Below are positions 1 to 64,000 of a DNA stretch of 64,000 bases, in pieces. The stretch covers positions 16,971-80,970 of the forward strand of contig JAYPUA010000004.1 in the NCBI GenBank assembly GCA_038133845.1, in the 5' to 3' direction. Positions within the stretch are counted from its first letter, which is position 1. Each line of letters begins with the position of its first letter. The translations under genes and the position numbers were made by a program. Source of the DNA: Deltaproteobacteria bacterium. GTDB taxonomy: Bacteria; SAR324; NAC60-12. The notes beneath the pieces are model-generated. The model made no database searches, had not been told where the DNA came from, and saw only the letters and a list, made by a program, of their open reading frames with translations.

Positions 1-457
1 GCTTGCGGGCAACTTCGGCCCCAAGAACCGTGTCGAATGCTTGCCGGAAGACCTGCCCTTCTGCAAGTCGCAGGCGCTGTCGGCGTCCGTAGCGAAAGTG
101 CTGGAAGTATTCCGGAGTGGTCCCCAGGACCCGGAACCCTCGATGCGAGTCTCCCAGGGAAAGCGGAATCGTCCAGCGTACCCGAGGGTCCTTCCGGAAA
201 GCTTCATAACTCTCCCAGCTCAGGTTGTTCGGGGCGTTGCCAATCCGAAAGACCGAATAGAGCAGGAGTTGGAGCGAACCCCCGCGCGCGCCGACGATGA
301 GGTCGGTGCCGGAGACGGCGCTGGCGAAGCTGCTCCGGATGCTCTTGCGGATCTGCTCCACGCCCAGCAGGAGCATCACGCTGACCATGATCGAAAAAAC
401 CGTCAGCATTGCGGTGCCCCGCCGGTTCCAGAGAGACTTTCCGATCAGCCTCAGCAT
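1..457 (-). CDS. FtsX-like (DUF214) ABC transporter permease, N-terminal part. The gene runs off the window edge.
   Basis: Reverse-strand translation from the ATG at 457 reads MLRLIGKSLWNRRGTAMLTVFSIMVSVMLLLGVEQIRKS..., typical of MacB/LolC-type permease N-termini. Its start overlaps the stop of the upstream ATPase (ATGCTGA). It is not in the ORF track because there is no stop inside the window. Confidence 0.6.
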   Translation of the reverse strand, partial: MLRLIGKSLWNRRGTAMLTVFSIMVSVMLLLGVEQIRKSIRSSFASAVSGTDLIVGARGGSLQLLLYSVFRIGNAPNNLSWESYEAFRKDPRVRWTIPLSLGDSHRGFRVLGTTPEYFQHFRYGRRQRLRLAEGQVFRQAFDTVLGAEVARK

Positions 458-1167
458 GGACCTCCGGAGGCTGAAGCTGCGTGATTGAGCTCCGCAAGCG
501 AGAGCTGCCGGTCAAAGTGGAGGCCCAGATCGGCATCGTGGCTGACGAAGAGCAGAGCGCTCCCGGAGGCTCCGGACTCGCGGAACAGCAGCTCCAGGAA
601 GTCTTCGCGAGCATCGGCGTCCAGAGCCGAGGTGGGCTCGTCGGCGATGATCAGCTCCGGGCGTCCGATCAGCGCCCGAGCGGCGGCAACGCGCTGTTGC
701 TGCCCCACGCTCAACTCAGTCACCGGACGGTTGTTTCGCAAAGGCTCCCCCAGCCCCAGTGCCTGAAGCAGACGCTCCGCCTCCGGAATCCAGGTCCCGG
801 AAGAGCCAACCCGCTCCGCACGCTTCCGGGAAAAACGCAGCGGAAGCAGCACGTTCTCCGTCATCGAGAGGTAGGGCAGCAGGTTGAAGAGCTGAAACAG
901 GAACCCCAGGTGCGCTACCCGGAAAGCATCGCGCCGAGAGGAAGAGAGGAGGGACAGGTCCTGTCCAAGAACCTCTACGCTCCCGGAGTGAGCGAGCAGA
1001 ATCCCTCCGACCAGCGAAAGCAGCGTGGACTTCCCACTCCCGCTGGGGCCCTGCAAGAACACGCGCTCTCCGGACTCCAGAACAAACTCCGGGAGGTGCA
1101 GCAGGTCCCGGGTTCCTCCGGGCCAGCGGAAGTGAACGTGTTGCAGGTGCAGGACTGGAGGGGCCAT
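451..1167 (-). CDS. ABC transporter ATP-binding protein (LolD/MacB-type ATPase).
   Basis: Walker A GPSGSGKST, ABC signature LSVGQQQRV and Walker B IIADEPTSALD are all present. Confidence 0.9.
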   Translation of the reverse strand: MAPPVLHLQHVHFRWPGGTRDLLHLPEFVLESGERVFLQGPSGSGKSTLLSLVGGILLAHSGSVEVLGQDLSLLSSSRRDAFRVAHLGFLFQLFNLLPYLSMTENVLLPLRFSRKRAERVGSSGTWIPEAERLLQALGLGEPLRNNRPVTELSVGQQQRVAAARALIGRPELIIADEPTSALDADAREDFLELLFRESGASGSALLFVSHDADLGLHFDRQLSLAELNHAASASGGPC

Positions 1168-1171
1168 TCGG

Positions 1172-1759
1172 TCAGTCCCAGCCTTGAATGATCACGTCTC
1201 CTGCCTGCAGCGTCTGGGCGCCTTGCTGCTCATGCACCAGCCACTGCACCCGGATCTCCTCGGTCCGGGGGAACTCACGGAGCATCCCGATCTCCACGGC
1301 CTCCACGGCTTCCGGGTTGTGGCAGAGCCAGCGCCACTGAGCCTGAAATTCCGAGTGGGCCGTCTCGTGCCCCTCTTCCTCTGAGTGCTCATGCTCCGAA
1401 TCGTCCTCATGCTCTTCGTGACCTTGGTGCATTGCCGCATCCTTAAACAGCGTGTTCTCCACACGCACTCCCACCGGGAGGCACTCCGCTCCTTCAGAGA
1501 TCACAAACAGGCGCTCCGGATTCGTCAGCGTCTGCACTGCCTGAGCAAAGACCTCCCGGTCCGCATCCGCCTCCGGAGGGTGCTCAAATCCCACCAGACT
1601 CTCTGAAGGTGCCTCCCACTCCACCTGCAACAGCTCTCCCTCAAGCACCAGCATCAACTGGGCGACTCCATGCTCATGCGACTCCATCTGCCGAACTTGT
1701 GCCAGCGTAGTGGCTGCTACCAGACTCCCTACCAAGAGCATACTCCACATCCTCAACAT
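1172..1759 (-). CDS. Periplasmic His-rich metal-binding protein, DUF2796 / ZrgA-like.
   Basis: Signal peptide MLRMWSMLLVGSLVAATTLAQV and a His/Glu/Asp-rich stretch HQGHEEHEDDSEHEHSEEEGHETAHSE. It sits directly upstream of the ABC ATPase and FtsX-type permease, the same order as Vibrio zrgABC. The ORF-track start at 1783 is TTG; the first ATG is at 1759. Confidence 0.55.
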   Translation of the reverse strand: MLRMWSMLLVGSLVAATTLAQVRQMESHEHGVAQLMLVLEGELLQVEWEAPSESLVGFEHPPEADADREVFAQAVQTLTNPERLFVISEGAECLPVGVRVENTLFKDAAMHQGHEEHEDDSEHEHSEEEGHETAHSEFQAQWRWLCHNPEAVEAVEIGMLREFPRTEEIRVQWLVHEQQGAQTLQAGDVIIQGWD

Positions 1760-1786
1760 CTGTCTCTCCAAAAATGGGTTCAAAAT

Positions 1787-1809
1787 GTTTTGTTATACTG
1801 TAACAAAAC
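1787..1809. promoter_or_regulatory. Candidate Zur box. Inverted repeat GTTTTGTTA-N5-TAACAAAAC located 28 nt upstream of the zrgA-like start.
   Basis: The two 9-bp arms are a perfect inverted repeat. The TGTTA...TAACA core resembles proteobacterial Zur operators, and the position overlaps the expected -10/RBS region. Confidence 0.4.
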
Positions 1810-1934
1810 GCAGTCTAAAAACCTCCGAGCGGAAGGTCAAGCAAGATTTTGTTGGGGCCGTCGACGAGACATTCCGAGCGGGGATATTCTTATTTTGACT
1901 TGAAGCGGGGGGCTGAGTATCGTGCTGAGGTATT

Positions 1935-4277
1935 TTGAACCCTTGTACCATGGAAGAAACTTCGATGACAGAACTCGCCACTTCTCAGACCCCAGTGAAA
2001 TCCAAGGCTGGAGACTCTCTGCGCCGTGTAGAGGACTCGCGCCTGATCGTCGGCCAAGGCCGCTTCACGGACAACCGTCCGGATGCCGGAGAGCTTCACC
2101 TGCACCTGGTACGCTCCTACCTGGCCCATGCGCGTATTGTAAAGGTGGACCTGGACGCTGCCCGGAAGAGTCCGGGGGTCGTTGCGGTCTACACTGCGAA
2201 AGAGATGATCGCCGACGGGATCTCTCCCTTGCCGGCAGTGGAAGGGTTCAAGCGTCCGGATGGCGAGCCGATGGTCCACCCGGACTGGCACGCTCTATCC
2301 GATGGACGCGTTCGCTACGTAGGACATCCGATCGTGGCCATTCTGGCAGAAACCCAGGTTCAGGCTGCCGATGCCGCACAGCTGGTGGAGGTGGAATATG
2401 AAGAGCTTCCTGCCGCCGGGAACCTGGCTGCCGCCAGCGCTCCGGGAGCCCCACTCGTTTGGGAGGGGTTGCCGGACAATGCCGTGGCATACATGGGCTT
2501 TGGAAGTGAAGAGGCTGTGGAGCAGGCCTTTGCCCAGGCACACCAGGTGACCAGACTGGAGTTGACCAACAACCGCCTGGTGGGCAACGCGATGGAACCT
2601 CGGACAGTGATCTGCGAATATGACGCGGAGTCGGGACGCAGGACCATCCGACTGGGACACCAGCATCCCCACGGATTTCTGGCGACCTTGAAAGGCATCT
2701 TCAACGAGGAGCCGGAGCGGTTCCGGGTCATCGTGGAAGACATCGGCGGGGGTTTCGGGGTCAAGCAGAACACCTACGCGGAAGATGTGGTCGCAATCTA
2801 TGCGGCCGGGAAGCTCAAGCGCACGATCCGCTGGCGGGGAAGCCGGACGGAGGACTTTCAGGCCACGGTTCATGGGCGTGATCAGATCAACCGCGCGGAG
2901 TTGGCCTGTGATGCCGAGGGCAAGATTCTGGGCTTGCGGATCCTGACGCTGGGCAACATCGGGGCGTTTCCCACAGGAGCCGGGGTCGCCATTCCGCTGT
3001 TTGTCGGCCCCAAGGTGGCGACCTCGCTCTACCATGTCCCGGCATTCCGCCTCGAGGTTCTGGCCTACGCCTCTCATACCGCTCCGATGGGAGCCTACCG
3101 AGGGGCCGGACGTCCGGAGTCGATCTACCTGATGGAGCGCCTGATGGACCAGGCTGCCCGGGAGTTGGGGATCGACCCGCTGGAGATCCGGCGCAAGAAC
3201 TTCATCCCCAAGGAGTCGATGCCCTATACCAATCCGATGGGAGAAGTGTATGACAGCGGAGACTTCAACACCGTGATGGACCTTTGCCTGAAGCAGGCCG
3301 ATTGGGAGGGTTTTGAGGCACGTCGTGCGGAGTCGGCACAGCGTGGCAAGTTGCGTGGACGCGGGATCTCCTGCTACATCGAGTGGACCGGAGCCGAGTG
3401 GTCGGAACAGGTCACCCTGGTGGCCTCCGGAACAGGCACCTTCACCTGCTACTCCGGGACCCAGGCCATGGGTCAGGGCATCGAGACGGCCTACCTGCAG
3501 CTGCTCTCCGAGTCGATGGACCTCCCGCTGGAGCAACTCCGGGTCATTCAGGGGGATACCGACCAGGTCCTGGGCAAGGGCAGCTATGCATCGCGCTCGC
3601 TCTACATCGGAGGTTCGACCATCCGTGAGGGCTCCCAGAAGTTCATGGAGGCTGCCCGACAGCTTGCCGCCGAAGCGCTGGAGGCTGCTCCGGAAGACCT
3701 GGTCTATGCCGATGGACGATTCGAGGTCGTGGGGACCAACATTGGAGTCGGGCTGTTTGAGCTGGCGGCTCAGCAGCCAGAGCAGAAGATCTCCGTGGTT
3801 TCCAAGACCAAGATCCCCGTGGCCAGTTGGCCCAACGGAGCACAGATCGCCGAGGTGGAGGTTGACCCGGAGACCGGGATGATTCAGATGATGAGTCTGA
3901 ACTCGGTGGACGATGTGGGCAATGCGGTCAACCCGATGCTGGTGGCCGGACAGGTTCACGGCGGGATGGCTCAGTCCGTAGGACAAGCGCTCCTTGAGGA
4001 CACGGTCTACGACGAGAACGGACAGTTCATCAACTCGACCTTTCTGGACTACGCAATGCCTCGTGCGGACACAATGCCTTCGCTGCAGACGAACCTGTTT
4101 GGAGGCGAGCCCTGCCGCACCAACCCGTTGGGATCCAAAGGGGTTGGAGAATTGGGCACCGTTGGAGCGACTCCAGCGGTGGTCAACGCGGTGCTGGACG
4201 CCCTCAAGGAGCGCGGAGTCGAGCACCTGGAGATGCCGTTGACGCCTCAAAGGGTCTGGGCCGCGCTGAACGGCTGA
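1935..4277 (+). CDS. Molybdopterin-binding large subunit of the xanthine dehydrogenase / aerobic CO dehydrogenase family (CoxL-like, form II).
   Basis: The 780-aa product has an N-terminal RVEDSRLIVGQGRFTDN motif and the form-II active-site loop AYRGAGR (not the form-I VAYRCSFR). Alternative starts lie at 1950 and 1965. Confidence 0.8.
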   Translation: MNPCTMEETSMTELATSQTPVKSKAGDSLRRVEDSRLIVGQGRFTDNRPDAGELHLHLVRSYLAHARIVKVDLDAARKSPGVVAVYTAKEMIADGISPLPAVEGFKRPDGEPMVHPDWHALSDGRVRYVGHPIVAILAETQVQAADAAQLVEVEYEELPAAGNLAAASAPGAPLVWEGLPDNAVAYMGFGSEEAVEQAFAQAHQVTRLELTNNRLVGNAMEPRTVICEYDAESGRRTIRLGHQHPHGFLATLKGIFNEEPERFRVIVEDIGGGFGVKQNTYAEDVVAIYAAGKLKRTIRWRGSRTEDFQATVHGRDQINRAELACDAEGKILGLRILTLGNIGAFPTGAGVAIPLFVGPKVATSLYHVPAFRLEVLAYASHTAPMGAYRGAGRPESIYLMERLMDQAARELGIDPLEIRRKNFIPKESMPYTNPMGEVYDSGDFNTVMDLCLKQADWEGFEARRAESAQRGKLRGRGISCYIEWTGAEWSEQVTLVASGTGTFTCYSGTQAMGQGIETAYLQLLSESMDLPLEQLRVIQGDTDQVLGKGSYASRSLYIGGSTIREGSQKFMEAARQLAAEALEAAPEDLVYADGRFEVVGTNIGVGLFELAAQQPEQKISVVSKTKIPVASWPNGAQIAEVEVDPETGMIQMMSLNSVDDVGNAVNPMLVAGQVHGGMAQSVGQALLEDTVYDENGQFINSTFLDYAMPRADTMPSLQTNLFGGEPCRTNPLGSKGVGELGTVGATPAVVNAVLDALKERGVEHLEMPLTPQRVWAALNG

Positions 4278-4412
4278 ACCTTGCCGGAGCTCAGCCACAG
4301 ACCGGAGTGAGCACTTCACGGACTCCCAAATCCGTGAAGGCTCCCTGGTCGAGCTTCGGAAAAGCCGGAGCGCCTCCTCCCGCACTTCAGTCACCTTCGT
4401 CCCTCCGCTTGC

Positions 4413-5297
4413 ATGTTCAGTCACTTTCAGAACCTCAAGGCCTACAGCCTGCTGACCCCGGCGCTGCTGCTGATCACGCTCAGTGGAGTGATCCCGCTGG
4501 GGTTTGTCCTCTACTTCTCGCTGCACGACTCCTTCTTTGGCAACCACTACATCTGGGTCGGCACCACGTGGTACGAGCAGGTGCTCAGCTCTTCGGAGTT
4601 TCATGCGGCGCTGGCCCGGAGTCTGGGGTTCTCCCTGCTGGCCCTGGGGATTCAGCTCCCCTTGGGCATCGCGATTGCGCTCAAGCTGCCAACCGAAGGG
4701 GCCCTGGCCCGGATCTACCTCATCGTGCTGGCAATTCCCCTGCTGATGCCAGTGATTGTGGTGGGGTACATCTGGAAGTTCATGACGATTCCGGGAATCG
4801 GCCTGCTCAGCGGGATGGTGGAGGCCGGGCTGGGGCAAAAGTATGACATGAACAACCCACTGGTGGTCTGGATCACGCTGCTCCTGATGGACACCTGGCA
4901 CTGGACGAGCCTCGTGGTGCTGCTCTGCTATGCCGGACTGCGGACGATTCCCGGGCCCTACTACCAGGCTGCCGCGATCGACGGGGCCGGACGCTGGTCG
5001 GTCTTTTGGCACATCCAGCTCCCCAAGCTGAAGCTGGTGCTGCTGATTGCCGGGCTGCTGCGCTTCATGGACAGCTTCATCATCTACACCGAGGCCTACG
5101 TGATGACGAGGGGCGGCCCCGGAGTTTCAACCAACTTCCTCTCGCTGGAGTTGATCCAGACGGCAACCATCCAGTTTGACCTGGGCGAGGGCGGGGCGAT
5201 GGCAGTGATCTATGCTCTGATCGTCGTCGTCGTCTCCTGGATCTTTTTCTCGCGCATCGTTCCTCCGAAAGAGCGCGGGCGCACGGGGGCCGCGTGA
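4413..5297 (+). CDS. Carbohydrate-type ABC transporter permease (MalF/UgpA-like).
   Basis: Multi-TM protein with the EAA-loop AAIDGAGRWSVFWHIQLP. The ATG start was verified. Confidence 0.85.
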   Translation: MFSHFQNLKAYSLLTPALLLITLSGVIPLGFVLYFSLHDSFFGNHYIWVGTTWYEQVLSSSEFHAALARSLGFSLLALGIQLPLGIAIALKLPTEGALARIYLIVLAIPLLMPVIVVGYIWKFMTIPGIGLLSGMVEAGLGQKYDMNNPLVVWITLLLMDTWHWTSLVVLLCYAGLRTIPGPYYQAAAIDGAGRWSVFWHIQLPKLKLVLLIAGLLRFMDSFIIYTEAYVMTRGGPGVSTNFLSLELIQTATIQFDLGEGGAMAVIYALIVVVVSWIFFSRIVPPKERGRTGAA

Positions 5298-6100
5298 AGC
5301 CTCGGTTCTCCATACTCCCGGTCCTGTACCTGGCATTCCTGCTGATCCCGATCTACTGGTTGCTCACGATGAGCTTCAAGACCAACGCGGAGATCGGAGG
5401 GCAGCTCACACTCTACCCGCACCACCCGACACTGGCGAGCTATCGCTACATCCTCAGCGAGCCCAGCTGGTTCTGGGGCTACGTCAACGCCTCGGCATAT
5501 GTGCTGCTCAATGGGCTGCTCTGCGTCAGTGTGGCACTCCCGGCGGCGTATGCCTTCTCGCGATTTCAGTTCTTTGCCGCGAGGCCTTTGTTCTTCGGAT
5601 TCCTCGCGTTCCGGATGCTCTCTCCCGCCATCTTGCTGATCCCGATGGTCCAGCTCTTCTCGGACCTGAACCTGATCGACACCTACCTCGCGGTGGCCCT
5701 GGCCCACTGTTTCTTCAACCTACCCATTGCCATCTGGATTCTGGAGGGGTTCATCTCTTCGGTCCCCCGGGAACTGGACGAGTTGGCCCAGATTGAGGGC
5801 TACAGCTTTTCCCGCTTCTTCCGGAAGATCCTGATCCCGGAGATTGCCCCCGGATTGGCAGTCACGGTGTTCTTTTGCTTCATGTTCTCCTGGACCGAGG
5901 TGATCCTCTCCAACGCGCTGACAACGATCTATGCCAAGCCGATCGGAGCGATCATGTCCCGGGTCTCCAGCGTCTTTGTCGCCAACGTCGCCATGCTCTC
6001 GGCCGCTGGCGTACTGACGCTGGTTCCGGGGATCCTGGTGGTCATTCTGGTGCGCAAGCACCTCGCCCGCGGGTTCTCCCTGGGACGGGTGGACCTGTAG
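5294..6100 (+). CDS. Carbohydrate-type ABC transporter permease (MalG/UgpE-like).
   Basis: GTG start overlaps the stop of the upstream permease. EAA-loop LAQIEGYSFSRFFRKILIPEIAP. Confidence 0.85.
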   Translation: MKPRFSILPVLYLAFLLIPIYWLLTMSFKTNAEIGGQLTLYPHHPTLASYRYILSEPSWFWGYVNASAYVLLNGLLCVSVALPAAYAFSRFQFFAARPLFFGFLAFRMLSPAILLIPMVQLFSDLNLIDTYLAVALAHCFFNLPIAIWILEGFISSVPRELDELAQIEGYSFSRFFRKILIPEIAPGLAVTVFFCFMFSWTEVILSNALTTIYAKPIGAIMSRVSSVFVANVAMLSAAGVLTLVPGILVVILVRKHLARGFSLGRVDL

Positions 6101-6209
6101 TCTCCGGCATGACCACAGACATTTGGCTCGATTGTTTCCTCAACAATCCGAAAACTGAAGAGATCTTGCCACCAACATCATCATCTCTTTGTGAAGGAGA
6201 ACGAGACTC

Positions 6210-6968
6210 ATGAATTTGGAAGGAAAAGTCATTGTCATCACTGGAGCAGCCCAGGGGCTGGGTCGGCAATTTGCCTTGGACTGTGCCGCAGAAGGAGCGC
6301 GAGTGGCCCTGGTCGATCGAAGCCCGGAGCCTCTGGAGGCGACCCGGGCAGAGCTGGAGAACTCCGGAGCCGAGGTGAGAGCCTACACCGTGGATGTTTC
6401 CCAGGAAGAAGAGGTGGTCTCGCTGTACGAGCAGGTGGTGCAGGATTTTGGAGGACTGGATGCCAGCATCCAGAATGCAGGGATCCTCCGGGATAGCCTG
6501 CTGGTCAAGGAAAAAGACGGACAGATCCGCAAGTTCCCACTGGACAAGTGGCAGTCCGTAATCGACATCAACCTGACCGGAGTCTTTCTCTGCGGGAGGG
6601 AAGCAGCAGCCCAGATGATCCGACTGAAGCGCCCGGGGGTGCTGATCAACATCTCCAGCATCGCCCGGCACGGCAACTTTGGGCAGAGCAACTACTCGGC
6701 AGCAAAAGCCGGGGTGGCCGCAATGGCAGTGCTCTGGGCGAAGGAGCTGGCTCCATACGGCATCCGCGCCGCAGCGGTCGCTCCGGGCTTCACCGCGACG
6801 GAGATGGTCGTCTCCCTCAAGGAAGAGGTGAAGGCGATCTTCACCGAACAGGTCCCGCTGAAGCGCTTTGCAGAAACCCGGGAGATCTCGGACGGGGTGC
6901 TCTTCATCCTGAAGAACGACTACTTTACCGGAGAGATCATCGAGATCAGCGGCGGCGCCCGGATCTGA
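6210..6968 (+). CDS. SDR-family oxidoreductase (3-oxoacyl-ACP-reductase-like).
   Basis: N-terminal ITGAAQGLG Rossmann motif; NISS plus the YSAAK catalytic tetrad. Confidence 0.85.
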   Translation: MNLEGKVIVITGAAQGLGRQFALDCAAEGARVALVDRSPEPLEATRAELENSGAEVRAYTVDVSQEEEVVSLYEQVVQDFGGLDASIQNAGILRDSLLVKEKDGQIRKFPLDKWQSVIDINLTGVFLCGREAAAQMIRLKRPGVLINISSIARHGNFGQSNYSAAKAGVAAMAVLWAKELAPYGIRAAAVAPGFTATEMVVSLKEEVKAIFTEQVPLKRFAETREISDGVLFILKNDYFTGEIIEISGGARI

Positions 6969-6984
6969 TTTTTTGAAAAAGCTT

Positions 6985-7332
6985 ATGATGATTCAAAAAG
7001 CCATTGAGCACAAGCTGACAGAGGCCTTCGCTCCGGCCTTTCTGGAGGTGGAGAACGAGAGCCATCGTCACAGCGTCGCTCCGGGTTCAGAGTCGCACTT
7101 CAAGGTCACGGTGGTCTCCGGACAGTTTGAAGGCCTCAAACTGCGGGAGCGGCATCAGGCGGTTTACCAGGTGTTGGAGGAGGAGCTTTCCGGAGGAGTC
7201 CATGCGCTGTCCATCCGGGCTCAGACCCCCGAACAGTGGGAGGCCGCAGGAGGGAAAACGCACCAGACTCCGGACTGCCGGGGAGGCGATGGAGCGGCGA
7301 GGATGAGGGCGAATTCGGGGCGGCAAGCCTGA
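6985..7332 (+). CDS. BolA-family protein (IbaG/YrbA-like) with a C-terminal extension of about 25 aa.
   Basis: SHFKVTVVSGQFEGLKLRERHQAVYQVL...GVHALSIRAQTPEQW matches the BolA fold motifs. The ORF-track start at 6973 is TTG; the first ATG is at 6985. Confidence 0.7.
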   Translation: MMIQKAIEHKLTEAFAPAFLEVENESHRHSVAPGSESHFKVTVVSGQFEGLKLRERHQAVYQVLEEELSGGVHALSIRAQTPEQWEAAGGKTHQTPDCRGGDGAARMRANSGRQA

Positions 7333-7499
7333 CTCACAAAAGGCTTGTCAAAGCTTCAGGAGTTGCCAAACTTTTTTCACGCTGTGTGACTGAAGGCCCG
7401 CTGTGGCCCCCCAGATCCCGGGGGTTGAGCCTTCAGCGCTGTCGTTGTCTCCTCTCTTGAGAGAGGCAAGCCTCAACCTGATTCTCGCAAGGAAATCCA

Positions 7500-8000
7500 A
7501 TGGCCCAAATCACCCTGCGCGGCAACGCGATCAACACCTGTGGCGACCTGCCTTCCAACGGAAGCGCCGCTCCCCAGTTCACGCTGACCAACAAGGACCT
7601 CGGAGAAATGACTCTGGCGTCGCTGGCTGGAAAGAACGTGATCCTGAACATCTACCCCAGTATCGACACTCCCACCTGTGCGACGTCCACCCGGACCTTC
7701 AACGAGTTGATGTCCGGCAAGGAGGACACCGTGGTGGTCTGCGTGTCTGCGGACCTGCCGTTCGCGCAGTCTCGCTTCTGTGGTGCCGAAGGGTTGGAGA
7801 ATGTTCACACCGCCTCGACCTTCCGGAATCCGGAGTTCGGCGAGCAATTCGGAGTGACGATCATCGATGGGCCGCTGGCCGGATTGATGGCCCGGGCGAT
7901 TGTGGTGATGGATGGTTCCGGAAAGGTGGTTCACACCGAGTTGGTCTCGGAGATCGCCCAGGAGCCCAACTATGACGCGGCCATGAGCGCAGTGGCCTGA
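7500..8000 (+). CDS. tpx: Thiol peroxidase (atypical 2-Cys peroxiredoxin).
   Basis: The 166-aa product carries the Tpx motifs YPSIDTPTCATS and VSADLPFAQSRFC. Confidence 0.9.
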   Translation: MAQITLRGNAINTCGDLPSNGSAAPQFTLTNKDLGEMTLASLAGKNVILNIYPSIDTPTCATSTRTFNELMSGKEDTVVVCVSADLPFAQSRFCGAEGLENVHTASTFRNPEFGEQFGVTIIDGPLAGLMARAIVVMDGSGKVVHTELVSEIAQEPNYDAAMSAVA

Positions 8001-8003
8001 ACC

Positions 8004-9215
8004 CTAGCGCAAAGAGACGCCTTCGAGGGAGTCATCCCCCGGAGGCGCACTCTCCAAGACTTCCTTCCGGGCCACCAGCAAAAACAGCCTCCCGGCCTGT
8101 TTCATCGGACCGGCAATGCGCTCGGCCCGCTCCCCATTTCCCCAGAAAATATCTGCCCGCCCGTGCCCACGGATTGCTCCGCCCGTGTCCTGAACCACAC
8201 CAAATCTCCGCAGAGGGCGCGGCTTGTTCTCTTCGGGGAAGGCTGCTGCCGGATAGGTGGTCTCCAGCCAGACCAGGCCACCTTTGGGAATCACTCGACG
8301 GTCCATGGCAATCGAACGTTCCGGAGTCAGCGGGACCTCGATGTTTCCCAGTGGGCCCTCCTCCACAAGCCGGAAGAAGGTGTAGCTCGGATTTGTTGTC
8401 AGGATCGACTCCACCTCGTCCGGATGCTCATAGAGGTACTGCTTGATCGACTGCAGGGACATCTGCTCCCGGGGAATTTTATCGAGCAGCAGACGCCCGA
8501 TGGCAAAGTAGGAGTGCCCATTCTGCCCGGCATAGTTCAGGCGAAGCAGCGTCCCGTTGTCCAACTGAACCAGCCCGGAGCCTTGAATCTGGAGGAAGAA
8601 GACCTCGATGTCGTTTTCCAGGTAGGCCAGTGGCTGGGCCCGCTGATCCAATGAATTCTGATAGACAATTTCAGAGCGATCGTCATACGGAATCAGGCGC
8701 TTCCCGGAGAGCTTCCCGCGCAGCGTGCGCCCCTCAAGTTCATCCGAGAAGGCTCCCAGGTCGGCTTCAATCAGGTCCTCCGGCATCGCGTAGAGAGGCG
8801 AGGCGAAGGCCTCCTCCTCTGGCTGAAGACGTCCGGACAGCACGGGTTCGTAGTATCCGGTGAAGAAGGCCCGTCCCTCTTCGTTGCGGCTTTCAAAGAT
8901 GTGGAAATCTGCTCGCAAGCGCTGCTCCAGTTCGTCCTCGGAGAGGGTCTGCTGGAGGAAGAGGAAGTGGCGCATCGAGGCCTCCATCTCCCGGGCGGTA
9001 TAGGTCCACTCTCCATAGGTGAAGCTGCGGTCATCCGGGAGCCGGCCGTAGTATTCCAGCGATCGCCTGATCGCTTCGGCAAGCCCGGCGTAGCCCCCAT
9101 CGTCCACAAGGTCAGGCAGCACGGCATCGGCACCGACCGGGTACAGCCCAGGCTTGGGCTGGTGGCTGCACCCAACCAGGAGCAGCAACAGCAACGGGAG
9201 GACATACCAGCGCAT
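8004..9215 (-). CDS. mltA: Membrane-bound lytic murein transglycosylase A.
   Basis: Lipoprotein signal LLLLLLVGCS. The product is about 400 aa with MltA-specific and 3D domain-like segments. Confidence 0.8.
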   Translation of the reverse strand: MRWYVLPLLLLLLVGCSHQPKPGLYPVGADAVLPDLVDDGGYAGLAEAIRRSLEYYGRLPDDRSFTYGEWTYTAREMEASMRHFLFLQQTLSEDELEQRLRADFHIFESRNEEGRAFFTGYYEPVLSGRLQPEEEAFASPLYAMPEDLIEADLGAFSDELEGRTLRGKLSGKRLIPYDDRSEIVYQNSLDQRAQPLAYLENDIEVFFLQIQGSGLVQLDNGTLLRLNYAGQNGHSYFAIGRLLLDKIPREQMSLQSIKQYLYEHPDEVESILTTNPSYTFFRLVEEGPLGNIEVPLTPERSIAMDRRVIPKGGLVWLETTYPAAAFPEENKPRPLRRFGVVQDTGGAIRGHGRADIFWGNGERAERIAGPMKQAGRLFLLVARKEVLESAPPGDDSLEGVSLR

Positions 9216-9223
9216 GACAACTC

Positions 9224-9877
9224 TCAGCTTGAGGAGGAATGAGGCGAAGGGTTTGGTGAGTCTGGAAGCCGGAAGCGTCCCTGTTCCAGCAAGGCGACGG
9301 TGGTCTGGTAGACGAGCTTGGCCAGGTGGTCAAACTCCAGATTCACCACCCCTCCCACGTCACGTTCTCCCATCAGGGTGCGCTCCAGCGTCTCCGGGAT
9401 CAGGCTCACGGAGAAGCCATCCGGGAAGACGTCCACCACGGTCAGGCTGATTCCGTCTAGCGCGATCCAGCCTTTGGGAACCAGGAACCGGGTCCAGGAC
9501 GGGTCGTGCTGGATGAAGACGTCCTGGTTGTTGGGGGAGCGGCGGATCTCCCGGATTGTCCCGGTCGTGTCGACGTGCCCGTTGACCTGATGTCCACCAA
9601 TCTCGTCGCCAAAGCGTGCGGCCCGTTCGATGTTGACCCGCTCGCCCGGCTGCAGGGCGCCGAGGTTGGTGCGCTGCAGGGACTCCTGGATCACGTCGAA
9701 CTCGGCCCAGCCATCCTGGATTTCAACCGCTGTCAGACAAGTCCCGTTGATCGCCACACTGGCGCCACGCTGTAGCCCTTCGGCCAGGTCCTCCAGCTGC
9801 ACCCGCAGGCGCCGCCCTCCTTGGCGCTCAAGCACCTGCGAGACTGCTCGGGTGCCCATGACAATTCCAGTAAACAT
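9224..9877 (-). CDS. ribE: Riboflavin synthase alpha chain.
   Basis: N-terminal MFTGIV, then INGTCLTAV and GHQVNGHVDTTGTI, showing the two lumazine-binding repeats. Confidence 0.8.
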   Translation of the reverse strand: MFTGIVMGTRAVSQVLERQGGRRLRVQLEDLAEGLQRGASVAINGTCLTAVEIQDGWAEFDVIQESLQRTNLGALQPGERVNIERAARFGDEIGGHQVNGHVDTTGTIREIRRSPNNQDVFIQHDPSWTRFLVPKGWIALDGISLTVVDVFPDGFSVSLIPETLERTLMGERDVGGVVNLEFDHLAKLVYQTTVALLEQGRFRLPDSPNPSPHSSSS

Positions 9878-9880
9878 GCT

Positions 9881-10249
9881 TCAGGAAGAAAGAGATTGTT
9901 TGAACGCATCCCGGAGGTACGCCACCGCGCTCTCCCGGATGCTGGGGAGCACCAGGGCGATGCCGCAGGCGTCCGTGATCAATCCGGGAACCAGAAGCAA
10001 CACTCCGCTGACCCAGATCAAGGTTGCATCCAGCAACTCTTCGGTGGGGAGTCGCTGGTTGCGGTGCTCCTGGAGGATGAGCATGATGATGGAGAAGTCC
10101 TCCTCACGCATCAGCCACAACCCGGCGGCCCCCGTCACCACGCAGAGGATCAGGATGGAGATCAGTCCGGATCCCGTGCTGGCCAGAGAGAGGATCAGGA
10201 TCTCCAGCAGCGGCACAAAAAACAGCAAGACCGTCAGCAGCCAGGCCAT
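9881..10249 (-). CDS. fxsA: FxsA family inner membrane protein.
   Basis: The 122-aa membrane protein carries the FxsA signature LLLVPGLITD. Confidence 0.7.
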   Translation of the reverse strand: MAWLLTVLLFFVPLLEILILSLASTGSGLISILILCVVTGAAGLWLMREEDFSIIMLILQEHRNQRLPTEELLDATLIWVSGVLLLVPGLITDACGIALVLPSIRESAVAYLRDAFKQSLSS

Positions 10250-10323
10250 GTTCTCCTTCTGCAGAGCGAATCCACGGACCTCAAGCTCACCGGAGGAAAC
10301 TCACCGTCACACCCGGGGTCCGC

Positions 10324-11064
10324 TCACGGCGTGGGGGGAACCACAGGATTCCCGGCCTGGATCCAGTGGGTGATGCCCTGCTTGACGTTGTAGACCTTCT
10401 GGTAGCCGGCCTGTTCGGTGATCAGCTGGGCGATCAGCGAGGTCCGGTTGCCAGTGCGACAAATCAGGATCACCTCTTCGCCTGGCTGAACGTACTCGGT
10501 GAACTTGCCGGGGAAGTCTCGGTTGAAGTTCCCTTGAGCGTCAAAGGCCGTGATCAGCTCGCTTCCAGAGACAACCCCGGTCTGCTTCCACTCTTCCACA
10601 CGCCGGATGTCCACAATCTTGACCTTGCGCTCCAAGAGCCTCTGCAGCTCCGCGTTGTCGATGTTCCGATAGCCGGGAGGGAGGACCTGGAGCAGCTCGA
10701 TCTCGAACTTCAGAGTTGCATTTGGAGGGATCACTCCACCCGCACCACGAGGACCATACGCCAGCTCCGGAGGAATGATCAGTGTACGCGTTCCGCCTTC
10801 CTTCATGCCGAGCACCCCCTGCTCCCAGCCAGGAATCACCTGTCCGTTGCCGATGGTGAACTGAAAGGGCTGGTTGCGCTCTCGGCTGGAGTCAAAGGAC
10901 GTACCGTCCTCGAGCCATCCGGTGTAGTGCACGGAGACCCGAGAGTGCTGTTCTGCCACGGCCCCGGTCCCCGAGGTTTCATCGCGGATTTCCAGCCCTG
11001 CCGCGCTCAGCCCCGACACAGACAGGAGCAGCGCTGCCAAAGAGAGAAAGGCTCCAAGCTTCAT
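10324..11064 (-). CDS. Secreted FKBP-type peptidyl-prolyl isomerase fused to a C-terminal rhodanese domain.
   Basis: Signal peptide. FKBP core [16 protein letters not shown]...[13 protein letters not shown], then a rhodanese active site ICRTGNRTS (CRxGxR). Confidence 0.75.
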
Positions 11065-11273
11065 GCGGCCTCGGTGCTGGCGCTGAACCCGGCCTGCTGG
11101 ACTGCCTGGATCAAGGACTCCGGAGAGGCTTCGCCCTCAACTCGGGCGGACTTTTCGTCCAGGTTCACCTCAGCCTCCTGTACACCCGGCACAGCTTTGA
11201 GCGCGTCCGTAACGGCGCTGACGCAGCCTTGGCACTTCATGCCGTCGATCTGAAGAGCGGTTGTTGTACTCAT
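11061..11273 (-). CDS. Heavy-metal-associated (HMA) domain copper chaperone, CopZ-like.
   Basis: GMKCQGC metal-binding motif (GMxCxxC). The start was placed at the internal MSTTTALQ rather than the longer ORF. Confidence 0.75.
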
Positions 11274-11428
11274 GAAAACTCCGGAAGCAAGAGAGGGAGT
11301 TCGAGACAAGAAGGGCTTCCCCAAAAGCACGGGCCTTCGGGGAAGCGGCATGGCAAAAGAACCAGTCTAGCCTCCCCTCCGAGGGGGCTCAAGCGTTCTT
11401 CGCTTGCAACCGGCCGAGCTTCGGTGAG

Positions 11429-14400
11429 CTACTCCAACTCCCCCTGGATCTGAACAACCGCCTCCTCCAGCGCATTCAGCGTCTCGGGGTTGGCGTCTTC
11501 CCAGAGTTGGCGCTCGTGGGCCTCCAGCAACCGCTGTGCAGCGTCTCGGAGAGCGAGGGGGTTGTGCTCCCGGAAGAAGTGCTGTTGCTCCGGGTCGAGC
11601 AGCAGCTTCTGGGCGACCTCCTCGTACTGGTAATCCGCAACAATGTCGCAGGTCGCATCGTATCCGAACAGGTAGTCCACCGTGGCCGCCATCTCGAAGG
11701 CGCCCTTGTAGCCGTGTTCACGCATCCCGGAGATCCACCTGGGGTTGAGGACGCGGCTGCGAAAAACCCGGTTGAACTCTTCCTTGAGTGTGCGGATCTT
11801 CACCCGATCCGGATTGGCTGAGTCTCCGTGGTAGGTCACCGGAGCCTGTCCCCGCAACTCAGAGACCGCCGCGTGCAGGCCTCCTTGAAACTGGAAGTAG
11901 TCGTCAGAGTCGAGCAGGTCGTGCTCCCGGTTGTCCTGATTCTGGTGCACGATCTCCACAGAGGAGAGCCGGTCTCGGAGCAGGGCGATCTCTTCGCTGC
12001 TGGAACCGTCTGCGCGGTAGGCGTGCCCGCCCCATTTGAGGAAGACCTCCGTCAGGTCTCCCCGCGACTCCCAGGTTCCGGCATCAATGAGCGGAAGCAG
12101 GCCGGTCCCATAGCATCCGGGTCCAGAGCTGAAGACTCGCAGCTCCGCGAGCTGTTCGGCGACCTCTGCGGCGTGACCGGATTGCTTGAGCTGCTGCTGG
12201 TCGCGAAGCCAGGCGGCACGGATCGGGTTCTGGTCTTCCGGCTCATCCAGGGCGGCCAGGCGCTTGGGGATGGTGGCAAGCAGGCGCATCGCCTCTCCAA
12301 AAGCGTCCCGGAACATCCCGGAGACCCGGAGCACCACATCGACCCTCGGGCGTCCAAGCTGTGAGAGCGGGACGATTTCAAAATCGACCACTCTCCCGGA
12401 AACCGGCTCCCAGACCGGCTCACACCCCCAAAGCCAGAGCGCCTGAGCGAGATCATCTCCTCCGGTGCGCATGTTGGATGTTCCCCAGATCACGAGGGCC
12501 AAGGTCCGGGGCCACTCCCCGTGGTCGCTCCGGTAGCGCTCCAGCAGCTCCTCTGCGAGCCGCTGCCCGCACCTCCACGCAGTCTGGGTGGGAATCACCC
12601 GCGGATCAACGGAGTAGAAATTCCGCCCGGTCGGCAGCACATCAACCCGGCCTCGTGTGGGCGCCCCGGAGGGTCCGGGAGCGAGAAACTTTCCGGAGAG
12701 GCCATCCAGCAGCCGCTGCGGTTCCAGGGCGCAGCGTTCCAGACGCGGCAAGAGGGTCTCGTGCAGCCAGCACCGCAGGGTGTGCAGGGCCTCCTTCCGG
12801 GCGACCGGGACATCGACAACGTCTTCAGGCAGCGCCTCCGGAGCCTCCGAGGCCACCCCGCACTCGTACGCCACCCAGCCTCGTGCCTGCTGCTCCACCT
12901 GCTCCCGCTCAGTGATCGAGAGGGTCTCCAGGTCGAAGCTCGAAGGCTGGCCGAGCAGCGCCTGCAGCAGCCCGGGACGCTCCACCGAAGACATCCGGAG
13001 CAGGCTCAGCAGAAAGTCTACTCGACGTGACTCTTGGGGGACCTCTCCAAAGATGTGCAATCCGGAGCGGATCTGGCTCTCCTTCAGCTCGCACAGGTAG
13101 TTGCTGAGCGCATTGAGCCAGTCGTCCTCCTCCGGAAGCTCTTCTCTCCACGGAGCCTCTTCGAGCAGGTGCTCGATCTGATGCTCAAGTTCATGAGCAC
13201 GTTCCGGATAGAGCGTTTCGCAGTGGGCGTGTTCTTCCAGCAACCGCTCGACACGATCCAGCTCATCGTACAACCCAGCCCGGGTGAGCGGCGGCGTGAG
13301 GTGATCGACGATCACTGCAGAGGTCCGACGCTTGGCCTGCGTGCCCTCTCCGGGATCGTTGACAATGAACGGGTACAGGTGCGGCACAGGCCCCAGCACA
13401 GCCTGCGGAAAATCCTCCGGCCCCAGCGCAACGCTTCGTCCGGGCAGCCACTCGAGGTTGCCGTGCTTTCCAAAGTGGATGAGGGCGTGAGCCTGAAAGT
13501 GTGTCCGGATCCAGTGGTAGAACGCGAGGTAGCGCGGGGGAGGGGAGAGTTCCGGGTCGTGGTAGATCGCCTGGGTCTGCAGGCCAAACCCGCGCTGAGG
13601 CTGAATCCCGATGAAGACGTTTCCAAAGCAAATCCCGGAGACCGGAATCGGTGCTTCGGCCAGATCAGAGAGGTCCCACTGCTCCTGCAGGCGCTCACGC
13701 ATGGCCTGAGGGAGTCGGGAGGTGAACTCTCTCAGCTCTGCCGCAGGAACCCACTGGGCGAGCGGTTTGCCGTAGCTCTGCTCTTCGTCATTCGTGATTC
13801 CAGCCTGCAGTTCACGGATTAGCTGATCACCATCTTCCGGAAGCACCCCGACCTCGTAGCCTGCCGCCTTCAGGTGCTGCAGAAACTTCACGACGCTTGC
13901 CGGAGTATCCAGCCCCACCCCGTTTCCCAAGCGGCTGTCATGGTTGGGGTAGTTGGCCATGATGAGAGCAATCCGCTTCTCCGAGTTGGCCAGCTTCCGC
14001 AGCTGCACCCAGTTTCGGGCCAACTCTGCCACGTGAGCGACCTGATCCGGATCCGGGACGACCGCCTTTGCCTGGAACTCCAGCTCCGGGTGAGTCTCCT
14101 GAGCCTCCTTGAACCCCACGACCGTGGTCAGCACGCGACCATCGGTTTCCGGAAGCGCAACCGACATGGCCACGTTGGAAGGGCTCAGGCCCCGCGGATT
14201 CTTCATCCAGGCCTCCCGGTTCTCTGTCGAGGCGATCACCTGCAGGACCGGGCAGCCCAAGGTTTCCAGAAAGGAGACCCGCTCATCCAAGCGACCGATG
14301 GAAAAGCTTTGAAGCGTAAGCACCACATCCGGAGGCTCCAGTTCTGCCCGACGCAACAGCTCCTCCTGCGCTGCAGGCTCGCGCAGAGAGTAGGCATAGA

Positions 14401-14785
14401 ACGCGGAGACCTCGAGCCCGTACGTGGTCAGGGCCTCGGCAAGCGCATCCACCACGGCAAGATCGCCTGTCTGATGCCAGGCTCGATAGAAGGTGATCCA
14501 GACGCGTTGAGGCGGTGAGAGCGTGGGAGGAAAGAGGTCCATGTGTTGAAGTGCTTTTGTGACCATTGTTGTTCTGAGCGTTTTCAGCGCCGCGCCTTGG
14601 CGTGAAGCCATCGAGGTGGGCGGCACTTTCGAGGTGTCGCACAAGGTTTGAATTGTACGGATGTCCGGGGCACCCTGCAACAGGGACGTCGCAAACAACC
14701 TTTCGCATGAATCCGCAGCGTCATGTAGGGCGTTGCGGTCTTTTTGCCTTGCCGGTCGAGTGGTTCTCTCGTATGTTCCGAACAA
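11429..14785 (-). CDS. CobN / Mg-chelatase large-subunit family protein. The N-terminal domain appears absent or degenerate.
   Basis: CobN motifs are present (VWITFYRAWHQTGDLAVVDALAEAL, FGKHGNLEWLPG). The first ~85 codons of the ORF look non-proteinaceous. The recognisable homology begins near MDLFPP, which corresponds to about residue 170-200 of canonical CobN. Confidence 0.65.
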   Translation of the reverse strand: MFGTYERTTRPARQKDRNALHDAADSCERLFATSLLQGAPDIRTIQTLCDTSKVPPTSMASRQGAALKTLRTTMVTKALQHMDLFPPTLSPPQRVWITFYRAWHQTGDLAVVDALAEALTTYGLEVSAFYAYSLREPAAQEELLRRAELEPPDVVLTLQSFSIGRLDERVSFLETLGCPVLQVIASTENREAWMKNPRGLSPSNVAMSVALPETDGRVLTTVVGFKEAQETHPELEFQAKAVVPDPDQVAHVAELARNWVQLRKLANSEKRIALIMANYPNHDSRLGNGVGLDTPASVVKFLQHLKAAGYEVGVLPEDGDQLIRELQAGITNDEEQSYGKPLAQWVPAAELREFTSRLPQAMRERLQEQWDLSDLAEAPIPVSGICFGNVFIGIQPQRGFGLQTQAIYHDPELSPPPRYLAFYHWIRTHFQAHALIHFGKHGNLEWLPGRSVALGPEDFPQAVLGPVPHLYPFIVNDPGEGTQAKRRTSAVIVDHLTPPLTRAGLYDELDRVERLLEEHAHCETLYPERAHELEHQIEHLLEEAPWREELPEEDDWLNALSNYLCELKESQIRSGLHIFGEVPQESRRVDFLLSLLRMSSVERPGLLQALLGQPSSFDLETLSITEREQVEQQARGWVAYECGVASEAPEALPEDVVDVPVARKEALHTLRCWLHETLLPRLERCALEPQRLLDGLSGKFLAPGPSGAPTRGRVDVLPTGRNFYSVDPRVIPTQTAWRCGQRLAEELLERYRSDHGEWPRTLALVIWGTSNMRTGGDDLAQALWLWGCEPVWEPVSGRVVDFEIVPLSQLGRPRVDVVLRVSGMFRDAFGEAMRLLATIPKRLAALDEPEDQNPIRAAWLRDQQQLKQSGHAAEVAEQLAELRVFSSGPGCYGTGLLPLIDAGTWESRGDLTEVFLKWGGHAYRADGSSSEEIALLRDRLSSVEIVHQNQDNREHDLLDSDDYFQFQGGLHAAVSELRGQAPVTYHGDSANPDRVKIRTLKEEFNRVFRSRVLNPRWISGMREHGYKGAFEMAATVDYLFGYDATCDIVADYQYEEVAQKLLLDPEQQHFFREHNPLALRDAAQRLLEAHERQLWEDANPETLNALEEAVVQIQGELE

Positions 14786-14950
14786 GCTGGGGCTCTGGAA
14801 TCACCCTGAACCCTGGCGCGTTTCCTGAGTCCCCAAAGAGCCCCCCCAATGCCATGGGGCAGCTGCCGATCGCAGAGTGCGAGAGTACCCCTTGGCAGGC
14901 TCCAAATTCAAGCACGGGAACAGGAGAAACTCCATTGTGAAAAAAGCTTC

Positions 14951-15526
14951 ATGGCATCGAAGAAGTTCGCGTCAGTATATCAGGTAAAGGCTACTCTAGA
15001 CTACATTCGGCCTCCAATTTGGAGGCGGTTTCAGGTGCCCAGCCACATCACTCTGTATGATCTGCACAGAGTTCTGCAAGTTGTGATGGGGTGGGAGGAT
15101 GCACACTTGCATCAATTCATAATTCAAGGGCAATTTTTTGGACTTCCTGAAGATGACATACTTGACGAGGAGATTATTGATGAACGCAAAGTGACGCTCA
15201 ATCAGATCCTGGTTCAGGAGAAGATGAAATTCAAATATGAGTACGACTTTGGGGACAGCTGGTCCCACACAATCCTGGTTGAAAAAATCCTGGAACCAGA
15301 GAAGGGTGTCCTCTACCCTGTGTGTCTGAAAGGAAAACGCAACTGTCCACCGGAAGACTGCGGTGGTGCTCCTGGATACGACTACTTGCTTGAGGTCTTG
15401 AAGAGGCCCGAAAGCAAGGAGTACAAGCAGTACAAGGAGTGGCTCGGCGAGCCTTTTGACTCGGAAGAGTTTGACCTCCAGGAGATCAACAAAGCTCTCA
15501 AAAAAATCCGCAAAAAAATCTCATAA
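14951..15526 (+). CDS. Plasmid pRiA4b ORF-3-like family protein (PF07929-like).
   Basis: IRPPIWRRFQVPSHITLYDLHRVLQVVMGWEDAHLHQF matches the family core. Local GC drops to about 48%. Confidence 0.6.
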   Translation: MASKKFASVYQVKATLDYIRPPIWRRFQVPSHITLYDLHRVLQVVMGWEDAHLHQFIIQGQFFGLPEDDILDEEIIDERKVTLNQILVQEKMKFKYEYDFGDSWSHTILVEKILEPEKGVLYPVCLKGKRNCPPEDCGGAPGYDYLLEVLKRPESKEYKQYKEWLGEPFDSEEFDLQEINKALKKIRKKIS

Positions 15527-15549
15527 TGCTCACATGGCCTCGAGCTCAA

Positions 15550-15774
15550 ATGAGTTTAATCCTCAAGAAAAAAATGATCTTGTTCAGCATTTTTGGGCTC
15601 CTGCTTGGTGGAGCGTTGGGGGCAATCGAGACGGTGTTTTATCAGTACGTCAATGACGAAGGGGTGCTGGTGGAGAGCTTCTTTATGCCGCTCAGCATCC
15701 TGAGCCTGTTTTTGGGCGGTGCAGGCTTGGTCGTTGCTGCAACCAGGTCCATGGCTGAAGCCATTCGCAGTTGA
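15550..15774 (+). CDS. Small two-TM membrane protein, hypothetical.
   Basis: Hydrophobic segments ILFSIFGLLLGGALGAI and LSILSLFLGGAGLVVAA. It lies inside the low-GC islet. Confidence 0.35.
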   Translation: MSLILKKKMILFSIFGLLLGGALGAIETVFYQYVNDEGVLVESFFMPLSILSLFLGGAGLVVAATRSMAEAIRS

Positions 15775-15780
15775 TGGCGG

Positions 15781-16179
15781 ATGCCGAAGCGAGCGATGAG
15801 CAGGATTCTGATACAGCTGTTGTTGGCTTCAGCACTCCTGTGTCCCTGGCCCACTCAGGCCGCACCACCGCAGGTGGGTGACCGAGTTGAAGGAGGCGTG
15901 TTCCTTTACAGGGAAGCCGTCGAGAGGTACTGGAACGACTGGGTCGGCTTTCCGCTGATGACGGACACGGCTTCGGCAACTCGTCAGGCTCGGTTGACGA
16001 TCGTGGGGGAGGGAAAAACAGCCCTGTTTATCGGAAATCTGAGCATCAACTGTGAGAGCGGGAAGTCTTTTTGGGAGAGCGCCGGAAGTCATTCGGAGTT
16101 CCTCTCAAGCGAAGAGGACGCCCGGAAGCTCGTCCCGGCTCCGGCTCTCCGCAATGCGGCACGGCTGTTCTGTGAGTGA
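15781..16179 (+). CDS. Secreted hypothetical protein.
   Basis: Signal peptide MSRILIQLLLASALLCPWPTQA. No recognisable domain. Confidence 0.4.
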   Translation: MPKRAMSRILIQLLLASALLCPWPTQAAPPQVGDRVEGGVFLYREAVERYWNDWVGFPLMTDTASATRQARLTIVGEGKTALFIGNLSINCESGKSFWESAGSHSEFLSSEEDARKLVPAPALRNAARLFCE

Positions 16180-16226
16180 GCGCAAAACCGGGAGCTCGGA
16201 AGCTCCCCGGCCAAGCACTCCAAGAC

Positions 16227-16354
16227 CGGGCAACGTGATTTTGCTCAACGGAGCCTCCAGTTCGGGCAAGTCAACACTGGCCCAAGATCTTCAAGCGAGG
16301 CTGGACGAGCCGTTCTGGCACTTTTCAATCGACCATCTGATCGCCCCAATATGA
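16227..16354 (+). pseudogene. N-terminal remnant of a chloramphenicol-phosphotransferase-like (CPT / zeta-toxin-like) P-loop kinase.
   Basis: VILLNGASSSGKSTLAQDLQARLDEPFWHFSIDHLI parallels the CPT N-terminus MIILNGGSSAGKS...LPEPWLAFGVDSLI, then stops after about 42 codons. The rest of the kinase is absent. Confidence 0.45.
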
Positions 16355-16445
16355 TTTGCGATTTCTTCGAGAACGGTATCTGTCAAGGCCGTTAAAACTC
16401 AAAGAAATCATCGTGCAAAAATTGGACTGCCCTCTCGAGTGGTCT

Positions 16446-17087
16446 TCAGGGCACAGGAATCGCTGAGATGAAGTCTTGGTAGTATGGCTGGTGGAACTCC
16501 CCCAGCAGGCGGGTCAACTCCGTCAGTGGGTCCGGATGGTCATCGACACGCAGGTTGCACCAAGGGAACGGTTGTTCCCGGATGGTCAGCAGCGCGGCAG
16601 ACTGTCGCCCCCTGCGGTCGCCTCCCGCCTCCTCTCCGGAGCGCAGGGCCCGAAGCAAACGCACCTCCAAGGCCATCCCGGAAGAGGCCTTCAAAGAGTT
16701 GACACAGGCGTCGACCACCTCGGGACCTGCCAGCAGATTTCCTGCAACGCTGTAATCCTCTCCTCCTTGATGTCCGGCCCAACCCTGGGCCTTAGCCCCG
16801 GTCCAAGCCCAGGACCTTCCGGAGGCATCCACGCCATGCACCTGCCGTGCGGGGGCTTCTGCATCCTGTGCCAACTCTTCCTCCAGCGCGGTCCTGATGT
16901 CTGCTCCGGAAGCCACTCGCTCCAGCCCCTGCAGCCCCAAGTGAGGATTCGTGGAGGCCTGGGTGGCAATGGCTCCCACTCTGGAGCGCAGGTGGGGGAC
17001 CAGCGCTCCTACGGCAAAGTGTCTCGTTGCGACCGCAACGCCAAAGTGATTCCGCTCCGGGTCTCGGAGGACAATGGAATAGGTCAT
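16446..17087 (-). CDS. DUF1028 family protein (Ntn-hydrolase-like).
   Basis: MTYSIVLRDPERNHFGVAVATRHFAVGALVPH matches the DUF1028 N-terminus; the Thr after Met is a possible Ntn nucleophile. The ORF-track start at 17144 is TTG; the ATG is at 17087. Confidence 0.65.
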   Translation of the reverse strand: MTYSIVLRDPERNHFGVAVATRHFAVGALVPHLRSRVGAIATQASTNPHLGLQGLERVASGADIRTALEEELAQDAEAPARQVHGVDASGRSWAWTGAKAQGWAGHQGGEDYSVAGNLLAGPEVVDACVNSLKASSGMALEVRLLRALRSGEEAGGDRRGRQSAALLTIREQPFPWCNLRVDDHPDPLTELTRLLGEFHQPYYQDFISAIPVP

Positions 17088-17113
17088 CAGGCTGCCTCGT
17101 TCAGGTTTTCTTA

Positions 17114-17162
17114 AATTTATCATGATAAATTGTTGACACCGCAAAATTTATCATGATAAATT
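17114..17162. promoter_or_regulatory. Two copies of a perfect 18-bp palindrome AATTTATCATGATAAATT (17114-17131 and 17145-17162) bracketing a -35-like TTGACA (17133-17138).
   Basis: The repeats are read directly from the sequence. Spacing: -35 TTGACA, 17 bp, then ATAAAT at 17156-17161. They lie in the divergent promoter between the DUF1028 gene and the SBP gene. Confidence 0.5.
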
Positions 17163-17214
17163 CACGATGTTGCCGCAAGAGGGCACTCTATCCCCACTCT
17201 CTTTGGAGATGAAT

Positions 17215-18780
17215 ATGATGAAAAAAGCTTTCCAGCGGCTGCTGCTTGCGAGCGCAGCCTTGCTCAGCTTTGGGCCGATGGCACACGCTGCTACCCCAAA
17301 GGACGTCCTGGTGGTCGCCCAGATCGCTGAACCGAAGTCCATGGATCCGCACACGGTCACGGCCGTGAACGACTTCCGAATCCTGATGAACGTGTATGAC
17401 GGACTGGTTCGCTATCGCAGCGGAACCCTGGAGGTCGAGCCCGGACTCGCCGAGTCCTGGGAGATCAGTGATGATGGCCGAGTATATACGTTCTCCCTGC
17501 GCCGCGGGATTCAGTTCCACGACGGCACCCCGTTCAACGCGGAGGCTGTCAAGTTCAACTTTGATCGGATGTTGGTCAAGGACCACCCCTTCGCAGAAAC
17601 CGGGCCATTTCCGCTCTCGTTCTTCTTCTCCGCCATCAAGGAGACCACGGTTGTCGATGAGCACACGGTGCGGTTCCGCATGGACGACCCGTACGCCCCG
17701 CTGCTCTCCAACCTGGCTTACCCGACAGGCCTGATCCTCTCTCCGGCCGCAGTGCGCAAGCACGGCAAGGACGTTGGGCGGAATCCCGCAGGAACCGGGC
17801 CGTTTCGCTTCCGGGAATGGAAGAGCAACCAGCATGTGATCCTGGACCGCAACGACAACTACTGGGACGGACGTCCCGGACTGAAGTCCGTGGTCTTCCG
17901 CCCGATCACCGACGCGAACACCCGGGTCGCCGAGATGCTTTCCGGTGGCATCGACCTGATGGTCGAAGTTCCTCCGGACAATGTGGCCACCTTCGCCTCA
18001 AACAGCAAATACGCTCTGCACGAGCAGGCCGGACCGCACCTCTGGTTCCTGATCCTCAACCTCAAGGAGGGCCCGCTGCAGGACAAGCGCGTGCGCCAAG
18101 CGCTGAACTATGCCATCGACAAGAAGGCCCTCGTGGAGAACGTGCTTCAGAACACCGCCACGGTCGCCAGTGGCCCGACGCCTGCCGCGTTCTCCTGGGC
18201 CTACAACGACTCGCTCCAGCCCTACCCGCATGATCCGGGCAAGGCTCGAGAGTTGATCCGAGCCGCAGGTGCCGAGGGCGCCACGCTGACCTTCTACGTC
18301 ACCGAGGGCGGCTCCGGGATGCTGGATCCGATCCCGATGGGCACCGCGATTCAGGCGGACCTGAAGGCCGTCGGCCTGAACGTAAAGATCGAGACCTACG
18401 AGTGGAACACCTTCCTGGGCAAGGTGAACCCGGGGCTTGCCGGAAAGGCCGACATGGCCGAGATGGCGTGGATGACGAATGATCCGGACACCCTGCCCTT
18501 CCTCGCCCTGCGCACCGCAGCCTGGCCGGATCAAGGCGGATTCAACTCCGGCTACTACTCGAATCCTCAGGTGGACGAGTTGCTGGAGCAGGCTCGGGTG
18601 AGCACCAGTCAGACCGTTCGTGCCGCGCTCTACAAGGAGATGCAGCGGATCGTGTACGAAGACGCACCGTGGGTTTTCGTGGCCAACTGGAAACAGAACG
18701 CGGTCACCGGAAGCAGCGTGCAAAACTTCGGGCTGGAGCCTTCCTTCCTGCTGTTGCTTCACAAAGTCAGCAAGAACTGA
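17215..18780 (+). CDS. ABC transporter substrate-binding protein, family 5 (DppA/OppA-like).
   Basis: Signal peptide MMKKAFQRLLLASAALLSFGPMAHA. GGAG lies 6 nt upstream of the ATG at 17215. The product is about 520 aa with the SBP_bac_5 architecture. Confidence 0.85.
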   Translation: MMKKAFQRLLLASAALLSFGPMAHAATPKDVLVVAQIAEPKSMDPHTVTAVNDFRILMNVYDGLVRYRSGTLEVEPGLAESWEISDDGRVYTFSLRRGIQFHDGTPFNAEAVKFNFDRMLVKDHPFAETGPFPLSFFFSAIKETTVVDEHTVRFRMDDPYAPLLSNLAYPTGLILSPAAVRKHGKDVGRNPAGTGPFRFREWKSNQHVILDRNDNYWDGRPGLKSVVFRPITDANTRVAEMLSGGIDLMVEVPPDNVATFASNSKYALHEQAGPHLWFLILNLKEGPLQDKRVRQALNYAIDKKALVENVLQNTATVASGPTPAAFSWAYNDSLQPYPHDPGKARELIRAAGAEGATLTFYVTEGGSGMLDPIPMGTAIQADLKAVGLNVKIETYEWNTFLGKVNPGLAGKADMAEMAWMTNDPDTLPFLALRTAAWPDQGGFNSGYYSNPQVDELLEQARVSTSQTVRAALYKEMQRIVYEDAPWVFVANWKQNAVTGSSVQNFGLEPSFLLLLHKVSKN

Positions 18781-18844
18781 CTGGTCCTCCGGAGGCTCCT
18801 CTCTCCGAGGACCTCCGGATTTTTCCCCAGGACTCCCTCTGCCC

Positions 18845-19801
18845 ATGCTGCGCTACACGCTTCATCGCCTGCTGTTGACCCTCCCGGTGCTCTTCGGCAT
18901 CTCCGTGGTGGTCTTCCTGATCATGGCGCTGATTCCCGGAGATCCGGCCACCGCAATTCTTGGAGCGTTTGCCACTCCGGAGAACGCGGCAAAACTGCGT
19001 GCGGAGCTGGGGCTGGATCGTCCGCTGGTGGAGCAGTACTTCACCTGGGCCGGGAACCTGCTTTCCGGAGACTTCGGGCGCAGCTATGCCCTCAACCGTC
19101 CGGTGCTGGACGAGCTGCTGGAGCGGCTCGGCCCAACCCTCTTGCTGGCCGGATCTGCACTCCTGCTCTGTGTGATGCTGGGAGTGGTCTCTGGACTGCT
19201 GGCAGCAGTGAAGCAATACACCTGGGTCGATCAGGCCCTGACGCTGTTCACGCTGCTGGGCATCTCGGCGCCTTCGTTCTGGCTGGGGCTGATGGCGGTG
19301 TCCTTGTTTGCCGTCCAGTGGGGCTGGCTCCCAGCAAGCGGGATGTACACCCCATATGGAGATGAGAGCTTCTCCGATCTCTTTCAGCATCTGCTGATGC
19401 CTGCCGTGACGCTGGGGCTTGTGGCCTCCAGCGTGATCGCCCGCTTGACCCGAACGAGCATGCTGGAGCAGCTCCGTCAGGACTACGTCCGGACTGCCCG
19501 GGCCAAGGGAGAGCGCGAAACGGCAGTGGTGCTCAAGCACGCCTTCCGGAACGCGCTGGTTGGCCTGGTTCCTGTTCTGGGGCTGCAGGCCGGCTTTGTG
19601 CTGGGCGGCGCCGTCTACATCGAAACGGTTTTTCAGTGGCCAGGCATTGGGCGGATGCTGGTCAACGCGATCTCGACCCGCGACATCCTGCTCGTTCAGG
19701 GCGGAGTGATGATGGTCGCAACACTCTACGTGCTGCTCAACCTTTTGGCCGATCTGCTTCAGCATGCGCTCGACCCTCGCATTCAGCAAGGCCATGCCTG
19801 A
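18845..19801 (+). CDS. ABC transporter permease (DppB/OppB-like).
   Basis: MLRYTLHRLLLTLPVLFGISVVVFLIMALIPGDPA is a canonical DppB N-terminus. Confidence 0.85.
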   Translation: MLRYTLHRLLLTLPVLFGISVVVFLIMALIPGDPATAILGAFATPENAAKLRAELGLDRPLVEQYFTWAGNLLSGDFGRSYALNRPVLDELLERLGPTLLLAGSALLLCVMLGVVSGLLAAVKQYTWVDQALTLFTLLGISAPSFWLGLMAVSLFAVQWGWLPASGMYTPYGDESFSDLFQHLLMPAVTLGLVASSVIARLTRTSMLEQLRQDYVRTARAKGERETAVVLKHAFRNALVGLVPVLGLQAGFVLGGAVYIETVFQWPGIGRMLVNAISTRDILLVQGGVMMVATLYVLLNLLADLLQHALDPRIQQGHA

Positions 19802-21713
19802 GGGTTCCTCTCCTGCCCGGGAGTTCTGGCAGCGGCTGAACCGCAACCGGCTGAGCACCTTTGGCCTGATCATGCTCGCCCTGTTCGGAGTCCTGTGCCT
19901 GCTGACGCCTTGGCTCTCCCTCCCTGATCCGGATGCGACCAATCTGGCCAACCGCCTCAAACCCCCGCTGCATCCCGAGCACTGGCTTGGAACGGACGAG
20001 TTGGGCAGAGACCTGCTCTCCCGCCTGCTCTGGGGAACCCGGGTCAGCTTGGCCGTCGGCTTTGTCGCGACCTTCGCGGCGGCCGTGATTGGCAGCACCA
20101 TTGGGCTGGTTTCCGGCTACTTTCAAGGCTGGGTCGACAGCCTGCTGATGCGCGTGGTGGACACCCTGATGGCCTTCCCGTACATGCTGCTGGCGCTGGC
20201 GATTGTCGCTGCGTTTGGTCCGGGACTGCTCAACGCTCTGCTGGCGATCGCCATTGTCAACGTCCCGTTCTTCGCACGAACCATCCGCGGCGCAACGGTC
20301 TCTCTGGCAAGGCGGGAGTTCGTGCTCGCCGCACGCCTGGGCGGTGCCAGTCATGCCGAGGTGCTGTGGCGGGAGCTGCTTCCCAACATCCTTCCGGTGA
20401 TTGTGGTCACGATCTCCACCACAGCAGGCTGGATGATTTTGGAAACTGCCGGGCTGAGCTTTCTTGGGCTCGGGGCCCAGCCTCCCACTGCAGACCTCGG
20501 TTCCATGCTTGGAGAAGGGCGCAAGCTGCTCTTCACCGCACCACACGTTTCAACCATTCCGGGGCTGGTGATCCTGGTGCTGGTGATTTCCCTGAACCTG
20601 CTCGGAGATGGAGTCCGGGATGTGCTGGATCCCCGCCTGCGGGGAGGGGCACTACGGAGCCCTCAGGCACGCACGGAAATTCAGCGAAACGCTTCCCCCA
20701 AGCCGGGGAACGCGGACTCCGGGAAGCTGGTTGTCCGGAGCCTGACCACGGAGCTGCTGCAGCATGGGAAGGGACAGCCTCTGGTGCGCGGGGTGGACTT
20801 TGCGTTGAGACCAGGAGAATGCCTGGGCCTGGTAGGCGAATCCGGATGCGGGAAGTCGGTGACCGCGCTGTCTCTCTCGGCGCTGGCGGCTTCGCCTCCG
20901 CTGCGGATTACCTCCGGAGTGGTGGAACTGGAAGGGCAGGATCTGCTGGGGCTCCCGCTTTCGTTGCTGCAGGACCTGCGGGGCAAGCGTGTGTCCTACA
21001 TCTTCCAGGACCCGTTGGCCACGCTGAATCCGGTGCTGACCATTGGCGAGCAGCTACTGCAGGTCATCCGGCGGCACCAGCCCGTCACCGAGGCTCAGGC
21101 CCGAACTCAGGCGCTGGAGTTGCTGCGCCAAGTCCGCATTCCTTTCCCGGAATCTCGCCTGAGCGCTTACCCACACCAGCTCTCTGGAGGCATGCGACAG
21201 CGTGTGTGCATTGCGATTGCGCTGGCCAACCGTCCGGATGTGCTGATTGCCGATGAACCCACAACGGCGCTGGACGTCACCATTCAGGCGGAGATCCTCG
21301 CGCTGCTGAATGAGCTGCGTCGCGACTCCTCAAGTCCGGAGCGCCAAGGTACCTCCGGACTCTCGGTGCTGTTCATAACACACGACCTGGGGGTGGTCTC
21401 CACGCTGTGTGAACGGGTCGCCGTGATGTACGCCGGAGAAATCGTGGAGCTTGGAGAGACGCACTCGGTGCTGGAGGCTCCGGAGCATCCGTACACCCAG
21501 GCACTGCTCCGCTGCACCCCACGTCTTGGCTCGGGAGATCGGCTCTCTGGAGGAATTCCCGGAACCCCTCCAACTCCTGGCGCCTTCCCAAGCGGGTGTG
21601 GCTTTGCCACGCGCTGCGAGCGGGCCTCCGCTCAATGCGAACGTCCGGTCACCTTGCGCACCATGGTCTCCGGAAGGCAGGTGCGCTGTGTCCTCGCGGA
21701 GGAGCATGCCTGA
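19795..21713 (+). CDS. Fused ABC permease (DppC-like) and ATP-binding domain (DppD-like).
   Basis: The N-terminal ~300 aa have the DppC motif [17 protein letters not shown]. The C-terminal ~330 aa have Walker A GESGCGKS, signature LSGGMRQRV and Walker [12 protein letters not shown]. The ATG overlaps the dppB-like stop. Confidence 0.8.
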
Positions 21714-22674
21714 CGCTCTTCTTGAGCTGGAGCAGGTGAGCAAGGAGTTTGTGCTCCACCGCAGCGGCTGGACCCAGCGGGCGACCACCTTCCGTGCTGT
21801 CAACCAGGTGAGCTGGAAGGTGCATCCGGGAGAGGCGCTGGGAGTTGTGGGAGAGTCCGGGTGCGGGAAGTCGACGGTGGCCCGCATGGCGGTTGGCCTG
21901 GAGCCGCCGACCTCCGGAACGATCCGCTTCAAGGGGAAGCCGCTGTCCACATGGCTTGAGCAGGATCCGCAGACGCTGCGACGCTCCGTGCAGATGGTCT
22001 TTCAGGATCCGGCTGGCTCGCTCAACCCGCGCCAGCGCATTCGAGAGATCCTGGATCTGCAGCTCAAACGGTTGACGCGCTTGGGCCCGGAGCAGCGCCG
22101 CCAGCGCATCCGAGAAGTGCTGCAGCAGGTACAGCTCCCGGAGTCGACACTGGAGCGCTTCCCGCACGAATTCTCCGGAGGTCAGGCGCAACGGATCAGC
22201 ATCGCACGGGCGCTGGTCTCCTTGCCGGAGCTGCTGCTGCTCGATGAGCCGGTTTCGGCGCTGGATGTCTCGGTGCAGGCTCAGATTCTGCTGCTGCTGG
22301 AGAACATGCGGCAGGAGCTTGGAGTCGCTTACGTCTTCATCAGCCATGACCTGGCGGTGGTGGAACAGTTGTGTCCGAACACGGTCGTCATGTATGCCGG
22401 TGCCGTCGCCGAACAAGGCCCCACGGAGCGGCTCTTTCGACACCGCCGTCACCCGTACACGGACCTGTTGGTCCGCAGCGTGCCGGTCCCGGGGACCCCG
22501 CTTCAGCTGAAAACCCAGGGTTCCGGCGAGGTTGAGGTCTTGCCCGGATGCTCGTTTCGCAACCGCTGTCCCCGGGCTTCGGAGACCTGTGCTCAGGTTC
22601 CGGAGCTACAGCCGGTTTCCGAAACATCCCCGCACTTATCTGCCTGCCACTATCCACTTGACGAGGACGTGTGA
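21706..22674 (+). CDS. ABC transporter ATP-binding protein (DppF/OppF-like).
   Basis: Walker [10 protein letters not shown], signature FSGGQAQRI and Walker B LLLDEPVSALD. Confidence 0.85.
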   Translation: MPDALLELEQVSKEFVLHRSGWTQRATTFRAVNQVSWKVHPGEALGVVGESGCGKSTVARMAVGLEPPTSGTIRFKGKPLSTWLEQDPQTLRRSVQMVFQDPAGSLNPRQRIREILDLQLKRLTRLGPEQRRQRIREVLQQVQLPESTLERFPHEFSGGQAQRISIARALVSLPELLLLDEPVSALDVSVQAQILLLLENMRQELGVAYVFISHDLAVVEQLCPNTVVMYAGAVAEQGPTERLFRHRRHPYTDLLVRSVPVPGTPLQLKTQGSGEVEVLPGCSFRNRCPRASETCAQVPELQPVSETSPHLSACHYPLDEDV

Positions 22675-23717
22675 ACCAATCGGACTCCTTTCTGCTGGAA
22701 ACGCTCAGGGAGCTGATGCGTATCCCCAGCCCGAGCGGTCGGACCGAGGAGGTCGCTGCCTGGACCTCGGAGCTGCTCCGGAGCTGGGGGCTGTCTCCGG
22801 AGCCGACGCGTCGGGGGGCGCTCAAGCTGCGGCTTCCCGGAGCCGACGCCACACGTGCTCGCGCCCTGACGTCGCACTTGGACACGCTCGGGGCGATGGT
22901 CCGGCATCTCAAGGACAACGGACGCTGTGCCCTGGCCTCCGTCGGCACCTGGTCCAGTCGTTTTGCCGAAGGCGCCCGCGTCACGCTGCACACGGACTCC
23001 GGAGATCTCCGGGGGACGATCCTGCCGCTGCTGGCCTCAGGACACGCCTACAACGAGAAGGTCGATCAGCAGCCTGTGAGCTGGGATCAGTTGGAATTGC
23101 GTATCGATGAACGCTGCGACAGCCGCTCAGACCTGCAGACCCTGGGGGTGCAGCCCGGAGACTTTGTCTCCGTCGACACCGGGACGGAGGTCCTGGAGAA
23201 CGGATTCATCTTCTCGCGGCACCTTGATGACAAGGCCGGAGTAGCGGCGATGCTGAATGCGATCCGGCAAATTGTGCAGGAGCAGTGTCCCCTCCCCTGC
23301 ACCACCGACCTCATCTTCACAGTCCGTGAGGAGCTGGGAGACGGAGGAGCCGCGGTGCTCACCCCAGAAGTCTGGGAATTGGTCACCATTGACAACGGCG
23401 TGCAGGCCGGGACCCAACACTCTCGGGAGTTTGGCGTCACCCTGGCCATGGGAGACAAGACGGGGCCCTTCGACCGGAGGCTGATCCGGCATCTGGAGCA
23501 GCTCTGCCGTGAGCACGGCCTGGCGCATCAGCGCGACCTCTTCCGGCACTACCGCTCGGACCTCGCCGCTGCCGTTGAGGCCGGATATGACGTCCGGACC
23601 GCCCTGATCGCCATCGGGCTGGACGGAAGCCACGGGCACGAACGCACCCACCTGGATGCGATCCGAACCGCCTCAGAACTGGCCCGGCTGTACCTGCTTT
23701 CTCCTCTGCTGGACTGA
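22671..23717 (+). CDS. M42 family metallopeptidase (glutamyl-aminopeptidase / CelM-like).
   Basis: GTG start overlaps the dppF-like stop. Motifs SHLDTLGAMV and HLDDKAGVAAM are present, with M42 architecture. Confidence 0.75.
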   Translation: MNQSDSFLLETLRELMRIPSPSGRTEEVAAWTSELLRSWGLSPEPTRRGALKLRLPGADATRARALTSHLDTLGAMVRHLKDNGRCALASVGTWSSRFAEGARVTLHTDSGDLRGTILPLLASGHAYNEKVDQQPVSWDQLELRIDERCDSRSDLQTLGVQPGDFVSVDTGTEVLENGFIFSRHLDDKAGVAAMLNAIRQIVQEQCPLPCTTDLIFTVREELGDGGAAVLTPEVWELVTIDNGVQAGTQHSREFGVTLAMGDKTGPFDRRLIRHLEQLCREHGLAHQRDLFRHYRSDLAAAVEAGYDVRTALIAIGLDGSHGHERTHLDAIRTASELARLYLLSPLLD

Positions 23718-23723
23718 GTTCGC

Positions 23724-24953
23724 ATGCTGAGAATCGACGGATCCCGCCTCTGGCGCAGTTTGATGGAACTGGCTCAAATCGGCGCAACTCCTGAAGGAGG
23801 GGTCGCCCGTGTTGCGCTCAGTGAGGAGGACCGTCAGGCGCGAGACCTCCTCCGGAAATGGGCCGAGCCGCTTGTGGATGAGGTTCATGTGGACGAGGTC
23901 GGGAACCTGTTCTTCCTCCGCCATGGGCTGGACCCGGAAGCCCCAATGGTTCTCACCGGCAGCCACCTGGATACCCAGATTCACGGAGGGCGCTTTGACG
24001 GCGCCTTTGGGGTCATGGCCGGCCTGGAGGTGCTCCAGACTCTGGCCGATGCAAAGCGCCGTCTCTCCTGTGGGGTGGGGCTGGTTTGCTGGACCAACGA
24101 GGAAGAGGCCCGCTACTGTCCCGCAATGGGGTCGGCGGTGTTTGTAGGCAAGCAGGATCCGGAGACCGCCTGGGCCTGCATCGGGACGGATGGCAGCGTC
24201 TTTGGAGAGCAGCTGGAACACATCGGATATCGTGGATCGCGGTGGCCGCTGAGGATTCACTCTTACTTGGAAGCCCACATCGAGCAAGGTCCGGTGCTTG
24301 AGCAGGAGGGGCTGGAGGTCGGGGTGGTCACCGGAGCACAGGGCCAGGTCGCCCTGGATGTTGAAATTCATGGTGAGGCCGGACACTCCGGAACCGTCCC
24401 CATGCCCCTGCGTCATGATGCAATGGCCTGTGCCACCGAGGCAACCCAGGCCTGCCGTCACCTGGTTCTGCAGGAGGGGCGGGGAGTCTTCACAGTCGGC
24501 TTCTTCACCATGGAGCCCAATTCCCGTACGACCATCCCCAACCAGGTCCGCCTGGGCATCGACCTGCGTCACCCGGATTCGTCCTCGCTCGACCAGCTCA
24601 AGGCAGAGCTGACTTGCACCCTTCAGGAGATCGCCCAGACCCACGGATGCCGGCTGGAAGTCCGTGTGCTGTTCCAGAAGGAGCCCGTGGTGTTTGACAC
24701 GCGCTGCATTCAGGCGGTTCAGATTGCAACGGATCAGCTCCAGTACTCCTCACGCACCATGGCCTCCGGAGCGTTCCACGACGCCTGCCTGGTCGCCACA
24801 ATTGCCCCCACCGGAATGATCTTTGTTCCCAGCCAGCACGGAATCAGTCATAATCCCACAGAATACTCTTCGCCTGAACAGTTGGAGCGCGGGGGCAACG
24901 TTCTGTTGCACGCGCTCCTGCAACTCGCCGAGAGCATTCCCAATACGTCATGA
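23724..24953 (+). CDS. M20 family amidohydrolase (allantoate amidohydrolase / N-carbamoyl-L-amino-acid hydrolase-like).
   Basis: GSHLDTQIHGGRFDG and WTNEEEARY motifs; about 410 aa. Confidence 0.75.
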   Translation: MLRIDGSRLWRSLMELAQIGATPEGGVARVALSEEDRQARDLLRKWAEPLVDEVHVDEVGNLFFLRHGLDPEAPMVLTGSHLDTQIHGGRFDGAFGVMAGLEVLQTLADAKRRLSCGVGLVCWTNEEEARYCPAMGSAVFVGKQDPETAWACIGTDGSVFGEQLEHIGYRGSRWPLRIHSYLEAHIEQGPVLEQEGLEVGVVTGAQGQVALDVEIHGEAGHSGTVPMPLRHDAMACATEATQACRHLVLQEGRGVFTVGFFTMEPNSRTTIPNQVRLGIDLRHPDSSSLDQLKAELTCTLQEIAQTHGCRLEVRVLFQKEPVVFDTRCIQAVQIATDQLQYSSRTMASGAFHDACLVATIAPTGMIFVPSQHGISHNPTEYSSPEQLERGGNVLLHALLQLAESIPNTS

Positions 24954-25690
24954 CTGAAGACCTCTCGAAGAACTCGCGCAAGCGCTCGGACCTGGTTGCC
25001 GAGCAAATCAAGGAAGACATCATCACCAAGCGGCTCCCTCCGGGAGAGCGGCTGTCTGATGAGAAGGACTTCCTGAAGACCTACCGAGTGAGCAAGGGGA
25101 CCATGCGGGAAGCCTTGAAGGCTCTGGAAGTGCAGGGGCTGGTCAATATTCGCACCGGGCCTGGAGGAGGAGCCTCGGTCTCTCGAGTGAGTGCCGAGAA
25201 GGCCAACGAGTTGCTCTGGAACTACTTCTTCTCCCGGAATGTCTCCATCGAGGACATCTACGCTGTCCGCAAACTGGTCGAACCGGAACTGGCGGCCAAC
25301 GTTGCGCAGCACCTTGACGAAGAAGACCTCGCGCTCCTGGAGCAGTCCGTCGGACACTGCTCGATCAAGGGTTTTGAGTCCAACGACCGGGCCCAGCGGA
25401 TTCAGGAACTCGACTTCCACCTCGTCCTTGCAGACGCCTGTCCGAACCCGGTCCTTTCCTTCTTTGCCAAGTTCATCCTCAGCCTGCTCGCCCGGATCAT
25501 CATCCATGAGGACATGACTCCGGATCCGCAGATCAGCGAGCGCCACAGCCAGCAAGGGCTGGACTACCATCAGGCCCTTCTCCAGGCATTCCGGGCCCGC
25601 GACCCGGAAAGTGCCCGGCAGGTCATGATCGAACACATGGAGGCTGCCGAGTCTTTCATGCTGCAAAATTACTACTCCCCTGCTCGCTGA
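24950..25690 (+). CDS. GntR-family transcriptional regulator, FadR/FCD subfamily.
   Basis: N-terminal wHTH (LPPGERLSDEKDFLKTYRVSKGTMREALKALEVQGLV) plus a C-terminal FCD domain. The start overlaps the M20 stop (ATGA). Confidence 0.85.
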   Translation: MTEDLSKNSRKRSDLVAEQIKEDIITKRLPPGERLSDEKDFLKTYRVSKGTMREALKALEVQGLVNIRTGPGGGASVSRVSAEKANELLWNYFFSRNVSIEDIYAVRKLVEPELAANVAQHLDEEDLALLEQSVGHCSIKGFESNDRAQRIQELDFHLVLADACPNPVLSFFAKFILSLLARIIIHEDMTPDPQISERHSQQGLDYHQALLQAFRARDPESARQVMIEHMEAAESFMLQNYYSPAR

Positions 25691-25769
25691 TTTTGGTTGT
25701 TCCCCTGAGGTCAGGCTGAAACCCCGATCTGGCGCTATTTTATTTAAAATTAGCAAAATCAGTATTTTA

Positions 25770-25861
25770 TTGATTTTGTCCCTAATTTTCCGTCAGGTTT
25801 TGATTTTTATAAAATACTGATATAATTATAAATTAATCACTGGACCTGAATTATTACAAGG
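25770..25861. promoter_or_regulatory. AT-rich promoter module A, paralogous to module B at 26460-26577.
   Basis: It shares the blocks TTGATT, AATTTYCCGTSAGTTTT, TTTGATTTTTA and ATTAWTCACT...TGAA...CAAAGG with the second module. It also contains the inverted repeat ATCAGTATTTTAT / ATAAAATACTGAT. Confidence 0.4.
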
Positions 25862-26043
25862 CGATGTTTGACGAAGCCCAGAGACTTTGGTCTGATTAAG
25901 CCGAGCTTGGAAACACCAAGGTGAGCCTTGCCCACCCGGTAGCAACATCAAAGACGAGGCCTTGATGTTTTCAGGTTCGTACAACTTCAAGTTTGATGCT
26001 CCGACCTCGGAGCCTGTCTGCAAACCTCATTTCGAGCGGAACT

Positions 26044-26283
26044 ATGAGATCTCACTTCAACCGCATTCCTCTTGAGCAAAAGATGAAGTACTACCCGGAG
26101 CAGGCCGCTCCGACCAGCGAGGACATCAACGCAGCCATGAGCGAATTCCTGGTCAGGGGAGGTACCATTCAGCGTATGAGCAACCACGAAGTTGCCAACG
26201 TATACCAGCGCAAGGCCTACAGCCGGAATGGGATGCTCCCATTGATGGACGACGACATGGACTTCTTCAACGACTTCACCTGA
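26044..26283 (+). CDS. Small hypothetical protein (~79 aa), Cys-free, with an acidic C-terminus.
   Basis: ATG at 26044 (MRSHFNRIPLEQKMKYYPEQ...DDDMDFFNDFT). It is flanked on both sides by AT-rich intergenic regions. No family recognised. Confidence 0.4.
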   Translation: MRSHFNRIPLEQKMKYYPEQAAPTSEDINAAMSEFLVRGGTIQRMSNHEVANVYQRKAYSRNGMLPLMDDDMDFFNDFT

Positions 26284-26459
26284 CCTCCCTGCCAAGCCCG
26301 GACTCCTGAGCTTCTCGGCCTCCAAACAGCCTGGGAGTCCTGCCCTTCTTCCCTTGAAGTCCCCCGCCCTCTGTTGATGAGCCAAACCGGGGCCTTCCCC
26401 CTTGTTTGTTTTTGACAAAGTAACCTCCCGCTACGAGACATTTTTCATAAAAATTATTT

Positions 26460-26577
26460 TTTGATTAAATTTCCCGTGAGTTTTCCCTCATCCTCCTTGT
26501 TCGATAAATTGGAAATTTTTTGATTTTTAGTAAATTTATTTGATTTAATCAAAATTATTCACTAAATTGAACAAAGG
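26460..26577. promoter_or_regulatory. AT-rich promoter module B, upstream of the rhodanese-YeeE operon. Paralogous to module A.
   Basis: Same conserved blocks as module A, plus the near-palindrome TTGATTTAATCAA. Confidence 0.4.
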
Positions 26578-26631
26578 TTCGCTCCGGTTGTTCCGGGGCA
26601 AGGTTTCCAACCCTCGTTGAGAGAGATTGTG

Positions 26632-27609
26632 ATGAAGTCGAAACTGTGGGGACTGCTCCCTTTCCTGCTGCTGTTCATGGCCACCGGAGCTCAGGCCGAG
26701 TTTTTCCAGCAGCCCCTCCTCTCGCCTCTGGAGTTGCACCGCCTCCAAGAGCAGCACCCGGAAGGCATTACGGTGGTGGACATCAGGCCACTGGAGCACA
26801 AGGTCCCCGAGGCGTCCTATACGGCAGGGCACATTCCGGAGTCCGTCTCTTCACCGTACGCAACCTGGCGCGGGCAGCCTGAAAATCCGGGGAAGATGGT
26901 GACTGTGGACAAACTCACCTGGCTGGTTCAGGCGTTGGGTGTGGAGCAGGATACTCCGGTGGTGGTGGTCCACCGGGGGGACTCTCCCAGCGATTTTGGT
27001 GCCGCAGCACGGGTGTACTGGTCGCTCAAGACCGCTGGACTGAGGGAGTTGGCGATTCTGGACGGAGGCTTTCAGGCGTGGCAGCAGGCCGGACTGCCGA
27101 TCTCCACGGAGGCACACACGGCGTTGCCCAGCGACTACGAAGTCCAGTTGAAGACAGCCTGGCTGGCTACCACTGCGGACATTGAGCAGTTGCTCAGTAG
27201 GTCCGAGGTTCAGTTGCTTGATGCGCGTCCGGAGGCTTTTTTTTGGGGAGAAAAATGGCATGGTGCTGCTGCACGTCCGGGAACGATCGCCGGAGCCGAG
27301 TTCTTTGACAACCACCGCTGGTTCCAACCGGAGAGCCCCTTGCTCGAACCCCCGGAGCGGCTGCGCAATTTGGTCCAGGAGCACCAGCTGGGACATTCAG
27401 AGGTGACGGTCTCCTTCTGCAACACAGGACACTGGGCGGCAACCAACTGGTTCGTACTCAGTGAGTTGCTCGGAGTGGAAGGGGTGAAGCTCTATCCGGA
27501 GTCGCTGGTCGAATGGTCCTCTGCCGGGCTCCCCATGGATCACGTCCCGGGAAGCCTGCGCTGGGCCTGGATTTCGACGCGGCAGTGGCTGAACGCTCAG
27601 TTCAACTGA
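26632..27609 (+). CDS. Periplasmic tandem-rhodanese sulfurtransferase.
   Basis: Signal peptide MKSKLWGLLPFLLLFMATGAQA, two rhodanese-like halves and an active-site Cys in CNTGHWAA. Confidence 0.8.
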   Translation: MKSKLWGLLPFLLLFMATGAQAEFFQQPLLSPLELHRLQEQHPEGITVVDIRPLEHKVPEASYTAGHIPESVSSPYATWRGQPENPGKMVTVDKLTWLVQALGVEQDTPVVVVHRGDSPSDFGAAARVYWSLKTAGLRELAILDGGFQAWQQAGLPISTEAHTALPSDYEVQLKTAWLATTADIEQLLSRSEVQLLDARPEAFFWGEKWHGAAARPGTIAGAEFFDNHRWFQPESPLLEPPERLRNLVQEHQLGHSEVTVSFCNTGHWAATNWFVLSELLGVEGVKLYPESLVEWSSAGLPMDHVPGSLRWAWISTRQWLNAQFN

Positions 27610-27611
27610 AG

Positions 27612-28757
27612 ATGACCTCCGTGAGCCTTTCCAGGTCCACCACGCTGCCTCGTGCCGGAAGTCCGGCGCGGAGGCGGGTGCTGCTTTCAGTCGGAGCGAT
27701 CCTGCTGGTGCTCACGCTGGCCATACACGCAGGGGTGAGACAGGGGCTGCTGCTCGCCATCGGCTTGGGGCTGGGAGCTACGCTGGAGGGCCTTCGCTTC
27801 GGGTTTGCCGGGCCGTGGCGCCAGGCGATCCTGAACCAGGATACCCGCGGGCTCAGGGCCCAGCTGCTCTCCATCGCCTTGGCCGCGGTGATGATGTTCC
27901 CCTTGCTGGGACAGGCTTCCGGGGAGTTGATCGGGGCTGCAGCTCCACTGGGGGTTGCAATGGTTCTGGGAGCGTTTGTCTTTGGGGCCGCGATGCAGGT
28001 GGTGCTTGGCTGTGGATCAGGGACGCTGGTCAACGCAGGTAGCGGCAACCTGACGGGGCTCTGGGTGCTCCCATTCTTTGTGGCAGGAAGCTTCCTCGGG
28101 ACCCTGCACCTGCCCGAGTGGAGCTTGTTAGGGAGCCTGCCTCCGGTGGTGATCAGTCATGAGTTGGGCACGGCGGGAGGCCTGATGGTCACTGCAGGTG
28201 GGCTGCTCGGGCTGGTGTTGGTGCTGCGACATCGCGCGGCTCCGGACGAGCAGAGGATCCCGCTACGGCTCTGGAAAGCCGCGGGGCTCCTGGCCGTTCT
28301 TGCCACGCTCAACCTCCTCGTCTCCGGGCAACCTTGGGGAGTCGTCTATGGCCTCGGGCTCTGGGGCGCGAAGCTGGCCCACTGGTCCGGAGTGGAGTTG
28401 AGCGGATTTGCCTTCTGGGATGCTCCCGGAAATGCCGGGCGGCTGGCGGAAAGCCTGCTGCTCGATGTGACCTCCGTAACCAACCTTGGCATCTTGCTCG
28501 GTGCCGGGCTGGCAAATTGCTGGAAGGGGGAGTTTGCGCCTCAGGTCACGCTGACCCCCAGGCTGTGGATTGCCGGCGCTGGAGCTGGGCTTTTGCTGGG
28601 ATATGCCTCTCGGTTGGCCTACGGCTGCAACGTGGGGGCATTTTTCAGCGGGATTGCCTCCGGAAGCCTCCACGGCTGGGTCTGGTTTGCTTCAGCTTTT
28701 GCAGGCTCCTGGGTTGGAGTGCGCCTGCGCAATCGTCTGGTAGGAGAAGTTCCGTGA
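27612..28757 (+). CDS. YeeE/YedE family inner membrane transporter (thiosulfate or selenium importer-like).
   Basis: The two duplicated signature Cys motifs VVLGCGSGTLVNAGSGN and RLAYGCNVGAFFSGIASGS. The start is 3 nt after the rhodanese stop. Confidence 0.8.
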   Translation: MTSVSLSRSTTLPRAGSPARRRVLLSVGAILLVLTLAIHAGVRQGLLLAIGLGLGATLEGLRFGFAGPWRQAILNQDTRGLRAQLLSIALAAVMMFPLLGQASGELIGAAAPLGVAMVLGAFVFGAAMQVVLGCGSGTLVNAGSGNLTGLWVLPFFVAGSFLGTLHLPEWSLLGSLPPVVISHELGTAGGLMVTAGGLLGLVLVLRHRAAPDEQRIPLRLWKAAGLLAVLATLNLLVSGQPWGVVYGLGLWGAKLAHWSGVELSGFAFWDAPGNAGRLAESLLLDVTSVTNLGILLGAGLANCWKGEFAPQVTLTPRLWIAGAGAGLLLGYASRLAYGCNVGAFFSGIASGSLHGWVWFASAFAGSWVGVRLRNRLVGEVP

Positions 28758-29118
28758 GCCCAACACGACAAATAACGATCCTGCTACTCTGGGGAATGTT
28801 GCTGGGGCTGCTTGTTCTGGATGCGCTACACAGCCTCCCCATCGACCGGTTCCAGTTGCCCCCGCCTCTGGCGTGGGGTTCCGGGAGTCTGGCCTCCGGA
28901 GGGTTTTGCGCAGTTTCTCCTCAGTAAGAGCCCCCGATTCCTTCTCCCCCAAACATCCATCAGGTCCTCAACCAAACCGCGAAACCATCTGCCCCTCAGC
29001 TTTCAGGTGGACCTATTCCAGATCCGGACTTGCAACCCTGAGGCTTAGCCATTATGTTCAGTTGTTGAACAATTTCTGCCAGAAGCAGGTTTTGGCAGAT
29101 TGCAAGTCTTGATTTTTG

Positions 29119-29685
29119 ATGAGACCAGAAGACCAGAGGGTGCTCAGTCTGCTTGAGGCCGTTGAGCAGAGCCCTTCCCTGAATCAGAGAGATCTGGCCC
29201 AGCATTTGGGTATCTCGTTGGGGATGACCAACGCGTACCTGCAGAAGGTCCTCAAGAAGGGCTTCCTGCGGGCCACGCAGGTTCAGCCACGCCGTTGGCT
29301 GTACTTCCTAACGCCTCAGGGGGCCTTGGAGAAGAGCCGGCTCAGCCTGAGTTACCTCCACCGGACCCTGGAGTCCTTCAAGGAACTCCGACGACGGACC
29401 GAGGAGATGCTGCTCCGCTTGGAGCAGCAAGGCGTCTCCGGGGTACACGTCTGTGGGGGTGAGGACCTGTCGGACATCGTGCAATTGTGTCTGGCCGGAA
29501 GTGAAATCCACCTGCTCTCTCAGATTCCCGAGGCGCAGCTGCGGGACTCCTCACAGGCCCTCCCTGAACTGCGCCACTCGGAGCGTCTCCTGCTTGCTGT
29601 GGTCGAGCCTGATCCTCAACTTTTGGAAGCCCTCCTTGCCCGAAACCTCAAGGAGTCCCGGGACTGGATTCGATTTCACTCCTGA
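29119..29685 (+). CDS. Winged-helix transcriptional regulator resembling EPS-associated MarR-family regulators (TIGR04176-like), with an extra C-terminal region.
   Basis: LGISLGMTNAYLQKVLKKGFL...RRWLYFLTPQGALEKSRLS matches the MarR_EPS pattern. The ORF-track start at 29116 is TTG; the ATG is at 29119. Confidence 0.5.
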   Translation: MRPEDQRVLSLLEAVEQSPSLNQRDLAQHLGISLGMTNAYLQKVLKKGFLRATQVQPRRWLYFLTPQGALEKSRLSLSYLHRTLESFKELRRRTEEMLLRLEQQGVSGVHVCGGEDLSDIVQLCLAGSEIHLLSQIPEAQLRDSSQALPELRHSERLLLAVVEPDPQLLEALLARNLKESRDWIRFHS

Positions 29686-29767
29686 GCCGTGCAGATTTGC
29701 CTGGAGGAGTCCGCTGTGAGGGCTCTCTGGCCACCAGAACAGCCCTCAAGTCCATGCGAACCCCTAC

Positions 29768-31363
29768 TCAGTCCAACTGGTCGTAGGCCTTGATTGTCAG
29801 GAAGTCCTCGAAGGCATCTGACGTGGCCAGGTCTTCGAGCAGGCGAGCGGCGTTCTCAAACGATGCTGCGTCGTAGGCGTCTCCGTATGCCTGCTGAATG
29901 TTCCCCAATTCTTCCGGAATCATGGCCTGCACCATCTCCTTGGTGATCTTGCGGCCGTCTTCCAGTTTGCCCTCCGGATGGCGAATCCACTGCCAGAGCT
30001 GAGCACGCGAGATCTCCGCAGTCGCAGCGTCCTCCATCAGGTTGTAGATAGCCACCGCTCCATTGCCCCGAAGCCAGGCCTCGATGTACTGAATCCCGAC
30101 GCTGATGTTGTTGCGCACCCCGGCCTCGGTGATCTGTCCACCAGGAATCTTGAAGTCCAGCAGCTGATCCGGTGTGATCTGAACGTCTTCACGCATGCGC
30201 TGTTTCTGGTTGATGCGTCCGGCCTCAAACGCCTCTGAGAAGACCTCGGTGCAGATGGGGACCAAGTCCGGGTGGGCGACCCACGACCCGTCAAAGCCGT
30301 CTCCGGCCTCCCGCTGCTTGTCTTCACGGACCTTCGCCAAAGCGACCCGGTTGACCTCCGGATCCCGTCGGCTTGGGATGAACGCAGCCATTCCGCCGAT
30401 CGCGTGGGCTCCGCGCTTGTGGCAGGTCCGGACCAGCAGTTCTGTGTAGGCGCGCATCAGCGGTGCAGTCATCGTGACCTGTGCCCGGTCAGGCCAGAGG
30501 AAGCCGGGGTCGTGGTGAAATTTTTTGATCGCGCTGAACATGTAATCCCACCGCCCAGCGTTCAGCCCGGCCATGTGCGTGCGGAGTTCGTAGATGATCT
30601 CCTCCATCTCAAAGGCCGCAAGGATGGTCTCGATCAGCACCGTGGCCTTCACGCTGCCCTGAGGTACACCGAGCGCGTCTTGAGCGCTGACGAACACGTC
30701 GTTCCACAGCCGCGCCTCCAGATGACTCTCCATCTTGGGCAGGTAGAAGTACGGACCAGTCCCCTTGGCCAGGGTGCGCTTGGCGTTGTGGAACAGGTAG
30801 AGCCCCGCATCCACAAGCGATCCGGAGGCCACTTCACCATCAATGAGAAGGTGCTTCTCCTCCAGATGCCACCCCCGAGGGCGCACCACCAGGACCGCCA
30901 GGTTCTCTTCGTTCAGCCGATACGCCTTGCCTTCCGGGCTGTCGAAGCCCAGAGTTCGCTCGTGAGCCGCAATCAGGTTGAGCTGTCCTTGGATCTGATT
31001 GAACCAGTTCGGAGTGTTGGAGTCCTCCAGGTCAGCCATGAAGACTCGGGCTCCGGAGTTGAGGGCGTTGATCATCATCTTCGCATCCACCGGACCGGTG
31101 ATCTCGCAACGCCGATCCTGCAGGTCTGCGGGAATCGGAGCGACCTGCCACTCGCCTTCCCGGATGTTCAAGGTCTCTTCCAGGAATCCGGGACGACGTC
31201 CTCCCTGGATGCCGCTGTGGACCTGGCGCCGATACTGAAGCAGTTCCTTGCGGCGGCTGTTGAACTTGCGGTGAAGCATCACCAGAAACTCCTGGGCCTG
31301 AGGAGTCAAGATGGACTCGAAGCCTGGGTGCATGGTTCCGGTGATTTGAATTCCCTCGGTCAT
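29768..31363 (-). CDS. aceB: Malate synthase A.
   Basis: The 531-aa product matches AceB over its whole length ([35 protein letters not shown]...). Confidence 0.9.
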
Positions 31364-31553
31364 ATCTCTCCTTGGATTGGGCTCGGATCAATGCCACCGC
31401 CCCTGTCCGGTGACTGTAGGTTGGTGCGACTGGGGAGTCCAGCACACCGTGGGAAATCGGCGGTCAAGTCAGTAAAGGTTTTTTCAGGCGAGGAATAGGG
31501 TCGCTCAGCAGAGCAGAAATGGGGCTTCGAGTGAAGCTTCGGCTGGGCGAAGG

Positions 31554-32312
31554 TCAGGCCTCCTCCACCTCTTCCATCTGTTCGATCAGCCGCTGTACCG
31601 CCTCCACAAGGGCGGCGCGCATCTCGGAACGCTCCTGAGGATCGTCCATCTTCAGAATGCGCTCGCAATAGCCGGTGAGTTGCTGCAGCGACTCAAATAC
31701 CTGCGCGTCGGCCATCTTGTAAACCCAGCTTGAGTCCTCCGGGTCAACAGGCTCCGGGAGTGGCTCCGGCAAGGCCTGCTGCTCCTTGAACCGCTTGAGG
31801 GTCTCTCTCAGCTCTCGAATGCTGGGGGCCGGCTTCTCGCCTCGTGCCTGATTCCAGACGGTCTCTCGCTCTTCCGGGGTCTCACAGCTGCTCAGCAAGT
31901 AGGCCCCAGAGGCGGTGTAGCGGGAGATCAGCTCCGGATGATCCGCATACGTCTCGGCCACCTTGCGGCACTGCATCGCCGAGGAGTAGGGCATGTTGAT
32001 GTTCTCCGTGTACCACGACTTGACCTGCTCCGTGGTCAGTCCGGACTTGCGCAGCGCCTTGTGCAGCGCGCTCAGGTGCAGGCCGAGCTGAAAGTAGTCG
32101 TCGGAGATGTTGTCGATGAAGCGGTTGATCTGCTCGACCACCAACTGCATGCGCTCCGCCCCTTCACTGAGGCTGAGTTGCTCCAGGCCCAGTTCAGGAA
32201 CAAAGAAGTCTCGCTGCGTTCGAGTCGGGGCCTTGGACTCCAGCAGCTCTGTGCTGCCTTCCTGGGCAATGGTGGACTGGGAGACCAGCTCGATCTTAAG
32301 CGACTTGGCCAT
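31554..32312 (-). CDS. Hypothetical protein encoded immediately downstream of ParA, overlapping it by about 17 nt. Candidate ParA partner or adaptor.
   Basis: About 252 aa with a Lys-rich N-terminus (MAKSLKIELVSQ), a predicted helical body and an acidic tail EQMEEVEEA. No ParB GxRR motif. Confidence 0.4.
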   Translation of the reverse strand: MAKSLKIELVSQSTIAQEGSTELLESKAPTRTQRDFFVPELGLEQLSLSEGAERMQLVVEQINRFIDNISDDYFQLGLHLSALHKALRKSGLTTEQVKSWYTENINMPYSSAMQCRKVAETYADHPELISRYTASGAYLLSSCETPEERETVWNQARGEKPAPSIRELRETLKRFKEQQALPEPLPEPVDPEDSSWVYKMADAQVFESLQQLTGYCERILKMDDPQERSEMRAALVEAVQRLIEQMEEVEEA

Positions 32313-33090
32313 GGCTGCGTCGTTCCTTTTCCCGTTGGGCAATGCGCTTCATGATCTCCTTGCACAAGGCATCATACATGTAGGCACCGCGGGTTCTCCC
32401 CGATCGGTAGTCAAAGATGTTCTGGTGAAAGGCCGGGGCTTCCTGAATGGAGACCGTCTCTTCGATCAGGTTGCTGAACATCAGCTCCGGCCACTGCTCT
32501 TGAAGCCCCTTGCGGATCGTCTGGGAGAGGTTGGTCCGGGTGTTGTAGCGAGTGATGGCAATCCCGAGCACTTCTGCCTGGCACTGTCCCAGGGATTGCC
32601 GCTGGAACTGGCTGATGTAGTTCATGATCTGGTCGCAACCGCTGTAGCCGAGGTAGTCCGTGACAACCGGGACGATCACATAGTCCACATACATCAGCAA
32701 GTTGCGGCTCAGGTCACTCCAGCTAGGGGCGGTGTCCACAATCACGATTCCCTGGCTGATCGGTTCCAGGAGCTTGCGCAGAAAGGTCTCGCGCTGTCGA
32801 GACTGAGCCAAGGACTGGGTCGCCTCGACGATCTCCGTCCCTCCGGAGGGGAGAAAGTAGAAGTGCCGATCCAGTTCAATGAACTCGAACTTCTGCACCC
32901 GCCCCAGGATCAGGTTGGCCAGGTTGCAGACGTGATCTCGCTGAAAGATGGTGGTGACGTTCGCCTGGACGTCCGAGTCGATCAGGAGCACATCGCGCCG
33001 AGCCTTGGCAATACGGGCCGCCAGATTGACGGAAAGGCTGGTCTTGGCCTGTCCACCTTTCATGGACATCACGGCGATTTTGATGCTCAC
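32296..33090 (-). CDS. ParA/MinD-family P-loop ATPase.
   Basis: Deviant Walker A SMKGGQAKTS with the signature Lys; length 264 aa. Confidence 0.8.
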   Translation of the reverse strand: MSIKIAVMSMKGGQAKTSLSVNLAARIAKARRDVLLIDSDVQANVTTIFQRDHVCNLANLILGRVQKFEFIELDRHFYFLPSGGTEIVEATQSLAQSRQRETFLRKLLEPISQGIVIVDTAPSWSDLSRNLLMYVDYVIVPVVTDYLGYSGCDQIMNYISQFQRQSLGQCQAEVLGIAITRYNTRTNLSQTIRKGLQEQWPELMFSNLIEETVSIQEAPAFHQNIFDYRSGRTRGAYMYDALCKEIMKRIAQREKERRSHGQVA

Positions 33091-33230
33091 ACAACTCCGG
33101 ATCAGATGAAAATGCGGTCAAAGTCGGATGCTGAAAAGGTATCAAGGTCGCCTCAAAAGACAAGCTGATGAGAACACCCGGGATGCTGGAGATCAGCGGA
33201 GCAGCCTGGAAGGGCGTATCGGCGGGAAGC

Positions 33231-34316
33231 CTACTCCGCCAGAACGAGCGTATCCTCCGGAGCCCAGCCGACCCAGAGCCGGTCTCCACGCTTGGGGCGG
33301 GCCCCGCTGCGGCTCGGGTTGGTGCGGATCGCACAGAGCAACGGCCCGGCATCGGTCTTCAGGTAGAAGTGGCTTTCGCTCCCGTAGTACACCACCGCAT
33401 CGATCACTCCGGGGAAAGAGAACAGCGGCTCCGAGAGCGGCTCGCTGGACACCCGCAGCTTCTCCGGACGGACCGCCAGGTGCATGGGGCCACTGAGCGG
33501 ACGGGAGTGGGGCACCTGCATCTCGCCCAATTGCTCGGTACGGACGTGCAGGGTTCCGGATTCAAGCCTCTCCGCCTCTCCAGAGAAGAGATTCATTCGG
33601 CCAATGAAGTCGGCCACAAACCGGCAGTTGGGGGACTCGTAAAGCTCTCCGGGCGGAGCGACTTGACGGACCACTCCGCTCTCCATCACGGCGATTCGAT
33701 CGGCCATTGAGAGGGCCTCATCCTGGTCGTGCGTGACGATCACGAACGTAATGCCCACGGCTTTTTGCAGCTTGACCAACTCGAGTTGCATCGCCTCCCG
33801 GAGCTTGGCATCCAGCGCCGAGAGCGGCTCGTCGAGCAGCAGCAGCCGAGGACGCTTGACCAGCGCTCGCGCCAGGGCCACCCGCTGTCGCTGTCCTCCG
33901 GAGAGCTGATCGGGCTTGCGCGAGCTGTAGCCTTCCAGCTTGACCAGCGCCAAGGCCTCTCGGACCCGCTGATCGATCTCCGTGCGGGGCGTGTTGACCA
34001 CCCGTAGCCCGTAGGCCACGTTGTCAAACACCGTCATGTGAGGAAACACCGCATACGACTGAAAGACCATGTTCACCGGACGTCGGTTCGGCGGGATGTC
34101 CTGGGTGTCCTGCCCGTCGATGGTGATGCTGCCTTCGCTGGGAAACTCGAACCCGGCCAGCATGCGGAGCAAGGTCGTCTTGCCGCATCCGGAAGGGCCC
34201 AGGAGCGCAAAGAACTCGCCTTCCCGGATGCTCAGGTTCACGCCATTGACGGCCGCAACACCGCCAAAGCGTTTGTAGACATCCCGGACTTCCAGAATGA
34301 CAGGACGTTCAGCCAT
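33231..34316 (-). CDS. Polyamine-type ABC transporter ATP-binding protein (PotA/PotG-like).
   Basis: Walker A GPSGCGKTT, signature LSGGQRQRVALARAL and a C-terminal TOBE-like domain. Confidence 0.85.
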   Translation of the reverse strand: MAERPVILEVRDVYKRFGGVAAVNGVNLSIREGEFFALLGPSGCGKTTLLRMLAGFEFPSEGSITIDGQDTQDIPPNRRPVNMVFQSYAVFPHMTVFDNVAYGLRVVNTPRTEIDQRVREALALVKLEGYSSRKPDQLSGGQRQRVALARALVKRPRLLLLDEPLSALDAKLREAMQLELVKLQKAVGITFVIVTHDQDEALSMADRIAVMESGVVRQVAPPGELYESPNCRFVADFIGRMNLFSGEAERLESGTLHVRTEQLGEMQVPHSRPLSGPMHLAVRPEKLRVSSEPLSEPLFSFPGVIDAVVYYGSESHFYLKTDAGPLLCAIRTNPSRSGARPKRGDRLWVGWAPEDTLVLAE

Positions 34317-35166
34317 GAGCAGAGTCTCCAAGCTGGTCGCCAGCACGGCTTTGCAGCCACAGGGCAAGGGTGGTCATGATCAGGGTGATGGCAATCAAGA
34401 CAGCCGAAGCGGCGTTGACCTCCGGAGTCACCGAGAAGCGAATCATCGAGTAGATCTTGATCGGGAAGGTCAGCGTGTCAGGCCCGGAGGTGAAGAAAGT
34501 GATCACAAAATCGTCCAGTGAAAGGGTGAAGGCGAGCAACCCGCCGGCGATCAGTCCGGGACGCATGTGAGGGACAAGAACGTCCTTGAAGGTCTGCCAT
34601 TCTCCAGCGCCAAGATCCTTTGCCGCCTCCTCCAACTCCCGGTTGAAGGTGGCCAGGCGTGCGCGGACGACCACCGTGACAAAGGGGAAGCTGAAGGAGA
34701 TGTGGGCGATGGTGATCGCACCAAGATTCAGCGGCCACGGCAGCCCGGCAGGCCACCCCACTCTGGAGAAAAAGGCCAGCATTGCGACCCCCATGCAGAT
34801 CTCCGGGATGACGATCGGAAGCGACATCGCCCCCTCGTATCCAGCCTTTCCGGGGAAGCGGAAGCGCCAGAGGAGGACCGCCGTCATCGTTCCCAGCACC
34901 ACGCTGATCAAGGTACTGAAGAAGGCGATCGTCAGCGAGTTGAGGAAGGCTTCCATCAGCGAAGAGTTGTTCCAGGCCTTCTCATAGTAGCGGAAGGTGA
35001 ACCCACGCCAGACGATGTTGCGGCGGCTGTCGTTGAAACTGAAGGCCACAAGCGTAACGATCGGGGCATACAGGAAAACGAAGGTGCCCAACAGAACCAG
35101 CCGCATCCAGGTCCGGCGGCCATAGTCCAGGGGGCCGATCGGGTTTCGGGGCTTTTTTGAACTCAT
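34309..35166 (-). CDS. Polyamine ABC transporter permease (PotC/PotI-like).
   Basis: Six-TM permease with an EAA loop (EEAAKDLGAGEWQTFKDVLVP). Confidence 0.85.
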   Translation of the reverse strand: MSSKKPRNPIGPLDYGRRTWMRLVLLGTFVFLYAPIVTLVAFSFNDSRRNIVWRGFTFRYYEKAWNNSSLMEAFLNSLTIAFFSTLISVVLGTMTAVLLWRFRFPGKAGYEGAMSLPIVIPEICMGVAMLAFFSRVGWPAGLPWPLNLGAITIAHISFSFPFVTVVVRARLATFNRELEEAAKDLGAGEWQTFKDVLVPHMRPGLIAGGLLAFTLSLDDFVITFFTSGPDTLTFPIKIYSMIRFSVTPEVNAASAVLIAITLIMTTLALWLQSRAGDQLGDSAHG

Positions 35167-36080
35167 GTGGCCTCCAGTCCGCTTCTTCGGGTGTACACGG
35201 CACGCACGGCCAGCGCGAAGAAAGTCAGGTACATCAGCAGGAAGGAGAGCGCAGAGCCAAAAGGCCAGTCGTTTGCCGACTTGAACTGGCGTTCGATCAC
35301 GTTGGCGATCATCTGGCTATCCGTCCCTCCCAGCAGGTCCGGGGTGAGGTACGACCCGAGCGCCGGGATGAAGGTGATGATCACTCCGGAGATGATTCCG
35401 GGAAGTGCCAAGGGCACGATCACGGAGCGGAAGGTGCGCCACTGCCCGGCTCCCAGATCCAAGCTGGCCTCAATGTAGCTTCGATCCATGCGATCCAGCG
35501 CCGCATAGAGAGGCAGAACCATGAAGGGGAGGTGGACGTAGACCAGACCGTAGACCACGGCGAAGTTGTTGTAGAGCAGCTCCCAGCGAGTGAAGCTCTC
35601 TCCAAGCAGTTGCCACTCGCCGAGCCCCAGGAGGCGGAGCAGACCGTCGGCGGCCTGCCAGATCAGCTCCAGCAGGTCGTTGAGGTAGCCGTTGGTACGC
35701 AGCACCGCAATCAAGGCGTAGGTCCGGATCAGGAGGTTGGTCCAGAACGGCAGGATCACCAGCAGCAGCAGGATCGGCTTCCAGCGATCGCTGGCAAAGG
35801 TGATCGCCAGGGCGACCGGGAAGGAGATCACCAGACAGAAGAAGGTCGTCAGCCCGGCATACCAGAAGGACTTGAGGAAGATCTGCAGGTAGAGGGGCTG
35901 GAGCGCACGCAGGTAGTTGTCCAGCGTGCCGGTGATGGCGACCTCGAGGATGCCTTGCTTCTCGCCAAAACTGAGCCCCCAGATCAGGGCCAGCGGCGCC
36001 AGGAAGAAGGCAAACAGCCAAAACGTCGGAGGGAGCCCCAAGGACCAGAAGGCCCGGGGCGATTTTCGCCAGTAATCCAC
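35163..36080 (-). CDS. Polyamine ABC transporter permease (PotB/PotH-like).
   Basis: EAA loop EASLDLGAGQWRTFRSVIVP. Confidence 0.85.
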   Translation of the reverse strand: MDYWRKSPRAFWSLGLPPTFWLFAFFLAPLALIWGLSFGEKQGILEVAITGTLDNYLRALQPLYLQIFLKSFWYAGLTTFFCLVISFPVALAITFASDRWKPILLLLVILPFWTNLLIRTYALIAVLRTNGYLNDLLELIWQAADGLLRLLGLGEWQLLGESFTRWELLYNNFAVVYGLVYVHLPFMVLPLYAALDRMDRSYIEASLDLGAGQWRTFRSVIVPLALPGIISGVIITFIPALGSYLTPDLLGGTDSQMIANVIERQFKSANDWPFGSALSFLLMYLTFFALAVRAVYTRRSGLEAT

Positions 36081-36146
36081 CTCAGCTAGCGAAGTACGGA
36101 GTTCGTAGAGCGTGGGCCTGTCCGAAGACAGGCCGTTCGGAAGGAA

Positions 36147-37229
36147 TCAGGCTGCAGAGATGCGCGTCCAGGCTTCGTCAAAGAGGCGCTGCATGGCCTC
36201 TCCACGATACTTGGACGACTCGCTTCGCTTCAGGACCGCATCGGTGGGGAAGATCGCCGGATTGCCCCGGTAGTCGTCCCCCAGCTTGGCCTTGGCCGCG
36301 GCGTTCGGCGTGGCGTACTGGATGAAGTCGGCAATCAGCGCGCCCGCGTCGGCATCCAGCAGGTAGTTCATGAAGGCGTGTGCGTTCTCAGGATGCGGCG
36401 CTCCCTTGGGGATGCAGAGGCAGTCCTGCCACAAAAGCGTGCCTTCCTTGGGCACGATGTAGGCGATGTCGTCATCCTCCTCTTGAACCTGAATGATGTC
36501 TCCGTTGTACTCCATCGTCAGGTCGACCTCTCCAGAGAGCAGCAGATCCTGGCCGTTGTCCTCGGCAAAGACCTTGATGTGCTTCTTCTGCTTGATCATC
36601 AGGTCCTCCACTGCCTTCACTGCGGCTGGATCGGCGGTGTTCAGAGAGTGCCCCAGGTACTTCATGGCCACAGGGATGGTTTCGGACGGGCTGTTGAGCA
36701 CCGCGATCCTCCCGGAGTACTCGCTGGAGGCAAAGAGGGCCGACCAGCTGTCCGGAACCTTGGACACCTTGGATTTGCGGTAGCCGATACCGATGGTGCC
36801 CCACATGTAGGGCAGGCTGTAGGCACGCTTGGGGTCAAACGGCGCGTCCTGAAATGCCGGGTCGATGTTCTTGAAGTTCGGGATCTTCGAATGGTCGAGC
36901 TTGACGAGCATGTTTGCTCGGATCATGCGCTCCACGAAGTCGTTGGTCGGAACAATCACGTCATACCCCGGGTTGCCCTCCTTGAGCTTCGCAAACAGTT
37001 CGTCGTTGTCGGCAAAGAGGTCCATGGTCACCTCCACGCCGGTGGCCTTGCGGAAGTCGTCCAGCGTGGTCTCTCCGATGTAGGTGTCCCAGTTGTAGAA
37101 GTTGAGCTTCTTCTCTTCAGCGCTCCATCCTTCACCAGGCAGGAAGGTCAGCCCGGCGGCCACGGCCCCCAGGCTTTGAAGGAAGTGACGTCGGGAAACT
37201 CCGGAACGGCGTGTGGTGCGTGTGGTCAT
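36147..37229 (-). CDS. Polyamine-binding periplasmic protein (PotD/PotF family) with a Tat-type signal.
   Basis: RRHFLQSLGAVAAG twin-arginine motif, followed by PotF-like NFYNWDTYIGETTLDDF. Confidence 0.8.
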   Translation of the reverse strand: MTTRTTRRSGVSRRHFLQSLGAVAAGLTFLPGEGWSAEEKKLNFYNWDTYIGETTLDDFRKATGVEVTMDLFADNDELFAKLKEGNPGYDVIVPTNDFVERMIRANMLVKLDHSKIPNFKNIDPAFQDAPFDPKRAYSLPYMWGTIGIGYRKSKVSKVPDSWSALFASSEYSGRIAVLNSPSETIPVAMKYLGHSLNTADPAAVKAVEDLMIKQKKHIKVFAEDNGQDLLLSGEVDLTMEYNGDIIQVQEEDDDIAYIVPKEGTLLWQDCLCIPKGAPHPENAHAFMNYLLDADAGALIADFIQYATPNAAAKAKLGDDYRGNPAIFPTDAVLKRSESSKYRGEAMQRLFDEAWTRISAA

Positions 37230-37348
37230 GGGATTGCTCCAGCAGAAGGTTCAGCAAAAACACACCGGACGATCTCCTGATCACCCGGCGCAGAAAAAGT
37301 CAGGGCGCTTCGTCGAGGACTTTCAGCCCTCACAAACGCGTAGGGGCC

Positions 37349-38716
37349 TCAGCGACGGCCCAACTCCTCGGCAAGTTCGTTGAGCGTCTTGAGCGTCTTC
37401 TCGTAGATCTCGTCCAGGTGCGCGCGCGTGCTGATCAGCGGCGGAGAGAGGATCATGGTGTCCTTGACCGCACGCATCACCAGCCCGTTGCGAATGCACA
37501 GGTCCCGGCAACGGGTTCCGACCTGTCCCCGGTTCGCAAAGAATTTCCGGGAGGACTTGTCGTCGACCAACTCCAAGGCACCCAGCAGCCCTACATTGCG
37601 GACCTCTCCAATGAGCGGGTGGTCCTGGAACTGTGACCAGAGCTGACGCAGGTACGGTCCGGTATCATCGCGGACCTGCTCGACCAGGCCTTCGCGCTCA
37701 ATGATCTCCAGGTTTCGTGAGGCCACCACGCAGGCCGCGGGGTGTCCGGAGTAGGTGAACCCGTGCGCAAACTCCTTGCCCTTCTCGATGATCACCTCCG
37801 CAACGCGGTCGGCGACCAGCACCCCGCCAATTGGCAGGTATCCGGAAGAGAGGCCCTTGGCAATCGGCATCAGGTCCGGGCGGATGTTGAAGTACTCGGA
37901 GCCAAACCAGTATCCAGTCCGTCCAAACCCGCAGATCACTTCGTCGGCAATCAGCAAGATCCCATACTGATCGCAAATGCGCTGGATCTCTGGCCAGTAG
38001 GTCTCCGGAGGAACAATCACTCCGCCTGCCCCTTGAATGGGCTCTCCGATGAAGGCCGCGACGCGGTCGACTCCCAGCTCAAGGATCTTCTTCTCCAACT
38101 CTCCGGCCGCCTTGAGCCCGTACTCTGACGGGCTGAGGTCCCCTCCGTTTTCATACCAGTAGGGCTGCTCGATGTGGACGATGTCCGGAATCGGGAGGTC
38201 GTCGATCTCGTGGATGAACTTCTGCCCGCCCATGCTCGCTCCGGCGACGGTGCTTCCGTGGTAGCCGTTGATGCGGCTGATGATCACCCGCTTCTGGGGC
38301 AGCCCCTGCAGCTTCCAGTAGTTGCGCACCATCCGGAGCACCGTGTCGTTGGCCTCGGATCCGGAGTTGACGTAAAATACATGGTTGAACTGAGGCGGGC
38401 TGAGGCGGGCCAGCTTCTCTGAAAGCTCAATCGCCGGAGGATGTGTGCACTGAAAAAAGCTGTTGTAGTAGGGCAGCTGCTGCAGCTGCTCATAGGCCGC
38501 CCGCGCCAACTCCTCACGCCCGTAGCCCACGTTCACACACCACAGCCCGGCCATGCCGTCGATCACCTGCTTCCCCTCGGAATCCCACAGGTAGACTCCC
38601 TCGGCCCGGGTAATCACCCGAGTCCCCTTTTGCCCCATCTCCTTGGTGTCGGTGAAGGGGTGCATGAAGTGCTGGGTGTCGAGAGACTGCCACTCGGAGG
38701 TAGTGTGGTCGAGCAT
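37349..38716 (-). CDS. Class-III (omega) aminotransferase, putrescine/beta-alanine--pyruvate aminotransferase-like.
   Basis: The 455-aa product is of AT-III family type (NSGSEANDTVLRMVRNY). It directly follows the polyamine importer. Confidence 0.85.
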   Translation of the reverse strand: MLDHTTSEWQSLDTQHFMHPFTDTKEMGQKGTRVITRAEGVYLWDSEGKQVIDGMAGLWCVNVGYGREELARAAYEQLQQLPYYNSFFQCTHPPAIELSEKLARLSPPQFNHVFYVNSGSEANDTVLRMVRNYWKLQGLPQKRVIISRINGYHGSTVAGASMGGQKFIHEIDDLPIPDIVHIEQPYWYENGGDLSPSEYGLKAAGELEKKILELGVDRVAAFIGEPIQGAGGVIVPPETYWPEIQRICDQYGILLIADEVICGFGRTGYWFGSEYFNIRPDLMPIAKGLSSGYLPIGGVLVADRVAEVIIEKGKEFAHGFTYSGHPAACVVASRNLEIIEREGLVEQVRDDTGPYLRQLWSQFQDHPLIGEVRNVGLLGALELVDDKSSRKFFANRGQVGTRCRDLCIRNGLVMRAVKDTMILSPPLISTRAHLDEIYEKTLKTLNELAEELGRR

Positions 38717-38909
38717 AAAAAACTTTCGCAGGAGAAGAAGGGGGGAGTGCAGGCAGACGGATGCCTGAATCTTCCAAGGAAGACTACGCTATCGTGTTCT
38801 CAAAAAACAGCAAGCTTGCTTGATCTTGTGCTTTGAGGCGATTTTGCAAGCATGATCCAGTTTTCTCCAAAATGCAGCCCCTTCTGCCGCACCTTCGTTT
38901 GAAAACCCG

Positions 38910-39836
38910 ATGAACCCGCCTGAGCCGCAGTCCGAGCACAACACCCTCTTCGGCAAGCCTGCTGCCGAGGAGATCCGCAACGAAGTCCGGGAGCGGGCAG
39001 CCTGGTTTGCCGAGCAGGGTTGGCCCGTCAAACTGGTCTCGGTGACGGTGGGAGAGGTGGCCGATGCGGCGCTGTACGTTCGAAACCAGAAGCGAGTGGC
39101 CGAGCAGTGCGGGGTCTCCTTCGAGCAGCGCAACTACCCGGTTTCAGTCTCCCGCGAGGAGCTGCTGGCCATCCTGCAGGCGCTGAACAGCGACCCCCGG
39201 GTCACCGGGGTCATCCTCCAACGTCCGGTGCCGGAACATCTGAACGTCCGGGAGCTGCAGTCGGCCATTCACCCCCTCAAGGATGTCGAGGGCATGCACC
39301 CGGCCTCCATCGGAAACATTGTCTACCGCGACTTGGAGCTGGCCCCCTGCACAGCCACTGCGGCAGTGGAAATGCTCAAGCGCACCGGGCTGCGGCTGGA
39401 GGGACTGAACGTGGTGGTCATTGGACACTCGGAGATTGTGGGCAAGCCCATCGCCTTTCTGCTGCTTGCAGAAGGCGCCACGGTCACGGTCTGTCACCAC
39501 ATGACCCGGAACCTGGCCGTTCACTCTCGGGCAGCAGATGCGATCTTCGTGGCGGTTGGCAAGCCTCGCCTCCTCACGGCAGACATGGTCAAGCCCGGAG
39601 CCGCGGTGATTGACATCGGTATCAACCAGGTACTGGAGCCCGATGGCTCTTCCCGAACGGTGGGAGATGTCGATTTTGAGGAGGTCCGCAAGATCGCCGG
39701 ATGGGTCACTCCGGTCCCGGGAGGTGTGGGCCCTGTCACCGTCTCGATCTTGATGCGCAATGCTCTCAGCGCTGTGGAAAAACAGCGCCAGCACTATCAG
39801 TCCATGTTTGACGCGTCCGCGCTCAACTCTCTTTGA
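38910..39836 (+). CDS. folD: Bifunctional methylenetetrahydrofolate dehydrogenase/cyclohydrolase.
   Basis: FolD motifs PVPEHL and GHSEIVGKP; about 300 aa. Confidence 0.9.
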   Translation: MNPPEPQSEHNTLFGKPAAEEIRNEVRERAAWFAEQGWPVKLVSVTVGEVADAALYVRNQKRVAEQCGVSFEQRNYPVSVSREELLAILQALNSDPRVTGVILQRPVPEHLNVRELQSAIHPLKDVEGMHPASIGNIVYRDLELAPCTATAAVEMLKRTGLRLEGLNVVVIGHSEIVGKPIAFLLLAEGATVTVCHHMTRNLAVHSRAADAIFVAVGKPRLLTADMVKPGAAVIDIGINQVLEPDGSSRTVGDVDFEEVRKIAGWVTPVPGGVGPVTVSILMRNALSAVEKQRQHYQSMFDASALNSL

Positions 39837-39845
39837 GGGATACCG

Positions 39846-40928
39846 ATGACTCCAACTTCAACGCGATCCTGGCTGGCCCTGGGACTGATGAGCGGCACCT
39901 CGGCCGACGGCATCGACGCTGCGCTACTCCGGACCGATGGCGTGCGCATCCAGGAACAAGGACCAACGCTGGGCAAGGAATTGCCGGATTCACTGCGCCA
40001 AGGGTTGCTCGACCTGATGCGGGATGTGGGAGATCGCCAGAGTCTGGAGGAGGAGTTCACCCGGAAGAACGCCAAGGTGGTGCAGAGCCTGCTCGAACAG
40101 GCAGGGCTGGAGGCCTCGGAGGTTGACCTGATCGGTTTCCACGGACAGACCTTGCGACACCACCCGGAGTCCGGATGGACCGATCAGCTTGGAGATGGCG
40201 CCTTGCTCGCTCGCCTGACCCGGATCCCGGTGATCAACGAGTTCCGTCTCAACGACATGAAGCATGGCGGGCAGGGGGCTCCGTTTGCGCCGCTTTATCA
40301 TCAGGCGCTGGCAGAGTCGCTCCCCAAGCCGCTTGTGGTGCTGAACCTGGGCGGCGTCGGGAACGTCACCTGGCTCGGAACCTCCGGAGCGATTCTGGCC
40401 TTTGACACCGGACCCGCGAACGCCTTGATGGACGACGTGATGCAGTCCCGGGTAGGAGAACGGTACGACCGCGATGGGGCGCAGGCCTCGAAAGGGACGG
40501 TCGATGGCTCCTTGCTGAAGCGCTGGATGCAGCATCCTTACTTCACCGCGCCGGCCCCAAAATCGCTCGACCGCAACCAGTTTGAGGTCTCGGAGGTCTC
40601 GACGCTCTCCACCGCTGACGCGCTGGCGACGCTGCTGGAGTTTACGGTGGAGTCTGTGGCCGCAGCGAACGTCCTCTTTCCGGAAGCCCCGCAGGGATGG
40701 GTGGTTACCGGAGGCGGGCGGCGCAACGCCTGGCTGATGAAACGCCTGCAGGAACGCCTGCAGGTTCCCGTGCAGCCTGTGGAATCGGTCCAGTGGTCAG
40801 GAGACGACCTGGAAGCCCAGGCCTTCGCCTTCCTCGCAGTGCGCAGCCACCTTGGGCTCCCGCTCTCCCTCCCGGAGACGACCGGAGTCGCCCAGCCGGT
40901 CAGCGGAGGGCGGCTGCACCGCCCGTGA
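39846..40928 (+). CDS. anmK: Anhydro-N-acetylmuramic acid kinase.
   Basis: N-terminal GLMSGTSADGIDAAL signature. Confidence 0.85.
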   Translation: MTPTSTRSWLALGLMSGTSADGIDAALLRTDGVRIQEQGPTLGKELPDSLRQGLLDLMRDVGDRQSLEEEFTRKNAKVVQSLLEQAGLEASEVDLIGFHGQTLRHHPESGWTDQLGDGALLARLTRIPVINEFRLNDMKHGGQGAPFAPLYHQALAESLPKPLVVLNLGGVGNVTWLGTSGAILAFDTGPANALMDDVMQSRVGERYDRDGAQASKGTVDGSLLKRWMQHPYFTAPAPKSLDRNQFEVSEVSTLSTADALATLLEFTVESVAAANVLFPEAPQGWVVTGGGRRNAWLMKRLQERLQVPVQPVESVQWSGDDLEAQAFAFLAVRSHLGLPLSLPETTGVAQPVSGGRLHRP

Positions 40929-40968
40929 GCACCGCCCACGCCAGCTTTTTCACAAAATGTGAGACCGC

Positions 40969-42396
40969 TCAGGTCAGCAGAGTCGGTGCTGCCGTGAAGG
41001 ATTCGGTATCGGAAAACGGATAGGTCCCGCGGGGGAGATGGGTGAAAGAGAGGCTGGTGATGTCCGGAGGGACACATCCGGAGCCGACGACCAAGGCGTG
41101 CCGACGCGCAAACTGGGCGACCTCCGGAACGAGGTAGCCCAGCTTGACCACCACCACCGCAAAGGATTCCGGAATGAGCCCCAAGCGGGTGAAATCCTCC
41201 TGCAGGTGAAACGTGCGGCGCTGCTCCGTGAGGACCACGGTGACCGTCTCGCTTCTGAGCACAACACACGCTCCTCGGCCATCATCCGGAGCACTTTTTA
41301 CGAGGTGGAAGTCGACCTCAACGCTCTCCCCTGACGCATCCAGCGACGCGCCCACTCTCAGCTGAACCTGGGCGCACTCCGGGAGGTGCTGAACCTGCCG
41401 AACCGCTGGGGCATCGGCAACCCCTGCAATCAGGGTCCGGGCAACCCCGGAAGCCAACGCGGCCTTGAGCAGCTCTGCAGAATCACCGACTCCGCCTGCG
41501 GTGGGGTTGTCCGACGCATCAGAGAGCACCACAGGACGCTCGCCGGGCTCCTCGGCCCAGCGGAAGGCCTGCTCCGGAGTCCACAAAGGGACATCGCTCT
41601 GAAAGTCCCGGCGGGCCTCCCAGTAGCACTGAGCGAGCTGCGCACAGCGCTTCTGGGCTTGCTCCGGAGTGCTCGCGTAGCAGATCGCCGAAGCTGCGGC
41701 ACGGGGCTCGTCGGCCCAGGCATAGCCCACAAACAGCGAAGCGTCCTGCATCCCGGGCTCCTGGGAGCAACTCTCCACCTCGGCCCAGATCTCCTTTCCC
41801 GGCGACCACTCGGTCGAGGTCTGCTCGCCAGTGAGCAGCACCGGAATGCGCTGATAGGCCACATGCCAGCGCACGCCCTCCCAGCGCTGAGACAGCAGCC
41901 GCGCTGCTCGCTGCCGGGTCTCCCGGACATCAATGTGTGGCGCGGTGCGGTAGGCCGTCAACGCGTCGAGATGCCGACAGAGCTCCGGAGAAATGTTCCC
42001 GTGGGGGTCCATCGCCGCAATGATGGGGAGGTCGCCAACGACCCCCCGGATGTCACGGAGCAGGTCCGCCTCCGCATCCTGGAGGCCTTCGACAAACATC
42101 GCCCCGTGCAGGTCCAGCAGCAGGCCCTCCGGGGCCGCTTGGGCCAACGCTTCAAGAAGCTGCTGCTTGAGTTCCTGGTAGCAGCGTGGGGAGAGCGGTC
42201 CGCCGGGCATGGCACGTGCGAGAAAGCCCCCGGCCAGTTGGGTGTTTGGGAGCACGGAGAGGAAGTCCTGGGCCGCTGGGCTCTCTGAAAGCCGTGAGCC
42301 GTCAAAGATCCGAAAATCGAACCGCTCGGTGCGCAGCGGAGAGAAAGTGCTGGATTCGGTGGCGATTCCGGCCAGAGCCAGCCGTCGGGGGCTCAT
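40969..42396 (-). CDS. M81 family metallopeptidase (MlrC / DUF1485-like).
   Basis: N-terminal LAGIATESSTFSP and an overall length of 475 aa match the MlrC N/C-domain organisation. Confidence 0.65.
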   Translation of the reverse strand: MSPRRLALAGIATESSTFSPLRTERFDFRIFDGSRLSESPAAQDFLSVLPNTQLAGGFLARAMPGGPLSPRCYQELKQQLLEALAQAAPEGLLLDLHGAMFVEGLQDAEADLLRDIRGVVGDLPIIAAMDPHGNISPELCRHLDALTAYRTAPHIDVRETRQRAARLLSQRWEGVRWHVAYQRIPVLLTGEQTSTEWSPGKEIWAEVESCSQEPGMQDASLFVGYAWADEPRAAASAICYASTPEQAQKRCAQLAQCYWEARRDFQSDVPLWTPEQAFRWAEEPGERPVVLSDASDNPTAGGVGDSAELLKAALASGVARTLIAGVADAPAVRQVQHLPECAQVQLRVGASLDASGESVEVDFHLVKSAPDDGRGACVVLRSETVTVVLTEQRRTFHLQEDFTRLGLIPESFAVVVVKLGYLVPEVAQFARRHALVVGSGCVPPDITSLSFTHLPRGTYPFSDTESFTAAPTLLT

Positions 42397-42404
42397 GACG
42401 GTGT

Positions 42405-43307
42405 TCAGGTGGCTCGGTGCTCTGCCGGAGCCTGCCCGCTTCCGACGAGGAAGCAGCCGTGGTTGGCATCTCGACGAGGCGTCAGGGTACGGAGTCCGTA
42501 CTGCTCCTGTAGCAGAGGACGGAAGGTGTCGGCCATGCCGCCGGCGAGGTAGATGTCTCCCGGATCGTCAGGATCGACCAGGGTGAGCAGGCTGTCGGAG
42601 ATCTCCTGGGTGGCCCGGTCCAGCAAGTCACGGGAGAACGCGTCTCCCTCCGCAGCAGCCTCCACGACCCACGGTGCCAGACTCCCGTAGTCTGCCGGCT
42701 TGGCGTTCTTGAGCCAGCTGAGCTTGACCTCGCGCCCGGTGCCAATGTGGGCGTTCAGGCGTTCCCGGAGCGAGGACGAGGCGTGTGGAGAGCGGCTTCC
42801 ATCCTCCCACTGCAGCCAGCGTCGGATGGTCTCCAGCCCGACCCAGGCCGCGCTGCCCCGGTCTCCGGCGATCATGCCCCAGCCTCCACTGATCCTGCTG
42901 CTGCCATCGGGATACAGCCGGTGCACCACCGAGCCCGTCCCGATGATCATCAAGGTCCCGGGTGCCCCTTCACCGGCACCCACCAGAGCGGCATAGCCAT
43001 CGGTGAGAATCCGGGGCTGCCGGAAGCCTGCAAGCTGCTCCAGCAGCGCCTTGCGGATCCGGGAGAGTTCGGCACCAGCCAGTCCGGCAACCAGGCGGAT
43101 CTGAGAGGTCTGAGGGTCCTCCGGAAGTCCCAGCGCCTGCGCGACGCTCCGCCAGACGCTCTGCAGGCTGTTCATCGTGTCCTCCACGCCCCACCAGGCA
43201 TTTGCCGCTGGTCCGGAGGCTCGGGCCACGATCTCTCCGTTGCGGTACATCACCCCCCGGCAGTTGGTCGCGCCTCCGTCCACCGTCAGAATCCACTCGT
43301 CCGCCAT
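42405..43307 (-). CDS. BadF/BadG/BcrA/BcrD-type ATPase, N-acetylglucosamine-kinase-like.
   Basis: N-terminal ILTVDGGATNCRG and GTGS motifs of the ASKHA sugar kinases. Confidence 0.65.
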   Translation of the reverse strand: MADEWILTVDGGATNCRGVMYRNGEIVARASGPAANAWWGVEDTMNSLQSVWRSVAQALGLPEDPQTSQIRLVAGLAGAELSRIRKALLEQLAGFRQPRILTDGYAALVGAGEGAPGTLMIIGTGSVVHRLYPDGSSRISGGWGMIAGDRGSAAWVGLETIRRWLQWEDGSRSPHASSSLRERLNAHIGTGREVKLSWLKNAKPADYGSLAPWVVEAAAEGDAFSRDLLDRATQEISDSLLTLVDPDDPGDIYLAGGMADTFRPLLQEQYGLRTLTPRRDANHGCFLVGSGQAPAEHRAT

Positions 43308-43308
43308 G

Positions 43309-44454
43309 CTACCTCAAGCCGAAGGCATCCAGACGCTTCCACAGAGGCGTCAGGTCCCGGACGGTTCCGGAGAGCCGGGCCTCGTCCAGTTCCAAGGCCA
43401 CCAACCCGGCTTCAAGCGCATCCACGATCGACACCGGGAGCGTGTCCGTCTCCTCCCGGAAGTAAGCTGCCAGGTCGGCTACCATCATCTCATCTGCGCC
43501 ATAGTGCCCGGATGGGTCTTTTGAGGTGCTGGCGTAATCCTGGTCCAGCAGGCGTTTTCCGGTGCGAGCCTCGGTGATCCGCAGGTAACCACGCATAAAG
43601 TCCCCCTCGGCCATGCCCTGCGCCCCGATCACACAGAAGCGCCGGTGCTGATCCGGAGTGTTGAGGTTCGTGTGGAACACCATCCCGGCGCCGCTCTCGA
43701 ACTCCATGGTCGCGGTCTGGAAGTCGATGATGTCCGCATCGGAGCGGAAGGGATCCTCTGCAGCCTCCCAATAGGAGCGCTTGACCTGGTACACGTCGTC
43801 GTGTGCTCCCTCCGGAGGCGCGTGTTCCGGAACGAAGGAGCGCCGCCCGCCAAAGCTGGCCACCCGCACTGGGCGACATCCGGCGATCATGTTGTAGAGG
43901 TCCAGGTCGTGGCAGCACTTTTCCAGCATGAACCCTCCGGAGTAGGCCACCTTGCGCCGCCAATCGCGCATGAAGAAGGATCCGTGATACGGCGCGATGT
44001 GTTCGTTGGCCTCCATCGAGGCGACCGGTCCCAGCCAGCCTTGACGCATTCCCTCCCGGAGGTCGCGCATGTGTCGCGAGTAGCGCAGAACCAGCCCGAC
44101 CAAGACTCGGTCGGCCCCGTACTGGGCCAGCAACTCTGCCAGCTCAAAGGTCTGCGCCTCGTTGGTGACGACCGGCTTCTCGGTGAAGATCCGGACCTTG
44201 GCCTCCAGCCCGGCCCGGATGTGCTCCAGGTGGAGGTGGTTGGGCGAGCCGACAAACAGCAGGTCGGGCCTGGTGTCGGAGAGCATCGCTGACACGCCCG
44301 GGAAGCTCTTCAAGGGCGTGGTGACGCCGAGGCGCTCCAGCCCACAAGGCGAGGGGTCGACGTAGCCCACCACCTGAAGCTCCGGAAGAACCTCTCGGAG
44401 CAGTTTGATTACGTGTGCAGAGCGCAGTCCGAGCCCTGCAATGGCTACGCGCAT
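43309..44454 (-). CDS. Gfo/Idh/MocA family oxidoreductase.
   Basis: N-terminal Rossmann fold MRVAIAGLGLRSAHV...GSPNHLHLEH. Confidence 0.8.
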   Translation of the reverse strand: MRVAIAGLGLRSAHVIKLLREVLPELQVVGYVDPSPCGLERLGVTTPLKSFPGVSAMLSDTRPDLLFVGSPNHLHLEHIRAGLEAKVRIFTEKPVVTNEAQTFELAELLAQYGADRVLVGLVLRYSRHMRDLREGMRQGWLGPVASMEANEHIAPYHGSFFMRDWRRKVAYSGGFMLEKCCHDLDLYNMIAGCRPVRVASFGGRRSFVPEHAPPEGAHDDVYQVKRSYWEAAEDPFRSDADIIDFQTATMEFESGAGMVFHTNLNTPDQHRRFCVIGAQGMAEGDFMRGYLRITEARTGKRLLDQDYASTSKDPSGHYGADEMMVADLAAYFREETDTLPVSIVDALEAGLVALELDEARLSGTVRDLTPLWKRLDAFGLR

Positions 44455-44481
44455 GAGTCTCCGTGAAGGATGAGTTGCAGA

Positions 44482-45588
44482 TTAGAGCAAGACGGAAGGC
44501 ACTTCCCGGCGTCGCAGCGCAGTTCCGGAAGAGGCGAACGCATGCAGGTCCCGGGGCTCAATGTTCAGGTGAATCGTCTCTCCCTCACGCACTGACGCGT
44601 CCCCCGGAAGCATCGCACAGAAGCTGGAGTTTCCGGAGACGCTCCCGTAAGCCAGCGCCGAGCCGCCCAGGCGTTCCAGAACCTCGATCTGCATCGGCAG
44701 GCCCGCCCCGGAGGTGGAGAGGTTCAGGTCTTCCGGACGGATTCCGATCTCGATCGGCTGCCCGGCGAGGTCCTCTTGAGGATCGACGGGGAGCAGGATC
44801 TGGCCCAATCCAGCCAGTTCGATCTCCACTCCAGAGTCGCTTGCCGACACACAGGAGGCGGAGAGAAAGTTCATCTTTGGATGCCCGATGAACCCGGCAA
44901 CGAATCGGGTCTGCGGGCGGTGGTACAGCTCCATCGGGGTTCCGAACTGCTCAATCACCCCCTTGGAGAGCACGACAATCCGGTCGGCCATCGTCATCGC
45001 CTCCACCTGATCGTGGGTGACGTAGATCATGGTGGCGTTCAGGTTCTGATGGAGCTTGGACAACTCGACCCGCATCTCCCCACGCAGAGCCGCGTCCAGG
45101 TTGGAGAGTGGCTCGTCAAACAGGAAGACCTTGGGCTGCCGCACGATGGAGCGTCCGATGGCCACGCGCTGGCGCTGCCCTCCAGAGAGCTGTCCGGGCT
45201 TGTGCTTGAGGCGGTCGGTGAGTTGCAGCGTCTCTGCTGCCTGCATCACGCGCGCCCGCAACTCCCCCTCAGGCATCTTGGCCACCCGGAGCGGAAAGGC
45301 AATGTTCTCAAACACCGTCAGGTGCGGATAGAGCGCGTAGGACTGGAAGACCATCGAGATGCCCCGCTCGATCGGAGGGGCTTCGGAGACCTCCTCGCCG
45401 TCAATCATCAACTCACCGCTGCTGGCCTCTTCCAGTCCGGCAACGATGCGGAGCAAGGTCGTCTTCCCACACCCCGAAGGCCCCACAAACACCACAAACT
45501 CCTTGTCCTTGATCTCGAGGCTGATGTCGTGAAGCACCTGAGTGCTTCCAAAGCTTTTGTTGATGTTCTGCAACGTGACGGTGGCCAT
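44482..45588 (-). CDS. Sugar ABC transporter ATP-binding protein (MalK/UgpC-like).
   Basis: Walker A GPSGCGKTT, signature LSGGQRQRVAIGR and a C-terminal TOBE domain. The start was placed at the MATVTLQNI ATG. Confidence 0.85.
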   Translation of the reverse strand: MATVTLQNINKSFGSTQVLHDISLEIKDKEFVVFVGPSGCGKTTLLRIVAGLEEASSGELMIDGEEVSEAPPIERGISMVFQSYALYPHLTVFENIAFPLRVAKMPEGELRARVMQAAETLQLTDRLKHKPGQLSGGQRQRVAIGRSIVRQPKVFLFDEPLSNLDAALRGEMRVELSKLHQNLNATMIYVTHDQVEAMTMADRIVVLSKGVIEQFGTPMELYHRPQTRFVAGFIGHPKMNFLSASCVSASDSGVEIELAGLGQILLPVDPQEDLAGQPIEIGIRPEDLNLSTSGAGLPMQIEVLERLGGSALAYGSVSGNSSFCAMLPGDASVREGETIHLNIEPRDLHAFASSGTALRRREVPSVLL

Positions 45589-45703
45589 GGACTCAGCCTC
45601 GCTTGGGGTCGTGTGTTGGGTATTTGGTTGTCGGGAAATGGCCTCCGGGAGATTCCCGGAGGCCACCTCGGCAGGGAGTCCCTGCCGAGGTGCAACAGGA
45701 GGG

Positions 45704-46921
45704 TTACTTGTACTCCTCCAGCTCTTCTGCTGCCTGAGCGATCAGTTCGGCAGCCGTGCCTTCACCCAGCACCACCCCCTGAATCATGCTGTTCATCACC
45801 CGCTGCAGGGCCTTGTAGTCCACGAACAGCGGCTCCGGGCCTCCGGAGCCGATCGGGTCGACGAAGACCTTCCAGTAGGAGTTGTTGACATAGTAGGGAT
45901 TGCTGACCATGCTCTCGTACTTCATGATCGGGGTCAGCCCCCAGCTCATGTCCAGATCGTACTGCGCATCTCCGGAGGAGAGGTCGCGCGCCAGCTCCAT
46001 GGCCAGGCTTTCGTGGCCGGTGCCCTTGAAGACGGCAATCGAGTCGGTGATCAGCAGGGTCCCATTGGTTCCGCTTGGACCGGCGGGGATCGGGACCACC
46101 AGTGACTTGATGGTCTTCTTGTGCTGCCCACGGGCCCAGGGGCCGTCGATGTACATGGCGACCTTCTCGTCGTTGTAGAGGTCTCGGATCTGAGAGCGCT
46201 CAAAGGCGGTTGGGCCTTCTTGAGCCACCTCGACCAGTTTCCCGTAGAACTCCAAGGCCTCAATCGCCTCCGGGCTGTTGAGCTTGATCTCGTTGGTGTC
46301 CGGATCAATCACACGTCCGCCGTTGCTGTAGAGGTAGTTCAGGAACTGGTGCATCGTGTTGTCAAAGTCCCGTGCTACCAGGCCGACTCCGGCAATCCCG
46401 GTGTTGTCCTTGATGGCCTTGGCCATGGCATGCATCCCCTCCCAGGTGTGAGGCTGAACGCACTGCAGGCCGGCACGCTCAACGATCCCGCAGTTGATGA
46501 ACAGCGCCTTGGTCGAGAAGGCATGGGGGAAGCCCCAGAACTTGCCCATGTGACTGACTGTGTTCAGGACACCTGGCTGGTAGTTGCCCTGATCTCCTTC
46601 CGGAATGGCGACATCCACAATCAGGTTGTTCTCGGCAAGCTGCTTGAGGGTCCGCGATCCCATGTAGGCCAGGCTGGGAGGATCTCCTGCGGCCGCCAGC
46701 GTCATGGACTTGTCCTGACAGGTTCCCCAGGGGACGGCTTCGATGTTGACCTTCACTCCGGACCGCTTCGCCATGAAGGCGTCGACGATCTTCTGGTCTG
46801 CAGGGCGCACCTCGCCTCCGCACATGATGAAGTTCAGATTCTGAGCCTGTACGGCTCCGGCGACAAGGGAGGCTCCTGCGGCAATCAGCAGGGACCGAAT
46901 CATGTTTTTCATCAGACTCAT
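45704..46921 (-). CDS. Extracellular solute-binding protein, family 1 (sugar ABC transporter SBP).
   Basis: Signal peptide MKNMIRSLLIAAGASLVAGAVQA; about 400 aa. Confidence 0.8.
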   Translation of the reverse strand: MSLMKNMIRSLLIAAGASLVAGAVQAQNLNFIMCGGEVRPADQKIVDAFMAKRSGVKVNIEAVPWGTCQDKSMTLAAAGDPPSLAYMGSRTLKQLAENNLIVDVAIPEGDQGNYQPGVLNTVSHMGKFWGFPHAFSTKALFINCGIVERAGLQCVQPHTWEGMHAMAKAIKDNTGIAGVGLVARDFDNTMHQFLNYLYSNGGRVIDPDTNEIKLNSPEAIEALEFYGKLVEVAQEGPTAFERSQIRDLYNDEKVAMYIDGPWARGQHKKTIKSLVVPIPAGPSGTNGTLLITDSIAVFKGTGHESLAMELARDLSSGDAQYDLDMSWGLTPIMKYESMVSNPYYVNNSYWKVFVDPIGSGGPEPLFVDYKALQRVMNSMIQGVVLGEGTAAELIAQAAEELEEYK

Positions 46922-47084
46922 GTTTGACTCTCTGTTGAAATGGCGTTCAAAAAAGATGGAAGCACCAAAACGGCTTCGACATCCTACTTTGTTGCAGTGT
47001 TGCGACCTAAGAAGAAAAAACGTTCCGGGAAGAACATTCTTTCAGGCTTCATGGCATAGGCGGTCTCCATTCAGGGTTGCAGCT

Positions 47085-47927
47085 TCAGGACTTGACCGCT
47101 CCGGCGGTCAACCCCGCCATCAGGTACTTTTGCAGGAAGAGGAAGATAAACAGCACCGGGAGGATGCCGATGATGCTGGCGGCCATCATCTCGTTCCAGA
47201 TCACGCTTTGGTAACCGATGAATTCGAAGATTCCGGCAGGCAGTGGCATGTAGTCGCGGTTTTGGTTGAAGGTGACGGCAAACAGGAACTGCTGGGCGTA
47301 GGCCCCGATGAAGGTCGCCACCCCCACAACGATCAGCCCCGGAACGGCCAGAGGCAAGACCACCCTGCGGAGGATGTACAGCCGAGAGGCTCCGTCCACC
47401 CAGGCGGACTCCTCCAACTCCACCGGGATCTTCTCCAGGTAGGCCTTGAGCAACCAGATGCCGGTCGGGACCAAAAAGGCGGCCCCCGGGACAATCATCG
47501 CGGCGTAGGTGTTCAGGAGCCCCATGGTTCGCAAGAGCTTGTAGAGCGGAATCAGCAAGACCGCTCCGGCGAACATGTTGATGGCCAAAAACATCCCCAT
47601 GCTCAAGGCCTTGCCCTTGAAGTCGATCCTCGCGTAGGCGTAGGCCGCCGGGATGACAAACAGCAGGCACAGGGCGGTGGTGACCGTGGCCAGGAAGACG
47701 CTGTTGACGATGTAGCGCGGTAGCTTGGGCACCGTCTCCCAGATCTTGGAGTAAGCCTCGAACGACATGTCCTTCGACCAGAACTGGTAAGGCGAGCGGA
47801 ACAGGTGCTCCAAGGGGCGCAGAGAAGCGAGGAACATCTCGACAAACGGCAACAGGATGAAAGTCAGGAAGACCAACACACCGCAGTAGATGCCAAACTT
47901 CTGGAGAGGGCTGTAGCGGTCCATCAT
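47085..47927 (-). CDS. Sugar ABC transporter permease (MalG-like).
   Basis: EAA loop ESAWVDGASRLYILRRVVLP. Confidence 0.85.
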   Translation of the reverse strand: MMDRYSPLQKFGIYCGVLVFLTFILLPFVEMFLASLRPLEHLFRSPYQFWSKDMSFEAYSKIWETVPKLPRYIVNSVFLATVTTALCLLFVIPAAYAYARIDFKGKALSMGMFLAINMFAGAVLLIPLYKLLRTMGLLNTYAAMIVPGAAFLVPTGIWLLKAYLEKIPVELEESAWVDGASRLYILRRVVLPLAVPGLIVVGVATFIGAYAQQFLFAVTFNQNRDYMPLPAGIFEFIGYQSVIWNEMMAASIIGILPVLFIFLFLQKYLMAGLTAGAVKS

Positions 47928-47930
47928 GGT

Positions 47931-48848
47931 TCAATCCACCTTGTAGCGCTGGTTGAGCTTGTGCAGAAGCCAGAGGTAGAGCAGCGAGAAGGCGGAGAGC
48001 AACAGCACCACCATCACCGCTCGCGTGGCGCCCATCCCGAACTTGTAGTTGGAGATTGCCATCTTGTAGGTATCGATGATCAGGGTCGTGGTCGCTCCAC
48101 GCGGACCGCCTTCGGTCAGAATCCAGATGATCTCGAAGCTGTTGAATGTCCAGATAGCCGAGAGCAGGGCCATGGTCACGATCACTGGCATGATCTGAGG
48201 GAGCGTGATGCGTCGGAAGCGGTACCAGCGAGAGGCCCCGTCAACGTAGGCCGCCTCGTAGAGGTCCTGAGGCACCCCCTGCATCGCCGCCAGGAAGAAC
48301 ACCGTGACCATCGGGGTACCGACCCAGACGTCTGTCACCACTGCAGAGTAGAAGGCGCTGCTCTTGTAAGCCAGGAACTCAAAGGGACCGTCGAGGATCC
48401 CCGAACGCATCAGCACCCCGGAGATGATCCCGAAGTGCCCGTTGTACAGCCAGAGCCATCCGATGCAGCCAATGGCAATCGGGACGATCCAGGGCGGCAT
48501 GACCAGCACCCGAAAGACCGCGCGGCCCGGGAGTTTGGCGTTGAGCAGCGTCGCCCCAATCAACCCCAGAAGCAGCTTCAGGCTGACCGAGAGGGCCATC
48601 CAGTAAAACGTCCGGCCGACAATATCCGGAAAGGTTCGACTGGAGAGGAGCTTCTCGTAATTCTTCCAGCCGATGTACTTCTCTCCCCCCAGCCCGGCGT
48701 TGGTGAAGGAGAGCCGGACCGTCTCAGCCAGCGGCCAGGCGACGACCGTGAGCATGTACAGCGCGGCAGGAGCGATCAGGAGCCACGCAAAAAACGGCTT
48801 TGAGCGGGTCAGGGATTTCCAGTTCTTCTGGGATGCACCAGCAACCAC
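47931..48848 (-). CDS. Sugar ABC transporter permease (MalF-like).
   Basis: EAA loop EAAYVDGASRWYRFRRITLP. The start is placed at a GTG near 48848, because the longer ORF would overlap the GH20 gene. Confidence 0.75.
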   Translation of the reverse strand: MVAGASQKNWKSLTRSKPFFAWLLIAPAALYMLTVVAWPLAETVRLSFTNAGLGGEKYIGWKNYEKLLSSRTFPDIVGRTFYWMALSVSLKLLLGLIGATLLNAKLPGRAVFRVLVMPPWIVPIAIGCIGWLWLYNGHFGIISGVLMRSGILDGPFEFLAYKSSAFYSAVVTDVWVGTPMVTVFFLAAMQGVPQDLYEAAYVDGASRWYRFRRITLPQIMPVIVTMALLSAIWTFNSFEIIWILTEGGPRGATTTLIIDTYKMAISNYKFGMGATRAVMVVLLLSAFSLLYLWLLHKLNQRYKVD

Positions 48849-48868
48849 GGAGCGCTTTTGGAGAGAGG

Positions 48869-50764
48869 TTAGATCAGTTCGCCACAGTTCCAGCCTAGCG
48901 AGCGCCAGATGGGCTCGAAGGCCTGGGCCGCTCCACAAAACGGAGCCAACGGTCGTTTCCGAGACTCTGAACTCCAGGCAACCTCTGCGAGTGCCAGAAT
49001 CCGCGGAGCCAGCATCGGCTCCATCATTGCGTCCTCCTGAACGGTCTCTGACCACAGCTCACCCTGAACGCCGATGATGCGTTCCTCCAACTCGGGCTCG
49101 TCCGGAGGCACCGGATGCCACTCCAACGCATCCTGCATCCGGACATAGGCCGCCCAGTTCATGCCCCGCTCATGGGGTCGAGGGGTCGGAGCCATGTCGA
49201 AGTAAATGTGCTGCGCTGGACACATGACCACCTCGTAGCCGGCTCGGGCCGCCTCCAGCCCGGGGCCTTGTCCGCTCCAGGAGAACAGGATGCCCCCATG
49301 GCCCATGCCGCCCTGCTGACCCCGTCCTGCCTCCTCCCACGCCGCAGGACGTCCTCCGGACTGCACCACCAACTCTGCGGCGCGACGCATGGTCCACTCC
49401 TGTACATCGTCCGTGGTCTCCAGGCCCTGCTCCGCCTTCAGGCGCTGGACGGCAGGAGACTGTTCCCAAACCCTTGGGGGCAGCTCGTCACATCCCAGAT
49501 GGACCACTCCAAAGGGGAAGAGGCTCACGATCTCGGCAAGGAGCGGCCGCAGAAACGTCCAGACCTCCGGAACTGCGGGGTTGAAGGTGTTCTCCAGATA
49601 GCCCTGAACAGACTGCTCCCGGCTCTCGTCCTCCGGGTCACGAAACTCCGGATGCACCTGAAGCAAAGCCCAGGCGTGTGCCGGGATCTCGATCTCTGGC
49701 ATCACCTCGATCCCGAGAGCCTGGGCGTGCTCGACCACGGTCCGCACTTCCGCCTGAGAGTAGGTCCCGCCGAGAGGCCCAGCACCTCCGCCAAACAATC
49801 CGGGAATCCGCTGGTGATGCCCCCGGGACGCGGTTTCCTGGGCCAGTTCGGGGGCTGAGTCCAGCTCCAGGCGAAAGGCCTCGTCGTCAATGAAGTGCCA
49901 GTGAAAGCGGTTGAGCTTGAGCAGCGCCATCAGGTCGAGCAGGCGCAGGAGGCTCTCCACCTGATAGAAGTGACGGGCACAGTCGAGGTGCTGCCCGCGC
50001 CAGCTAAAGCGTGGTTGGTCCTGAAGCACTCCACAAGGCAGCGAACCGCCTCCGGTCTGACGCAACTGCAGCAGGCTGATGAGCGCATGGAGCGCCCCGC
50101 TGTGGTGCGCTGCTCTGAGGGTCACCGACCCTGGGGTGATGGCAAGGGCGTAGGCCTCCTCGGAGTCGGCTGAGTCAAGAGACTCAAACTGCAGAGTGAC
50201 TCCGGGACCCACCCAAGGAGGGAAACCGCAGCGCTGGGCCAGCGCCTCAACCGCCTGAAATGCTCCCTGAAGAAAATTCGGAGCCTCCGGAGAGAGCCGG
50301 AATCCAGCGCTGGCGTCGCAGCTTCCGATGCCTGCAGCCCAGGACTCTGGGTGCGGGATCAGGGACAGCTCCGGGGCCTCTGGAGAGAGTGGCTCCGGAG
50401 CTGCGACCGGCTCAACCGCGCTGAAGTCCAACGGCGTGGGCTCAACGTCGATCGTCGTACCGTCGGCAAGTGCCACGTACGGAAGCTGCGGTCCCCAGCT
50501 GACGTTGGCGGGATGGTGCCGTTCAAAACCGTAGGCAACCACCAACTCCCAGCTCTCACCGTTTCCCAGAGGCACCTCAGGTTCCGGAGCGACTTCCAGG
50601 AAGTTGGCGACCTGCCGGACCGTTCGAGCTCCGGAAACGACCACCGCCAGCGAGAGCAAGCTGAAGCAGAGGTGGAAGCCGGAGATCGGCTCGCCCGCGT
50701 TGTGCAGCCGCAGCTTCAGGCTTCCATCAGGCTGTACAGCTGAGGACAGGCGTAGCAACGGCAT
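48869..50764 (-). CDS. Glycoside hydrolase family 20 beta-N-acetylhexosaminidase.
   Basis: GH20 catalytic motifs HLDCARHF, FHWHFIDDEAF and PEIEIPAH. Confidence 0.8.
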   Translation of the reverse strand: MPLLRLSSAVQPDGSLKLRLHNAGEPISGFHLCFSLLSLAVVVSGARTVRQVANFLEVAPEPEVPLGNGESWELVVAYGFERHHPANVSWGPQLPYVALADGTTIDVEPTPLDFSAVEPVAAPEPLSPEAPELSLIPHPESWAAGIGSCDASAGFRLSPEAPNFLQGAFQAVEALAQRCGFPPWVGPGVTLQFESLDSADSEEAYALAITPGSVTLRAAHHSGALHALISLLQLRQTGGGSLPCGVLQDQPRFSWRGQHLDCARHFYQVESLLRLLDLMALLKLNRFHWHFIDDEAFRLELDSAPELAQETASRGHHQRIPGLFGGGAGPLGGTYSQAEVRTVVEHAQALGIEVMPEIEIPAHAWALLQVHPEFRDPEDESREQSVQGYLENTFNPAVPEVWTFLRPLLAEIVSLFPFGVVHLGCDELPPRVWEQSPAVQRLKAEQGLETTDDVQEWTMRRAAELVVQSGGRPAAWEEAGRGQQGGMGHGGILFSWSGQGPGLEAARAGYEVVMCPAQHIYFDMAPTPRPHERGMNWAAYVRMQDALEWHPVPPDEPELEERIIGVQGELWSETVQEDAMMEPMLAPRILALAEVAWSSESRKRPLAPFCGAAQAFEPIWRSLGWNCGELI

Positions 50765-51231
50765 CAGGGACGGATCTGGAGAATGGCCTCTGCCTCAAAG
50801 GTCATGCCGTTCGGCAAAGACCCCATGCCTACGGCCGAGCGGGCATGACGTCCGGCATCTCCAAAGACCTCGACCATCAGGTCCGAGAGTCCGTTGGCGA
50901 CCTTGGGCTGATCCGGATAGTCCGGAGTCGCTCGGACCATTGCCAGCAGCTTGACCACCTGCTCGACACGGTCCAGGGTGCCCAGAAGCGATCGGGCTGC
51001 AGACAGCAGGAAGAGCCCCGTCAGTCGGGCGTGGGCGTAGGCGGTCTCGGTGTCGACATCTGCCCCCACCAGTCCTAGCTCAAAGGTCCCATCTGGCTTG
51101 CGCGGTCCCTGTCCCGAGAGAAACAGCAGGTTCCCGGTGATCACTCCGGGGACGTAGTTGGCGACGGGTGTTGGGGTCTCGGGCAGGGTGATGCCCAGGT
51201 CCTGAAGTCGTTGTTCGTAGCTCATGTCCAC
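50764..51231 (-). CDS. RidA (YjgF/TdcF) family enamine/imine deaminase.
   Basis: The 155-aa product has Rid-family motifs (GNLLFLSGQ, PNGMTFEAEAI). Confidence 0.8.
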   Translation of the reverse strand: MDMSYEQRLQDLGITLPETPTPVANYVPGVITGNLLFLSGQGPRKPDGTFELGLVGADVDTETAYAHARLTGLFLLSAARSLLGTLDRVEQVVKLLAMVRATPDYPDQPKVANGLSDLMVEVFGDAGRHARSAVGMGSLPNGMTFEAEAILQIRP

Positions 51232-51251
51232 TCCTTCTTGCGGTGAGTTGT

Positions 51252-52250
51252 TTAGGTTGAGTTTCGTTCAATCAGTTGAAAGGAAACATCGATGATGTGC
51301 GGGGCTTGGTCTTCTCCCTCAAGGCGACGCAGCAGCAATTCTGCCGTCTTTCGCCCAATCTCTCTTCCGGAAACCCGGATGGTGGTCAGGCTCGGGTGCG
51401 TGTGCTGCGCGACCTCGAAGTCGCCAAACCCGGCAACAGCCAGTTGGCTGGGGAGGTCCAGACCCTGCTCTCGTGCTTCCGAGAGCACCCCGATCGCCAA
51501 GGTGTCACTGACGCAGATTACGGCATCCAGGTCTGGAACGCGAGCTTGGAGTTGACGCAGCACCTGCCGTCCGTACTCCATCCGGATTGGCGGCTGCCCA
51601 ACCCGCTCCACCACTTCTTCCAGCCCCAGGCGTTGCACGGTCTCTCGGTACCCCTGCAGGCGCTGCTCTCCGCGGTCATCATCGCGCATCCCAGAGATGG
51701 CAAAGCCGATTCGACGCCGACCACGGGCATGCAGGTATTCTGTCAGAGCCACGCCGCAGGCAAAGTTCGAGTAGCCGACGGCCGAGTCGATGGGCTGATC
51801 CGGGAGGTCCCAGATCTCCACTACAGGGACCTGCGCCCGATCCAACCTCCTGCGCGTCTCTGCGCCGTGATGTCTCCCCGTGACCACAATGGCCTGTGGG
51901 CGATGTCCCAAAAGCGCCTGAATCAACTCCTCTTCGCGCTTCAGGGAATAGTCCGTGGTGCCCATGAGCAGCTGATAGCCTTCCTGATGCAGCTCGGAAG
52001 ACAGGCTCTGCAGCGTGTCTGCAAACGGAGAGCTGTTGAGCAGCGGGACCAACGCGACGATGAAGCGGTTGCGCTTGGAAGACAGCGAACCCGCAGCCAG
52101 ATCCGGGACATACCCCAGCTCCTCAACCGCCCTCTGAACCCGCTCCAGTGTCCTGGGAGCGACCGCATCGGGAGTCCTCAGGGCCCGTGAAACCGTCATC
52201 TCGGAAACTCCGGCTCGCGTGGCCACCTCTCGCATCCGGACTGGCTTCAT
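51252..52250 (-). CDS. LacI family transcriptional regulator.
   Basis: N-terminal HTH VTMREVATRAGVSEMTVSRAL plus a periplasmic-binding-like domain. Confidence 0.85.
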   Translation of the reverse strand: MKPVRMREVATRAGVSEMTVSRALRTPDAVAPRTLERVQRAVEELGYVPDLAAGSLSSKRNRFIVALVPLLNSSPFADTLQSLSSELHQEGYQLLMGTTDYSLKREEELIQALLGHRPQAIVVTGRHHGAETRRRLDRAQVPVVEIWDLPDQPIDSAVGYSNFACGVALTEYLHARGRRRIGFAISGMRDDDRGEQRLQGYRETVQRLGLEEVVERVGQPPIRMEYGRQVLRQLQARVPDLDAVICVSDTLAIGVLSEAREQGLDLPSQLAVAGFGDFEVAQHTHPSLTTIRVSGREIGRKTAELLLRRLEGEDQAPHIIDVSFQLIERNST

Positions 52251-52430
52251 CCTGGTCTCTCCACTTACTCCATCACGCCGGCCTCAAGGAGGCCCTTAAA
52301 AGTCACAGAAGTTAACGATACCATCATCTGGTGTCAAGAGTTTTCAAACGCAAAAGCCCCTTGATCAGGTTGGCAGGATCAGGTTACGCTAGGGGCGTTC
52401 TTCGCTATTTTCAGCTCCAGCCAGCCGTTC

Positions 52431-55181
52431 ATGAGCACCTCCCCAAACGAAACCCCGATGATGCGTCAGTTTCTTGACGCAAAACGTGAGCATCCGGACA
52501 AGATCCTGTTCTTTCGGATGGGAGACTTCTACGAAATGTTTGGAGAGGACGCCGTGGTCGGAGCGCGGGTGCTGCAGATTGCCCTGACCTCGCGTGACAA
52601 GAAGAAGGAGGAGGCGCTACCGATGTGTGGGGTGCCGGTGCGTGCTTACGAGCAGTACCTGAACAAGCTCACGGCAGCCGGGTTCAAGGTCGCCATCTGT
52701 GAGCAGACTGAAGATCCGGCGCAGGCCAAGGGGCTCGTCCGGCGGGAGGTAGTGCGGATCGTCACCCCCGGAACCACCGTCTCCCCTCAACTCATCGACC
52801 CCGATCGCAACAACTACCTGCTCGCGCTGATGGGCGACCTGAAAGCCCGGAGGCTTGGGGTCAGCTTTGTCGATGTCTCCACCGGAGAATTTGAGCTGTG
52901 CGAGTTTGCGATGGACGAACTGACGCGCCTCTACGACTTTCTGCTGCAACTCGACCCGCAGGAAGTGCTGCTTCCGGAGAGCCGCTCTGCGGCAGAGTCG
53001 GATTTTCTGGAATCGCTGACCCGCCGGCTCGCCCAGTTGTTTGACTCCGGAGGTCCGACCGAAGAGGAGCGTCCCCAATCGGCAGCCCCCAGTCGGTTCC
53101 AGTTTGTGGACCAGTACCACTTTGACGAACAGTCCGCCCGCAAGCGGCTGCAGGGGCACTTCCGGACCGTAAATCTGGCGGGGTTCGGCGTCGAGGAGTT
53201 GGGGCTGGGAGTTCGGGCTGCTGGGGCGGTGTTTCAGTACTTGAGCGACACGCAACGGTGCGACCTCAGCCACCTGACCTCGTTGCGCCGGCACTCCGTT
53301 GAGCAGACGATGCTGTTGGACGAGACGACCATCCGGAACCTGGAGCTCTTTGAGGCACAGTCTGGGCTGAAGCGGCACACGCTGTTTCACGTGCTCGACC
53401 AGACGGTCACGCCGATGGGGGCTCGGCTGCTGCGGCAGTGGCTGCGGCGGCCGCTCTTGCACGTGGCAACCATTGAGGAGCGCCACGATGCCGTGGCGGA
53501 GTTCTCTGCACAGTTTCTGCTGCGCGAGGAGTTGCGAAACCAGCTCAAGTCGATTCAGGACCTGCCCCGTCTTATCGGGCGGATCAACCTCCCGGTTGTT
53601 GGCATCGCGGACCTTGTCGGACTCCGCGAGTCGCTTGAGCCGCTCCAGCAGCTGCCCATCTTCTATCAGCGTCTGGAGGCTTCACGTCTGCAGACAATCG
53701 GCGCGGAGTTCGACCCGCTCTCGGACGTGCTGGAGCTGCTGCAGACCCAACTCATGGAGCACCCCTCGCAGCGCCTCACGGAAGGGGGATACATCGCGGA
53801 GGGGGTCAGTACAGAGCTGGACGAACTGCGGGAGATCTCCCGAAACTCCAAGGAGTTTCTCAACCGGCTCCTGCAGCAAGAGCGCGATGTCACCGGGATC
53901 AGTTCTCTCAAGATCAGCTACAACAAGGTCTTCGGGTACTACCTGGAGGTCAGCAATGCTCACAAGGCCTCGGTCCCGGATCATTACATCCGCAAGCAGA
54001 CGCTGGTCAATGCCGAGCGCTACATCACCCCGGAACTCAAGGAGTTCGAGGAGAAGATCCTCACTGCCGAGGAGCGCATCGGGGTGCTCGAGCAGGAGCT
54101 GTTCCGAGAGCTGAAGGCTCAGGTTGTGGAGCAGACGGCACGTGTTCAGCAGACGGCACAGGCCGTGGCCGAGACGGATGTTCTGGCGACGCTCGCCCAC
54201 GTTGCCGAGCAAAACCGCTACGTGCGGCCAACCCTCCAGCCGCTGGAGGCCCCTCGGCACCTGAGCCTGCGTGGATCACGACACCCTGTCATCGAGCAGA
54301 TCCGCTTCGGTGAACCCTTTGTCCCCAACGACATCGCACTGAATGAGTCGGAATGCCGGCTGATGCTGCTCACCGGACCAAACATGGCGGGAAAATCCAC
54401 CTACATGCGTCAGGTAGCGCTGAACGTGCTGATGGCTCAGTGCGGAAGCTTCGTTGCTGCCGAGGAGGCATCGCTGACCCTGATGGACCGGATTTTCACC
54501 CGCGTGGGAGCTTCTGACAACCTCAGCCAGGGGCAGAGCACGTTTCTGGTGGAGATGAACGAGGCCGCCTCCATCCTGCACCACGCCTCGCGCAACAGCC
54601 TGGTCGTGCTGGACGAGATCGGGCGGGGAACCAGCACCTTCGACGGGATCAGCCTGGCCTGGGCCATTGTGGAGCACTTGCATGACACCGGAGCCTTGAC
54701 GCTCTGTGCGACGCACTACCACGAGTTGACCGCCCTGGCGCAGGAACTGGCAGGCGTGGCCAACTTCAGCGTGCTCGTTGAGGAGCACGGAGAGGAGATC
54801 GTCTTTGTGCGCAAGATCGTTTCCGGAGAGGCAAACAAGAGCTATGGGGTGCAGGTGGCCCGACTCGCCGGGGTTCCGGCTTCCGTGGTGGAACGAGCCC
54901 TGCAAGTGATGCAGGATCTGGAATCCTCTTCCGTCGCTCACCGGCTTCCGGAAGTGTCACGCCCACCCCGCCCCCAGCCCGTGTCCTCCAAAGAACCGAA
55001 ATCCGAGGTTCAGGAGTCACGAAACGGGTGGCTTCCGGAAGCGTCCCAGCTCTCCTTGTTCGCTGAAACGCCGGAGTGGGTGGAGCGACTTCAGACCCTG
55101 GATGTGGACCAGATCACGCCGCTTCAGGCACTCAACACGCTGCACGAGTTGGTGCAGCAGGCAAAAACCCAACCCTTGTGA
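52431..55181 (+). CDS. mutS: DNA mismatch repair protein MutS.
   Basis: The 916-aa product starts with the MutS N-terminus TPMMRQFLDAKREHPDKILFFRMGDFYEMF and carries Walker A GPNMAGKST. Confidence 0.95.
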   Translation: MSTSPNETPMMRQFLDAKREHPDKILFFRMGDFYEMFGEDAVVGARVLQIALTSRDKKKEEALPMCGVPVRAYEQYLNKLTAAGFKVAICEQTEDPAQAKGLVRREVVRIVTPGTTVSPQLIDPDRNNYLLALMGDLKARRLGVSFVDVSTGEFELCEFAMDELTRLYDFLLQLDPQEVLLPESRSAAESDFLESLTRRLAQLFDSGGPTEEERPQSAAPSRFQFVDQYHFDEQSARKRLQGHFRTVNLAGFGVEELGLGVRAAGAVFQYLSDTQRCDLSHLTSLRRHSVEQTMLLDETTIRNLELFEAQSGLKRHTLFHVLDQTVTPMGARLLRQWLRRPLLHVATIEERHDAVAEFSAQFLLREELRNQLKSIQDLPRLIGRINLPVVGIADLVGLRESLEPLQQLPIFYQRLEASRLQTIGAEFDPLSDVLELLQTQLMEHPSQRLTEGGYIAEGVSTELDELREISRNSKEFLNRLLQQERDVTGISSLKISYNKVFGYYLEVSNAHKASVPDHYIRKQTLVNAERYITPELKEFEEKILTAEERIGVLEQELFRELKAQVVEQTARVQQTAQAVAETDVLATLAHVAEQNRYVRPTLQPLEAPRHLSLRGSRHPVIEQIRFGEPFVPNDIALNESECRLMLLTGPNMAGKSTYMRQVALNVLMAQCGSFVAAEEASLTLMDRIFTRVGASDNLSQGQSTFLVEMNEAASILHHASRNSLVVLDEIGRGTSTFDGISLAWAIVEHLHDTGALTLCATHYHELTALAQELAGVANFSVLVEEHGEEIVFVRKIVSGEANKSYGVQVARLAGVPASVVERALQVMQDLESSSVAHRLPEVSRPPRPQPVSSKEPKSEVQESRNGWLPEASQLSLFAETPEWVERLQTLDVDQITPLQALNTLHELVQQAKTQPL

Positions 55182-55185
55182 TGGC

Positions 55186-55692
55186 ATGTCCTCTCACATT
55201 GCTGTATACCCCATCAGTTCCAATCCTCCCACATTCGGGCATGCGGACATCCTGACCCGTGCAGCCAACCACTTTGAGCAGGTTTACTGGGCTGCCGCGA
55301 TCAACCCTGCCAAGTCATACATGTTCACGCAGGAGGAGCGCATGCGGATGATGCAGGAGTATGTGGACCATTTTCAGCTCACCAACGTCACGGTGGATGC
55401 CTACATCGGCGCCACCATTCGCTATGTTCAGAGCAAGGGCTCTCGGGTCATCGTCAAGGGGCTGCGCAGCACCGACGACTTCCATCCGGAGCAGCAGCAG
55501 GCCTTGGGCAACGCGATGCTGGCCCCGGATGTGGAGACCTTCTGTCTCTTTGGACGGCCGGAGCGTTTCCAGATCAGCTCCTCGCTGGTTCGCGAGCTGG
55601 CGTTGCTTGGGGAAAGCATCGAGGCCTACGTGCTTCCCAGCGTGGCCCGCATGGTTGAAGACGCAGTACAACGATTTCAGGCACAGCAATGA
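55186..55692 (+). CDS. coaD: Phosphopantetheine adenylyltransferase.
   Basis: VYPISSNPPTFGHADILTRA (T/HxGH motif), VKGLRSTDDF and ISSSLVRE match CoaD. Confidence 0.85.
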   Translation: MSSHIAVYPISSNPPTFGHADILTRAANHFEQVYWAAAINPAKSYMFTQEERMRMMQEYVDHFQLTNVTVDAYIGATIRYVQSKGSRVIVKGLRSTDDFHPEQQQALGNAMLAPDVETFCLFGRPERFQISSSLVRELALLGESIEAYVLPSVARMVEDAVQRFQAQQ

Positions 55693-56450
55693 TCGTCTCT
55701 CTCTCGGCAATCGCTTCCCAGGACTCCGCTCTGCGCCAAAAGCGTGAGCAGTGGCTGATTGTTCTCTGGGGGCTGGTTCTGGCAATCAGCCTGCTGACGG
55801 CAGACTTTCAGGACCCGACCCTCTTTCATCCGGCTGCTCCGGTCGAAGGAATCTCCAACGGGCTGGGCGTAATTGGAGCGCTGCTTGGTGGAACTCTGCT
55901 GGAGTGGTTTGGAGCCTCGGCCTTGATGATGGGCTGGCTGCTGTGGCGGCTTCCCTTCACCCCAAGGCTGCTGCTGGAAGATCGCCCCCGGAGTTCCTGG
56001 TTCAGTCGACTTCTGCATGCTCTGCTGGCCGCCAGCTCTCTCAGCCTGCTGCACGGACTCTTTGGCACCGGACGCTCCCTGGGCGTAAGCCTGTTCTGGC
56101 ATGAAGGCTACCTGGGACAGGTCGGGCGTGCCTGGATTCTGGAGGCGGAGTGGCCGTGGCTGCACCTTGCGGGACTCGTCTCGGTTGCCCTGTGGAGCCT
56201 GATCCGGCTCACCCCCTGCTTTCAACTGAACCTGCCTTGGGCTGCGTGGTTCGCCCATTGGAGCAACAAGGCCTCTGCCTGGTCTGCTGCAAGCTCAACT
56301 CCGCGTTCTCCGCTTTTCCAGACTGTCCCTCGACGGAGGGTGGTCTCTACCCAGGAAGGGGCTGCCGGAGCTGCGCAGATGCTCAGCAGCTATGCGGCCG
56401 CTCCCCTTCCTCAATCCCTTTCTTCATCAAGCCATGAAACTCACGATTGA
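55689..56450 (+). CDS. Membrane protein consisting only of an FtsK-N-terminal-like 4TM domain. No translocase motor.
   Basis: DFQDPTLF...ISNGLGVIGALLGGTLLEWFGASAL parallels FtsK NPSDPSW...NLGGMPGAWLADTLFFIFG. The ATG overlaps the coaD stop. Confidence 0.5.
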   Translation: MIVSLSAIASQDSALRQKREQWLIVLWGLVLAISLLTADFQDPTLFHPAAPVEGISNGLGVIGALLGGTLLEWFGASALMMGWLLWRLPFTPRLLLEDRPRSSWFSRLLHALLAASSLSLLHGLFGTGRSLGVSLFWHEGYLGQVGRAWILEAEWPWLHLAGLVSVALWSLIRLTPCFQLNLPWAAWFAHWSNKASAWSAASSTPRSPLFQTVPRRRVVSTQEGAAGAAQMLSSYAAAPLPQSLSSSSHETHD

Positions 56451-56652
56451 ATACTGCACGATGTGAAGCTACCTGCCCCGTGCGACCAGTTTGGCCGCAG
56501 AGATCCAGCAGGAACTTGGCGTGGAAACCCAGCTGATCCCCAGCGACAGAGGTGCGTTTGAGGTCAAGAACGAGGGGACGCTGGTGTTTTCAAAACATCA
56601 GCAAGGAAGATTCCCGGAGCCGGGAGAAGTGGTGAGGCTGCTTCGGAAGTGA
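56434..56652 (+). CDS. SelW/Rdx-family selenoprotein with an in-frame TGA (Sec) at 56464-56466 inside a CTMU (CxxU) motif.
   Basis: Read-through translation: MKLTIEYCTM-U-SYLPRATSLAAEIQQELGVETQLIPSDRGAFEVKNEGTLVFSKHQQGRFPEPGEVVRLLRK, 72 aa. This matches the bacterial SelW-like pattern IEYCTxU...GGVFEV...DG.LVFSK...GRFPE. selB lies about 3 kb away. The gene is absent from the ORF track because of the TGA. Confidence 0.7.
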
Positions 56653-56695
56653 ACTCGGTGAACTCAAGGGGCTTGCGCCCCTTGCAATCCCATGC

Positions 56696-56914
56696 TTAGA
56701 AGTCGGCTTTGAGCGCGGCGCGGATTTCGCGCTTGATGTCCTTGTTGCGCTGCTTCTCTGCGTTCTCGCGCTTGAGTCGCTTGGCGACGGAAGGCTTGAC
56801 GTAGAACTTGCGCTTCTTGATCTCCTTGAACAGCCCCTCACGGATCAGGGTGCGCTTGAGTTGCATCATCGACTTGGACAGGTTGCCATCTCGGACTTCA
56901 ATGGTGATTGCCAT
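56696..56914 (-). CDS. rpsU: 30S ribosomal protein S21.
   Basis: 72-aa product MAITIEVRDGNLSKSMMQLKRTLIREGLFKEIKKRKFYVKPSVAKRLKRENAEKQ... Confidence 0.9.
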   Translation of the reverse strand: MAITIEVRDGNLSKSMMQLKRTLIREGLFKEIKKRKFYVKPSVAKRLKRENAEKQRNKDIKREIRAALKADF

Positions 56915-57067
56915 GAAACTTCTTGCTGGGATTGGTTGAGAAATCTGACAGACAGAAACTGAAACAGAACAAAATAAAATTTCTCTCGAAGAGATACAAG
57001 CAAAAAACGTTGATTTGGGCGAACACGCAAGCCGGCCCCGACAACCTTGGATGAAAAGGATCGTGGA

Positions 57068-57550
57068 ATGACCTTTACGACAGCAGACCTGTACGACCAG
57101 CACGAAGAGACCCTGCGGGTGGTTGCCCCGGGATTTCGCAGCTATGGAGGGCACTCCCGAGTCGCCGGAGCGGTCAAGACGCTCCGGGTCTTCGAGGATA
57201 ACTCGCTGGTTCGCAAGCTGTTGGAGCAGCCTGGAGGAGGGCGGGTGCTTGTGGTAGACGGAGGTCGCTCCATGCGCTGTGCGCTCCTGGGGGACAACCT
57301 GGCGCGCCTGGGGGTGGAGAACGGCTGGATCGGAGTGGTGGTCCAAGGCTGCATCCGGGATTCTGCAGAGATCCGCTCCATGCCATTGGGAGTCTGGGCG
57401 CTGGGTACGAACCCGCGCAAGAGCATCAAGCGAGGACGGGGCGAGGTGGAGGTGGAGATTGAGCTGGGAGGGGTGGCTCTTCGTCCCGGAGACTGGCTCT
57501 ATGCCGATGAAGACGGGATCGTGATTGCGGAGGGCCCACTTCCGGAGTGA
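57068..57550 (+). CDS. rraA: RraA family protein (RNase E regulator / 4-hydroxy-4-methyl-2-oxoglutarate aldolase-like).
   Basis: LYDQ...RVVAPGFRSYGG...GRVLVVDGGRS...GWIGVVVQGCIRD is the RraA signature. Confidence 0.8.
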   Translation: MTFTTADLYDQHEETLRVVAPGFRSYGGHSRVAGAVKTLRVFEDNSLVRKLLEQPGGGRVLVVDGGRSMRCALLGDNLARLGVENGWIGVVVQGCIRDSAEIRSMPLGVWALGTNPRKSIKRGRGEVEVEIELGGVALRPGDWLYADEDGIVIAEGPLPE

Positions 57551-57556
57551 GCCCCG

Positions 57557-59686
57557 TCACGGCAGTGCAACAAAGCGCCCCCGGCGGATCGTCAGCAGCT
57601 GCATCTCGCGCTGAATCTCTCCACTCTCATCAAAGCTCAGGCGTCCTGTTGCCCCTTCGAACGCCGGGAGGTCCAGCAGCGCCTGCCGCAACTCTCGGTG
57701 GCTGTGATTGCGTGGATCCCGGAGCAGGTGCTTGAGCAACTCCAGCGTGTCGTATGCGTAGGCGACGTAGCTGGAGGGGGCCTGATAGCTCGGGGCCTCG
57801 GCAAACATCTGCTCATAGGCATCCACAAACCGGCGCACTTCCGGACGCTCGCTCTGTGGGAAGAAGCTGTTCACGGTGACCAGCCGGCGCAGGCGTTCGT
57901 TGCCCTGAGCAAACAGCAGGGCCGGGTTGCTCCACCCGGAATCTCCCAGAAACAGAGTGTCCTCCAGCTGATAGACCGAAACGTAGGGCAGCATCACCTT
58001 CAGGTCGGAGATGCCCTGGCTTCCTGCTGCGACAAACACCGCGTCGAAGTTGCGGGTCGGTTCCCGCTTGTCCTTGAGTTCCTCCAGATTTTTCTCATCC
58101 TGAGCGGTGGTCTCCTTGCGGATCCCGGTGATGGTCTCAAACTCACGCAGGTAGCTCGCCTGCTGTGAGCCGTACTGTTCCACCGCGACCACTTCCACTC
58201 CCAGGCGTTGTGCCTCCTCCAGAAACAGCTCGATCTTCTCCTGCCCCTCCCGCTTTCCGGAGTAGAGCACAGCGACCCGCTGCACCTGATGGTAGTCTCG
58301 GGCGAAGAGAAGCAGGTCGTGCAGCTCCTGCTTCCAGCTCAAGTTGTTCCGGAAGGTGAATTCACCCAATTCGGCGATGCTGGAGGTCAGCGAGAGCGAG
58401 ATCAGCGGGACCTTCCAGATCTCGGCCTCGGCAGCGGCAGCTTCTGAGGTCCTGCGGGTGAGCGGGCCGATGATCGCCATCACGTGTTCCTGCTCCACCA
58501 ACTCCCGCACCGCCTCCCGGGTCTTTTCCGGACTGAGCTGAGAGTCGCGAATGACCAGCTCCCACTGCGGTTCCTGAGGCAGGAGTGCGATCTCAGGGTC
58601 TGTTTCCGGAGGAGACTCATCAGGGCTGGCTGGCACCTGTGGAGGTTGATGCAGCGCGAGCCGCAGGCCGTGCAGCGTCTGCTGCGTCAGGCGCGAGACC
58701 AGGGCGCTGTTGCTGCTCATCGGCAAGATCACTCCGATCCGGTAGGGCTGCACCTGCTGAGCCGCCTGGACTCGCTGTTGCAGGAAAAGCAAGGACTCCG
58801 TGAGCCCCTCCAACCCTACGCCCTGCATGCGAGGCAGCAACTGTGCGATCAGTCCGGAAGCCCGCTCATACTCTCCTTGGCGCATCAGCAGCCGGACGTA
58901 GATGCTCGGCAGGCTGCGCCGAAGCATCGGGAACTCCGGATGGAGGTCCACCAGACGATTGAGTTCTCGTGTGGAGGGCAACTCCTCCATCTCGGAGAGA
59001 ACCTCCTGAAGTTTCTTCGATGGATCCGGATATCGAGCATCCTGCAGAGCGTGCAGGTCCAGATTCAAGGCATCGAAGAGGCGTCCGGAAGCCCGCGCCT
59101 GCGCGGAGAGCATCTCCAGGAAGGTGATCCGGAACTTGCCTTCCAGCTCCGTGAGCACTCTCTCCTGCAAAGGCAGGATGGACTGAATCGGGAGGTCTTG
59201 CTCGAAGCGCGCCCGAGCCATCAGCCAGTAGACCGAAGGGGCGCTGGGATGGTTCGGATACCAGCCGAGAAACCGGCGGGCGGCCTGCTCGGCTTCCGGG
59301 AAGTTGCCCCGGAGCAGCTCAATCTGGCTGGTGAGCGCCAGAGCTTCCGCCTGCTCCAGCTGAGAGCTCACTTCACCCAAAACCGTCCGGGCCGCCTCCG
59401 GATCGGTGGAGGCCACACCCAGCACCTCCTGCGCCAGCGTGGGACGCGAGAGGAACTGCTCTTCCAGGCGGCTGCTGAGCCGCGAATTGTCGAGCGGGCG
59501 CGAGGGCAACTGCAGGACCAGTTGATGCTCCTCGGCCTCCGGAAGCTGGCGTTTCCACCACTCCGGATCCTGAAGCACGCTCTGTCCCCAGGCACTCCCG
59601 CACAGCAACAGGAGCCCTGCGAGCAGGGCCCCCCGGAGCTGATTTGGCCTAGAGCAGAAAGTAGAGCCCGAGGACCAGGACCACAT
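57557..59686 (-). CDS. LpoA-like outer-membrane lipoprotein: N-terminal TPR-like helical domain plus a C-terminal periplasmic-binding-protein type-I domain.
   Basis: Signal / lipobox-like ALLAGLLLLCGSAWG. C-terminal YRIGVILPMSS..., HVMAIIGPL and DAVFVAAGS blocks parallel the E. coli LpoA C-domain. The start is approximate. Confidence 0.5.
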   Translation of the reverse strand: MWSWSSGSTFCSRPNQLRGALLAGLLLLCGSAWGQSVLQDPEWWKRQLPEAEEHQLVLQLPSRPLDNSRLSSRLEEQFLSRPTLAQEVLGVASTDPEAARTVLGEVSSQLEQAEALALTSQIELLRGNFPEAEQAARRFLGWYPNHPSAPSVYWLMARARFEQDLPIQSILPLQERVLTELEGKFRITFLEMLSAQARASGRLFDALNLDLHALQDARYPDPSKKLQEVLSEMEELPSTRELNRLVDLHPEFPMLRRSLPSIYVRLLMRQGEYERASGLIAQLLPRMQGVGLEGLTESLLFLQQRVQAAQQVQPYRIGVILPMSSNSALVSRLTQQTLHGLRLALHQPPQVPASPDESPPETDPEIALLPQEPQWELVIRDSQLSPEKTREAVRELVEQEHVMAIIGPLTRRTSEAAAAEAEIWKVPLISLSLTSSIAELGEFTFRNNLSWKQELHDLLLFARDYHQVQRVAVLYSGKREGQEKIELFLEEAQRLGVEVVAVEQYGSQQASYLREFETITGIRKETTAQDEKNLEELKDKREPTRNFDAVFVAAGSQGISDLKVMLPYVSVYQLEDTLFLGDSGWSNPALLFAQGNERLRRLVTVNSFFPQSERPEVRRFVDAYEQMFAEAPSYQAPSSYVAYAYDTLELLKHLLRDPRNHSHRELRQALLDLPAFEGATGRLSFDESGEIQREMQLLTIRRGRFVALP

Positions 59687-59800
59687 CCGAAGCCAGCATG
59701 ACCCGGTTGACGGTTTGCTTCCCGGTTTCAGAGAGGACATCATAGTTGCGTTTGAAGAAGGTCTTGAGGACAAATCGGGACTGAGGGGCAAGAAAGTTCA

Positions 59801-61744
59801 TCATCCATCATGCAAAGTGGGCTCAGCGTTCAGCATTCCGGCGGTGCGCTGGTTCTCATGCCGAACGGTGAGGCGTTGAAGATCAAAGTATTCTAACAAC
59901 TCCACGGCATGCTTGCGAGAAATCCCGAGCAGGTCCTTGAACTCGATCACGCTCAAGGTCTGCGCCCGGGAGAAGTGCTCTCGCAAATGTTGGGTAATCT
60001 GCTCCAGAACCTCCGGGAGGTAGAACAGATCCTCTGCAATCCGGATCAACCGGCGGTGATGCGATCCGTGCTTGAGCAGCGCGACCCCAGCTTTTTCATC
60101 CAGCTCAAGGGCCTCCAGCAGGTGTGTCCGTCGCAGCGGCTGAAAGCCCCCCTGCCGGAGCAGCTCCTCACAGCGCGAAAGCAGGGCCTCCTGGTCCGTT
60201 CCAGTCTCTGGCTGATGCTCCGGGTCGGCATAGGTCTGGTCTTCGTTGCGGAGCAGCGTTCCTTCTCGCACAAGCAACTTCAGCAACGCGTCCACTCGGG
60301 ATTCCTGCTGCAGCACCGAGGCCAGCTTCCCGGCAAGTTCCGGACGGGTCATGCCCGCGCGTTCCGGAAAGCGAGCGTGGTGGCCCTGGACAATGCGCAG
60401 CACGTAATGCCCCAGCCGGCGCAGGTGCTCCGGATGCCACCAGCGCTGTTCCTGAGCGTCCAGACACACGAGGCGCTGCTTGCTTTGAAGCCACTGAAGC
60501 AGCTTCTCCGCGCGCTTGATGGAGAGTCCCGACCGAGCCGCCAGCTCTTCCTGAGCCACCCCACGCATCGCCTGCAGGAAGACCGTATCCTCCACACGCT
60601 GCGCCTCGTCCTCTCCCCGGAGGCCTTCCAGACGCTGTGCCAGTTCGTGCATGACCCGTCGTGACTTTGCGGGTGCCGGATCCAGCACCCGCCCGCCTCC
60701 AATGGTCTGGACCGGCGAGTAGCTCCGCACAATGAAGCGATCCCCAAAGCGGCTGCTCACCGGTGCTTCCAGCCGGAGCTGACAGAGCCCCTGCGCCCCT
60801 GGAGTCAGCTGAGGCTGCTCGAGCAGGACGACCCGCCCAAGAACCTCTCGGGTTCCCAGATAGACCCGGACGCGCTGTCGGGTTTGCAGCGGCCGGGCCG
60901 CGTCTTCGAGCACCTGCAGTTCAACGTTGAGCATGAAGCTGTTCAGCAGCGATCCGGGAAGCGCCAGCTGGTCGCCGCGCTGAATTTCCTTGTGGTGCAA
61001 GGTGCTGAGGTTGAGCGCAGTCCGCTGCCCGGCAACCACCTTTGCCGCGGCCACTCCGTGAACCTGCATCCCGCGAATACGGGCCAAACGCTGCTGCGGA
61101 TACTGCATCAACTCCTCATCAATCCGGAGAGTCCCAGCGCCTGCGGTCCCGGTGACCACGGTTCCAAATCCCTTTGCCGCAAACGAGCGGTCCACGGCGA
61201 GGCGAAAGGGGGCCTCCGGATGCCGAGGCTGGGGCGCAAGTTGGAACAGGGCCTCGCGCAGCTCAGGCAGTCCCTGTCCACTGAGCGCGGAGACGTGATG
61301 AACCGGAGCCTCCCGGAGGAAAGTCTCCTGCACCAACTCACGGACCTCCTCGGCACAGAGTTCGACCAGGTCCGGATCCTCCACCTTGTCGATGCGGGTC
61401 AGCACAATCAACCCAGTTTGAATCCCGAGGAGGTTGCAGATTGCCAGGTGCTCCCGGGTTTGCGGCATCACCCCTTCATCGGCTGCGACAACGAGCAGCA
61501 CCGCATCCAGCCCTGAAGCTCCGGCGAGCATGTTGTGCACGAAGCGCTCATGTCCCGGAACATCGACAAAGGCCAGGGTGTTTCCCCCCTCGTCCTGCAG
61601 GTGAGCAAAGCCGAGATCAATGGTGATCCCGCGGTTCTTCTCTTCCTGGAAGCGGTCCGGATCCACTCCCGTCAAGGCCTTGACGAGCGTGCTTTTCCCG
61701 TGATCGATGTGCCCGCTGGTTCCCAGAACGAGGTGGCGTGCCAA
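59801..61744 (-). CDS. selB: Selenocysteine-specific translation elongation factor.
   Basis: N-terminal GTPase [16 protein letters not shown]...DVPGHERF...TRIDKV, followed by about 300 aa of winged-helix SECIS-binding region; 647 aa in total. Confidence 0.85.
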
Positions 61745-61751
61745 GAGGATA

Positions 61752-63512
61752 TCAGTGCGGCGTGGGTGAAGCGGAGGAGGCCGGGAGCGAGGCAGACCTC
61801 TCCTGGGAGGTGATGGAGAGGATCTCTTCCACAGTGGTCAGGCCGAGCAGCACCTTGTAGATCCCGTCCCGGCGCAGGGTGATCATGCCCTCCTGAAGGG
61901 CCGCGCGGCGGATGGAGTTCGAATCGCTGGTCTCCAGGATCAGCTGCTTGATCCCGTCACTCATCGGGAGCAGCTCGTGGACGCCGATGCGCCCGCGATA
62001 TCCGGTTCCCCGACAGGCGTCGCATCCAGCTCCCCGGTAAAGCTGTCCGCCCACCTGCTTCAGCGCCTTCTCGGAGATCCTCAGCTCACGGACCTGCTCC
62101 GGGTGCGGGACGTAGCCCTCCTTGCAGGACGGGCAGATGCGCCGCACCAGCCGCTGTGCGAGGACCCCGATGATGGTCGAGGAGACCAGGAAGGGCTCGA
62201 TGCTCATGTCGATCAGGCGGGTGATGGTGGCGGGCGCGTTGTTCGTGTGCACGGTGCTGAAGACCAGGTGTCCGGTCAAGGCTGCCTGAATGGCGATCTG
62301 TGCGGTCTCGGCGTCGCGCATCTCGCCCACCATCACCACATCCGGATCCTGACGCAGCACCGAACGCAGCGCGTTGGCAAAGGTCAGGCCGATCCGGTGG
62401 TTCACCTCGATCTGGCTGTAGCCCGGACGCTTGTACTCCACCGGCTCCTCGATGGTGATCACGTTCCGGGAGGTGTGGTCGATCTCCGAAAGCGCCGCAT
62501 AGAGCGTGGTGGTCTTTCCACTGCCGGTGGGCCCCGTGACCAGGATGATCCCTCCGTGCGAGTGGATCATCTCCCGGAAGGGAACCAGCAAGCGCTTGGA
62601 CATGCCCAGCTCCGGGAGGCTCAGCAGCTTCTCGTTGCGCTGCAGGAGGCGCATCACCACCTTCTCTCCGTGAACCGTGGGGACCGTGGAGACCCGGATG
62701 TCGATCTTCTTCCCGGCAATCACCACCATCGTCTGGCCATCTTGCGGCATGCTCTTTTGCGCGATGTCGAGCCGCGACATGACCTTGATCCGGTTGACGA
62801 CCGTCACATGGGCCGCCCGGGGCACCTGAGTCACCCGATGCAGAACGCCGTCAATGCGATACCGGATGTGGGTCTCCTGAGGGGCCGGGTCCACGTGCAC
62901 GTCGCTGGCCCCCTCCTTGACCGCCTGCCAAAGCAGCGAGTTGACCAGCCGCTTGACGGGTTCCTCGTCAGTGGCATCCAGCAGGTCTTCGGGCTCCTCC
63001 AGTCCGGAGATGCCGTCAATTCGCTCCTCGGAGTCCAATTGCTCGACGGCCTCTTCGCTCAGCCGGTTTTCCTGATCATAGGCTCGGTTGATGAAGTCCA
63101 GAACCGCCTGTCGAGGGACCACCACCGGAAGGACCGGGCACTGGAAGACCCGGGCCAACTCCTCCAGCGGCTCCAGGCGTCCGGGGTCGTCGATGGCCAC
63201 CTCCAGCCCTCCCTCGCTTCGTCCGAGCGGCATGCAGCTGAAGCGCTTGGCGTAGCGGATCGGAATGCGCTTGGTGAACTCGGCACTCAGGCTCTGGTTT
63301 TCCAGCGACTCGCGGAAGGGGAGGTCGCAACTCTGGGCCAGGGCCTTCTGAAAGACGACCTCCGAGACGGCCTTGTGCTTGATCAGCACCTCACGGAGCG
63401 CCTCGGGCTGCTGGCGATAGGCCACCAGCTGCTCGTGCAACGGCTTCAGCACAGCGGGGGGAAGGGCCCCGTTCTCCTGGAGGTGTTCGATGGCCGGGTG
63501 GTAGGAAGTCAT
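61752..63512 (-). CDS. GspE/PilB-family secretion ATPase (T2SS/T4P type).
   Basis: GSPII_E N-domain, Walker A GPTGSGKTT and a C-terminal tetracysteine motif CPSC...CDAC. Confidence 0.8.
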   Translation of the reverse strand: MTSYHPAIEHLQENGALPPAVLKPLHEQLVAYRQQPEALREVLIKHKAVSEVVFQKALAQSCDLPFRESLENQSLSAEFTKRIPIRYAKRFSCMPLGRSEGGLEVAIDDPGRLEPLEELARVFQCPVLPVVVPRQAVLDFINRAYDQENRLSEEAVEQLDSEERIDGISGLEEPEDLLDATDEEPVKRLVNSLLWQAVKEGASDVHVDPAPQETHIRYRIDGVLHRVTQVPRAAHVTVVNRIKVMSRLDIAQKSMPQDGQTMVVIAGKKIDIRVSTVPTVHGEKVVMRLLQRNEKLLSLPELGMSKRLLVPFREMIHSHGGIILVTGPTGSGKTTTLYAALSEIDHTSRNVITIEEPVEYKRPGYSQIEVNHRIGLTFANALRSVLRQDPDVVMVGEMRDAETAQIAIQAALTGHLVFSTVHTNNAPATITRLIDMSIEPFLVSSTIIGVLAQRLVRRICPSCKEGYVPHPEQVRELRISEKALKQVGGQLYRGAGCDACRGTGYRGRIGVHELLPMSDGIKQLILETSDSNSIRRAALQEGMITLRRDGIYKVLLGLTTVEEILSITSQERSASLPASSASPTPH

Positions 63513-63789
63513 GTGACAAATGGGGTGTCTTGTGAAGGCGCAAGGGCGTGATGTTTCCCAGGCAGGCTCCGGATGAGGACCCGATGAAAAACTTGGCGCT
63601 CCGGCCTTGATCTGTTAGGATTTTGCCAGTGAATCAAGTCATTGATCAAGCGCTGAATCCACCTCATGTGAAGGCCCTCTTTTGTATTCTCCTCCGTCAG
63701 CTCCATCTTCCAAGTCCGAGGGGCTGCCGAGCGGAACACCTTCACACCCGCCTCCTGTCAAGCTTCAGGGAACAGCCTTCCTCACTCAA

Positions 63790-64000
63790 TTGGAGCAGGA
63801 GTTGAAGGAGCTGGAGGCCCTGATCCTTCAGGACGTCCAGACAGACATCCCGCTGCTTACCCGCGTCGCCGAGCACATTCTCCGCTCAGGAGGAAAGCGT
63901 CTCCGCCCACTGCTGGTGCTGCTGGGAGCACGCAGTTTTGGCACCCTGGATCTTCCAATCCTGCAGGCCGCTCAGGTCGTTGAATACCTCCACACAGCCA
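63790..64000 (+). CDS. Polyprenyl diphosphate synthase (IspB-like), 5' partial, probably starting at TTG. It runs off the window edge.
   Basis: The frame reads LEQELKELEALILQDVQTDIPLLTRVAEHILRSGGKRLRPLLVLLGA, the canonical IspB N-terminus. There is no ATG in frame after the upstream stop. Confidence 0.55.
   Translation, partial: MEQELKELEALILQDVQTDIPLLTRVAEHILRSGGKRLRPLLVLLGARSFGTLDLPILQAAQVVEYLHTA

Follow-up and report, generated by a model that had tools for sequence, protein, structure and literature searches.

Genes and base composition of the islet

The window analyzed here, the whole stretch of 64 kb, carries a short low-GC islet between the cobaltochelatase gene cobN and a DUF1028 gene. 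Four co-directional ORFs lie in it, three intact and one a stump, and a truncated gene forms either end, cobN on the left and a CPT-family kinase on the right (Table 1).

Table 1. Features of the islet and its flanks (window coordinates)
Feature	Position	Strand	GC	GC3	Description
cobN (cobaltochelatase subunit)	11429..14785	-			5'-truncated; TIGR02257, PF02514
Left junction zone/spacer	14720..14950	.	~0.56		End of CobN homology to start of pRiA4 gene
pRiA4b ORF-3 (MM3350-like) family gene	14951..15526	+	0.470	0.573 (z = -4.4)	PF07929; 191 aa, intact
DUF3955 two-transmembrane mini-protein gene (predicted)	15550..15774	+	0.507	0.653	PF13127; 74 aa (82 aa from ATG at 15526)
Small secreted/periplasmic protein gene (predicted)	15796..16179	+	0.589	0.672	Signal-peptide-like N-terminus; 127 aa (132 aa from ATG at 15781)
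CPT-family P-loop kinase stump	16235..16354	+	0.533	0.625	PF07931; GTG start, 39 codons and TGA stop
AT-rich tail	16346..16431	.			86 nt, from end of CPT homology to strain-level junction
Tail after kinase stump	16355..16445	.	0.44		91 nt
Right junction	16431..16432	.			14 nt past DUF1028 stop codon; co-occurring strains diverge
DUF1028 gene	16446..17087	-			PF06267, E = 2.2e-68; right flank, first gene of syntenic core block 16456-25690

The fall in GC content reported in the initial annotation is borne out. The stretch 14930-15780 has a GC of 0.483 against a window mean of 0.613 (850-bp windows, sd 0.031; z = -4.1), and 14930-16445 as a whole has 0.520; just one further stretch of the window, at ~25700-26600, is equally low. 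Compared with the 23 neighboring called genes (mean GC 0.617, mean GC3 0.765), all four islet ORFs have a GC3 below the lowest neighbor value of 0.692. As the secreted-protein gene is at near-host GC (0.59), the strong dip is essentially that of the pRiA4 and DUF3955 genes. This near-host value may also mean that the islet is a mosaic of ages.

The pRiA4 protein was correctly assigned to the pRiA4b ORF-3 family from the outset, with a match over the full length of PF07929 (positions 2-173 of 173, 230.2 bits against a cut-off of 26.6, E = 1.6e-68). A solved structure, 2I1S, entitled 'hypothetical protein', matches residues 4-179 with E = 6.3e-43. The islet protein is a full-length family member with a single domain, ~190 aa long. 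The family is plentiful on plasmids, with relatives encoded in 2842 plasmid records of PLSDB (the best at ~51% identity), whereas the islet copy is chromosomal and has no plasmid or IS genes nearby. The closest homologues outside the population are 59-61% identical and taxonomically scattered. A full-text literature search with pRiA4b, PF07929 and MM3350 brought up no functional study of the family that was evident from titles or abstracts; the family being without established function, membership is uninformative on mechanism.

The DUF3955 protein matches PF13127 at 24.6 bits (cut-off 22; profile positions 3-58 of 59), and two hydrophobic stretches can be read from its translation, in agreement with the two-transmembrane mini-protein predicted earlier. 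Its gene is also called at 74 aa on two independent contigs, L007 and L030. For the secreted-protein gene the start is probably 15796 rather than 15781, because 15781-15783 read AGG in one strain and the database cluster is represented by a 127-aa protein. The protein belongs to an unnamed family; its ~20 homologues are 35-64% identical to it, lack Pfam domains and have in common two conserved cysteines and 13 invariant columns. The AF2 model (mean pLDDT 87.7) predicts two C-terminal helices behind a beta-sheet core; a fold search of the PDB with this model gave nothing better than E = 0.048 (9M3L, TM 0.52). The earlier description as a secreted protein of unknown fold is apt: it has a signal-peptide-like N-terminus, no Pfam family and no convincing PDB match. 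Two homologue loci were examined; at one the neighbors are a resolvase, toxin-antitoxin pairs and a restriction endonuclease, and at the other a primase-polymerase/D5_N protein, RadC and SprT.

Truncated genes at the two edges

The kinase stump keeps the N-terminal beta-strand, the Walker A loop (GASSSGKST) and the first helix of the CPT kinases (PF07931; Streptomyces venezuelae CPT, PDB 1GRQ/1QHX). Of the 172 positions of PF07931 it matches only 1-39 (E = 1.7e-12); against 1GRQ the alignment spans residues 5-41. Its 'SIDHLI' motif pairs with 'GVDSLI' of CPT. Against uncharacterised CPT relatives of 162-196 aa it is 78-89% identical over 33-36 aa. Full-length CPT relatives (172-196 aa) match 16226-16345 and nowhere else in the window, so that the homology stops at ~16345 and the gene is cut after codon 37-39. 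Past 16345 no CPT-like continuation was found in the three forward-frame translations, and the full-length relatives do not match the AT-rich tail; nothing else of the fold that binds nucleotide and substrate is encoded in the window. Since only 37-39 of ~172 residues are left, the predicted product cannot be an active kinase. In the population, one contig (L009) has the stop changed from TGA to TGG and a 1-nt insertion at the stump, and the tail 16346-16431 is polymorphic with one indel and one SNP. No partner gene of a toxin or resistance module is present. The initial annotation had called it a CPT/zeta-like remnant; the CPT half of that reading holds and the zeta half is not supported, as the Pfam matches at E <= 0.1 comprise CPT and generic AAA/kinase P-loop models only and do not include the zeta toxin family (PF06414).

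The left neighbor, cobN, has lost its beginning. The match to TIGR02257 (1216.7 bits, cut-off 822) starts at ORF residue 92 and covers model positions 192-1222 of 1226, and that to PF02514 covers positions 71-1088 of 1090. Residue ~93-97 of the ORF corresponds to residue 190-210 in N-complete homologues, and weak in-frame homology reaches homologue residue 131 at window position 14719; of CobN residues 1-130 there is no trace in 14300-16500. The gene is colinear with the model over 192-1222, but its homology is weak for ~60 residues after the missing part. Accordingly, cobN is probably a decapitated gene, without ~130 N-terminal codons. The gene caller places its start at 14542, here and on the independent contig L030. 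A naturally short CobN subfamily was considered and rejected, the short matches (e.g. P0123) being frameshifted or partial gene calls.

The spacer 14720-14950 shows no promoter consensus, and a search of 14300-17300 for RNA families detected neither a cobalamin riboswitch nor anything else except two spurious miRNA matches on a palindrome. Among the ~25 neighboring genes that were named (~450-28800) there is no cobS, cobT or other cob gene. The ORF is nevertheless intact over more than 1000 codons and its population SNPs number 8 synonymous to 3 non-synonymous, so that cobN still looks selected, which would be surprising if it had been decapitated long ago.

With cobN itself 5'-truncated, the left edge of the islet moves to ~14720-14790 from the 14930 given initially. 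The strain-level junction puts the right edge at 16431 instead of 16445, and the size is about 1.65-1.7 kb. A gene truncated at the islet edge also means that the event was not a clean insertion.

Variation among strains and relatives

Metagenome contigs of the same species (99.4-99.9% identity) were fetched through lookups with the DUF1028 or SBP genes. Exact-protein lookups of the window's pRiA4 protein, 132-aa protein and 232-aa DUF1028 ORF gave no match, because the strains differ by 1-3 residues or in the start codon. Six contigs (L002, L007-L010 and L017) run on from the DUF1028 side into the islet and reproduce this joint, L007 over 15359-19920. The joint between cobN and the pRiA4 gene is reproduced by an independent assembly (L030, SRR26337570), colinear over 13341-16057 at 99.78% identity. 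At the right junction the strains part: five same-species Logan contigs stop at 16432 and one at 16437, and a JGI contig (L016) is colinear up to 16432 and then carries 11 nt of different sequence, GCCTGGGCATG (+ strand), which is absent from the window and from the other fetched loci. Strains of the species diverge at 16431|16432, and the alternative allele is represented by these 11 nt alone. Further contig starts fall at 16556 (five) and 16531 (one).

The relatives at the genus level are colinear with 16456-25690 only. In all eight loci synteny ends at 16456, and neither the islet genes nor cobN lie next to DUF1028 in any of them. Beyond DUF1028 they have MlaA/MlaC/MMPL/purNMF-like or nucleoside-hydrolase-like ORFs (named by eye); the genes found there in L011 and L014 recur in the window only as tblastx noise or ABC-transporter paralogues. 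Relatives in which the site lacks all four ORFs are 66-73% identical in DUF1028 and 89-93% in SBP. The comparison with syntenic genomes, which had been suggested as a check, hence yielded no relative with the same genes at the same site. The proposed insertion between cobN and DUF1028 needs correction in so far as it implies a clean event between two intact neighbors: no fetched sequence contains an empty site and cobN never adjoins DUF1028 in relatives. Since neither an empty site nor a full alternative allele was found, insertion is not demonstrated over other rearrangements.

The population SNPs of the islet ORFs, few in number (n = 11, from 1-6 contigs per position), comprise 2 synonymous and 9 non-synonymous changes, whereas the ratio in the flanking FKBP, HMA, DUF1028 and SBP genes is 22:1 (Fisher p = 1e-5). 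We read this excess as near-neutral drift under decay; diversifying selection can also give it.

Convincing signs of mobility were lacking. No islet ORF has an integrase, transposase or other mobility domain in Pfam, and the 64-kb window has no tRNA gene. At the DNA level 14700-16460 has no plasmid match. The homology search against plasmids and phages was thus rewarding on the plasmid side only, through the pRiA4 relatives described above; an origin from a defense system or phage was rejected, PADLOC and PHROGs giving only generic P-loop noise for the kinase stump. A target-site duplication was likewise rejected. The sole boundary repeat is a 9-mer, TCGAGTGGT, at 14756-14764 and 16435-16443; such a match is expected ~0.6 times by chance between two 400-bp zones, and the L016 allele does not read as an empty site matching it. 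These negative results leave no basis for naming the mode of arrival of the DNA.

Origin and fate of the islet

Genomic islets, as opposed to full genomic islands, are short inserts of horizontally acquired DNA that vary among strains and as a rule lack mobility genes. The locus resembles them in its 1-2 kb size, its position at a synteny breakpoint, its sharp strain-level junction, its atypical GC and GC3 and its cargo of passenger genes of unknown function with adjoining gene remnants. It differs in that no empty-site allele was recovered, that there are no flanking direct repeats and no tRNA gene, and that the chromosomal cobN is truncated at its edge. The islet is probably the eroded remainder of horizontally acquired DNA of mobile-element type, at a synteny breakpoint just downstream of DUF1028. 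The strain-level junction, the absence from the genus-level relatives, the homologues in mobile-element contexts, the near-neutral SNP spectrum and the kinase stump with its stop-codon polymorphism all favor acquired DNA in erosion. Horizontal acquisition followed by decay, as put forward in the initial annotation, is therefore retained, and the clean insertion and the zeta-toxin relic are dropped.

A course of events consistent with these observations would begin with a foreign piece of a plasmid or island, larger than what is left now, that was joined here through illegitimate recombination or insertion. Subsequent deletions would have stripped it of its mobility functions, taken the 3' four-fifths of the kinase gene and cost cobN its promoter and 5' end. 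What remains would now drift under relaxed selection and head for loss. The picture is that of an ordinary genomic islet in decay, at a scar left by rearrangement and deletion, with no new mechanism. Going by sequence, it has no demonstrable function.

The three remaining ORFs are intact in every contig that covers them, co-directional and packed in an operon-like manner, and may still function. They could form a strain-specific accessory operon, for instance an envelope-interaction or conflict module, in which the non-synonymous excess would reflect diversifying selection. We hold this to be unlikely. In its favor, the spacers are 0-23 nt, variation of the presence/absence type is typical of accessory genes, and the conserved cysteines and 13 invariant columns of the secreted family argue for a real, selected protein elsewhere. 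Yet the trio was found together nowhere else, the partner genes being missing from both loci examined for secreted-protein homologues and from the one examined for a pRiA4 homologue, PADLOC and PHROGs hold no matching defense model or family, the unequal GC of the three genes (0.47, 0.51 and 0.59) suggests a mosaic, a truncated gene lies on either side, and in one strain the secreted-protein gene no longer has its annotated ATG. The more specific proposal, that the pRiA4-DUF3955-secreted trio is a functional envelope/conflict module under diversifying selection, would account for 9 of 11 polymorphisms being non-synonymous and is a long shot; if true, it would give the very large, uncharacterised pRiA4b ORF-3 family its first functional context.

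That this old DNA came down by vertical inheritance and owes its low GC to the amino-acid make-up of its products (a Lys/Glu/Asp/Ile-rich pRiA4 protein and hydrophobic mini-proteins) is very improbable. The position-2 GC of the pRiA4 gene is indeed very low (0.281), so amino-acid content causes part of the dip, and the secreted-protein gene is at near-host GC. But GC3, on which amino-acid content has little bearing, also lies under that of every neighboring gene, the relatives lack all four ORFs at the site, the nearest pRiA4 homologues are only ~60% identical and scattered, and same-species strains differ at the junction. Still less credible, to the point of being negligible, is an assembly chimera, a metagenome contig in which part of cobN, foreign reads and the DUF1028 block were misjoined. 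Contig breaks do cluster here (at 16432, at 16556 and at several positions inside cobN), but both joints recur at >99.4% identity in independent assemblies made from other samples with other pipelines.

The significance of an eroding islet beyond the annotation of this genome is little. Metabolic reconstructions of this MAG lineage should leave the probably decapitated cobN out of their evidence for aerobic cobalamin synthesis. The small unnamed secreted-protein family, found in mobile-element contexts at two loci, joins the list of mobile-element cargo. The islet itself pinpoints a hot spot of strain variation in an uncultured estuarine/marine lineage that is labelled 'Deltaproteobacteria' in the source records.

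Composition and gene content of the islet

The low-GC islet proposed in the initial annotation is real and unusual for the window: GC is 48.3% at 14930-15780 against a window mean of 61.3% (z = -4.1; 850-bp windows, standard deviation 3.1%), and only one other stretch, at about 25700-26600, is comparably low. The strong dip corresponds to the pRiA4 and DUF3955 genes; the gene for the secreted protein is near host GC. Compared with 23 neighboring genes as called on same-species contigs (mean GC 0.617, mean GC3 0.765), all four islet ORFs have a GC3 below the reference minimum of 0.692.

Features of the islet and its surroundings, in window coordinates
Feature	Position	Strand	Match or content	GC	GC3
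pRiA4b ORF-3 protein (pRiA4), full-length	14951-15526	+	PF07929, E = 1.6e-68	0.470	0.573
DUF3955 protein	15550-15774	+	match barely above gathering score; two hydrophobic segments	0.507	0.653
Secreted protein	15796-16179	+	signal peptide; no Pfam family	0.589	0.672
CPT stump (P-loop kinase remnant)	GTG 16235 to TGA 16354	+	CPT model positions 1-39 only of 172, E = 1.7e-12	0.533	0.625
Small heavy-metal-associated (HMA) metallochaperone gene	11061-11273
Direct repeat CCGGATGGTCA	16532 and 16578		11 nt, exact
Palindrome AATTTATCATGATAAATT	17114-17131 and 17145-17162		18 bp, perfect, AT-rich
Peptide ABC transporter, fused permease-ATPase gene	19764-21713		649 aa; OppC_N, BPD_transp_1, ABC_tran
GntR/FCD regulator	24950-25690
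ORF in second low-GC dip	26044-26283		79 aa

The identifications of the four ORFs made from sequence alone all proved correct. The pRiA4 protein belongs to PF07929 and also resembles the structural-genomics entry 2I1S, deposited as 'hypothetical protein', and the second ORF belongs to the DUF3955 family. The secreted protein has about 20 database relatives (35-64% identity), which share a signal peptide, 13 invariant columns and two conserved cysteines. Its AlphaFold model, a confident one (pLDDT 87.7), has two helices C-terminal to a beta-sheet, a fold with no match in the PDB better than E = 0.048. ATG 15781 is probably not its start, because one strain reads AGG at this codon and the representative of the cluster has 127 aa.

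The stump carries the N-terminal motif of the CPT family but not the complete domain, and it aligns to residues 5-41 of a solved chloramphenicol phosphotransferase. CPT relatives (172-196 aa; 78-89% identical over the stump residues) match 16226-16345 alone in the window. The kinase gene thus breaks off at about 16345, and the 86 nt 3' of this point are AT-rich and unrelated to CPT. In one MAG the stop codon of the stump is TGG, with a 1-nt insertion 7 nt later. The suggestion that the kinase is also zeta-like found no counterpart, the zeta-toxin model being absent from the profile matches. A CPT-like ORF of a different organism (contig L039, positions 244-483, ENA ERZ28573513) has 80.6% DNA identity to the stump over 98 nt; its CPT homology ends right after 'SIDHLI' and is followed by a Lys-rich tail. 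Many other top matches to the stump are likewise short, and these ORFs represent either recurrent truncation at one point or partial gene calls.

A truncated cobN at the left edge

Judged from its sequence, cobN is 5'-truncated ('decapitated'), which the initial annotation overlooked. The match to the CobN equivalog TIGR02257, sufficient in score but not in coverage, starts at model position 192 of 1226, and that to PF02514 at position 71 of 1090; residue ~95 of the ORF corresponds to residue 190-210 in N-complete homologues. Weak in-frame CobN similarity reaches back to homologue residue ~131, at about 14719 of the window, and CobN residues 1-130, strongly conserved motifs included, were not found in any frame of 14300-16500. 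A stop codon directly upstream of 14785 limits the ORF, whose start the gene caller places at 14542. The truncation therefore puts the left border of the disturbed stretch at about 14720-14790, not at 14930 as first placed. The islet does lie between cobN and DUF1028, but it adjoins a truncated cobN, so that the neighbors are not both intact.

cobN stands alone, with no cob, cobS or cobT gene among about 25 named neighbors (~450-28800) and no cobalamin riboswitch in 14300-17300. The HMA gene lies directly downstream, followed by an FKBP-rhodanese fusion gene. Every same-species contig entering from the left breaks inside the cobN body (11429-13341; breaks at 11175, 11714, 11926, 12346 and, twice, 13327), and the 10 kb left of cobN assembles cleanly. 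These varied breaks suggest that microdiversity is raised within cobN or that recombinant haplotypes occur there.

The right junction and variation among strains

Same-species contigs from other samples (99.4-99.9% identity) were found by exact-protein lookups. Six enter the islet (L002, L007-L010 and L017), and another, L030, independently confirms the cobN-pRiA4 joint. At the right junction five Logan contigs stop at 16432 and a sixth at 16437. The JGI contig L016 is colinear as far as 16432, after which it has 11 nt of differing sequence that are found neither elsewhere in the window nor in the other loci compared. Co-occurring strains diverge at 16431/16432, 14 nt beyond the DUF1028 stop codon. 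Six further contigs start in the 3' end of DUF1028, five (from five samples) exactly at 16556 and one at 16531, which suggests a further haplotype diverging in the last ~110 nt of this gene; 10-12 kb rightward of the junction assembles unbroken. The direct repeat CCGGATGGTCA flanks the 16531-16556 point.

Polymorphisms among these contigs were sorted by codon effect, at a coverage of 1-6 contigs per position. The flanking core genes (FKBP-rhodanese, HMA, DUF1028 and the peptide ABC-transporter gene SBP) hold 22 synonymous changes and 1 non-synonymous, against 2 and 9 in the three islet ORFs (Fisher p = 1e-5; p = 8e-5 without two changes upstream of 15796); cobN is intermediate, with 8 and 3. 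Neutral drift would give the spectrum of the islet, although diversifying selection would look similar and the counts are small.

Genus-level relatives and origin of the cargo

Eight genus-level loci came out of scans of genome and metagenome collections; those with names are labelled 'Deltaproteobacteria bacterium' MAGs, and the identity of the eight to the window is 66-73% in DUF1028 and 89-93% in SBP. All eight are colinear with the window from ~25690 down to 16456, not beyond. DUF1028 is followed 3' by MlaA/MlaC/MMPL/purN-purM-purF-like ORFs in one lineage and by a nucleoside-hydrolase-like ORF in another (named by eye from translations); these genes are not elsewhere in the window, and neither cobN nor islet genes lie downstream of DUF1028 in any relative (0/8). 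With colinearity ending at 16456 and differing genes downstream, synteny is broken recurrently at the 3' end of DUF1028.

The second low-GC dip (minimum 0.446 around 25726-26575) begins exactly at 25690, the other end of this synteny. It is spanned by contigs L040-L042 and, unlike the islet, is no contig-break site. The two copies of AATTTATCATGATAAATT, 31 bp start to start, lie between the divergent genes DUF1028 and SBP; zero copies are expected by chance and the window holds no third. They look like operator sites, possibly of the GntR/FCD regulator, and are a source of spurious miRNA matches in Rfam. One strain has a 639-aa variant of the permease-ATPase fusion with a different start.

Beyond the population, the closest pRiA4 homologues are only 59-61% identical; the few matches with a taxon name are to Chloroflexi, Methanosarcinaceae, Moorella and Desulfomonile. 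Of 72,556 plasmid records, 2842 encode a member of the family, and most of these are conjugative plasmids. At two loci, homologues of the secreted protein sit in islands with mobile-element genes, one with resolvase, Lar, PemK/MazE, RelE/HTH and a restriction endonuclease, the other with primase-polymerase/D5_N, RadC, SprT and DUF433/DUF5615. The islet genes were not found together at the homologue loci examined; as they do not travel together and differ in GC, the islet has the look of a mosaic remnant and not of a module. It has no DNA-level plasmid match, and PADLOC and PHROGs gave no match for the three intact ORFs and only weak generic P-loop matches for the stump (best E = 0.0017 and 6.7e-05, respectively). 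Classical island mobility signatures are absent, with no tRNA gene in the window and no mobility gene or convincing terminal repeats at the islet.

Interpretation

We favor, with reasonable confidence, the reading already proposed from sequence alone, that the islet is decaying acquired DNA, here what remains of mobile-element DNA at the scar of a rearrangement. Foreign DNA would have joined beside DUF1028; later deletions would have cost it its mobility functions and the greater part of the kinase gene, and cobN its 5' end, and the leftover passenger genes would be drifting. The sequence of these events, the way in which the DNA entered and the cutting of cobN by the islet event itself are what we infer.

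The main rival, that the intact trio still serves as a functional accessory operon, has three uninterrupted ORFs on its side, and under it their excess of non-synonymous changes would reflect diversifying selection; we hold it to be rather unlikely. Ancient vertical origin is much less credible: none of the eight related loci has the islet genes in this place, let alone with uniform GC and a complete CPT gene, the pattern that the initial annotation had set against acquisition. An assembly artefact is the least probable, the cobN-pRiA4 joint recurring in L030. The decaying remnant thus adds one more case to a familiar class, small genomic islets with gene remnants, and holds nothing surprising to specialists. 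In this lineage, cobN is best regarded as a probable pseudogene, or at the least as an aberrant gene.

Follow-up and report, generated by a model that had tools for sequence, protein, structure and literature searches.

Twin palindromes at a divergent promoter, candidate operators of a FadR-subfamily GntR regulator linked to a DUF1028, peptide transporter and peptidase cluster

Results

Gene content of the cluster

The window, meaning the whole 64-kb stretch of DNA analysed here, contains a divergent cluster with a DUF1028 gene on the minus strand and a transporter operon on the plus strand. The DUF1028 gene (16446..17087) encodes 213 aminoacids, matches PF06267 with 230.8 bits and is divergent from the two palindromic boxes described below. 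The sole PDB relative of its product is 2IMH, annotated as a “hypothetical protein”. The first gene of the operon (17215..18780) encodes a family-5 (Dpp/Opp-type) solute-binding protein (SBP), assigned to SBP_bac_5 (PF00496, 341 bits). This protein is 63-93% identical to its orthologues in related loci, and no NCBIfam equivalog was found for it at cutoff.

Three transporter genes follow on the same strand. These are a DppB-like ABC permease (18845..19801, start chosen from the translation) with BPD_transp_1 and BPD_transp_1_N domains, a fused DppC-DppD-like permease and ATPase (19764..21713) with OppC_N, BPD_transp_1, ABC_tran and oligo_HPY, and a second, DppF-like ABC ATPase (21706..22674) with ABC_tran and oligo_HPY, whose start was inferred from an 8-nt overlap in the orthologous locus L001. 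Next come, also on the plus strand, an M42 peptidase (22671..23717) and an M20 amidase of the hydantoinase/carbamoylase family (23724..24953; TIGR01879, 399 bits against a cutoff of 204). With 473.6 bits, the M42 peptidase passes the cutoff (397.75) of TIGR03106, the equivalog model of the “osmoprotectant NAGGN system”, where NAGGN stands for N-acetylglutaminylglutamine amide. It shares 52% identity with the copy of the same annotation on S. meliloti pSymB. A homologue of the M20 amidase accompanies DUF1028 in alphaproteobacterial and Vibrio loci.

The last gene (24950..25690, plus strand) encodes a GntR-family regulator of the FadR (FCD) subfamily, our candidate for the cognate repressor, and begins in an ATGA overlap with the stop codon of the M20 gene. 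In the interior of the operon, promoter-like and terminator-like sites are no commoner than chance. In terms of domains, the GntR winged helix-turn-helix (PF00392, 45.9 bits against a cutoff of 27) covers residues 16-72 and the FCD effector/oligomerisation domain (PF07729, 80.2 bits against a cutoff of 24.3) covers residues 102-231. Among proteins of solved structure its closest sequence relatives are NanR (6on4, E = 2e-18) and PdhR, with other FCD proteins also among the neighbours. No NCBIfam equivalog was reached, the best model being that of the NanR subfamily (104 bits against a cutoff of 260). The Pfam matches agree with a preliminary description of this DNA, which had called the DUF1028, SBP and GntR/FCD genes from the sequence.

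Twin palindromes

Two identical and perfect 18-bp palindromes lie between the divergent genes. Box 1, AATTTATCATGATAAATT, occupies 17114..17131 and consists of the half-sites ATTTAT and ATAAAT around the centre CATG. Box 2 occupies 17145..17162. The distance between them is 31 bp, start to start and centre to centre alike. Both the repeat and its positions were re-found exactly as they had been reported in the preliminary description. The direct repeat extends to 19 nt (17113-17131 and 17144-17162), and both boxes belong to an inverted repeat of 23 nt with 91% complementarity.

The window holds only these two matches to the 18-mer, and nothing else even when as many as 3 mismatches are allowed. 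No match appeared in any of 100 dinucleotide-preserving shuffles, and the relaxed pattern ATTTATN4ATAAAT is expected 0.09 times. A possible third site, ATTTATTTGATTTAAT at 26534-26549 (2 mismatches), is not palindromic and lies in the AT-rich spacer upstream of a rhodanese gene; it was judged a chance match.

Promoter architecture

The promoter scan of 16900-17400 returned a single promoter-like site, where 0.3 are expected. It is a predicted sigma-70 extended -10 promoter for the SBP operon, TTGACA-18-TAAATT with TG, with 10/12 matches. The spacer falls in the range of 16-18 nt, the -10 hexamer has its A at position 2 and its T at position 6, and the TG stands one base upstream of it. The -35 hexamer TTGACA (17133..17138, plus strand) begins one base after the end of box 1, which bears out the earlier observation that copy 1 abuts it. 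The extended -10, TGATAAATT (17154..17162, plus strand), has its TG at 17154-55 and the hexamer TAAATT at 17157-62, and lies inside box 2. The preliminary description had also located the -10 in copy 2, but its register was one base off: the ATAAAT at 17156-17161, with a 17-nt spacer, matches TATAAT in only 3/6 positions, and we replace it by TAAATT, which is preceded by TG and separated from the -35 by 18 nt.

As for the DUF1028 gene, the symmetry of the palindrome places a candidate extended -10, again TGATAAATT, on the minus strand inside box 1 (17114..17122). The scan did not call this leftward promoter in the window, and the leftward -35 in the window's clade is weak (TTGCGG with a 19-nt spacer).

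Orthologous loci help to read this arrangement. TTGAC(A/G/C) stands 17-18 nt upstream of the box-2 TAAATN in 44/52 non-redundant orthologous regions, and locus L005 has the same -10 hexamer with a 17-nt spacer. The alphaproteobacterial loci carry a mirror-image TTGCAA/TTGCAT-17-TAAATN directed at DUF1028. Where the box centres are asymmetric (L181 and L207), one box mirrors the other, which fits one box per outward-facing promoter. The idea that the boxes control both sides is thus well supported for DUF1028 in the alphaproteobacterial loci, whereas in the window's clade the poor leftward -35 makes co-regulation of this gene less certain.

Box spacing in the orthologous loci ranges from 27 to 31 bp, and 27 bp is the commonest value. 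The earlier notion of three helical turns between the boxes holds in the window's clade but not elsewhere. Phasing on the same face is therefore not a conserved requirement, and cooperative binding on one face should not be assumed.

Conservation of the boxes

We scanned 185,579 species genomes for two exact copies of TTATCATGATAA lying 5-35 nt apart. The scan gave 110 matches, with 59 located between DUF1028 and an SBP gene and 19, from Vibrio or Photobacterium, between a GntR/FCD gene and an M20 amidase operon. The 78 matches in one or the other context each come from a different assembly. Carriers of twin boxes are SAR324-like MAGs, Alphaproteobacteria, Vibrio and Photobacterium. The pair keeps its place at this promoter in marine and soil bacteria that are distantly related and number in the dozens. 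The same cassette is present on IS26-flanked segments of Klebsiella and Enterobacter plasmids. E. coli was rejected as a carrier, its match being confined to the IS26 ends.

The preliminary description had allowed for the 18-mer being a dispersed repeat. We found two copies in 64 kb, both at the promoter, and across the 78 genomes the intergenic position is always the same. A dispersed repeat, a MITE and a REP element were rejected on this ground.

The genome scan needed exact 12-mers, so the conservation seen in it is inflated. This was corrected with a protein-selected set of 73 metagenomic loci, picked by SBP similarity alone and with up to 2 mismatches allowed in the boxes. Two boxes are present in 36/73 of these loci and one box in another 15/73, at a background rate of 11 box matches in 286 kb. 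No recognisable box was seen in 22/73, hence this control is not universal among orthologous SBP loci. The consensus drawn from the set is the 18-mer of the window.

Conservation extends over a symmetric 16-18 bp and takes in the flanking AAT/ATT as well as the half pointing away from the promoter. An alignment of the window's clade has hardly any invariant columns ahead of the ribosome-binding site other than those of the boxes and TTGAC. Loci with a GntR 82% and 70% identical to that of the window keep both boxes and TTGACA and differ in their flanks. L005 keeps the boxes though its DUF1028 gene is absent, and boxes with differing centres retain both half-sites. Part of this conservation could be promoter function, since the boxes are themselves good -10-like sequences (TAAATT, TATCAT). 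Overlap with the -10, contact or overlap with the -35 and persistence of the boxes at the promoter while the flanks diverge are all consistent with the two-site repressor layout suggested in the preliminary description.

Linkage to the GntR/FCD regulator

A GntR/FCD orthologue is found in cis with the boxes in six gene orders, wherever the locus sequence extends far enough. It stands at the end of the operon in the window, in L001 and L005, in the alphaproteobacterial loci and on the plasmids (L123, L205-L207). It lies beside DUF1028 in L053, L090 and L121, and is transcribed divergently from the boxes in the Vibrio locus L014. In L209 it heads a GntR-M20-DUF1028 operon, and single boxes precede the regulator gene itself. 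Two more arrangements were seen, one in L208 and the other in a long operon containing M42/M20. No regulator gene other than that for GntR/FCD accompanies the boxes through all six arrangements, which argues for the protein at 24950-25690 as the candidate regulator, one of the two possibilities first put forward. In the protein-selected set, all loci with a visible GntR (11/11) carry boxes, and none of the 22 box-less loci shows a GntR within the 3-kb flank covered there, a flank that does not reach the operon ends.

We aligned 34 distinct orthologue sequences and three further plasmid orthologues. Overall identity among the orthologues is only 32-40%. The recognition helix is near-invariant, (S/A/G)(K/R)(G/S)T(I/V/M/L)RE, with T, R and E invariant in all aligned sequences, and the wing is conserved as GPxGG, with invariant G, P and GG. 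A near-invariant helix matches a near-invariant operator. Between box centre and recognition helix there is no covariation: the centres CATG, TATA, CATT/CATC and GCGT/ACGC share essentially one helix. This suggests that the centre is not read directly.

Similarity to known operators

Known sites of the Fur, Zur, CRP, LexA, HutC and canonical FadR types were slid over 17088-17215 on both strands, against shuffled sequence. For the Fur box GATAATGATAATCATTATC the best match has 8/19 mismatches, and for its 7-1-7 form, TGATAATNATTATCA, 5/14; about half of the shuffles do equally well. The CRP site TGTGA-N6-TCACA (3/10 mismatches) and the LexA site CTGT-N8-ACAG (4/8 mismatches) fit no better than in shuffles, and the Zur and HutC-type sites have no fit above shuffled sequence. 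The motif is accordingly not Fur-, LexA- or CRP-like, in agreement with the preliminary description.

The operator consensus of the FadR subfamily is TKGT-N(2-3)-ACMA (PMC4494728). The boxes do not conform to it and read TTAT-N4-ATAA instead. The sole near-match to the canonical FadR core is TTGTTGACAC, which has 1 mismatch and lies in the spacer, over the -35; about 200 of 1000 shuffles equal it, and neither L055 nor L005 keeps its G. The GT/AC core and the N2-3 spacing characterise almost all operators of the subfamily; as the box has neither, the assignment to GntR rests on linkage and not on motif resemblance. By comparison, TTATNNNNATAA, which has TTAT and ATAA half-sites, fits at 17117 and 17148 with 0 mismatches, a result equalled by 3/1000 shuffles. 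The BioR 10-mer TTATMKATAA has a best match with 3 mismatches in 17088-17215, no better than chance.

Link to the NAGGN system

In S. meliloti, pSymB carries an orthologous SBP-ABC-GntR operon with degenerate boxes upstream. This operon is directly followed by asnO (amidotransferase) and ngg (synthetase), and an M42 gene is nearby. Searches by tblastn with S. meliloti AsnO and Ngg found no asnO or ngg in the window or in the other fetched loci.

Discussion

A candidate switch

We consider it likely, from the features described above, that the palindromes are operators of the operon-encoded FadR-subfamily GntR protein (24950-25690), acting as an occluding repressor. From the sequence features, their conservation, the geometry and the linkage we infer both the binding and the direction of regulation. 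Each box would be bound by one GntR dimer, which would contact the half-sites ATTTAT and ATAAAT, spaced 10 bp from centre to centre. The predicted sigma-70 promoter of the SBP-ABC-M42-M20-GntR operon has its extended -10 inside box 2, while box 1 sits against the -35 of this promoter and probably carries the -10 of the divergent DUF1028 promoter. A repressor bound in this way would block RNA polymerase at both promoters. We propose that the circuit is negatively autoregulated, as the regulator gene is co-transcribed with the operon. An effector on the FCD domain would release GntR and so induce uptake and hydrolysis. This effector is most likely the transported compound or an intermediate of its hydrolysis, possibly related to N-acetylglutaminylglutamine amide.

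The same protein could bind the boxes as an activator or dual regulator, and not as a simple repressor of both promoters. Proteins of the FadR family can activate as well as repress, a described precedent being E. coli FadR at fabA/fabB. In Vibrio the assignment of the promoter is ambiguous, since TTGACC-16-TATCAT would put the -10 in one box with the other box downstream, and the outward promoters there have poor -35 matches. In the window and in 44/52 regions, however, the -10 falls within box 2, and a -35 close to consensus is touched or overlapped by box 1. Sites placed in this way are typical of occlusion and do not permit class I or class II activation, and a promoter with TTGACA and an extended -10 needs no activator. 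We therefore regard activation as unlikely. That the boxes are read by an unlinked protein, either a metalloregulator of the Fur/Zur kind or some other global regulator of AT-rich palindromes, with the GntR protein acting elsewhere or nowhere, is quite improbable in our estimate. Each half does contain TGATAA/TTATCA, also found inside Fur-type boxes, and the boxes lack a match to the canonical FadR-family core. Against this, the Fur, CRP, LexA and Zur matches fail, and the motif follows the cluster across SAR324-like MAGs, Alpha- and Gammaproteobacteria, with a different assembly for every in-context match. A global regulator with many targets is not expected to give a single-locus pattern, and GntR is the sole regulator gene that accompanies the boxes.

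The two remaining explanations do without a dedicated repressor. Conservation of the boxes only as core elements of a compact bidirectional promoter would account for the TAAATT with upstream TG and the TATCAT that each box holds, on both strands, and for -35 to -10 distances that are conserved when the distance between the boxes is not. A -10, however, needs 6-9 bp and the conserved symmetry spans 16-18 bp, the away-facing half included. This explanation also leaves aside the boxes of different centre that keep both half-sites, the single boxes ahead of the regulator gene in L209 and the tracking of box presence with GntR presence, the last as seen with a 3-kb flank only for the box-less loci. 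We hold this explanation to be very improbable. We give almost no credence to a structural or mobile origin of the inverted repeat, as an RNA hairpin, a terminator, a cruciform or the remnant of a miniature transposon. If transcribed, the boxes could pair in a long hairpin (-30.1 kcal/mol, z = -3.6), and an Rfam scan of 16000-19000 gave two weak, sub-threshold matches to miRNA-like hairpins on the inverted repeat, with no family at threshold. Yet both flanking genes start at this region and none ends there, which leaves nothing to terminate, and the hairpin would lie upstream of the predicted transcription start. Moreover, the window has no further copies, and in the 78 genomes the boxes are always at the same promoter and never dispersed.

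Possible pathway and relevance

The presence of a peptidase of the NAGGN system suggests that the cluster, with its proposed repressor-operator pair, serves to take up and degrade N-acetylglutaminylglutamine amide or a blocked dipeptide resembling it. A broader reading is possible, though somewhat doubtful as a whole. It would make the locus a cross-phylum cassette in which the operators double as the -10s of mirror promoters and run an undescribed route for uptake and breakdown of NAGGN or a close relative. DUF1028, M20 and M42 would cut the three bonds, blocking or peptide, and the signal for the regulator would be the compound or an intermediate.

As a switch, the proposed regulator-operator pair is of an ordinary type, and for this GntR/FadR orthologous group it appears undescribed. 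In the literature searched we found no description of the TATCATGATA motif or of its regulon, and the motif is absent from the supplements of the main comparative study of GntR motifs (PMC4494728). The candidate regulon unites DUF1028, which has no known function, with an M20 amidase of the carbamoylase type and a Dpp-like transporter that is highly conserved, and the switch gives a handle on this uncharacterised pathway. From the link to the NAGGN peptidase comes a concrete hypothesis on what DUF1028 does and on what becomes of a widespread bacterial osmolyte. Culturable carriers in Vibrio and the Roseobacter group, together with the Klebsiella and Enterobacter plasmids, make experiments feasible.

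Comparison with known systems

Judged by sequence, the closest known motif is the BioR box, TTATMKATAA. BioR is a FadR-subfamily GntR repressor of biotin genes in Alphaproteobacteria; its box often occurs as two tandem copies, also at bioR's own gene, and was verified by gel shift and reporter assays (PMC4494728, PMC4554459). Compared by published description, the two systems share the subfamily, TTAT/ATAA half-sites in place of TKGT/ACMA, tandem boxes and autoregulation, which for the window is a proposal. They differ in geometry, with a 2-nt centre and 10 bp in BioR and a 4-nt centre, a 12-bp core and 18 bp overall in the window. Targets also differ, being biotin synthesis and transport for BioR and a DUF1028, peptide ABC transporter and peptidase cluster here. 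The protein described here would be a second FadR-type example, after BioR, of a regulator reading TTAT/ATAA half-sites, with another spacing, and this would be useful for models of the specificity code of this very large family.

FadR, PdhR, LldR, GlcC, UxuR/ExuR and DgoR have the same architecture of a GntR winged helix-turn-helix with an FCD domain. Like the boxes here, the operators of these canonical members of the subfamily are AT-rich palindromes that overlie promoters of catabolic operons or divergons. Autoregulation is frequent among them, and the literature describes paired sites as usual in divergons (PMC4494728). They differ in the GT...AC core, which the half-sites of the window lack, and in the distance between half-sites, one base larger here (N4 against N2-3). 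In the protein, FadR Arg45 is replaced by Lys in all aligned orthologues but one, the Nitratireductor protein, which has Arg, and the wing reads HGK in FadR against GPxGG in the window GntR orthologues.

Finally, the NAGGN clusters offer a comparison in terms of gene content. In S. meliloti the asnO-ngg genes are SMb20481-82 and occur with an M42 peptidase, of which the window M42 is the same equivalog. The P. aeruginosa cluster PA3459-61 is repressed by the MarR-type PA3458 (PMC8070244), so the synthesis cluster of Pseudomonas has a MarR-type regulator and the cluster of the window a GntR candidate. The NAGGN clusters serve synthesis, whereas the core of the window cluster (DUF1028, M20 amidase, transporter and GntR) looks like one for uptake and degradation.

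Twin palindromes and their operon

The 18-bp palindrome AATTTATCATGATAAATT occurs at 17114-17131 (box 1) and 17145-17162 (box 2), as stated in the preliminary description, and nowhere else in the window with up to 3 mismatches allowed. None of the dinucleotide-preserving shuffles contained a match to it. The two copies share a direct repeat of 19 nt, and with their flanks they form a 23-nt inverted repeat. The observation of twin palindromes is confirmed, and their interpretation as repressor sites is supported.

The surrounding gene calls (DUF1028, SBP, GntR/FCD) were likewise confirmed. The DUF1028 gene (16446-17087, minus strand) faces away from an operon for a family-5 solute-binding protein (SBP, 17215-18780), a permease (about 18845-19801), a permease-ATPase fusion (19764-21713), an ATPase (about 21706-22674), an M42 peptidase (22671-23717), an M20 amidase (23724-24953) and a GntR+FCD regulator (24950-25690). 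The M20 stop codon and the regulator ATG overlap (ATGA), and promoter- or terminator-like sites inside the operon are no commoner than chance, so the regulator gene is most likely co-transcribed from the promoter carrying the boxes.

Beyond the DUF1028 gene lie a CobN/Mg-chelatase gene (11429-14785, minus strand, 1118 aa) and a pRiA4b ORF-3-like gene (14849-15526, plus strand). The closest relative, locus L001, has MlaA and MlaC in their place, thus synteny stops at the DUF1028 gene. On the other side, an AT-rich intergenic stretch of 200 nt (26420-26630) precedes a rhodanese-domain gene (26617-27609), in a genome of 61% GC. It contains short repeats, such as TTTTTTGATT, and at 26534-26549 the box pattern is matched weakly and without palindromic symmetry.

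Promoter architecture

The promoter scan of 16900-17400 found a single sigma-70-like site, with TTGACA at 17133-17138, an 18-nt spacer and TAAATT at 17157-17162, where a TG at 17154-17155 makes an extended -10. The -10 had been placed at ATAAAT, 17 nt from the -35, which is one base out of register, but its position within box 2 stands. In 44 of 52 non-redundant regions, the TAAATN of box 2 is preceded at 17-18 nt by TTGAC(A/G/C). Alphaproteobacterial loci have a mirror-image promoter toward DUF1028 (TTGCAA/T-17-TAAATN), with its -10 in box 1. In Vibrio loci, the promoters can be assigned in more than one way.

Read outward, either palindrome gives TGATAAAT on both strands, which allows each box to be the extended -10 of a promoter facing away from the pair. 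Such an arrangement accounts for the variable box-to-box distance (27 bp in 40 regions, followed by 28, 29, 30 and 31) alongside unvarying -35 to -10 distances, and for the mirroring of asymmetric boxes. The strong conservation of the operator is possibly due to this dual constraint, as operator and as -10. The spacing had been described as about three helical turns, which fits the 31 bp of the window, but 27 bp is about 2.6 turns, hence same-face cooperativity is not a conserved feature.

As for the proposed control of both genes, box 2 would cover the -10 on the SBP side. On the DUF1028 side, box 1 would cover a candidate extended -10 at 17122-17114, with a 20-nt leader and a GAGG ribosome-binding site. 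The leftward -35 in the window's clade is weak (TTGCGG at 19 nt), so control of the DUF1028 gene there is plausible, but less secure.

A small hairpin (TGCC...GGCA, 17171-17185) is found at the start of the predicted SBP mRNA 5' leader, and may be an mRNA-stabilising 5' stem. Within the window's clade it is kept at equivalent positions in four loci (L001, L055, L125, L126) with a variable loop, extends in relatives to GTTGCC...GGCAAC, and is absent from AT-rich SAR324 loci.

Conservation of the boxes

Close relatives of the window GntR are found in metagenome-assembled genomes (MAGs). In L001 (GntR 82% identical) gene order is unchanged and both boxes are present, 31 bp apart. The marine metagenome loci L005-L010 (GntR 70% identical) possess neither DUF1028 nor M42, and their upstream region is far more AT-rich. 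They keep both boxes, 30 bp apart, with TTGACA in between and a 17-nt spacer to TAAATT. When seven such regions are aligned, the two boxes and TTGAC make up essentially all invariant columns upstream of the ribosome-binding site.

We scanned 185,579 species genomes with the pattern TTATCATGATAA-N(5-35)-TTATCATGATAA, and the resulting 110 stretches were classed by tblastn with the window's proteins. More than half (59/110) sit precisely between a DUF1028 gene and the gene of an SBP orthologue, in Roseobacter-group genera, Kiloniella, Pelagibius, Roseibium, Rhizobiaceae, Maritalea, a Chromatiales symbiont and MAGs labelled SAR324 or "Deltaproteobacteria". Another 19, from Vibrio or Photobacterium, separate a divergent GntR/FCD gene from an operon that encodes an M20 amidase, a DcuC/YfcC-type transporter and DUF1028. 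The other 32 are unrelated. Matches in the DUF1028/SBP or GntR/M20 context all stem from different assemblies.

For a set selected independently of the motif, metagenomes were scanned with five aligned SBP orthologues (80 loci, 69-91% identity). The 73 with at least 200 nt of upstream sequence were scored, allowing up to 2 mismatches to the 12-mer core (background of 11 matches in 286 kb). Two boxes were present in 36, one in about 15 and none in 22. The consensus of this set is AATTTATCATGATAAATT, including flanking positions not used for selection, so the window holds two perfect consensus copies. Variant boxes keep the half-sites ATTTAT and ATAAAT, and differ in the four central bases. These are CATG in most loci, GCTG/CAGC in L135, L138 and L181, TATA in several loci (including a Nitratireductor plasmid), CATT/CATC in a Klebsiella plasmid and GCGT/ACGC in an Enterobacteriaceae plasmid. 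Where the centre is asymmetric, the paired boxes mirror each other (L181, L207).

Four box-less SBP orthologues (L132, L133, L137, L140) share another conserved upstream sequence, ..CCTGTATCCAA..GCGTGCTACGCTTT..GGCACAACCGGCAAGAC.., at about 2800-3000, which may serve as a different control element of this transporter. The flanks examined showed no homologue of DUF1028 or M20.

In the Klebsiella michiganensis plasmid pKOXM1B (L205, 7418-17270) the whole cassette lies between two IS26 copies. It comprises DUF1028, the CATT/CATC boxes, the SBP-ABC operon, GntR and an M42 peptidase of the type linked to N-acetylglutaminylglutamine amide (NAGGN), an osmoprotectant. At 432 bp (about 144 aa), its DUF1028 gene is shorter than that of the window (213 aa). 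Enterobacter hormaechei plasmids also carry the IS26-flanked cassette. The plasmids of both species are conjugative and come from clinical and soil Enterobacteriaceae, and the cassette adjoins a mer operon.

Proposed cognate regulator and mechanism

The suggestion that the GntR/FCD gene encodes the cognate regulator gained weight, with an orthologue accompanying the boxes in six different gene orders. GntR is last in the SBP operon in the window, L001, L005, plasmids of S. meliloti, Klebsiella, Nitratireductor and Enterobacteriaceae, and alphaproteobacterial loci (L016, L033, L050, L054, L060, L068, L075, L079, L087). It stands beside DUF1028 in L053, L090 and a Salipiger plasmid, is divergent from the boxes in Vibrio, and heads a GntR-M20-DUF1028 operon opposite the SBP operon in L209. 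Ferruginivarius (L208) has M20 opposite DUF1028-SBP-...-GntR, and a long form has M42 and M20 ahead of GntR. Every locus extending far enough contains the orthologue, and no other regulator gene recurs beside the boxes among the loci compared. In the set selected independently of the motif, GntR is visible in 11 loci, all with boxes (11/11), and in 0/22 box-less loci, a comparison limited by flanks of 3 kb.

The orthologues are 32-40% identical overall to the window protein. The recognition helix is near-invariant in all those aligned, (S/A/G)(K/R)(G/S)T(I/V/M/L)RE, where T, R and E never vary, and the wing GPxGG is kept, with G, P and GG invariant. This parallels the near-invariance of the operator.

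With a dimer bound at each box, the -10 and -35 regions would be blocked, which is why we interpret the element as two paired operators for a repressor. Co-transcription of the regulator gene would give negative autoregulation, and a ligand of the FCD domain would cause induction. We infer binding, direction of regulation and effector alike.

The same 12-mer in unrelated contexts

The 12-mer TTATCATGATAA is also found in 2-4 tandem copies, with a period of 30-32 nt (mostly 31-32), upstream of an AAA_14 + DUF4143 ATPase gene (L011, L018, L023, L024, L027, L029, L039, L056, L058, L062, L081, L099, L111, L113). The typical unit is GATTATCATGATAAT..AAAGTnnnACTTTG. These arrays lie up to about 100 nt upstream of the start of the ATPase gene (about 380 aa), or overlap it, as in L029 (array 3537-3643, gene 3675-4814). 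They occur in Bacteroidota, 'Deltaproteobacteria' MAGs, Obscuribacterales, Fibrobacteria and Akkermansia, have no connection with the GntR system, and may act as conserved operator arrays for the ATPase genes.

Two Thermococcaceae MAGs (L019 4287-4337, L105 13-102) carry two or three copies of GTTATCATGATAAC, repeated every 39 nt, immediately upstream of genes for a HEPN protein (109 aa) and a nucleotidyltransferase (214 aa), a pair that resembles a HEPN/MNT toxin-antitoxin module.

Possible function of the cluster

All arrangements share an invariant core made up of DUF1028, GntR, an M20 amidase of the carbamoylase type and a transporter, which is an ABC system or, in Vibrio, of the DcuC/YfcC type. 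To our knowledge DUF1028 has no known function, and its sole PDB relative is a "hypothetical protein". The window M42 peptidase belongs to the NCBI "osmoprotectant NAGGN system" equivalog. On S. meliloti pSymB, the degenerate boxes AATCATGATAAATT and ATTTATCGTTATAAAT precede the orthologous operon, whose order is SBP, permease, permease/ATPase, ATPase and GntR. The genes for the NAGGN amidotransferase and synthetase come immediately after it, and the M42 gene is nearby. SMb20478 of this cluster is noted only as "dipeptide ABC transporter" (PMC3687685). The window has neither of the two NAGGN genes (asnO, ngg). Taken together, the M42 assignment, the S. meliloti context and the invariant core make the cluster look like an uptake-and-hydrolysis system. 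Its substrate could conceivably be NAGGN or a similar N- and C-blocked peptide, which we offer as a tentative lead, not a finding.

Comparison with known regulators

The boxes do not fit Fur, Zur, CRP or LexA sites, and the earlier statement excluding Fur, LexA and CRP therefore holds. We found neither motif nor regulon in the searchable literature or the supplements of PMC4494728 (RegPrecise lay outside this search), and as far as could be checked the regulator group is undescribed.

The window regulator fits the domain definition of the FadR subfamily, but the boxes differ from the subfamily consensus TKGT-N(2-3)-ACMA (PMC4494728). Relative to the canonical FadR core, they show G to A (C to T) in each half and one extra central base. 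The residue that, judging from the alignment, we take to correspond to Arg45 of E. coli FadR is Lys in all aligned orthologues but one (Arg, in the Nitratireductor protein).

Within the subfamily, the BioR box TTATMKATAA is an exception to the consensus (PMC4494728); gel shifts have verified it, tandem boxes and autoregulation included (PMC4554459). It is the closest published motif: the half-sites are the same, but its centre is two bases shorter and its target genes are unrelated. Lastly, we read the element as a bacterial switch of a standard kind, in which a repressor acts through twin operators at a divergent promoter; the operator motif is non-canonical, the architecture tidy and the distribution wide.

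Follow-up and report, generated by a model that had tools for sequence, protein, structure and literature searches.

Gene content of the locus

The stretch of DNA analyzed here (64,000 nucleotides, hereafter the window) carries two AT-rich islands, designated modules A and B, of which the first precedes a small open reading frame (ORF) and the second a sulfur-related operon (Table 1). The overall GC content of the window is 61.3%, below the value of 65% given for the genome in a first-pass annotation made from the sequence, and modules A and B are the longest and most AT-rich of its 10 islands.

Table 1. Genes and sequence features of the locus, numbered from the first letter of the window.
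Feature	Position	Strand	Description
GntR/FCD (FadR-type) regulator	24950-25690	+	Pfam GntR and FCD; left border of the region
Module A	25710-25883	+	AT-rich island, 33% GC (100-nt minimum 25%), 5' of small ORF
Imperfect palindrome, 44 nt	25746-25789		Module A; AAAATTAG-CAAAATCA...TGATTTTG-...CTAATTTT; inverted-repeat search
Perfect inverted repeat, 13 nt	25758-25770 / 25809-25821		Module A; ATCAGTATTTTAT ... ATAAAATACTGAT; 38 nt between arms
Module A core	25798-25841	+	TTTTGATTTTTA, 15-nt spacer, extended -10 TGATATAAT, AAATTAATCACT (25830-25841)
Presumed 5' leader of small ORF	25884-26043	+	~50% GC
Small protein, 79 aa	26044-26283	+	SutA-like RNAP-binding motif AMSEFLVRGGTIQR; acidic, aromatic C-terminus DDDMDFFNDFT
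Terminator-like hairpin, then T-run	26383-26414	+	Weak, intrinsic type; 3' of small ORF; terminator scan, -9.9 kcal/mol
Module B	26398-26598	+	AT-rich island, 32% GC (minimum 23%), 5' of rhodanese gene
Perfect inverted repeat, 12 nt	26459-26470 / 26543-26554		Module B; 72 nt between arms
Segment in B, absent from A	26485-26517	+	About 36 nt, between blocks 3 and 4; includes CTTGTTCGATAAATTGG
Module B core	26518-26568	+	Two candidate promoters; AAATTATTCACT at 26552-26563
Dyad, 41 nt	26526-26566		20-nt arms, 80% complementary; overlaps both module B candidate promoters
5' UTR hairpin, 7 bp	26581-26599	+	GCUCCGG-UUGUU-CCGGGGC; folding
Periplasmic double-rhodanese sulfurtransferase	26632-27609	+	Pfam Rhodanese, homologs; signal peptide
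YeeE/YedE-family sulfur transporter	27612-28757	+	Sulf_transp; start from metagenome gene calls
Conserved membrane peptide, 57 aa	28754-28927	+	Ends ...PPPLAWGSG..ASGGFCA; third operon gene
TTGATTTTTGATG	29109-29121	+	Fourth TTGATTTT of the window, abuts ATG of MarR-like gene
Winged-helix regulator, MarR_EPS-like	29119-29685	+	Below MarR_EPS family cutoff
Shared block 1	A 25738 / B 26442		TTTTATTTAAAATTA / TTTTCATAAAAATTA
Shared block 2	A 25770 / B 26461		TTGATT
Shared block 3	A 25784 / B 26468		AATTTTCCGTCAGGTTTT / AATTTCCCGTGAGTTTT
Shared block 4	A 25798 / B 26518		TTTTGATTTTTA, exact 12-mer
Shared block 5	A 25818 / B 26541		TGATATAAT / TGATTTAAT
Shared block 6	A 25830 / B 26552		AAATTAATCACT / AAATTATTCACT
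Shared block 7	A 25847 / B 26568		TGAA
Shared block 8	A 25856 / B 26572		ACAAGG / CAAAGG

The GntR gene is the last of an ABC-transporter/M42/M20 peptidase operon, overlapping the M20 gene (23724-24953) by 4 nt (ATGA). No link of its product to the modules was found, and no FadR/GntR-type operator (TNGT-N-ACNA) was seen by eye within them. On the other side, the MarR-like regulator had been put forward as a candidate binder of the modules; the related motif does lie at its start codon, but the proposal relies on a single TTGATTTT 8-mer at a position where one expects a ribosome-binding site and not a promoter, and a MarR-like gene is absent beside the orthologous operons. A Crp/Fnr-family gene is located ~3-4 kb beyond the window start. 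Regarding the transporter gene, NCBIfam TsuA models gave matches far below their cutoffs.

The small ORF, previously listed as unknown, could be placed in a small-protein family with a SutA-type RNA-polymerase-binding domain. It matched NF058628 (E = 9e-6) and PF20661 (E = 3.6e-4, 20.3 bits, below the gathering cutoff of 29.3), while its homologs P0122, P0123, and P0152 scored 24.6, 29.2, and 29.6 bits on the latter model, so the family straddles the PF20661 cutoff, which only P0152 reaches. Moreover, the top PDB match of the small-protein family profile was the SutA structure 7f0r_G (E = 0.025). The 79-aa ORF is a real gene of a rare small-protein family with a predicted SutA RNA-polymerase-binding domain.

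An intervening leader of about 190-210 nt connects module A with this gene and contains an upstream ORF of 11 codons (25865-25900). BLAST of the segment 25845-26043 found nothing similar elsewhere, nor did this segment show signs of a pseudogene. Downstream of the small ORF, the intrinsic-terminator-like hairpin is weak, and consequently read-through into the operon is possible; its position between the two units was counted in favor of the reading, set out below, of A and B as sister promoters.

Architecture of the two AT-rich islands

The first-pass annotation had described both regions as AT-rich, which is correct (32-33% GC); its limits for module A were too generous, since this island stops near 25883, being ~170 nt long, and the part that follows, of ~50% GC, has no counterpart in module B. 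Every sequence feature listed earlier is present, and the ordered blocks recur in the same order in both modules, together with a block that had been missed (shared block 1). The best local alignment of A with B scored 42 over 48 columns (~80% identity), against a null of 20.9 +/- 3.1 with flanks included (0/1000). Restricted to the AT-rich parts and compared with AT-matched shuffles, its significance is moderate (p = 0.004, or 0.02 with stricter gap costs), and the upstream part by itself gave p = 0.02-0.03. When long gaps were made cheap, a collinear chain reached 56.1 against 32.5 +/- 5.1, beyond the null maximum of 53.5 and all of 3000 shuffles. Aligned globally with MAFFT, the intergenic regions came out in poor register, which was uninformative, and the comparison was instead made by local and chained alignment; on that basis, the pairwise check proposed earlier shows a similarity exceeding composition.

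When each module was compared on both strands with 14 other real AT-rich regions, scores were at most 26 for A and at most 38 for B, the latter from the reverse strand of its own ortholog in L088; A-B was the top-scoring pair among all regions compared. Low-complexity AT-rich DNA can reach fairly high scores even in non-homologous pairs, as this value of 38 illustrates. A possible third copy at 6955-7045 (start of BolA) scored 31 (z = 5) with flanks, fell to p = 0.06-0.08 when properly tested, is coding, and was discarded. The words TGATWTAAT and TTTTGATTTTTA occur within the window in modules A and B only, and were not found in 9 kb of additional sequence from this genome beyond it. In addition, the 8-mer TTGATTTT occurs four times in the 64 kb, always on the forward strand (25770, 25800, 26520, and 29109), against an expectation of 0.75 (2/100 shuffles reach 4), and TTGAT/ATCAA words number four in module B against 1.2 expected (p = 0.019). 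TTGAT/ATCAA is also enriched in L089 (p = 0.027) and L087 (p = 0.046), the enrichment of TGAT/TTGAT words being modest throughout (p = 0.02-0.05 per region).

Both modules contain sigma-70-like elements, lying 60-230 nt upstream of the start codons within AT-rich islands of a GC-rich genome. The -35-like hexamer TTGATT (four of six positions of TTGACA) is found at 25800, 26520, and 26540. In module A it occupies 25800-25805, inside TTTTGATTTTTA, and is followed by the extended -10 TGATATAAT (25818-25826), whose hexamer matches at six of six positions and carries the TG; transcription would start near 25833. In module B, one candidate promoter pairs TTGATT (26520), across 18 nt, with TGATTTAAT (26541-26549; TTTAAT at 26544-26549), a -10 element matching 5/6 plus TG, and another pairs TTGATT (26540), across 17 nt, with TAAATT (26563-26568). 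The 15-nt spacer of A falls short of the sigma-70 range of 16-18 nt, those of B (18 or 17 nt) lie within it, and a strict sigma-70 scan of 25400-29300 returned 0 sites. The -10 candidates of module B are imperfect, TTTAAT lacking the A at position 2 and TAAATT matching four of six positions. Since each module lies directly 5' of a gene or operon and has such elements, "paralogous promoter modules", as they were called earlier, is a reasonable reading.

Dyad symmetry is present over these elements. The inverted repeat formerly noted within module A is real and unusual: its 13-nt arms are perfect (p = 0.004), and the right arm ends on the TG of the extended -10. Module B has its own perfect 12-nt repeat (p = 0.024), and its 41-nt dyad, a candidate operator, is centered on the perfect palindrome TTTGAT-TTA-ATCAAA (26539-26553). 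Population SNPs amount to 8 in 278 nt of the modules, which is about threefold the average over the locus (62 in 6240). The five in module B all fall within 26477-26494, and none were seen in its core (26517-26580). In module A, position 25800 is C in all six other strain contigs, changing TTGATT to CTGATT, which indicates that this hexamer is not strictly constrained.

Orthologous operons and interpretation of the islands

No close relative was found among GTDB species-representative genomes, the best rhodanese match being 31% identical, and the comparison was therefore based on loci from metagenome contigs. Rhodanese-YeeE operons with 65-67% protein identity and ~60% GC (L088, L089, and L090) are preceded by AT-rich islands in the corresponding position, carrying TTTGATATAATCAA, TTGATA-17-TATAAA, and TTCAYTAWAA units, and a CTTGTTCRATA block absent from A. 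Module B is collinear with the DNA preceding the operons of L088 and L089; a different hairpin stands in L088 at the position matching 26581-26599. In L174, a more distant ortholog (61% identity), the island is lacking. Unrelated and not AT-rich were the regions upstream of standalone rhodanese paralogs (first copy of L087, L091, L094, L107, and L175) and of L093, L173, and L174. Three orthologous promoters were informative.

These orthologs bear on the direction of the duplication. An insertion of ~30 bp in module B had been suggested, and about 36 extra nucleotides are indeed there; however, CTTGTTCGATAAATTGG (26496-26512) has aligned counterparts, CTTGTTCAATATAAT in L088 and CTTTTCTATAATCAATTGG in L087, so the segment is ancestral and missing from A rather than gained by B. 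As part of the explanation developed below, module B is probably the ancestral promoter of the rhodanese-YeeE-57aa operon, whose orthologs carry a related island, and module A consequently looks like a rearranged partial copy placed 5' of the small ORF; copying would have run from B to A. The loci L171, L172, and L176, which carry small-ORF homologs, showed no TTGAT/ATCAA enrichment upstream of these genes, and their AT-rich promoter abuts the start codon, as against 200 nt away for module A, both of which fit A as a copy of the operon promoter.

On balance, we rate it slightly better than even that the two islands represent sister promoter/operator regions of sigma-70 type, B ancestral and A a rearranged partial copy, served by a common regulator. 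The A-B similarity, the islands of the orthologous operons, the dyads of A and B, the SNP-free core of B, and the conserved SutA-like protein encoded by the small ORF argue for this. Points against it are the result of the strict scan, the 15-nt spacer of A and imperfect -10 elements of B, the C at 25800 in other strains, the moderate significance of the local alignment, the high scores that unrelated AT-rich DNA can reach, the small number of orthologous promoters, the lack of an island in L174, and the weak terminator. RNA polymerase would use the TTGATT -35-like hexamer together with the extended -10 (TGATATAAT in A, TGATTTAAT in B), with TTGATT-17-TAAATT as a second candidate promoter in module B, and module A would drive the SutA-like protein gene through its long leader. 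The long TTGAT/ATCAA-type dyads over the promoter elements may constitute the operator of a dimeric DNA-binding regulator, in which case a single signal, most plausibly sulfur or nutrient scavenging, would control both transcription units. The small ORF and the rhodanese-YeeE operon may plausibly be co-regulated.

The shared words could also represent the generic promoter grammar of the lineage (TTGAT-type -35, TATAAT-type -10, and AT-rich flanks) or chance, without duplication or a dedicated common regulator. Indeed, TTGATA, TGATATAAT, and TTCACTA also occur in other genomes, 5' of rhodanese orthologs and of a small-ORF homolog, AT-richness inflates scores (as in the comparisons of B with the L088 reverse strand and, with flanks, with 6955-7045), and the local alignment p of A with B is only 0.004-0.02. 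We regard this possibility as rather unlikely, because A resembles none of the window's eight other islands and B only one, weakly and without significance (p = 0.06), the chain of 7-8 collinear blocks lies outside all shuffles, and the GC-containing block AATTTYCCGTSAG, which is not a promoter-consensus word, is nevertheless shared in order.

Another explanation, which we judge unlikely, makes the islands mainly structural, as UP-element-like or curved DNA or as a platform for nucleoid-associated or Lrp-like proteins, their similarity being a by-product of past duplication with no specific shared regulation. It would suit the most extreme AT islands of the window, and their SNP density suggests weak constraint outside the B core. 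By eye, TAGTAAATTTATTTG (26528-26542) agrees at 13 of 15 positions with the E. coli Lrp consensus. In P. aeruginosa, an influence of Lrp on sutA has been described (bioRxiv 10.64898/2026.06.26.734693). However, the perfect 12-13-nt inverted repeats and the TTTGAT-TTA-ATCAAA palindrome exceed mere AT-richness, and the B core is free of SNPs. Far less credible, in our view very improbable, is that the modules are transcribed RNA elements (sRNA, riboswitch-like leader, or attenuator) or remnants of small mobile elements (MITE or attC-like). Inverted repeats around segments of 38 and 72 nt and the strong folding of module A would agree with it, but A folds equally well on its two strands (z = -2.9 and -3.0), which denotes dyad symmetry at the DNA level, and B folds weakly (z = -1.0 and -2.2). 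Neither the small-ORF leader (z = -1.2) nor the rhodanese leader (z = -1.3) has significant structure, and Rfam 15 gave no match in the window at gathering score and, at relaxed E-values, nothing above chance-level matches in 25600-26700. As for mobile elements, the inverted-repeat arms of A and B lie at non-homologous positions, no target-site duplication was found, and a search of ~73 kb of this genome and of the loci retrieved for comparison gave no further module copies.

Significance and comparison with known systems

If the two modules are indeed sister promoter/operator regions, they would show cleanly how, in nature, a promoter duplication has rewired regulation in an uncultured bacterium of high GC content, where AT-rich islands make regulatory DNA easily delimited, together with a hint on when a SutA-like factor is expressed outside Pseudomonas, namely with thiosulfate uptake. 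A bolder version, which we consider distinctly unlikely, is that a divergent SutA-type factor joined a thiosulfate-uptake regulon by promoter/operator copying, under a regulator recognizing dyads of the TTGAT-N3-ATCAA type; sulfur scavenging would then be accompanied by induction of a factor that tunes transcription globally, and the idea of a SutA "scavenging network" would extend far outside Gammaproteobacteria. A related promoter pair by itself is ordinary regulatory duplication, and the gene pairing is mildly interesting. The value of these data lies mainly in annotation, that is, a real, SutA-like small ORF, a conserved third operon gene, and candidate operator words for a regulon search.

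SutA is tied to nutrient limitation and scavenging, and reports of it come mostly from Pseudomonadales and Alteromonadales, whereas the host of the 79-aa protein belongs to an uncultured, SAR324-like lineage, with SAR324 and "Deltaproteobacteria" MAGs as its closest named relatives. SutA of Pseudomonas aeruginosa (PF20661; PDB 7f0r, 7xl3, and 7xl4) is also small (105-109 aa against 79 aa here), and the two proteins have in common disordered flanks, an acidic tail, and a central motif A-M-x-E-F-L-x-R-G-G-x-[IV]-Q. They differ in the placement of the acidic region, C-terminal in the 79-aa protein and N-terminal and D/E-rich in SutA, where it is required for function (PMC9300723); an N-terminal D/E-rich region was not found in the 79-aa protein, whose residues 1-25 include two acidic ones as read from the sequence.

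Regarding the promoters, both modules resemble extended -10 (TGnTATAAT) sigma-70 promoters overlapped by a palindromic operator in having dyad symmetry over the -35/-10 region; TGATATAAT of A matches the consensus exactly, while TGATTTAAT of B is one position off. The half-site words TTGAT/ATCAA are the same as those of FNR/CRP-family boxes (TTGAT-N4-ATCAA). However, the spacing is N3 in module B (at 26540) and in L089 (TTTGATATAATCAA), TTGAT-N4-ATCAA occurs zero times in the window, and an FNR/CRP box was accordingly rejected. The operon, in turn, may be compared with the thiosulfate uptake operon yeeE-yeeD (tsuA-tsuB) of E. coli. Here, unlike in E. coli, a periplasmic double-rhodanese precedes YeeE, and a 57-aa membrane peptide without Pfam match takes the place of the TusA-like YeeD as small partner. 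Common to both operons are a sulfur-assimilation context and a YeeE/Sulf_transp gene with a small, cysteine-bearing partner encoded downstream of it.

Arrangement and similarity of the two modules

Between a GntR/FCD and a MarR-like regulator gene, the window carries, in order, module A, a 79-aa ORF, a terminator-like hairpin, module B, and genes for a double-rhodanese, a YeeE transporter and a 57-aa peptide (see table). The first 4 nt of the GntR gene lie within the M20 peptidase gene before it; the GntR gene is thus the last of an ABC-transporter/M42/M20 operon. The source is an uncultured MAG; its rhodanese is closest, among named relatives, to proteins of SAR324 and "Deltaproteobacteria" MAGs (~61% identity), and no close relative was found among GTDB species representatives (best match 31% identical).

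Coordinates of features in the region between the two regulator genes
Feature	Position	Strand	Details
GntR/FCD regulator gene	24950-25690	+	left border
Module A, AT-rich island	25710-25883		33% GC
Module A, imperfect palindrome	25746-25789		44 nt
Module A, extended -10	25818-25826		TGATATAAT, 15 nt after TTGATT (25800)
Module A, second dyad	centre near 25820
79-aa ORF	26044-26283	+
Terminator-like hairpin and T-run	26383-26414		weak
Module B, AT-rich island	26398-26598		32% GC
Module B, dyad	26526-26566		41 nt, centred on perfect palindrome TTTGAT-TTA-ATCAAA
Module B, extended -10	26541-26549		TGATTTAAT, 18 nt after TTGATT (26520)
Module B, second candidate promoter	26540; 26563		TTGATT, 17 nt, TAAATT
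Double-rhodanese gene	26632-27609		signal peptide
YeeE/Sulf_transp transporter gene	27612-28757
57-aa membrane peptide gene	28754-28927	+	conserved; counterparts at L088 6126-6299, L087 7948-8121, L174 2878-3051
MarR-like gene	29119-29685	+	right border

Of ten AT-rich islands in the window (61.3% GC), modules A and B have the greatest length and the most extreme composition. The first-pass annotation, which described them as islands sharing ordered blocks, with an inverted repeat in A, was correct overall; its module A ran too far right, since the island stops near 25883 and 25884-26043 has about 50% GC. All listed blocks were found in both modules in identical order, together with a further 5'-end block, which reads TTTTATTTAAAATTA in A and TTTTCATAAAAATTA in B. 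The best local alignment (TTTTGATTTTTA...TGATWTAAT...AAATTAWTCACT, 48 columns) scored 42, against 20.9 +/- 3.1 for a null with GC-rich flanks (0 of 1000 shuffles reached 42); p was 0.004 for the AT-rich parts alone, 0.02 under stricter gap costs, and 0.02-0.03 for the upstream part only. Moreover, a chain alignment allowing long gaps scored 56.1 versus 32.5 +/- 5.1, with none of 3000 shuffles as high, so that the ordered similarity exceeds composition. In comparisons with fourteen other real AT-rich regions, no score of module A was >26, and the top score of module B outside A was with its own ortholog. Within the window, TGATWTAAT occurs only in the two modules, and TTGATTTT four times in 64 kb, always on the + strand (two in A, one in B, one abutting the MarR-like ATG). 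An apparent third copy at 6955-7045 was rejected (p = 0.06 on the proper test).

Promoter-like elements and symmetry

Both cores combine a TTGATT hexamer with an extended -10 element. A strict consensus scan called no promoters in this region, because A has a 15-nt spacer and the -10 hexamers of B are imperfect; given this, we infer, rather than demonstrate, from position and partial consensus that the modules are promoters. Long dyads overlie these elements in both modules. The 13-nt inverted repeat reported in A is real (p = 0.004), and B has its own perfect 12-nt repeat (p = 0.024). Furthermore, module A folds equally well on either strand (z about -3), which favours DNA-level symmetry, as of an operator, over a folded RNA. 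The TTGAT/ATCAA half-sites resemble FNR/CRP boxes; however, their spacing is N3, here and in the ortholog L089, instead of N4, and no N4-spaced box occurs anywhere in the window, ruling out a canonical FNR site.

Other sites were also observed. At 17095-17160, two copies of the 19-nt palindrome AAATTTATCATGATAAATT, 32 nt apart, flank a TTGACA hexamer; the arrangement looks like a textbook promoter carrying a paired operator, and its words are Fur/Zur-like. A palindrome at 1790-1815 (TTTTGTTATACTGTAACAAAAC), within an AT-rich intergenic island, is a possible operator. Outside the window, some 2.7-4.6 kb beyond its position 1, NnrS and SCO1/SenC genes neighbour a Crp/Fnr-family regulator gene (13831-15787 of the locus L181), a grouping suggestive of a module that responds to NO or oxygen.

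The operon in relatives and the proposed direction of copying

Source contigs were located for rhodanese homologs sharing 61-70% identity. The rhodanese-YeeE-57aa operon is conserved at the loci L088, L089, L090 and L174, and at the second rhodanese copy of L087; neither the small ORF nor a MarR-like or GntR gene lies beside it in any of these relatives. In the GC-rich L088, L089 and L090 an AT-rich island precedes the operon, holding TTTGATATAATCAA or GTTCAATATAATC, TTGATA-17-TATAAA and TTCAYTAWAA units, and aligning collinearly with module B. Moreover, CTTGTTCGATAAATTGG, inside what had been described as an insertion in B, is kept in L088 and L087. This segment is consequently ancestral, absent from A rather than gained by B, and module B would be the ancestral operon promoter. 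Upstream regions of the more distant L174 and of a standalone paralog group are unrelated to the modules.

For the small-ORF homologs at six loci (L171, L172, L176-L179), the start codon directly adjoins an AT-rich promoter region, which shows no enrichment of TTGAT/ATCAA words. In this genome, module A lies about 200 nt upstream and carries those words, which are enriched in rhodanese-operon promoters (B, p = 0.019; L089, p = 0.027; L087, p = 0.046); this difference modestly favours an origin of A as a copy of the operon promoter. The intervening 190-nt leader (50% GC) has no counterpart at the homolog loci, and contains an 11-codon upstream ORF (MFDEAQRLWSD, 25865-25900).

A comparison with six contigs of this species (99.4-99.7% identity) gave 62 variable sites in 6.2 kb, eight of them in the 278 nt of A and B. 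Three fall in A, where position 25800 is T in the window and C in all six contigs (CTGATT); the window allele of this putative -35 is thus the minority among seven sequences. The five in B all lie in 26477-26494, with none in its core (26517-26580). Constraint on the upstream blocks is therefore weak, while the B core may be constrained.

On balance, we lean slightly towards A and B being sister sigma-70-type promoter/operator regions, A as a partial copy of B. They would drive two separate transcription units, both probably answering to the same putative dimeric regulator. That generic promoter grammar or residual chance explains the shared words appears unlikely beside the alignment scores, and AT-rich structural or nucleoid-protein platforms lacking a specific operator are somewhat less probable again. 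RNA or mobile elements are very improbable, being disfavoured by the Rfam and folding results and by the lack of other copies in about 73 kb of this genome. The earlier interpretation holds in part: the idea of related promoter-like modules stands, while the insertion in B, the extent of A and the "unknown" status of the small ORF do not.

As for the regulator, the first-pass annotation put forward the MarR-like and GntR proteins as candidate binders; the one link between either candidate and the modules is a single TTGATTTT adjoining the MarR-like ATG. Upstream of the MarR-like gene (29040-29108), the dyads GTTCA-GTTGT-TGAAC and CTGCCA...TGGCAG are more plausible autoregulatory operators than that start-codon motif; the former resembles ATTCA-CTAAAT-TGAAC in module B (26556-26571), with different spacing.

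Predicted products and known systems

YeeE proteins are thiosulfate importers (PMC7449682, PMC11073785). The window YeeE also gave a weak, sub-threshold match to the selenium-related YedE/FdhT model NF033796, and a SelB elongation factor gene at ~59.8-61.7 kb (L180 4635-6500) makes selenocysteine use probable. The 57-aa ORF and the YeeE stop codon overlap (GTGA). Its product has a single transmembrane helix and, at the C-terminus, the motif PPPLAWGSG..ASGGFCA with one Cys; over this motif, identity to the L088 and L087 counterparts is 72-83%, and 57-aa ORFs lie at the equivalent place in L090 and L174. Pfam gave no match to this peptide, which could be a new type of YeeD/TsuB-like sulfur-relay partner.

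The 79-aa ORF is no orphan artefact but conserved. When 1.84 billion representatives were searched exhaustively, two distant homologs (46% and 41% identity) were retrieved, and a profile search added a fourth cluster to the family. All members share SFNRxPLxQ...P...I..A..EFL..GGTIQR and an acidic, aromatic C-terminus. They scored 20.3, 24.6, 29.2 and 29.6 bits against the SutA RNAP-binding domain (PF20661, cutoff 29.3); the 79-aa protein matched NF058628 (PFL_1563 small protein, E = 9e-6), and the top PDB match of the family profile was P. aeruginosa SutA (7f0r_G, E = 0.025). The family is rare (four clusters in the searched databases: the 79-aa protein, P0122, P0123 and P0152) and its members come from environmental contigs of 50-61% GC; at L171 and L176-L178 the gene follows a PDDEXK_1 nuclease-like gene.

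Canonical SutA, reported mainly from Pseudomonadales and Alteromonadales, requires an N-terminal D/E-rich region for function (PMC9300723). In contrast, the acidic cluster of the window protein is C-terminal, and for this reason we refer to it as a predicted small protein with a SutA-RBD, and not as SutA itself. Work on P. aeruginosa assigns SutA to a nutrient-scavenging network at stationary-phase entry (bioRxiv 10.64898/2026.06.26.734693), and we infer sulfur or nutrient scavenging as the physiological theme here. Duplicated promoter/operator regions are of a known kind; what stands out is that, in an uncultured lineage, a SutA-like factor is paired with a thiosulfate-uptake operon.
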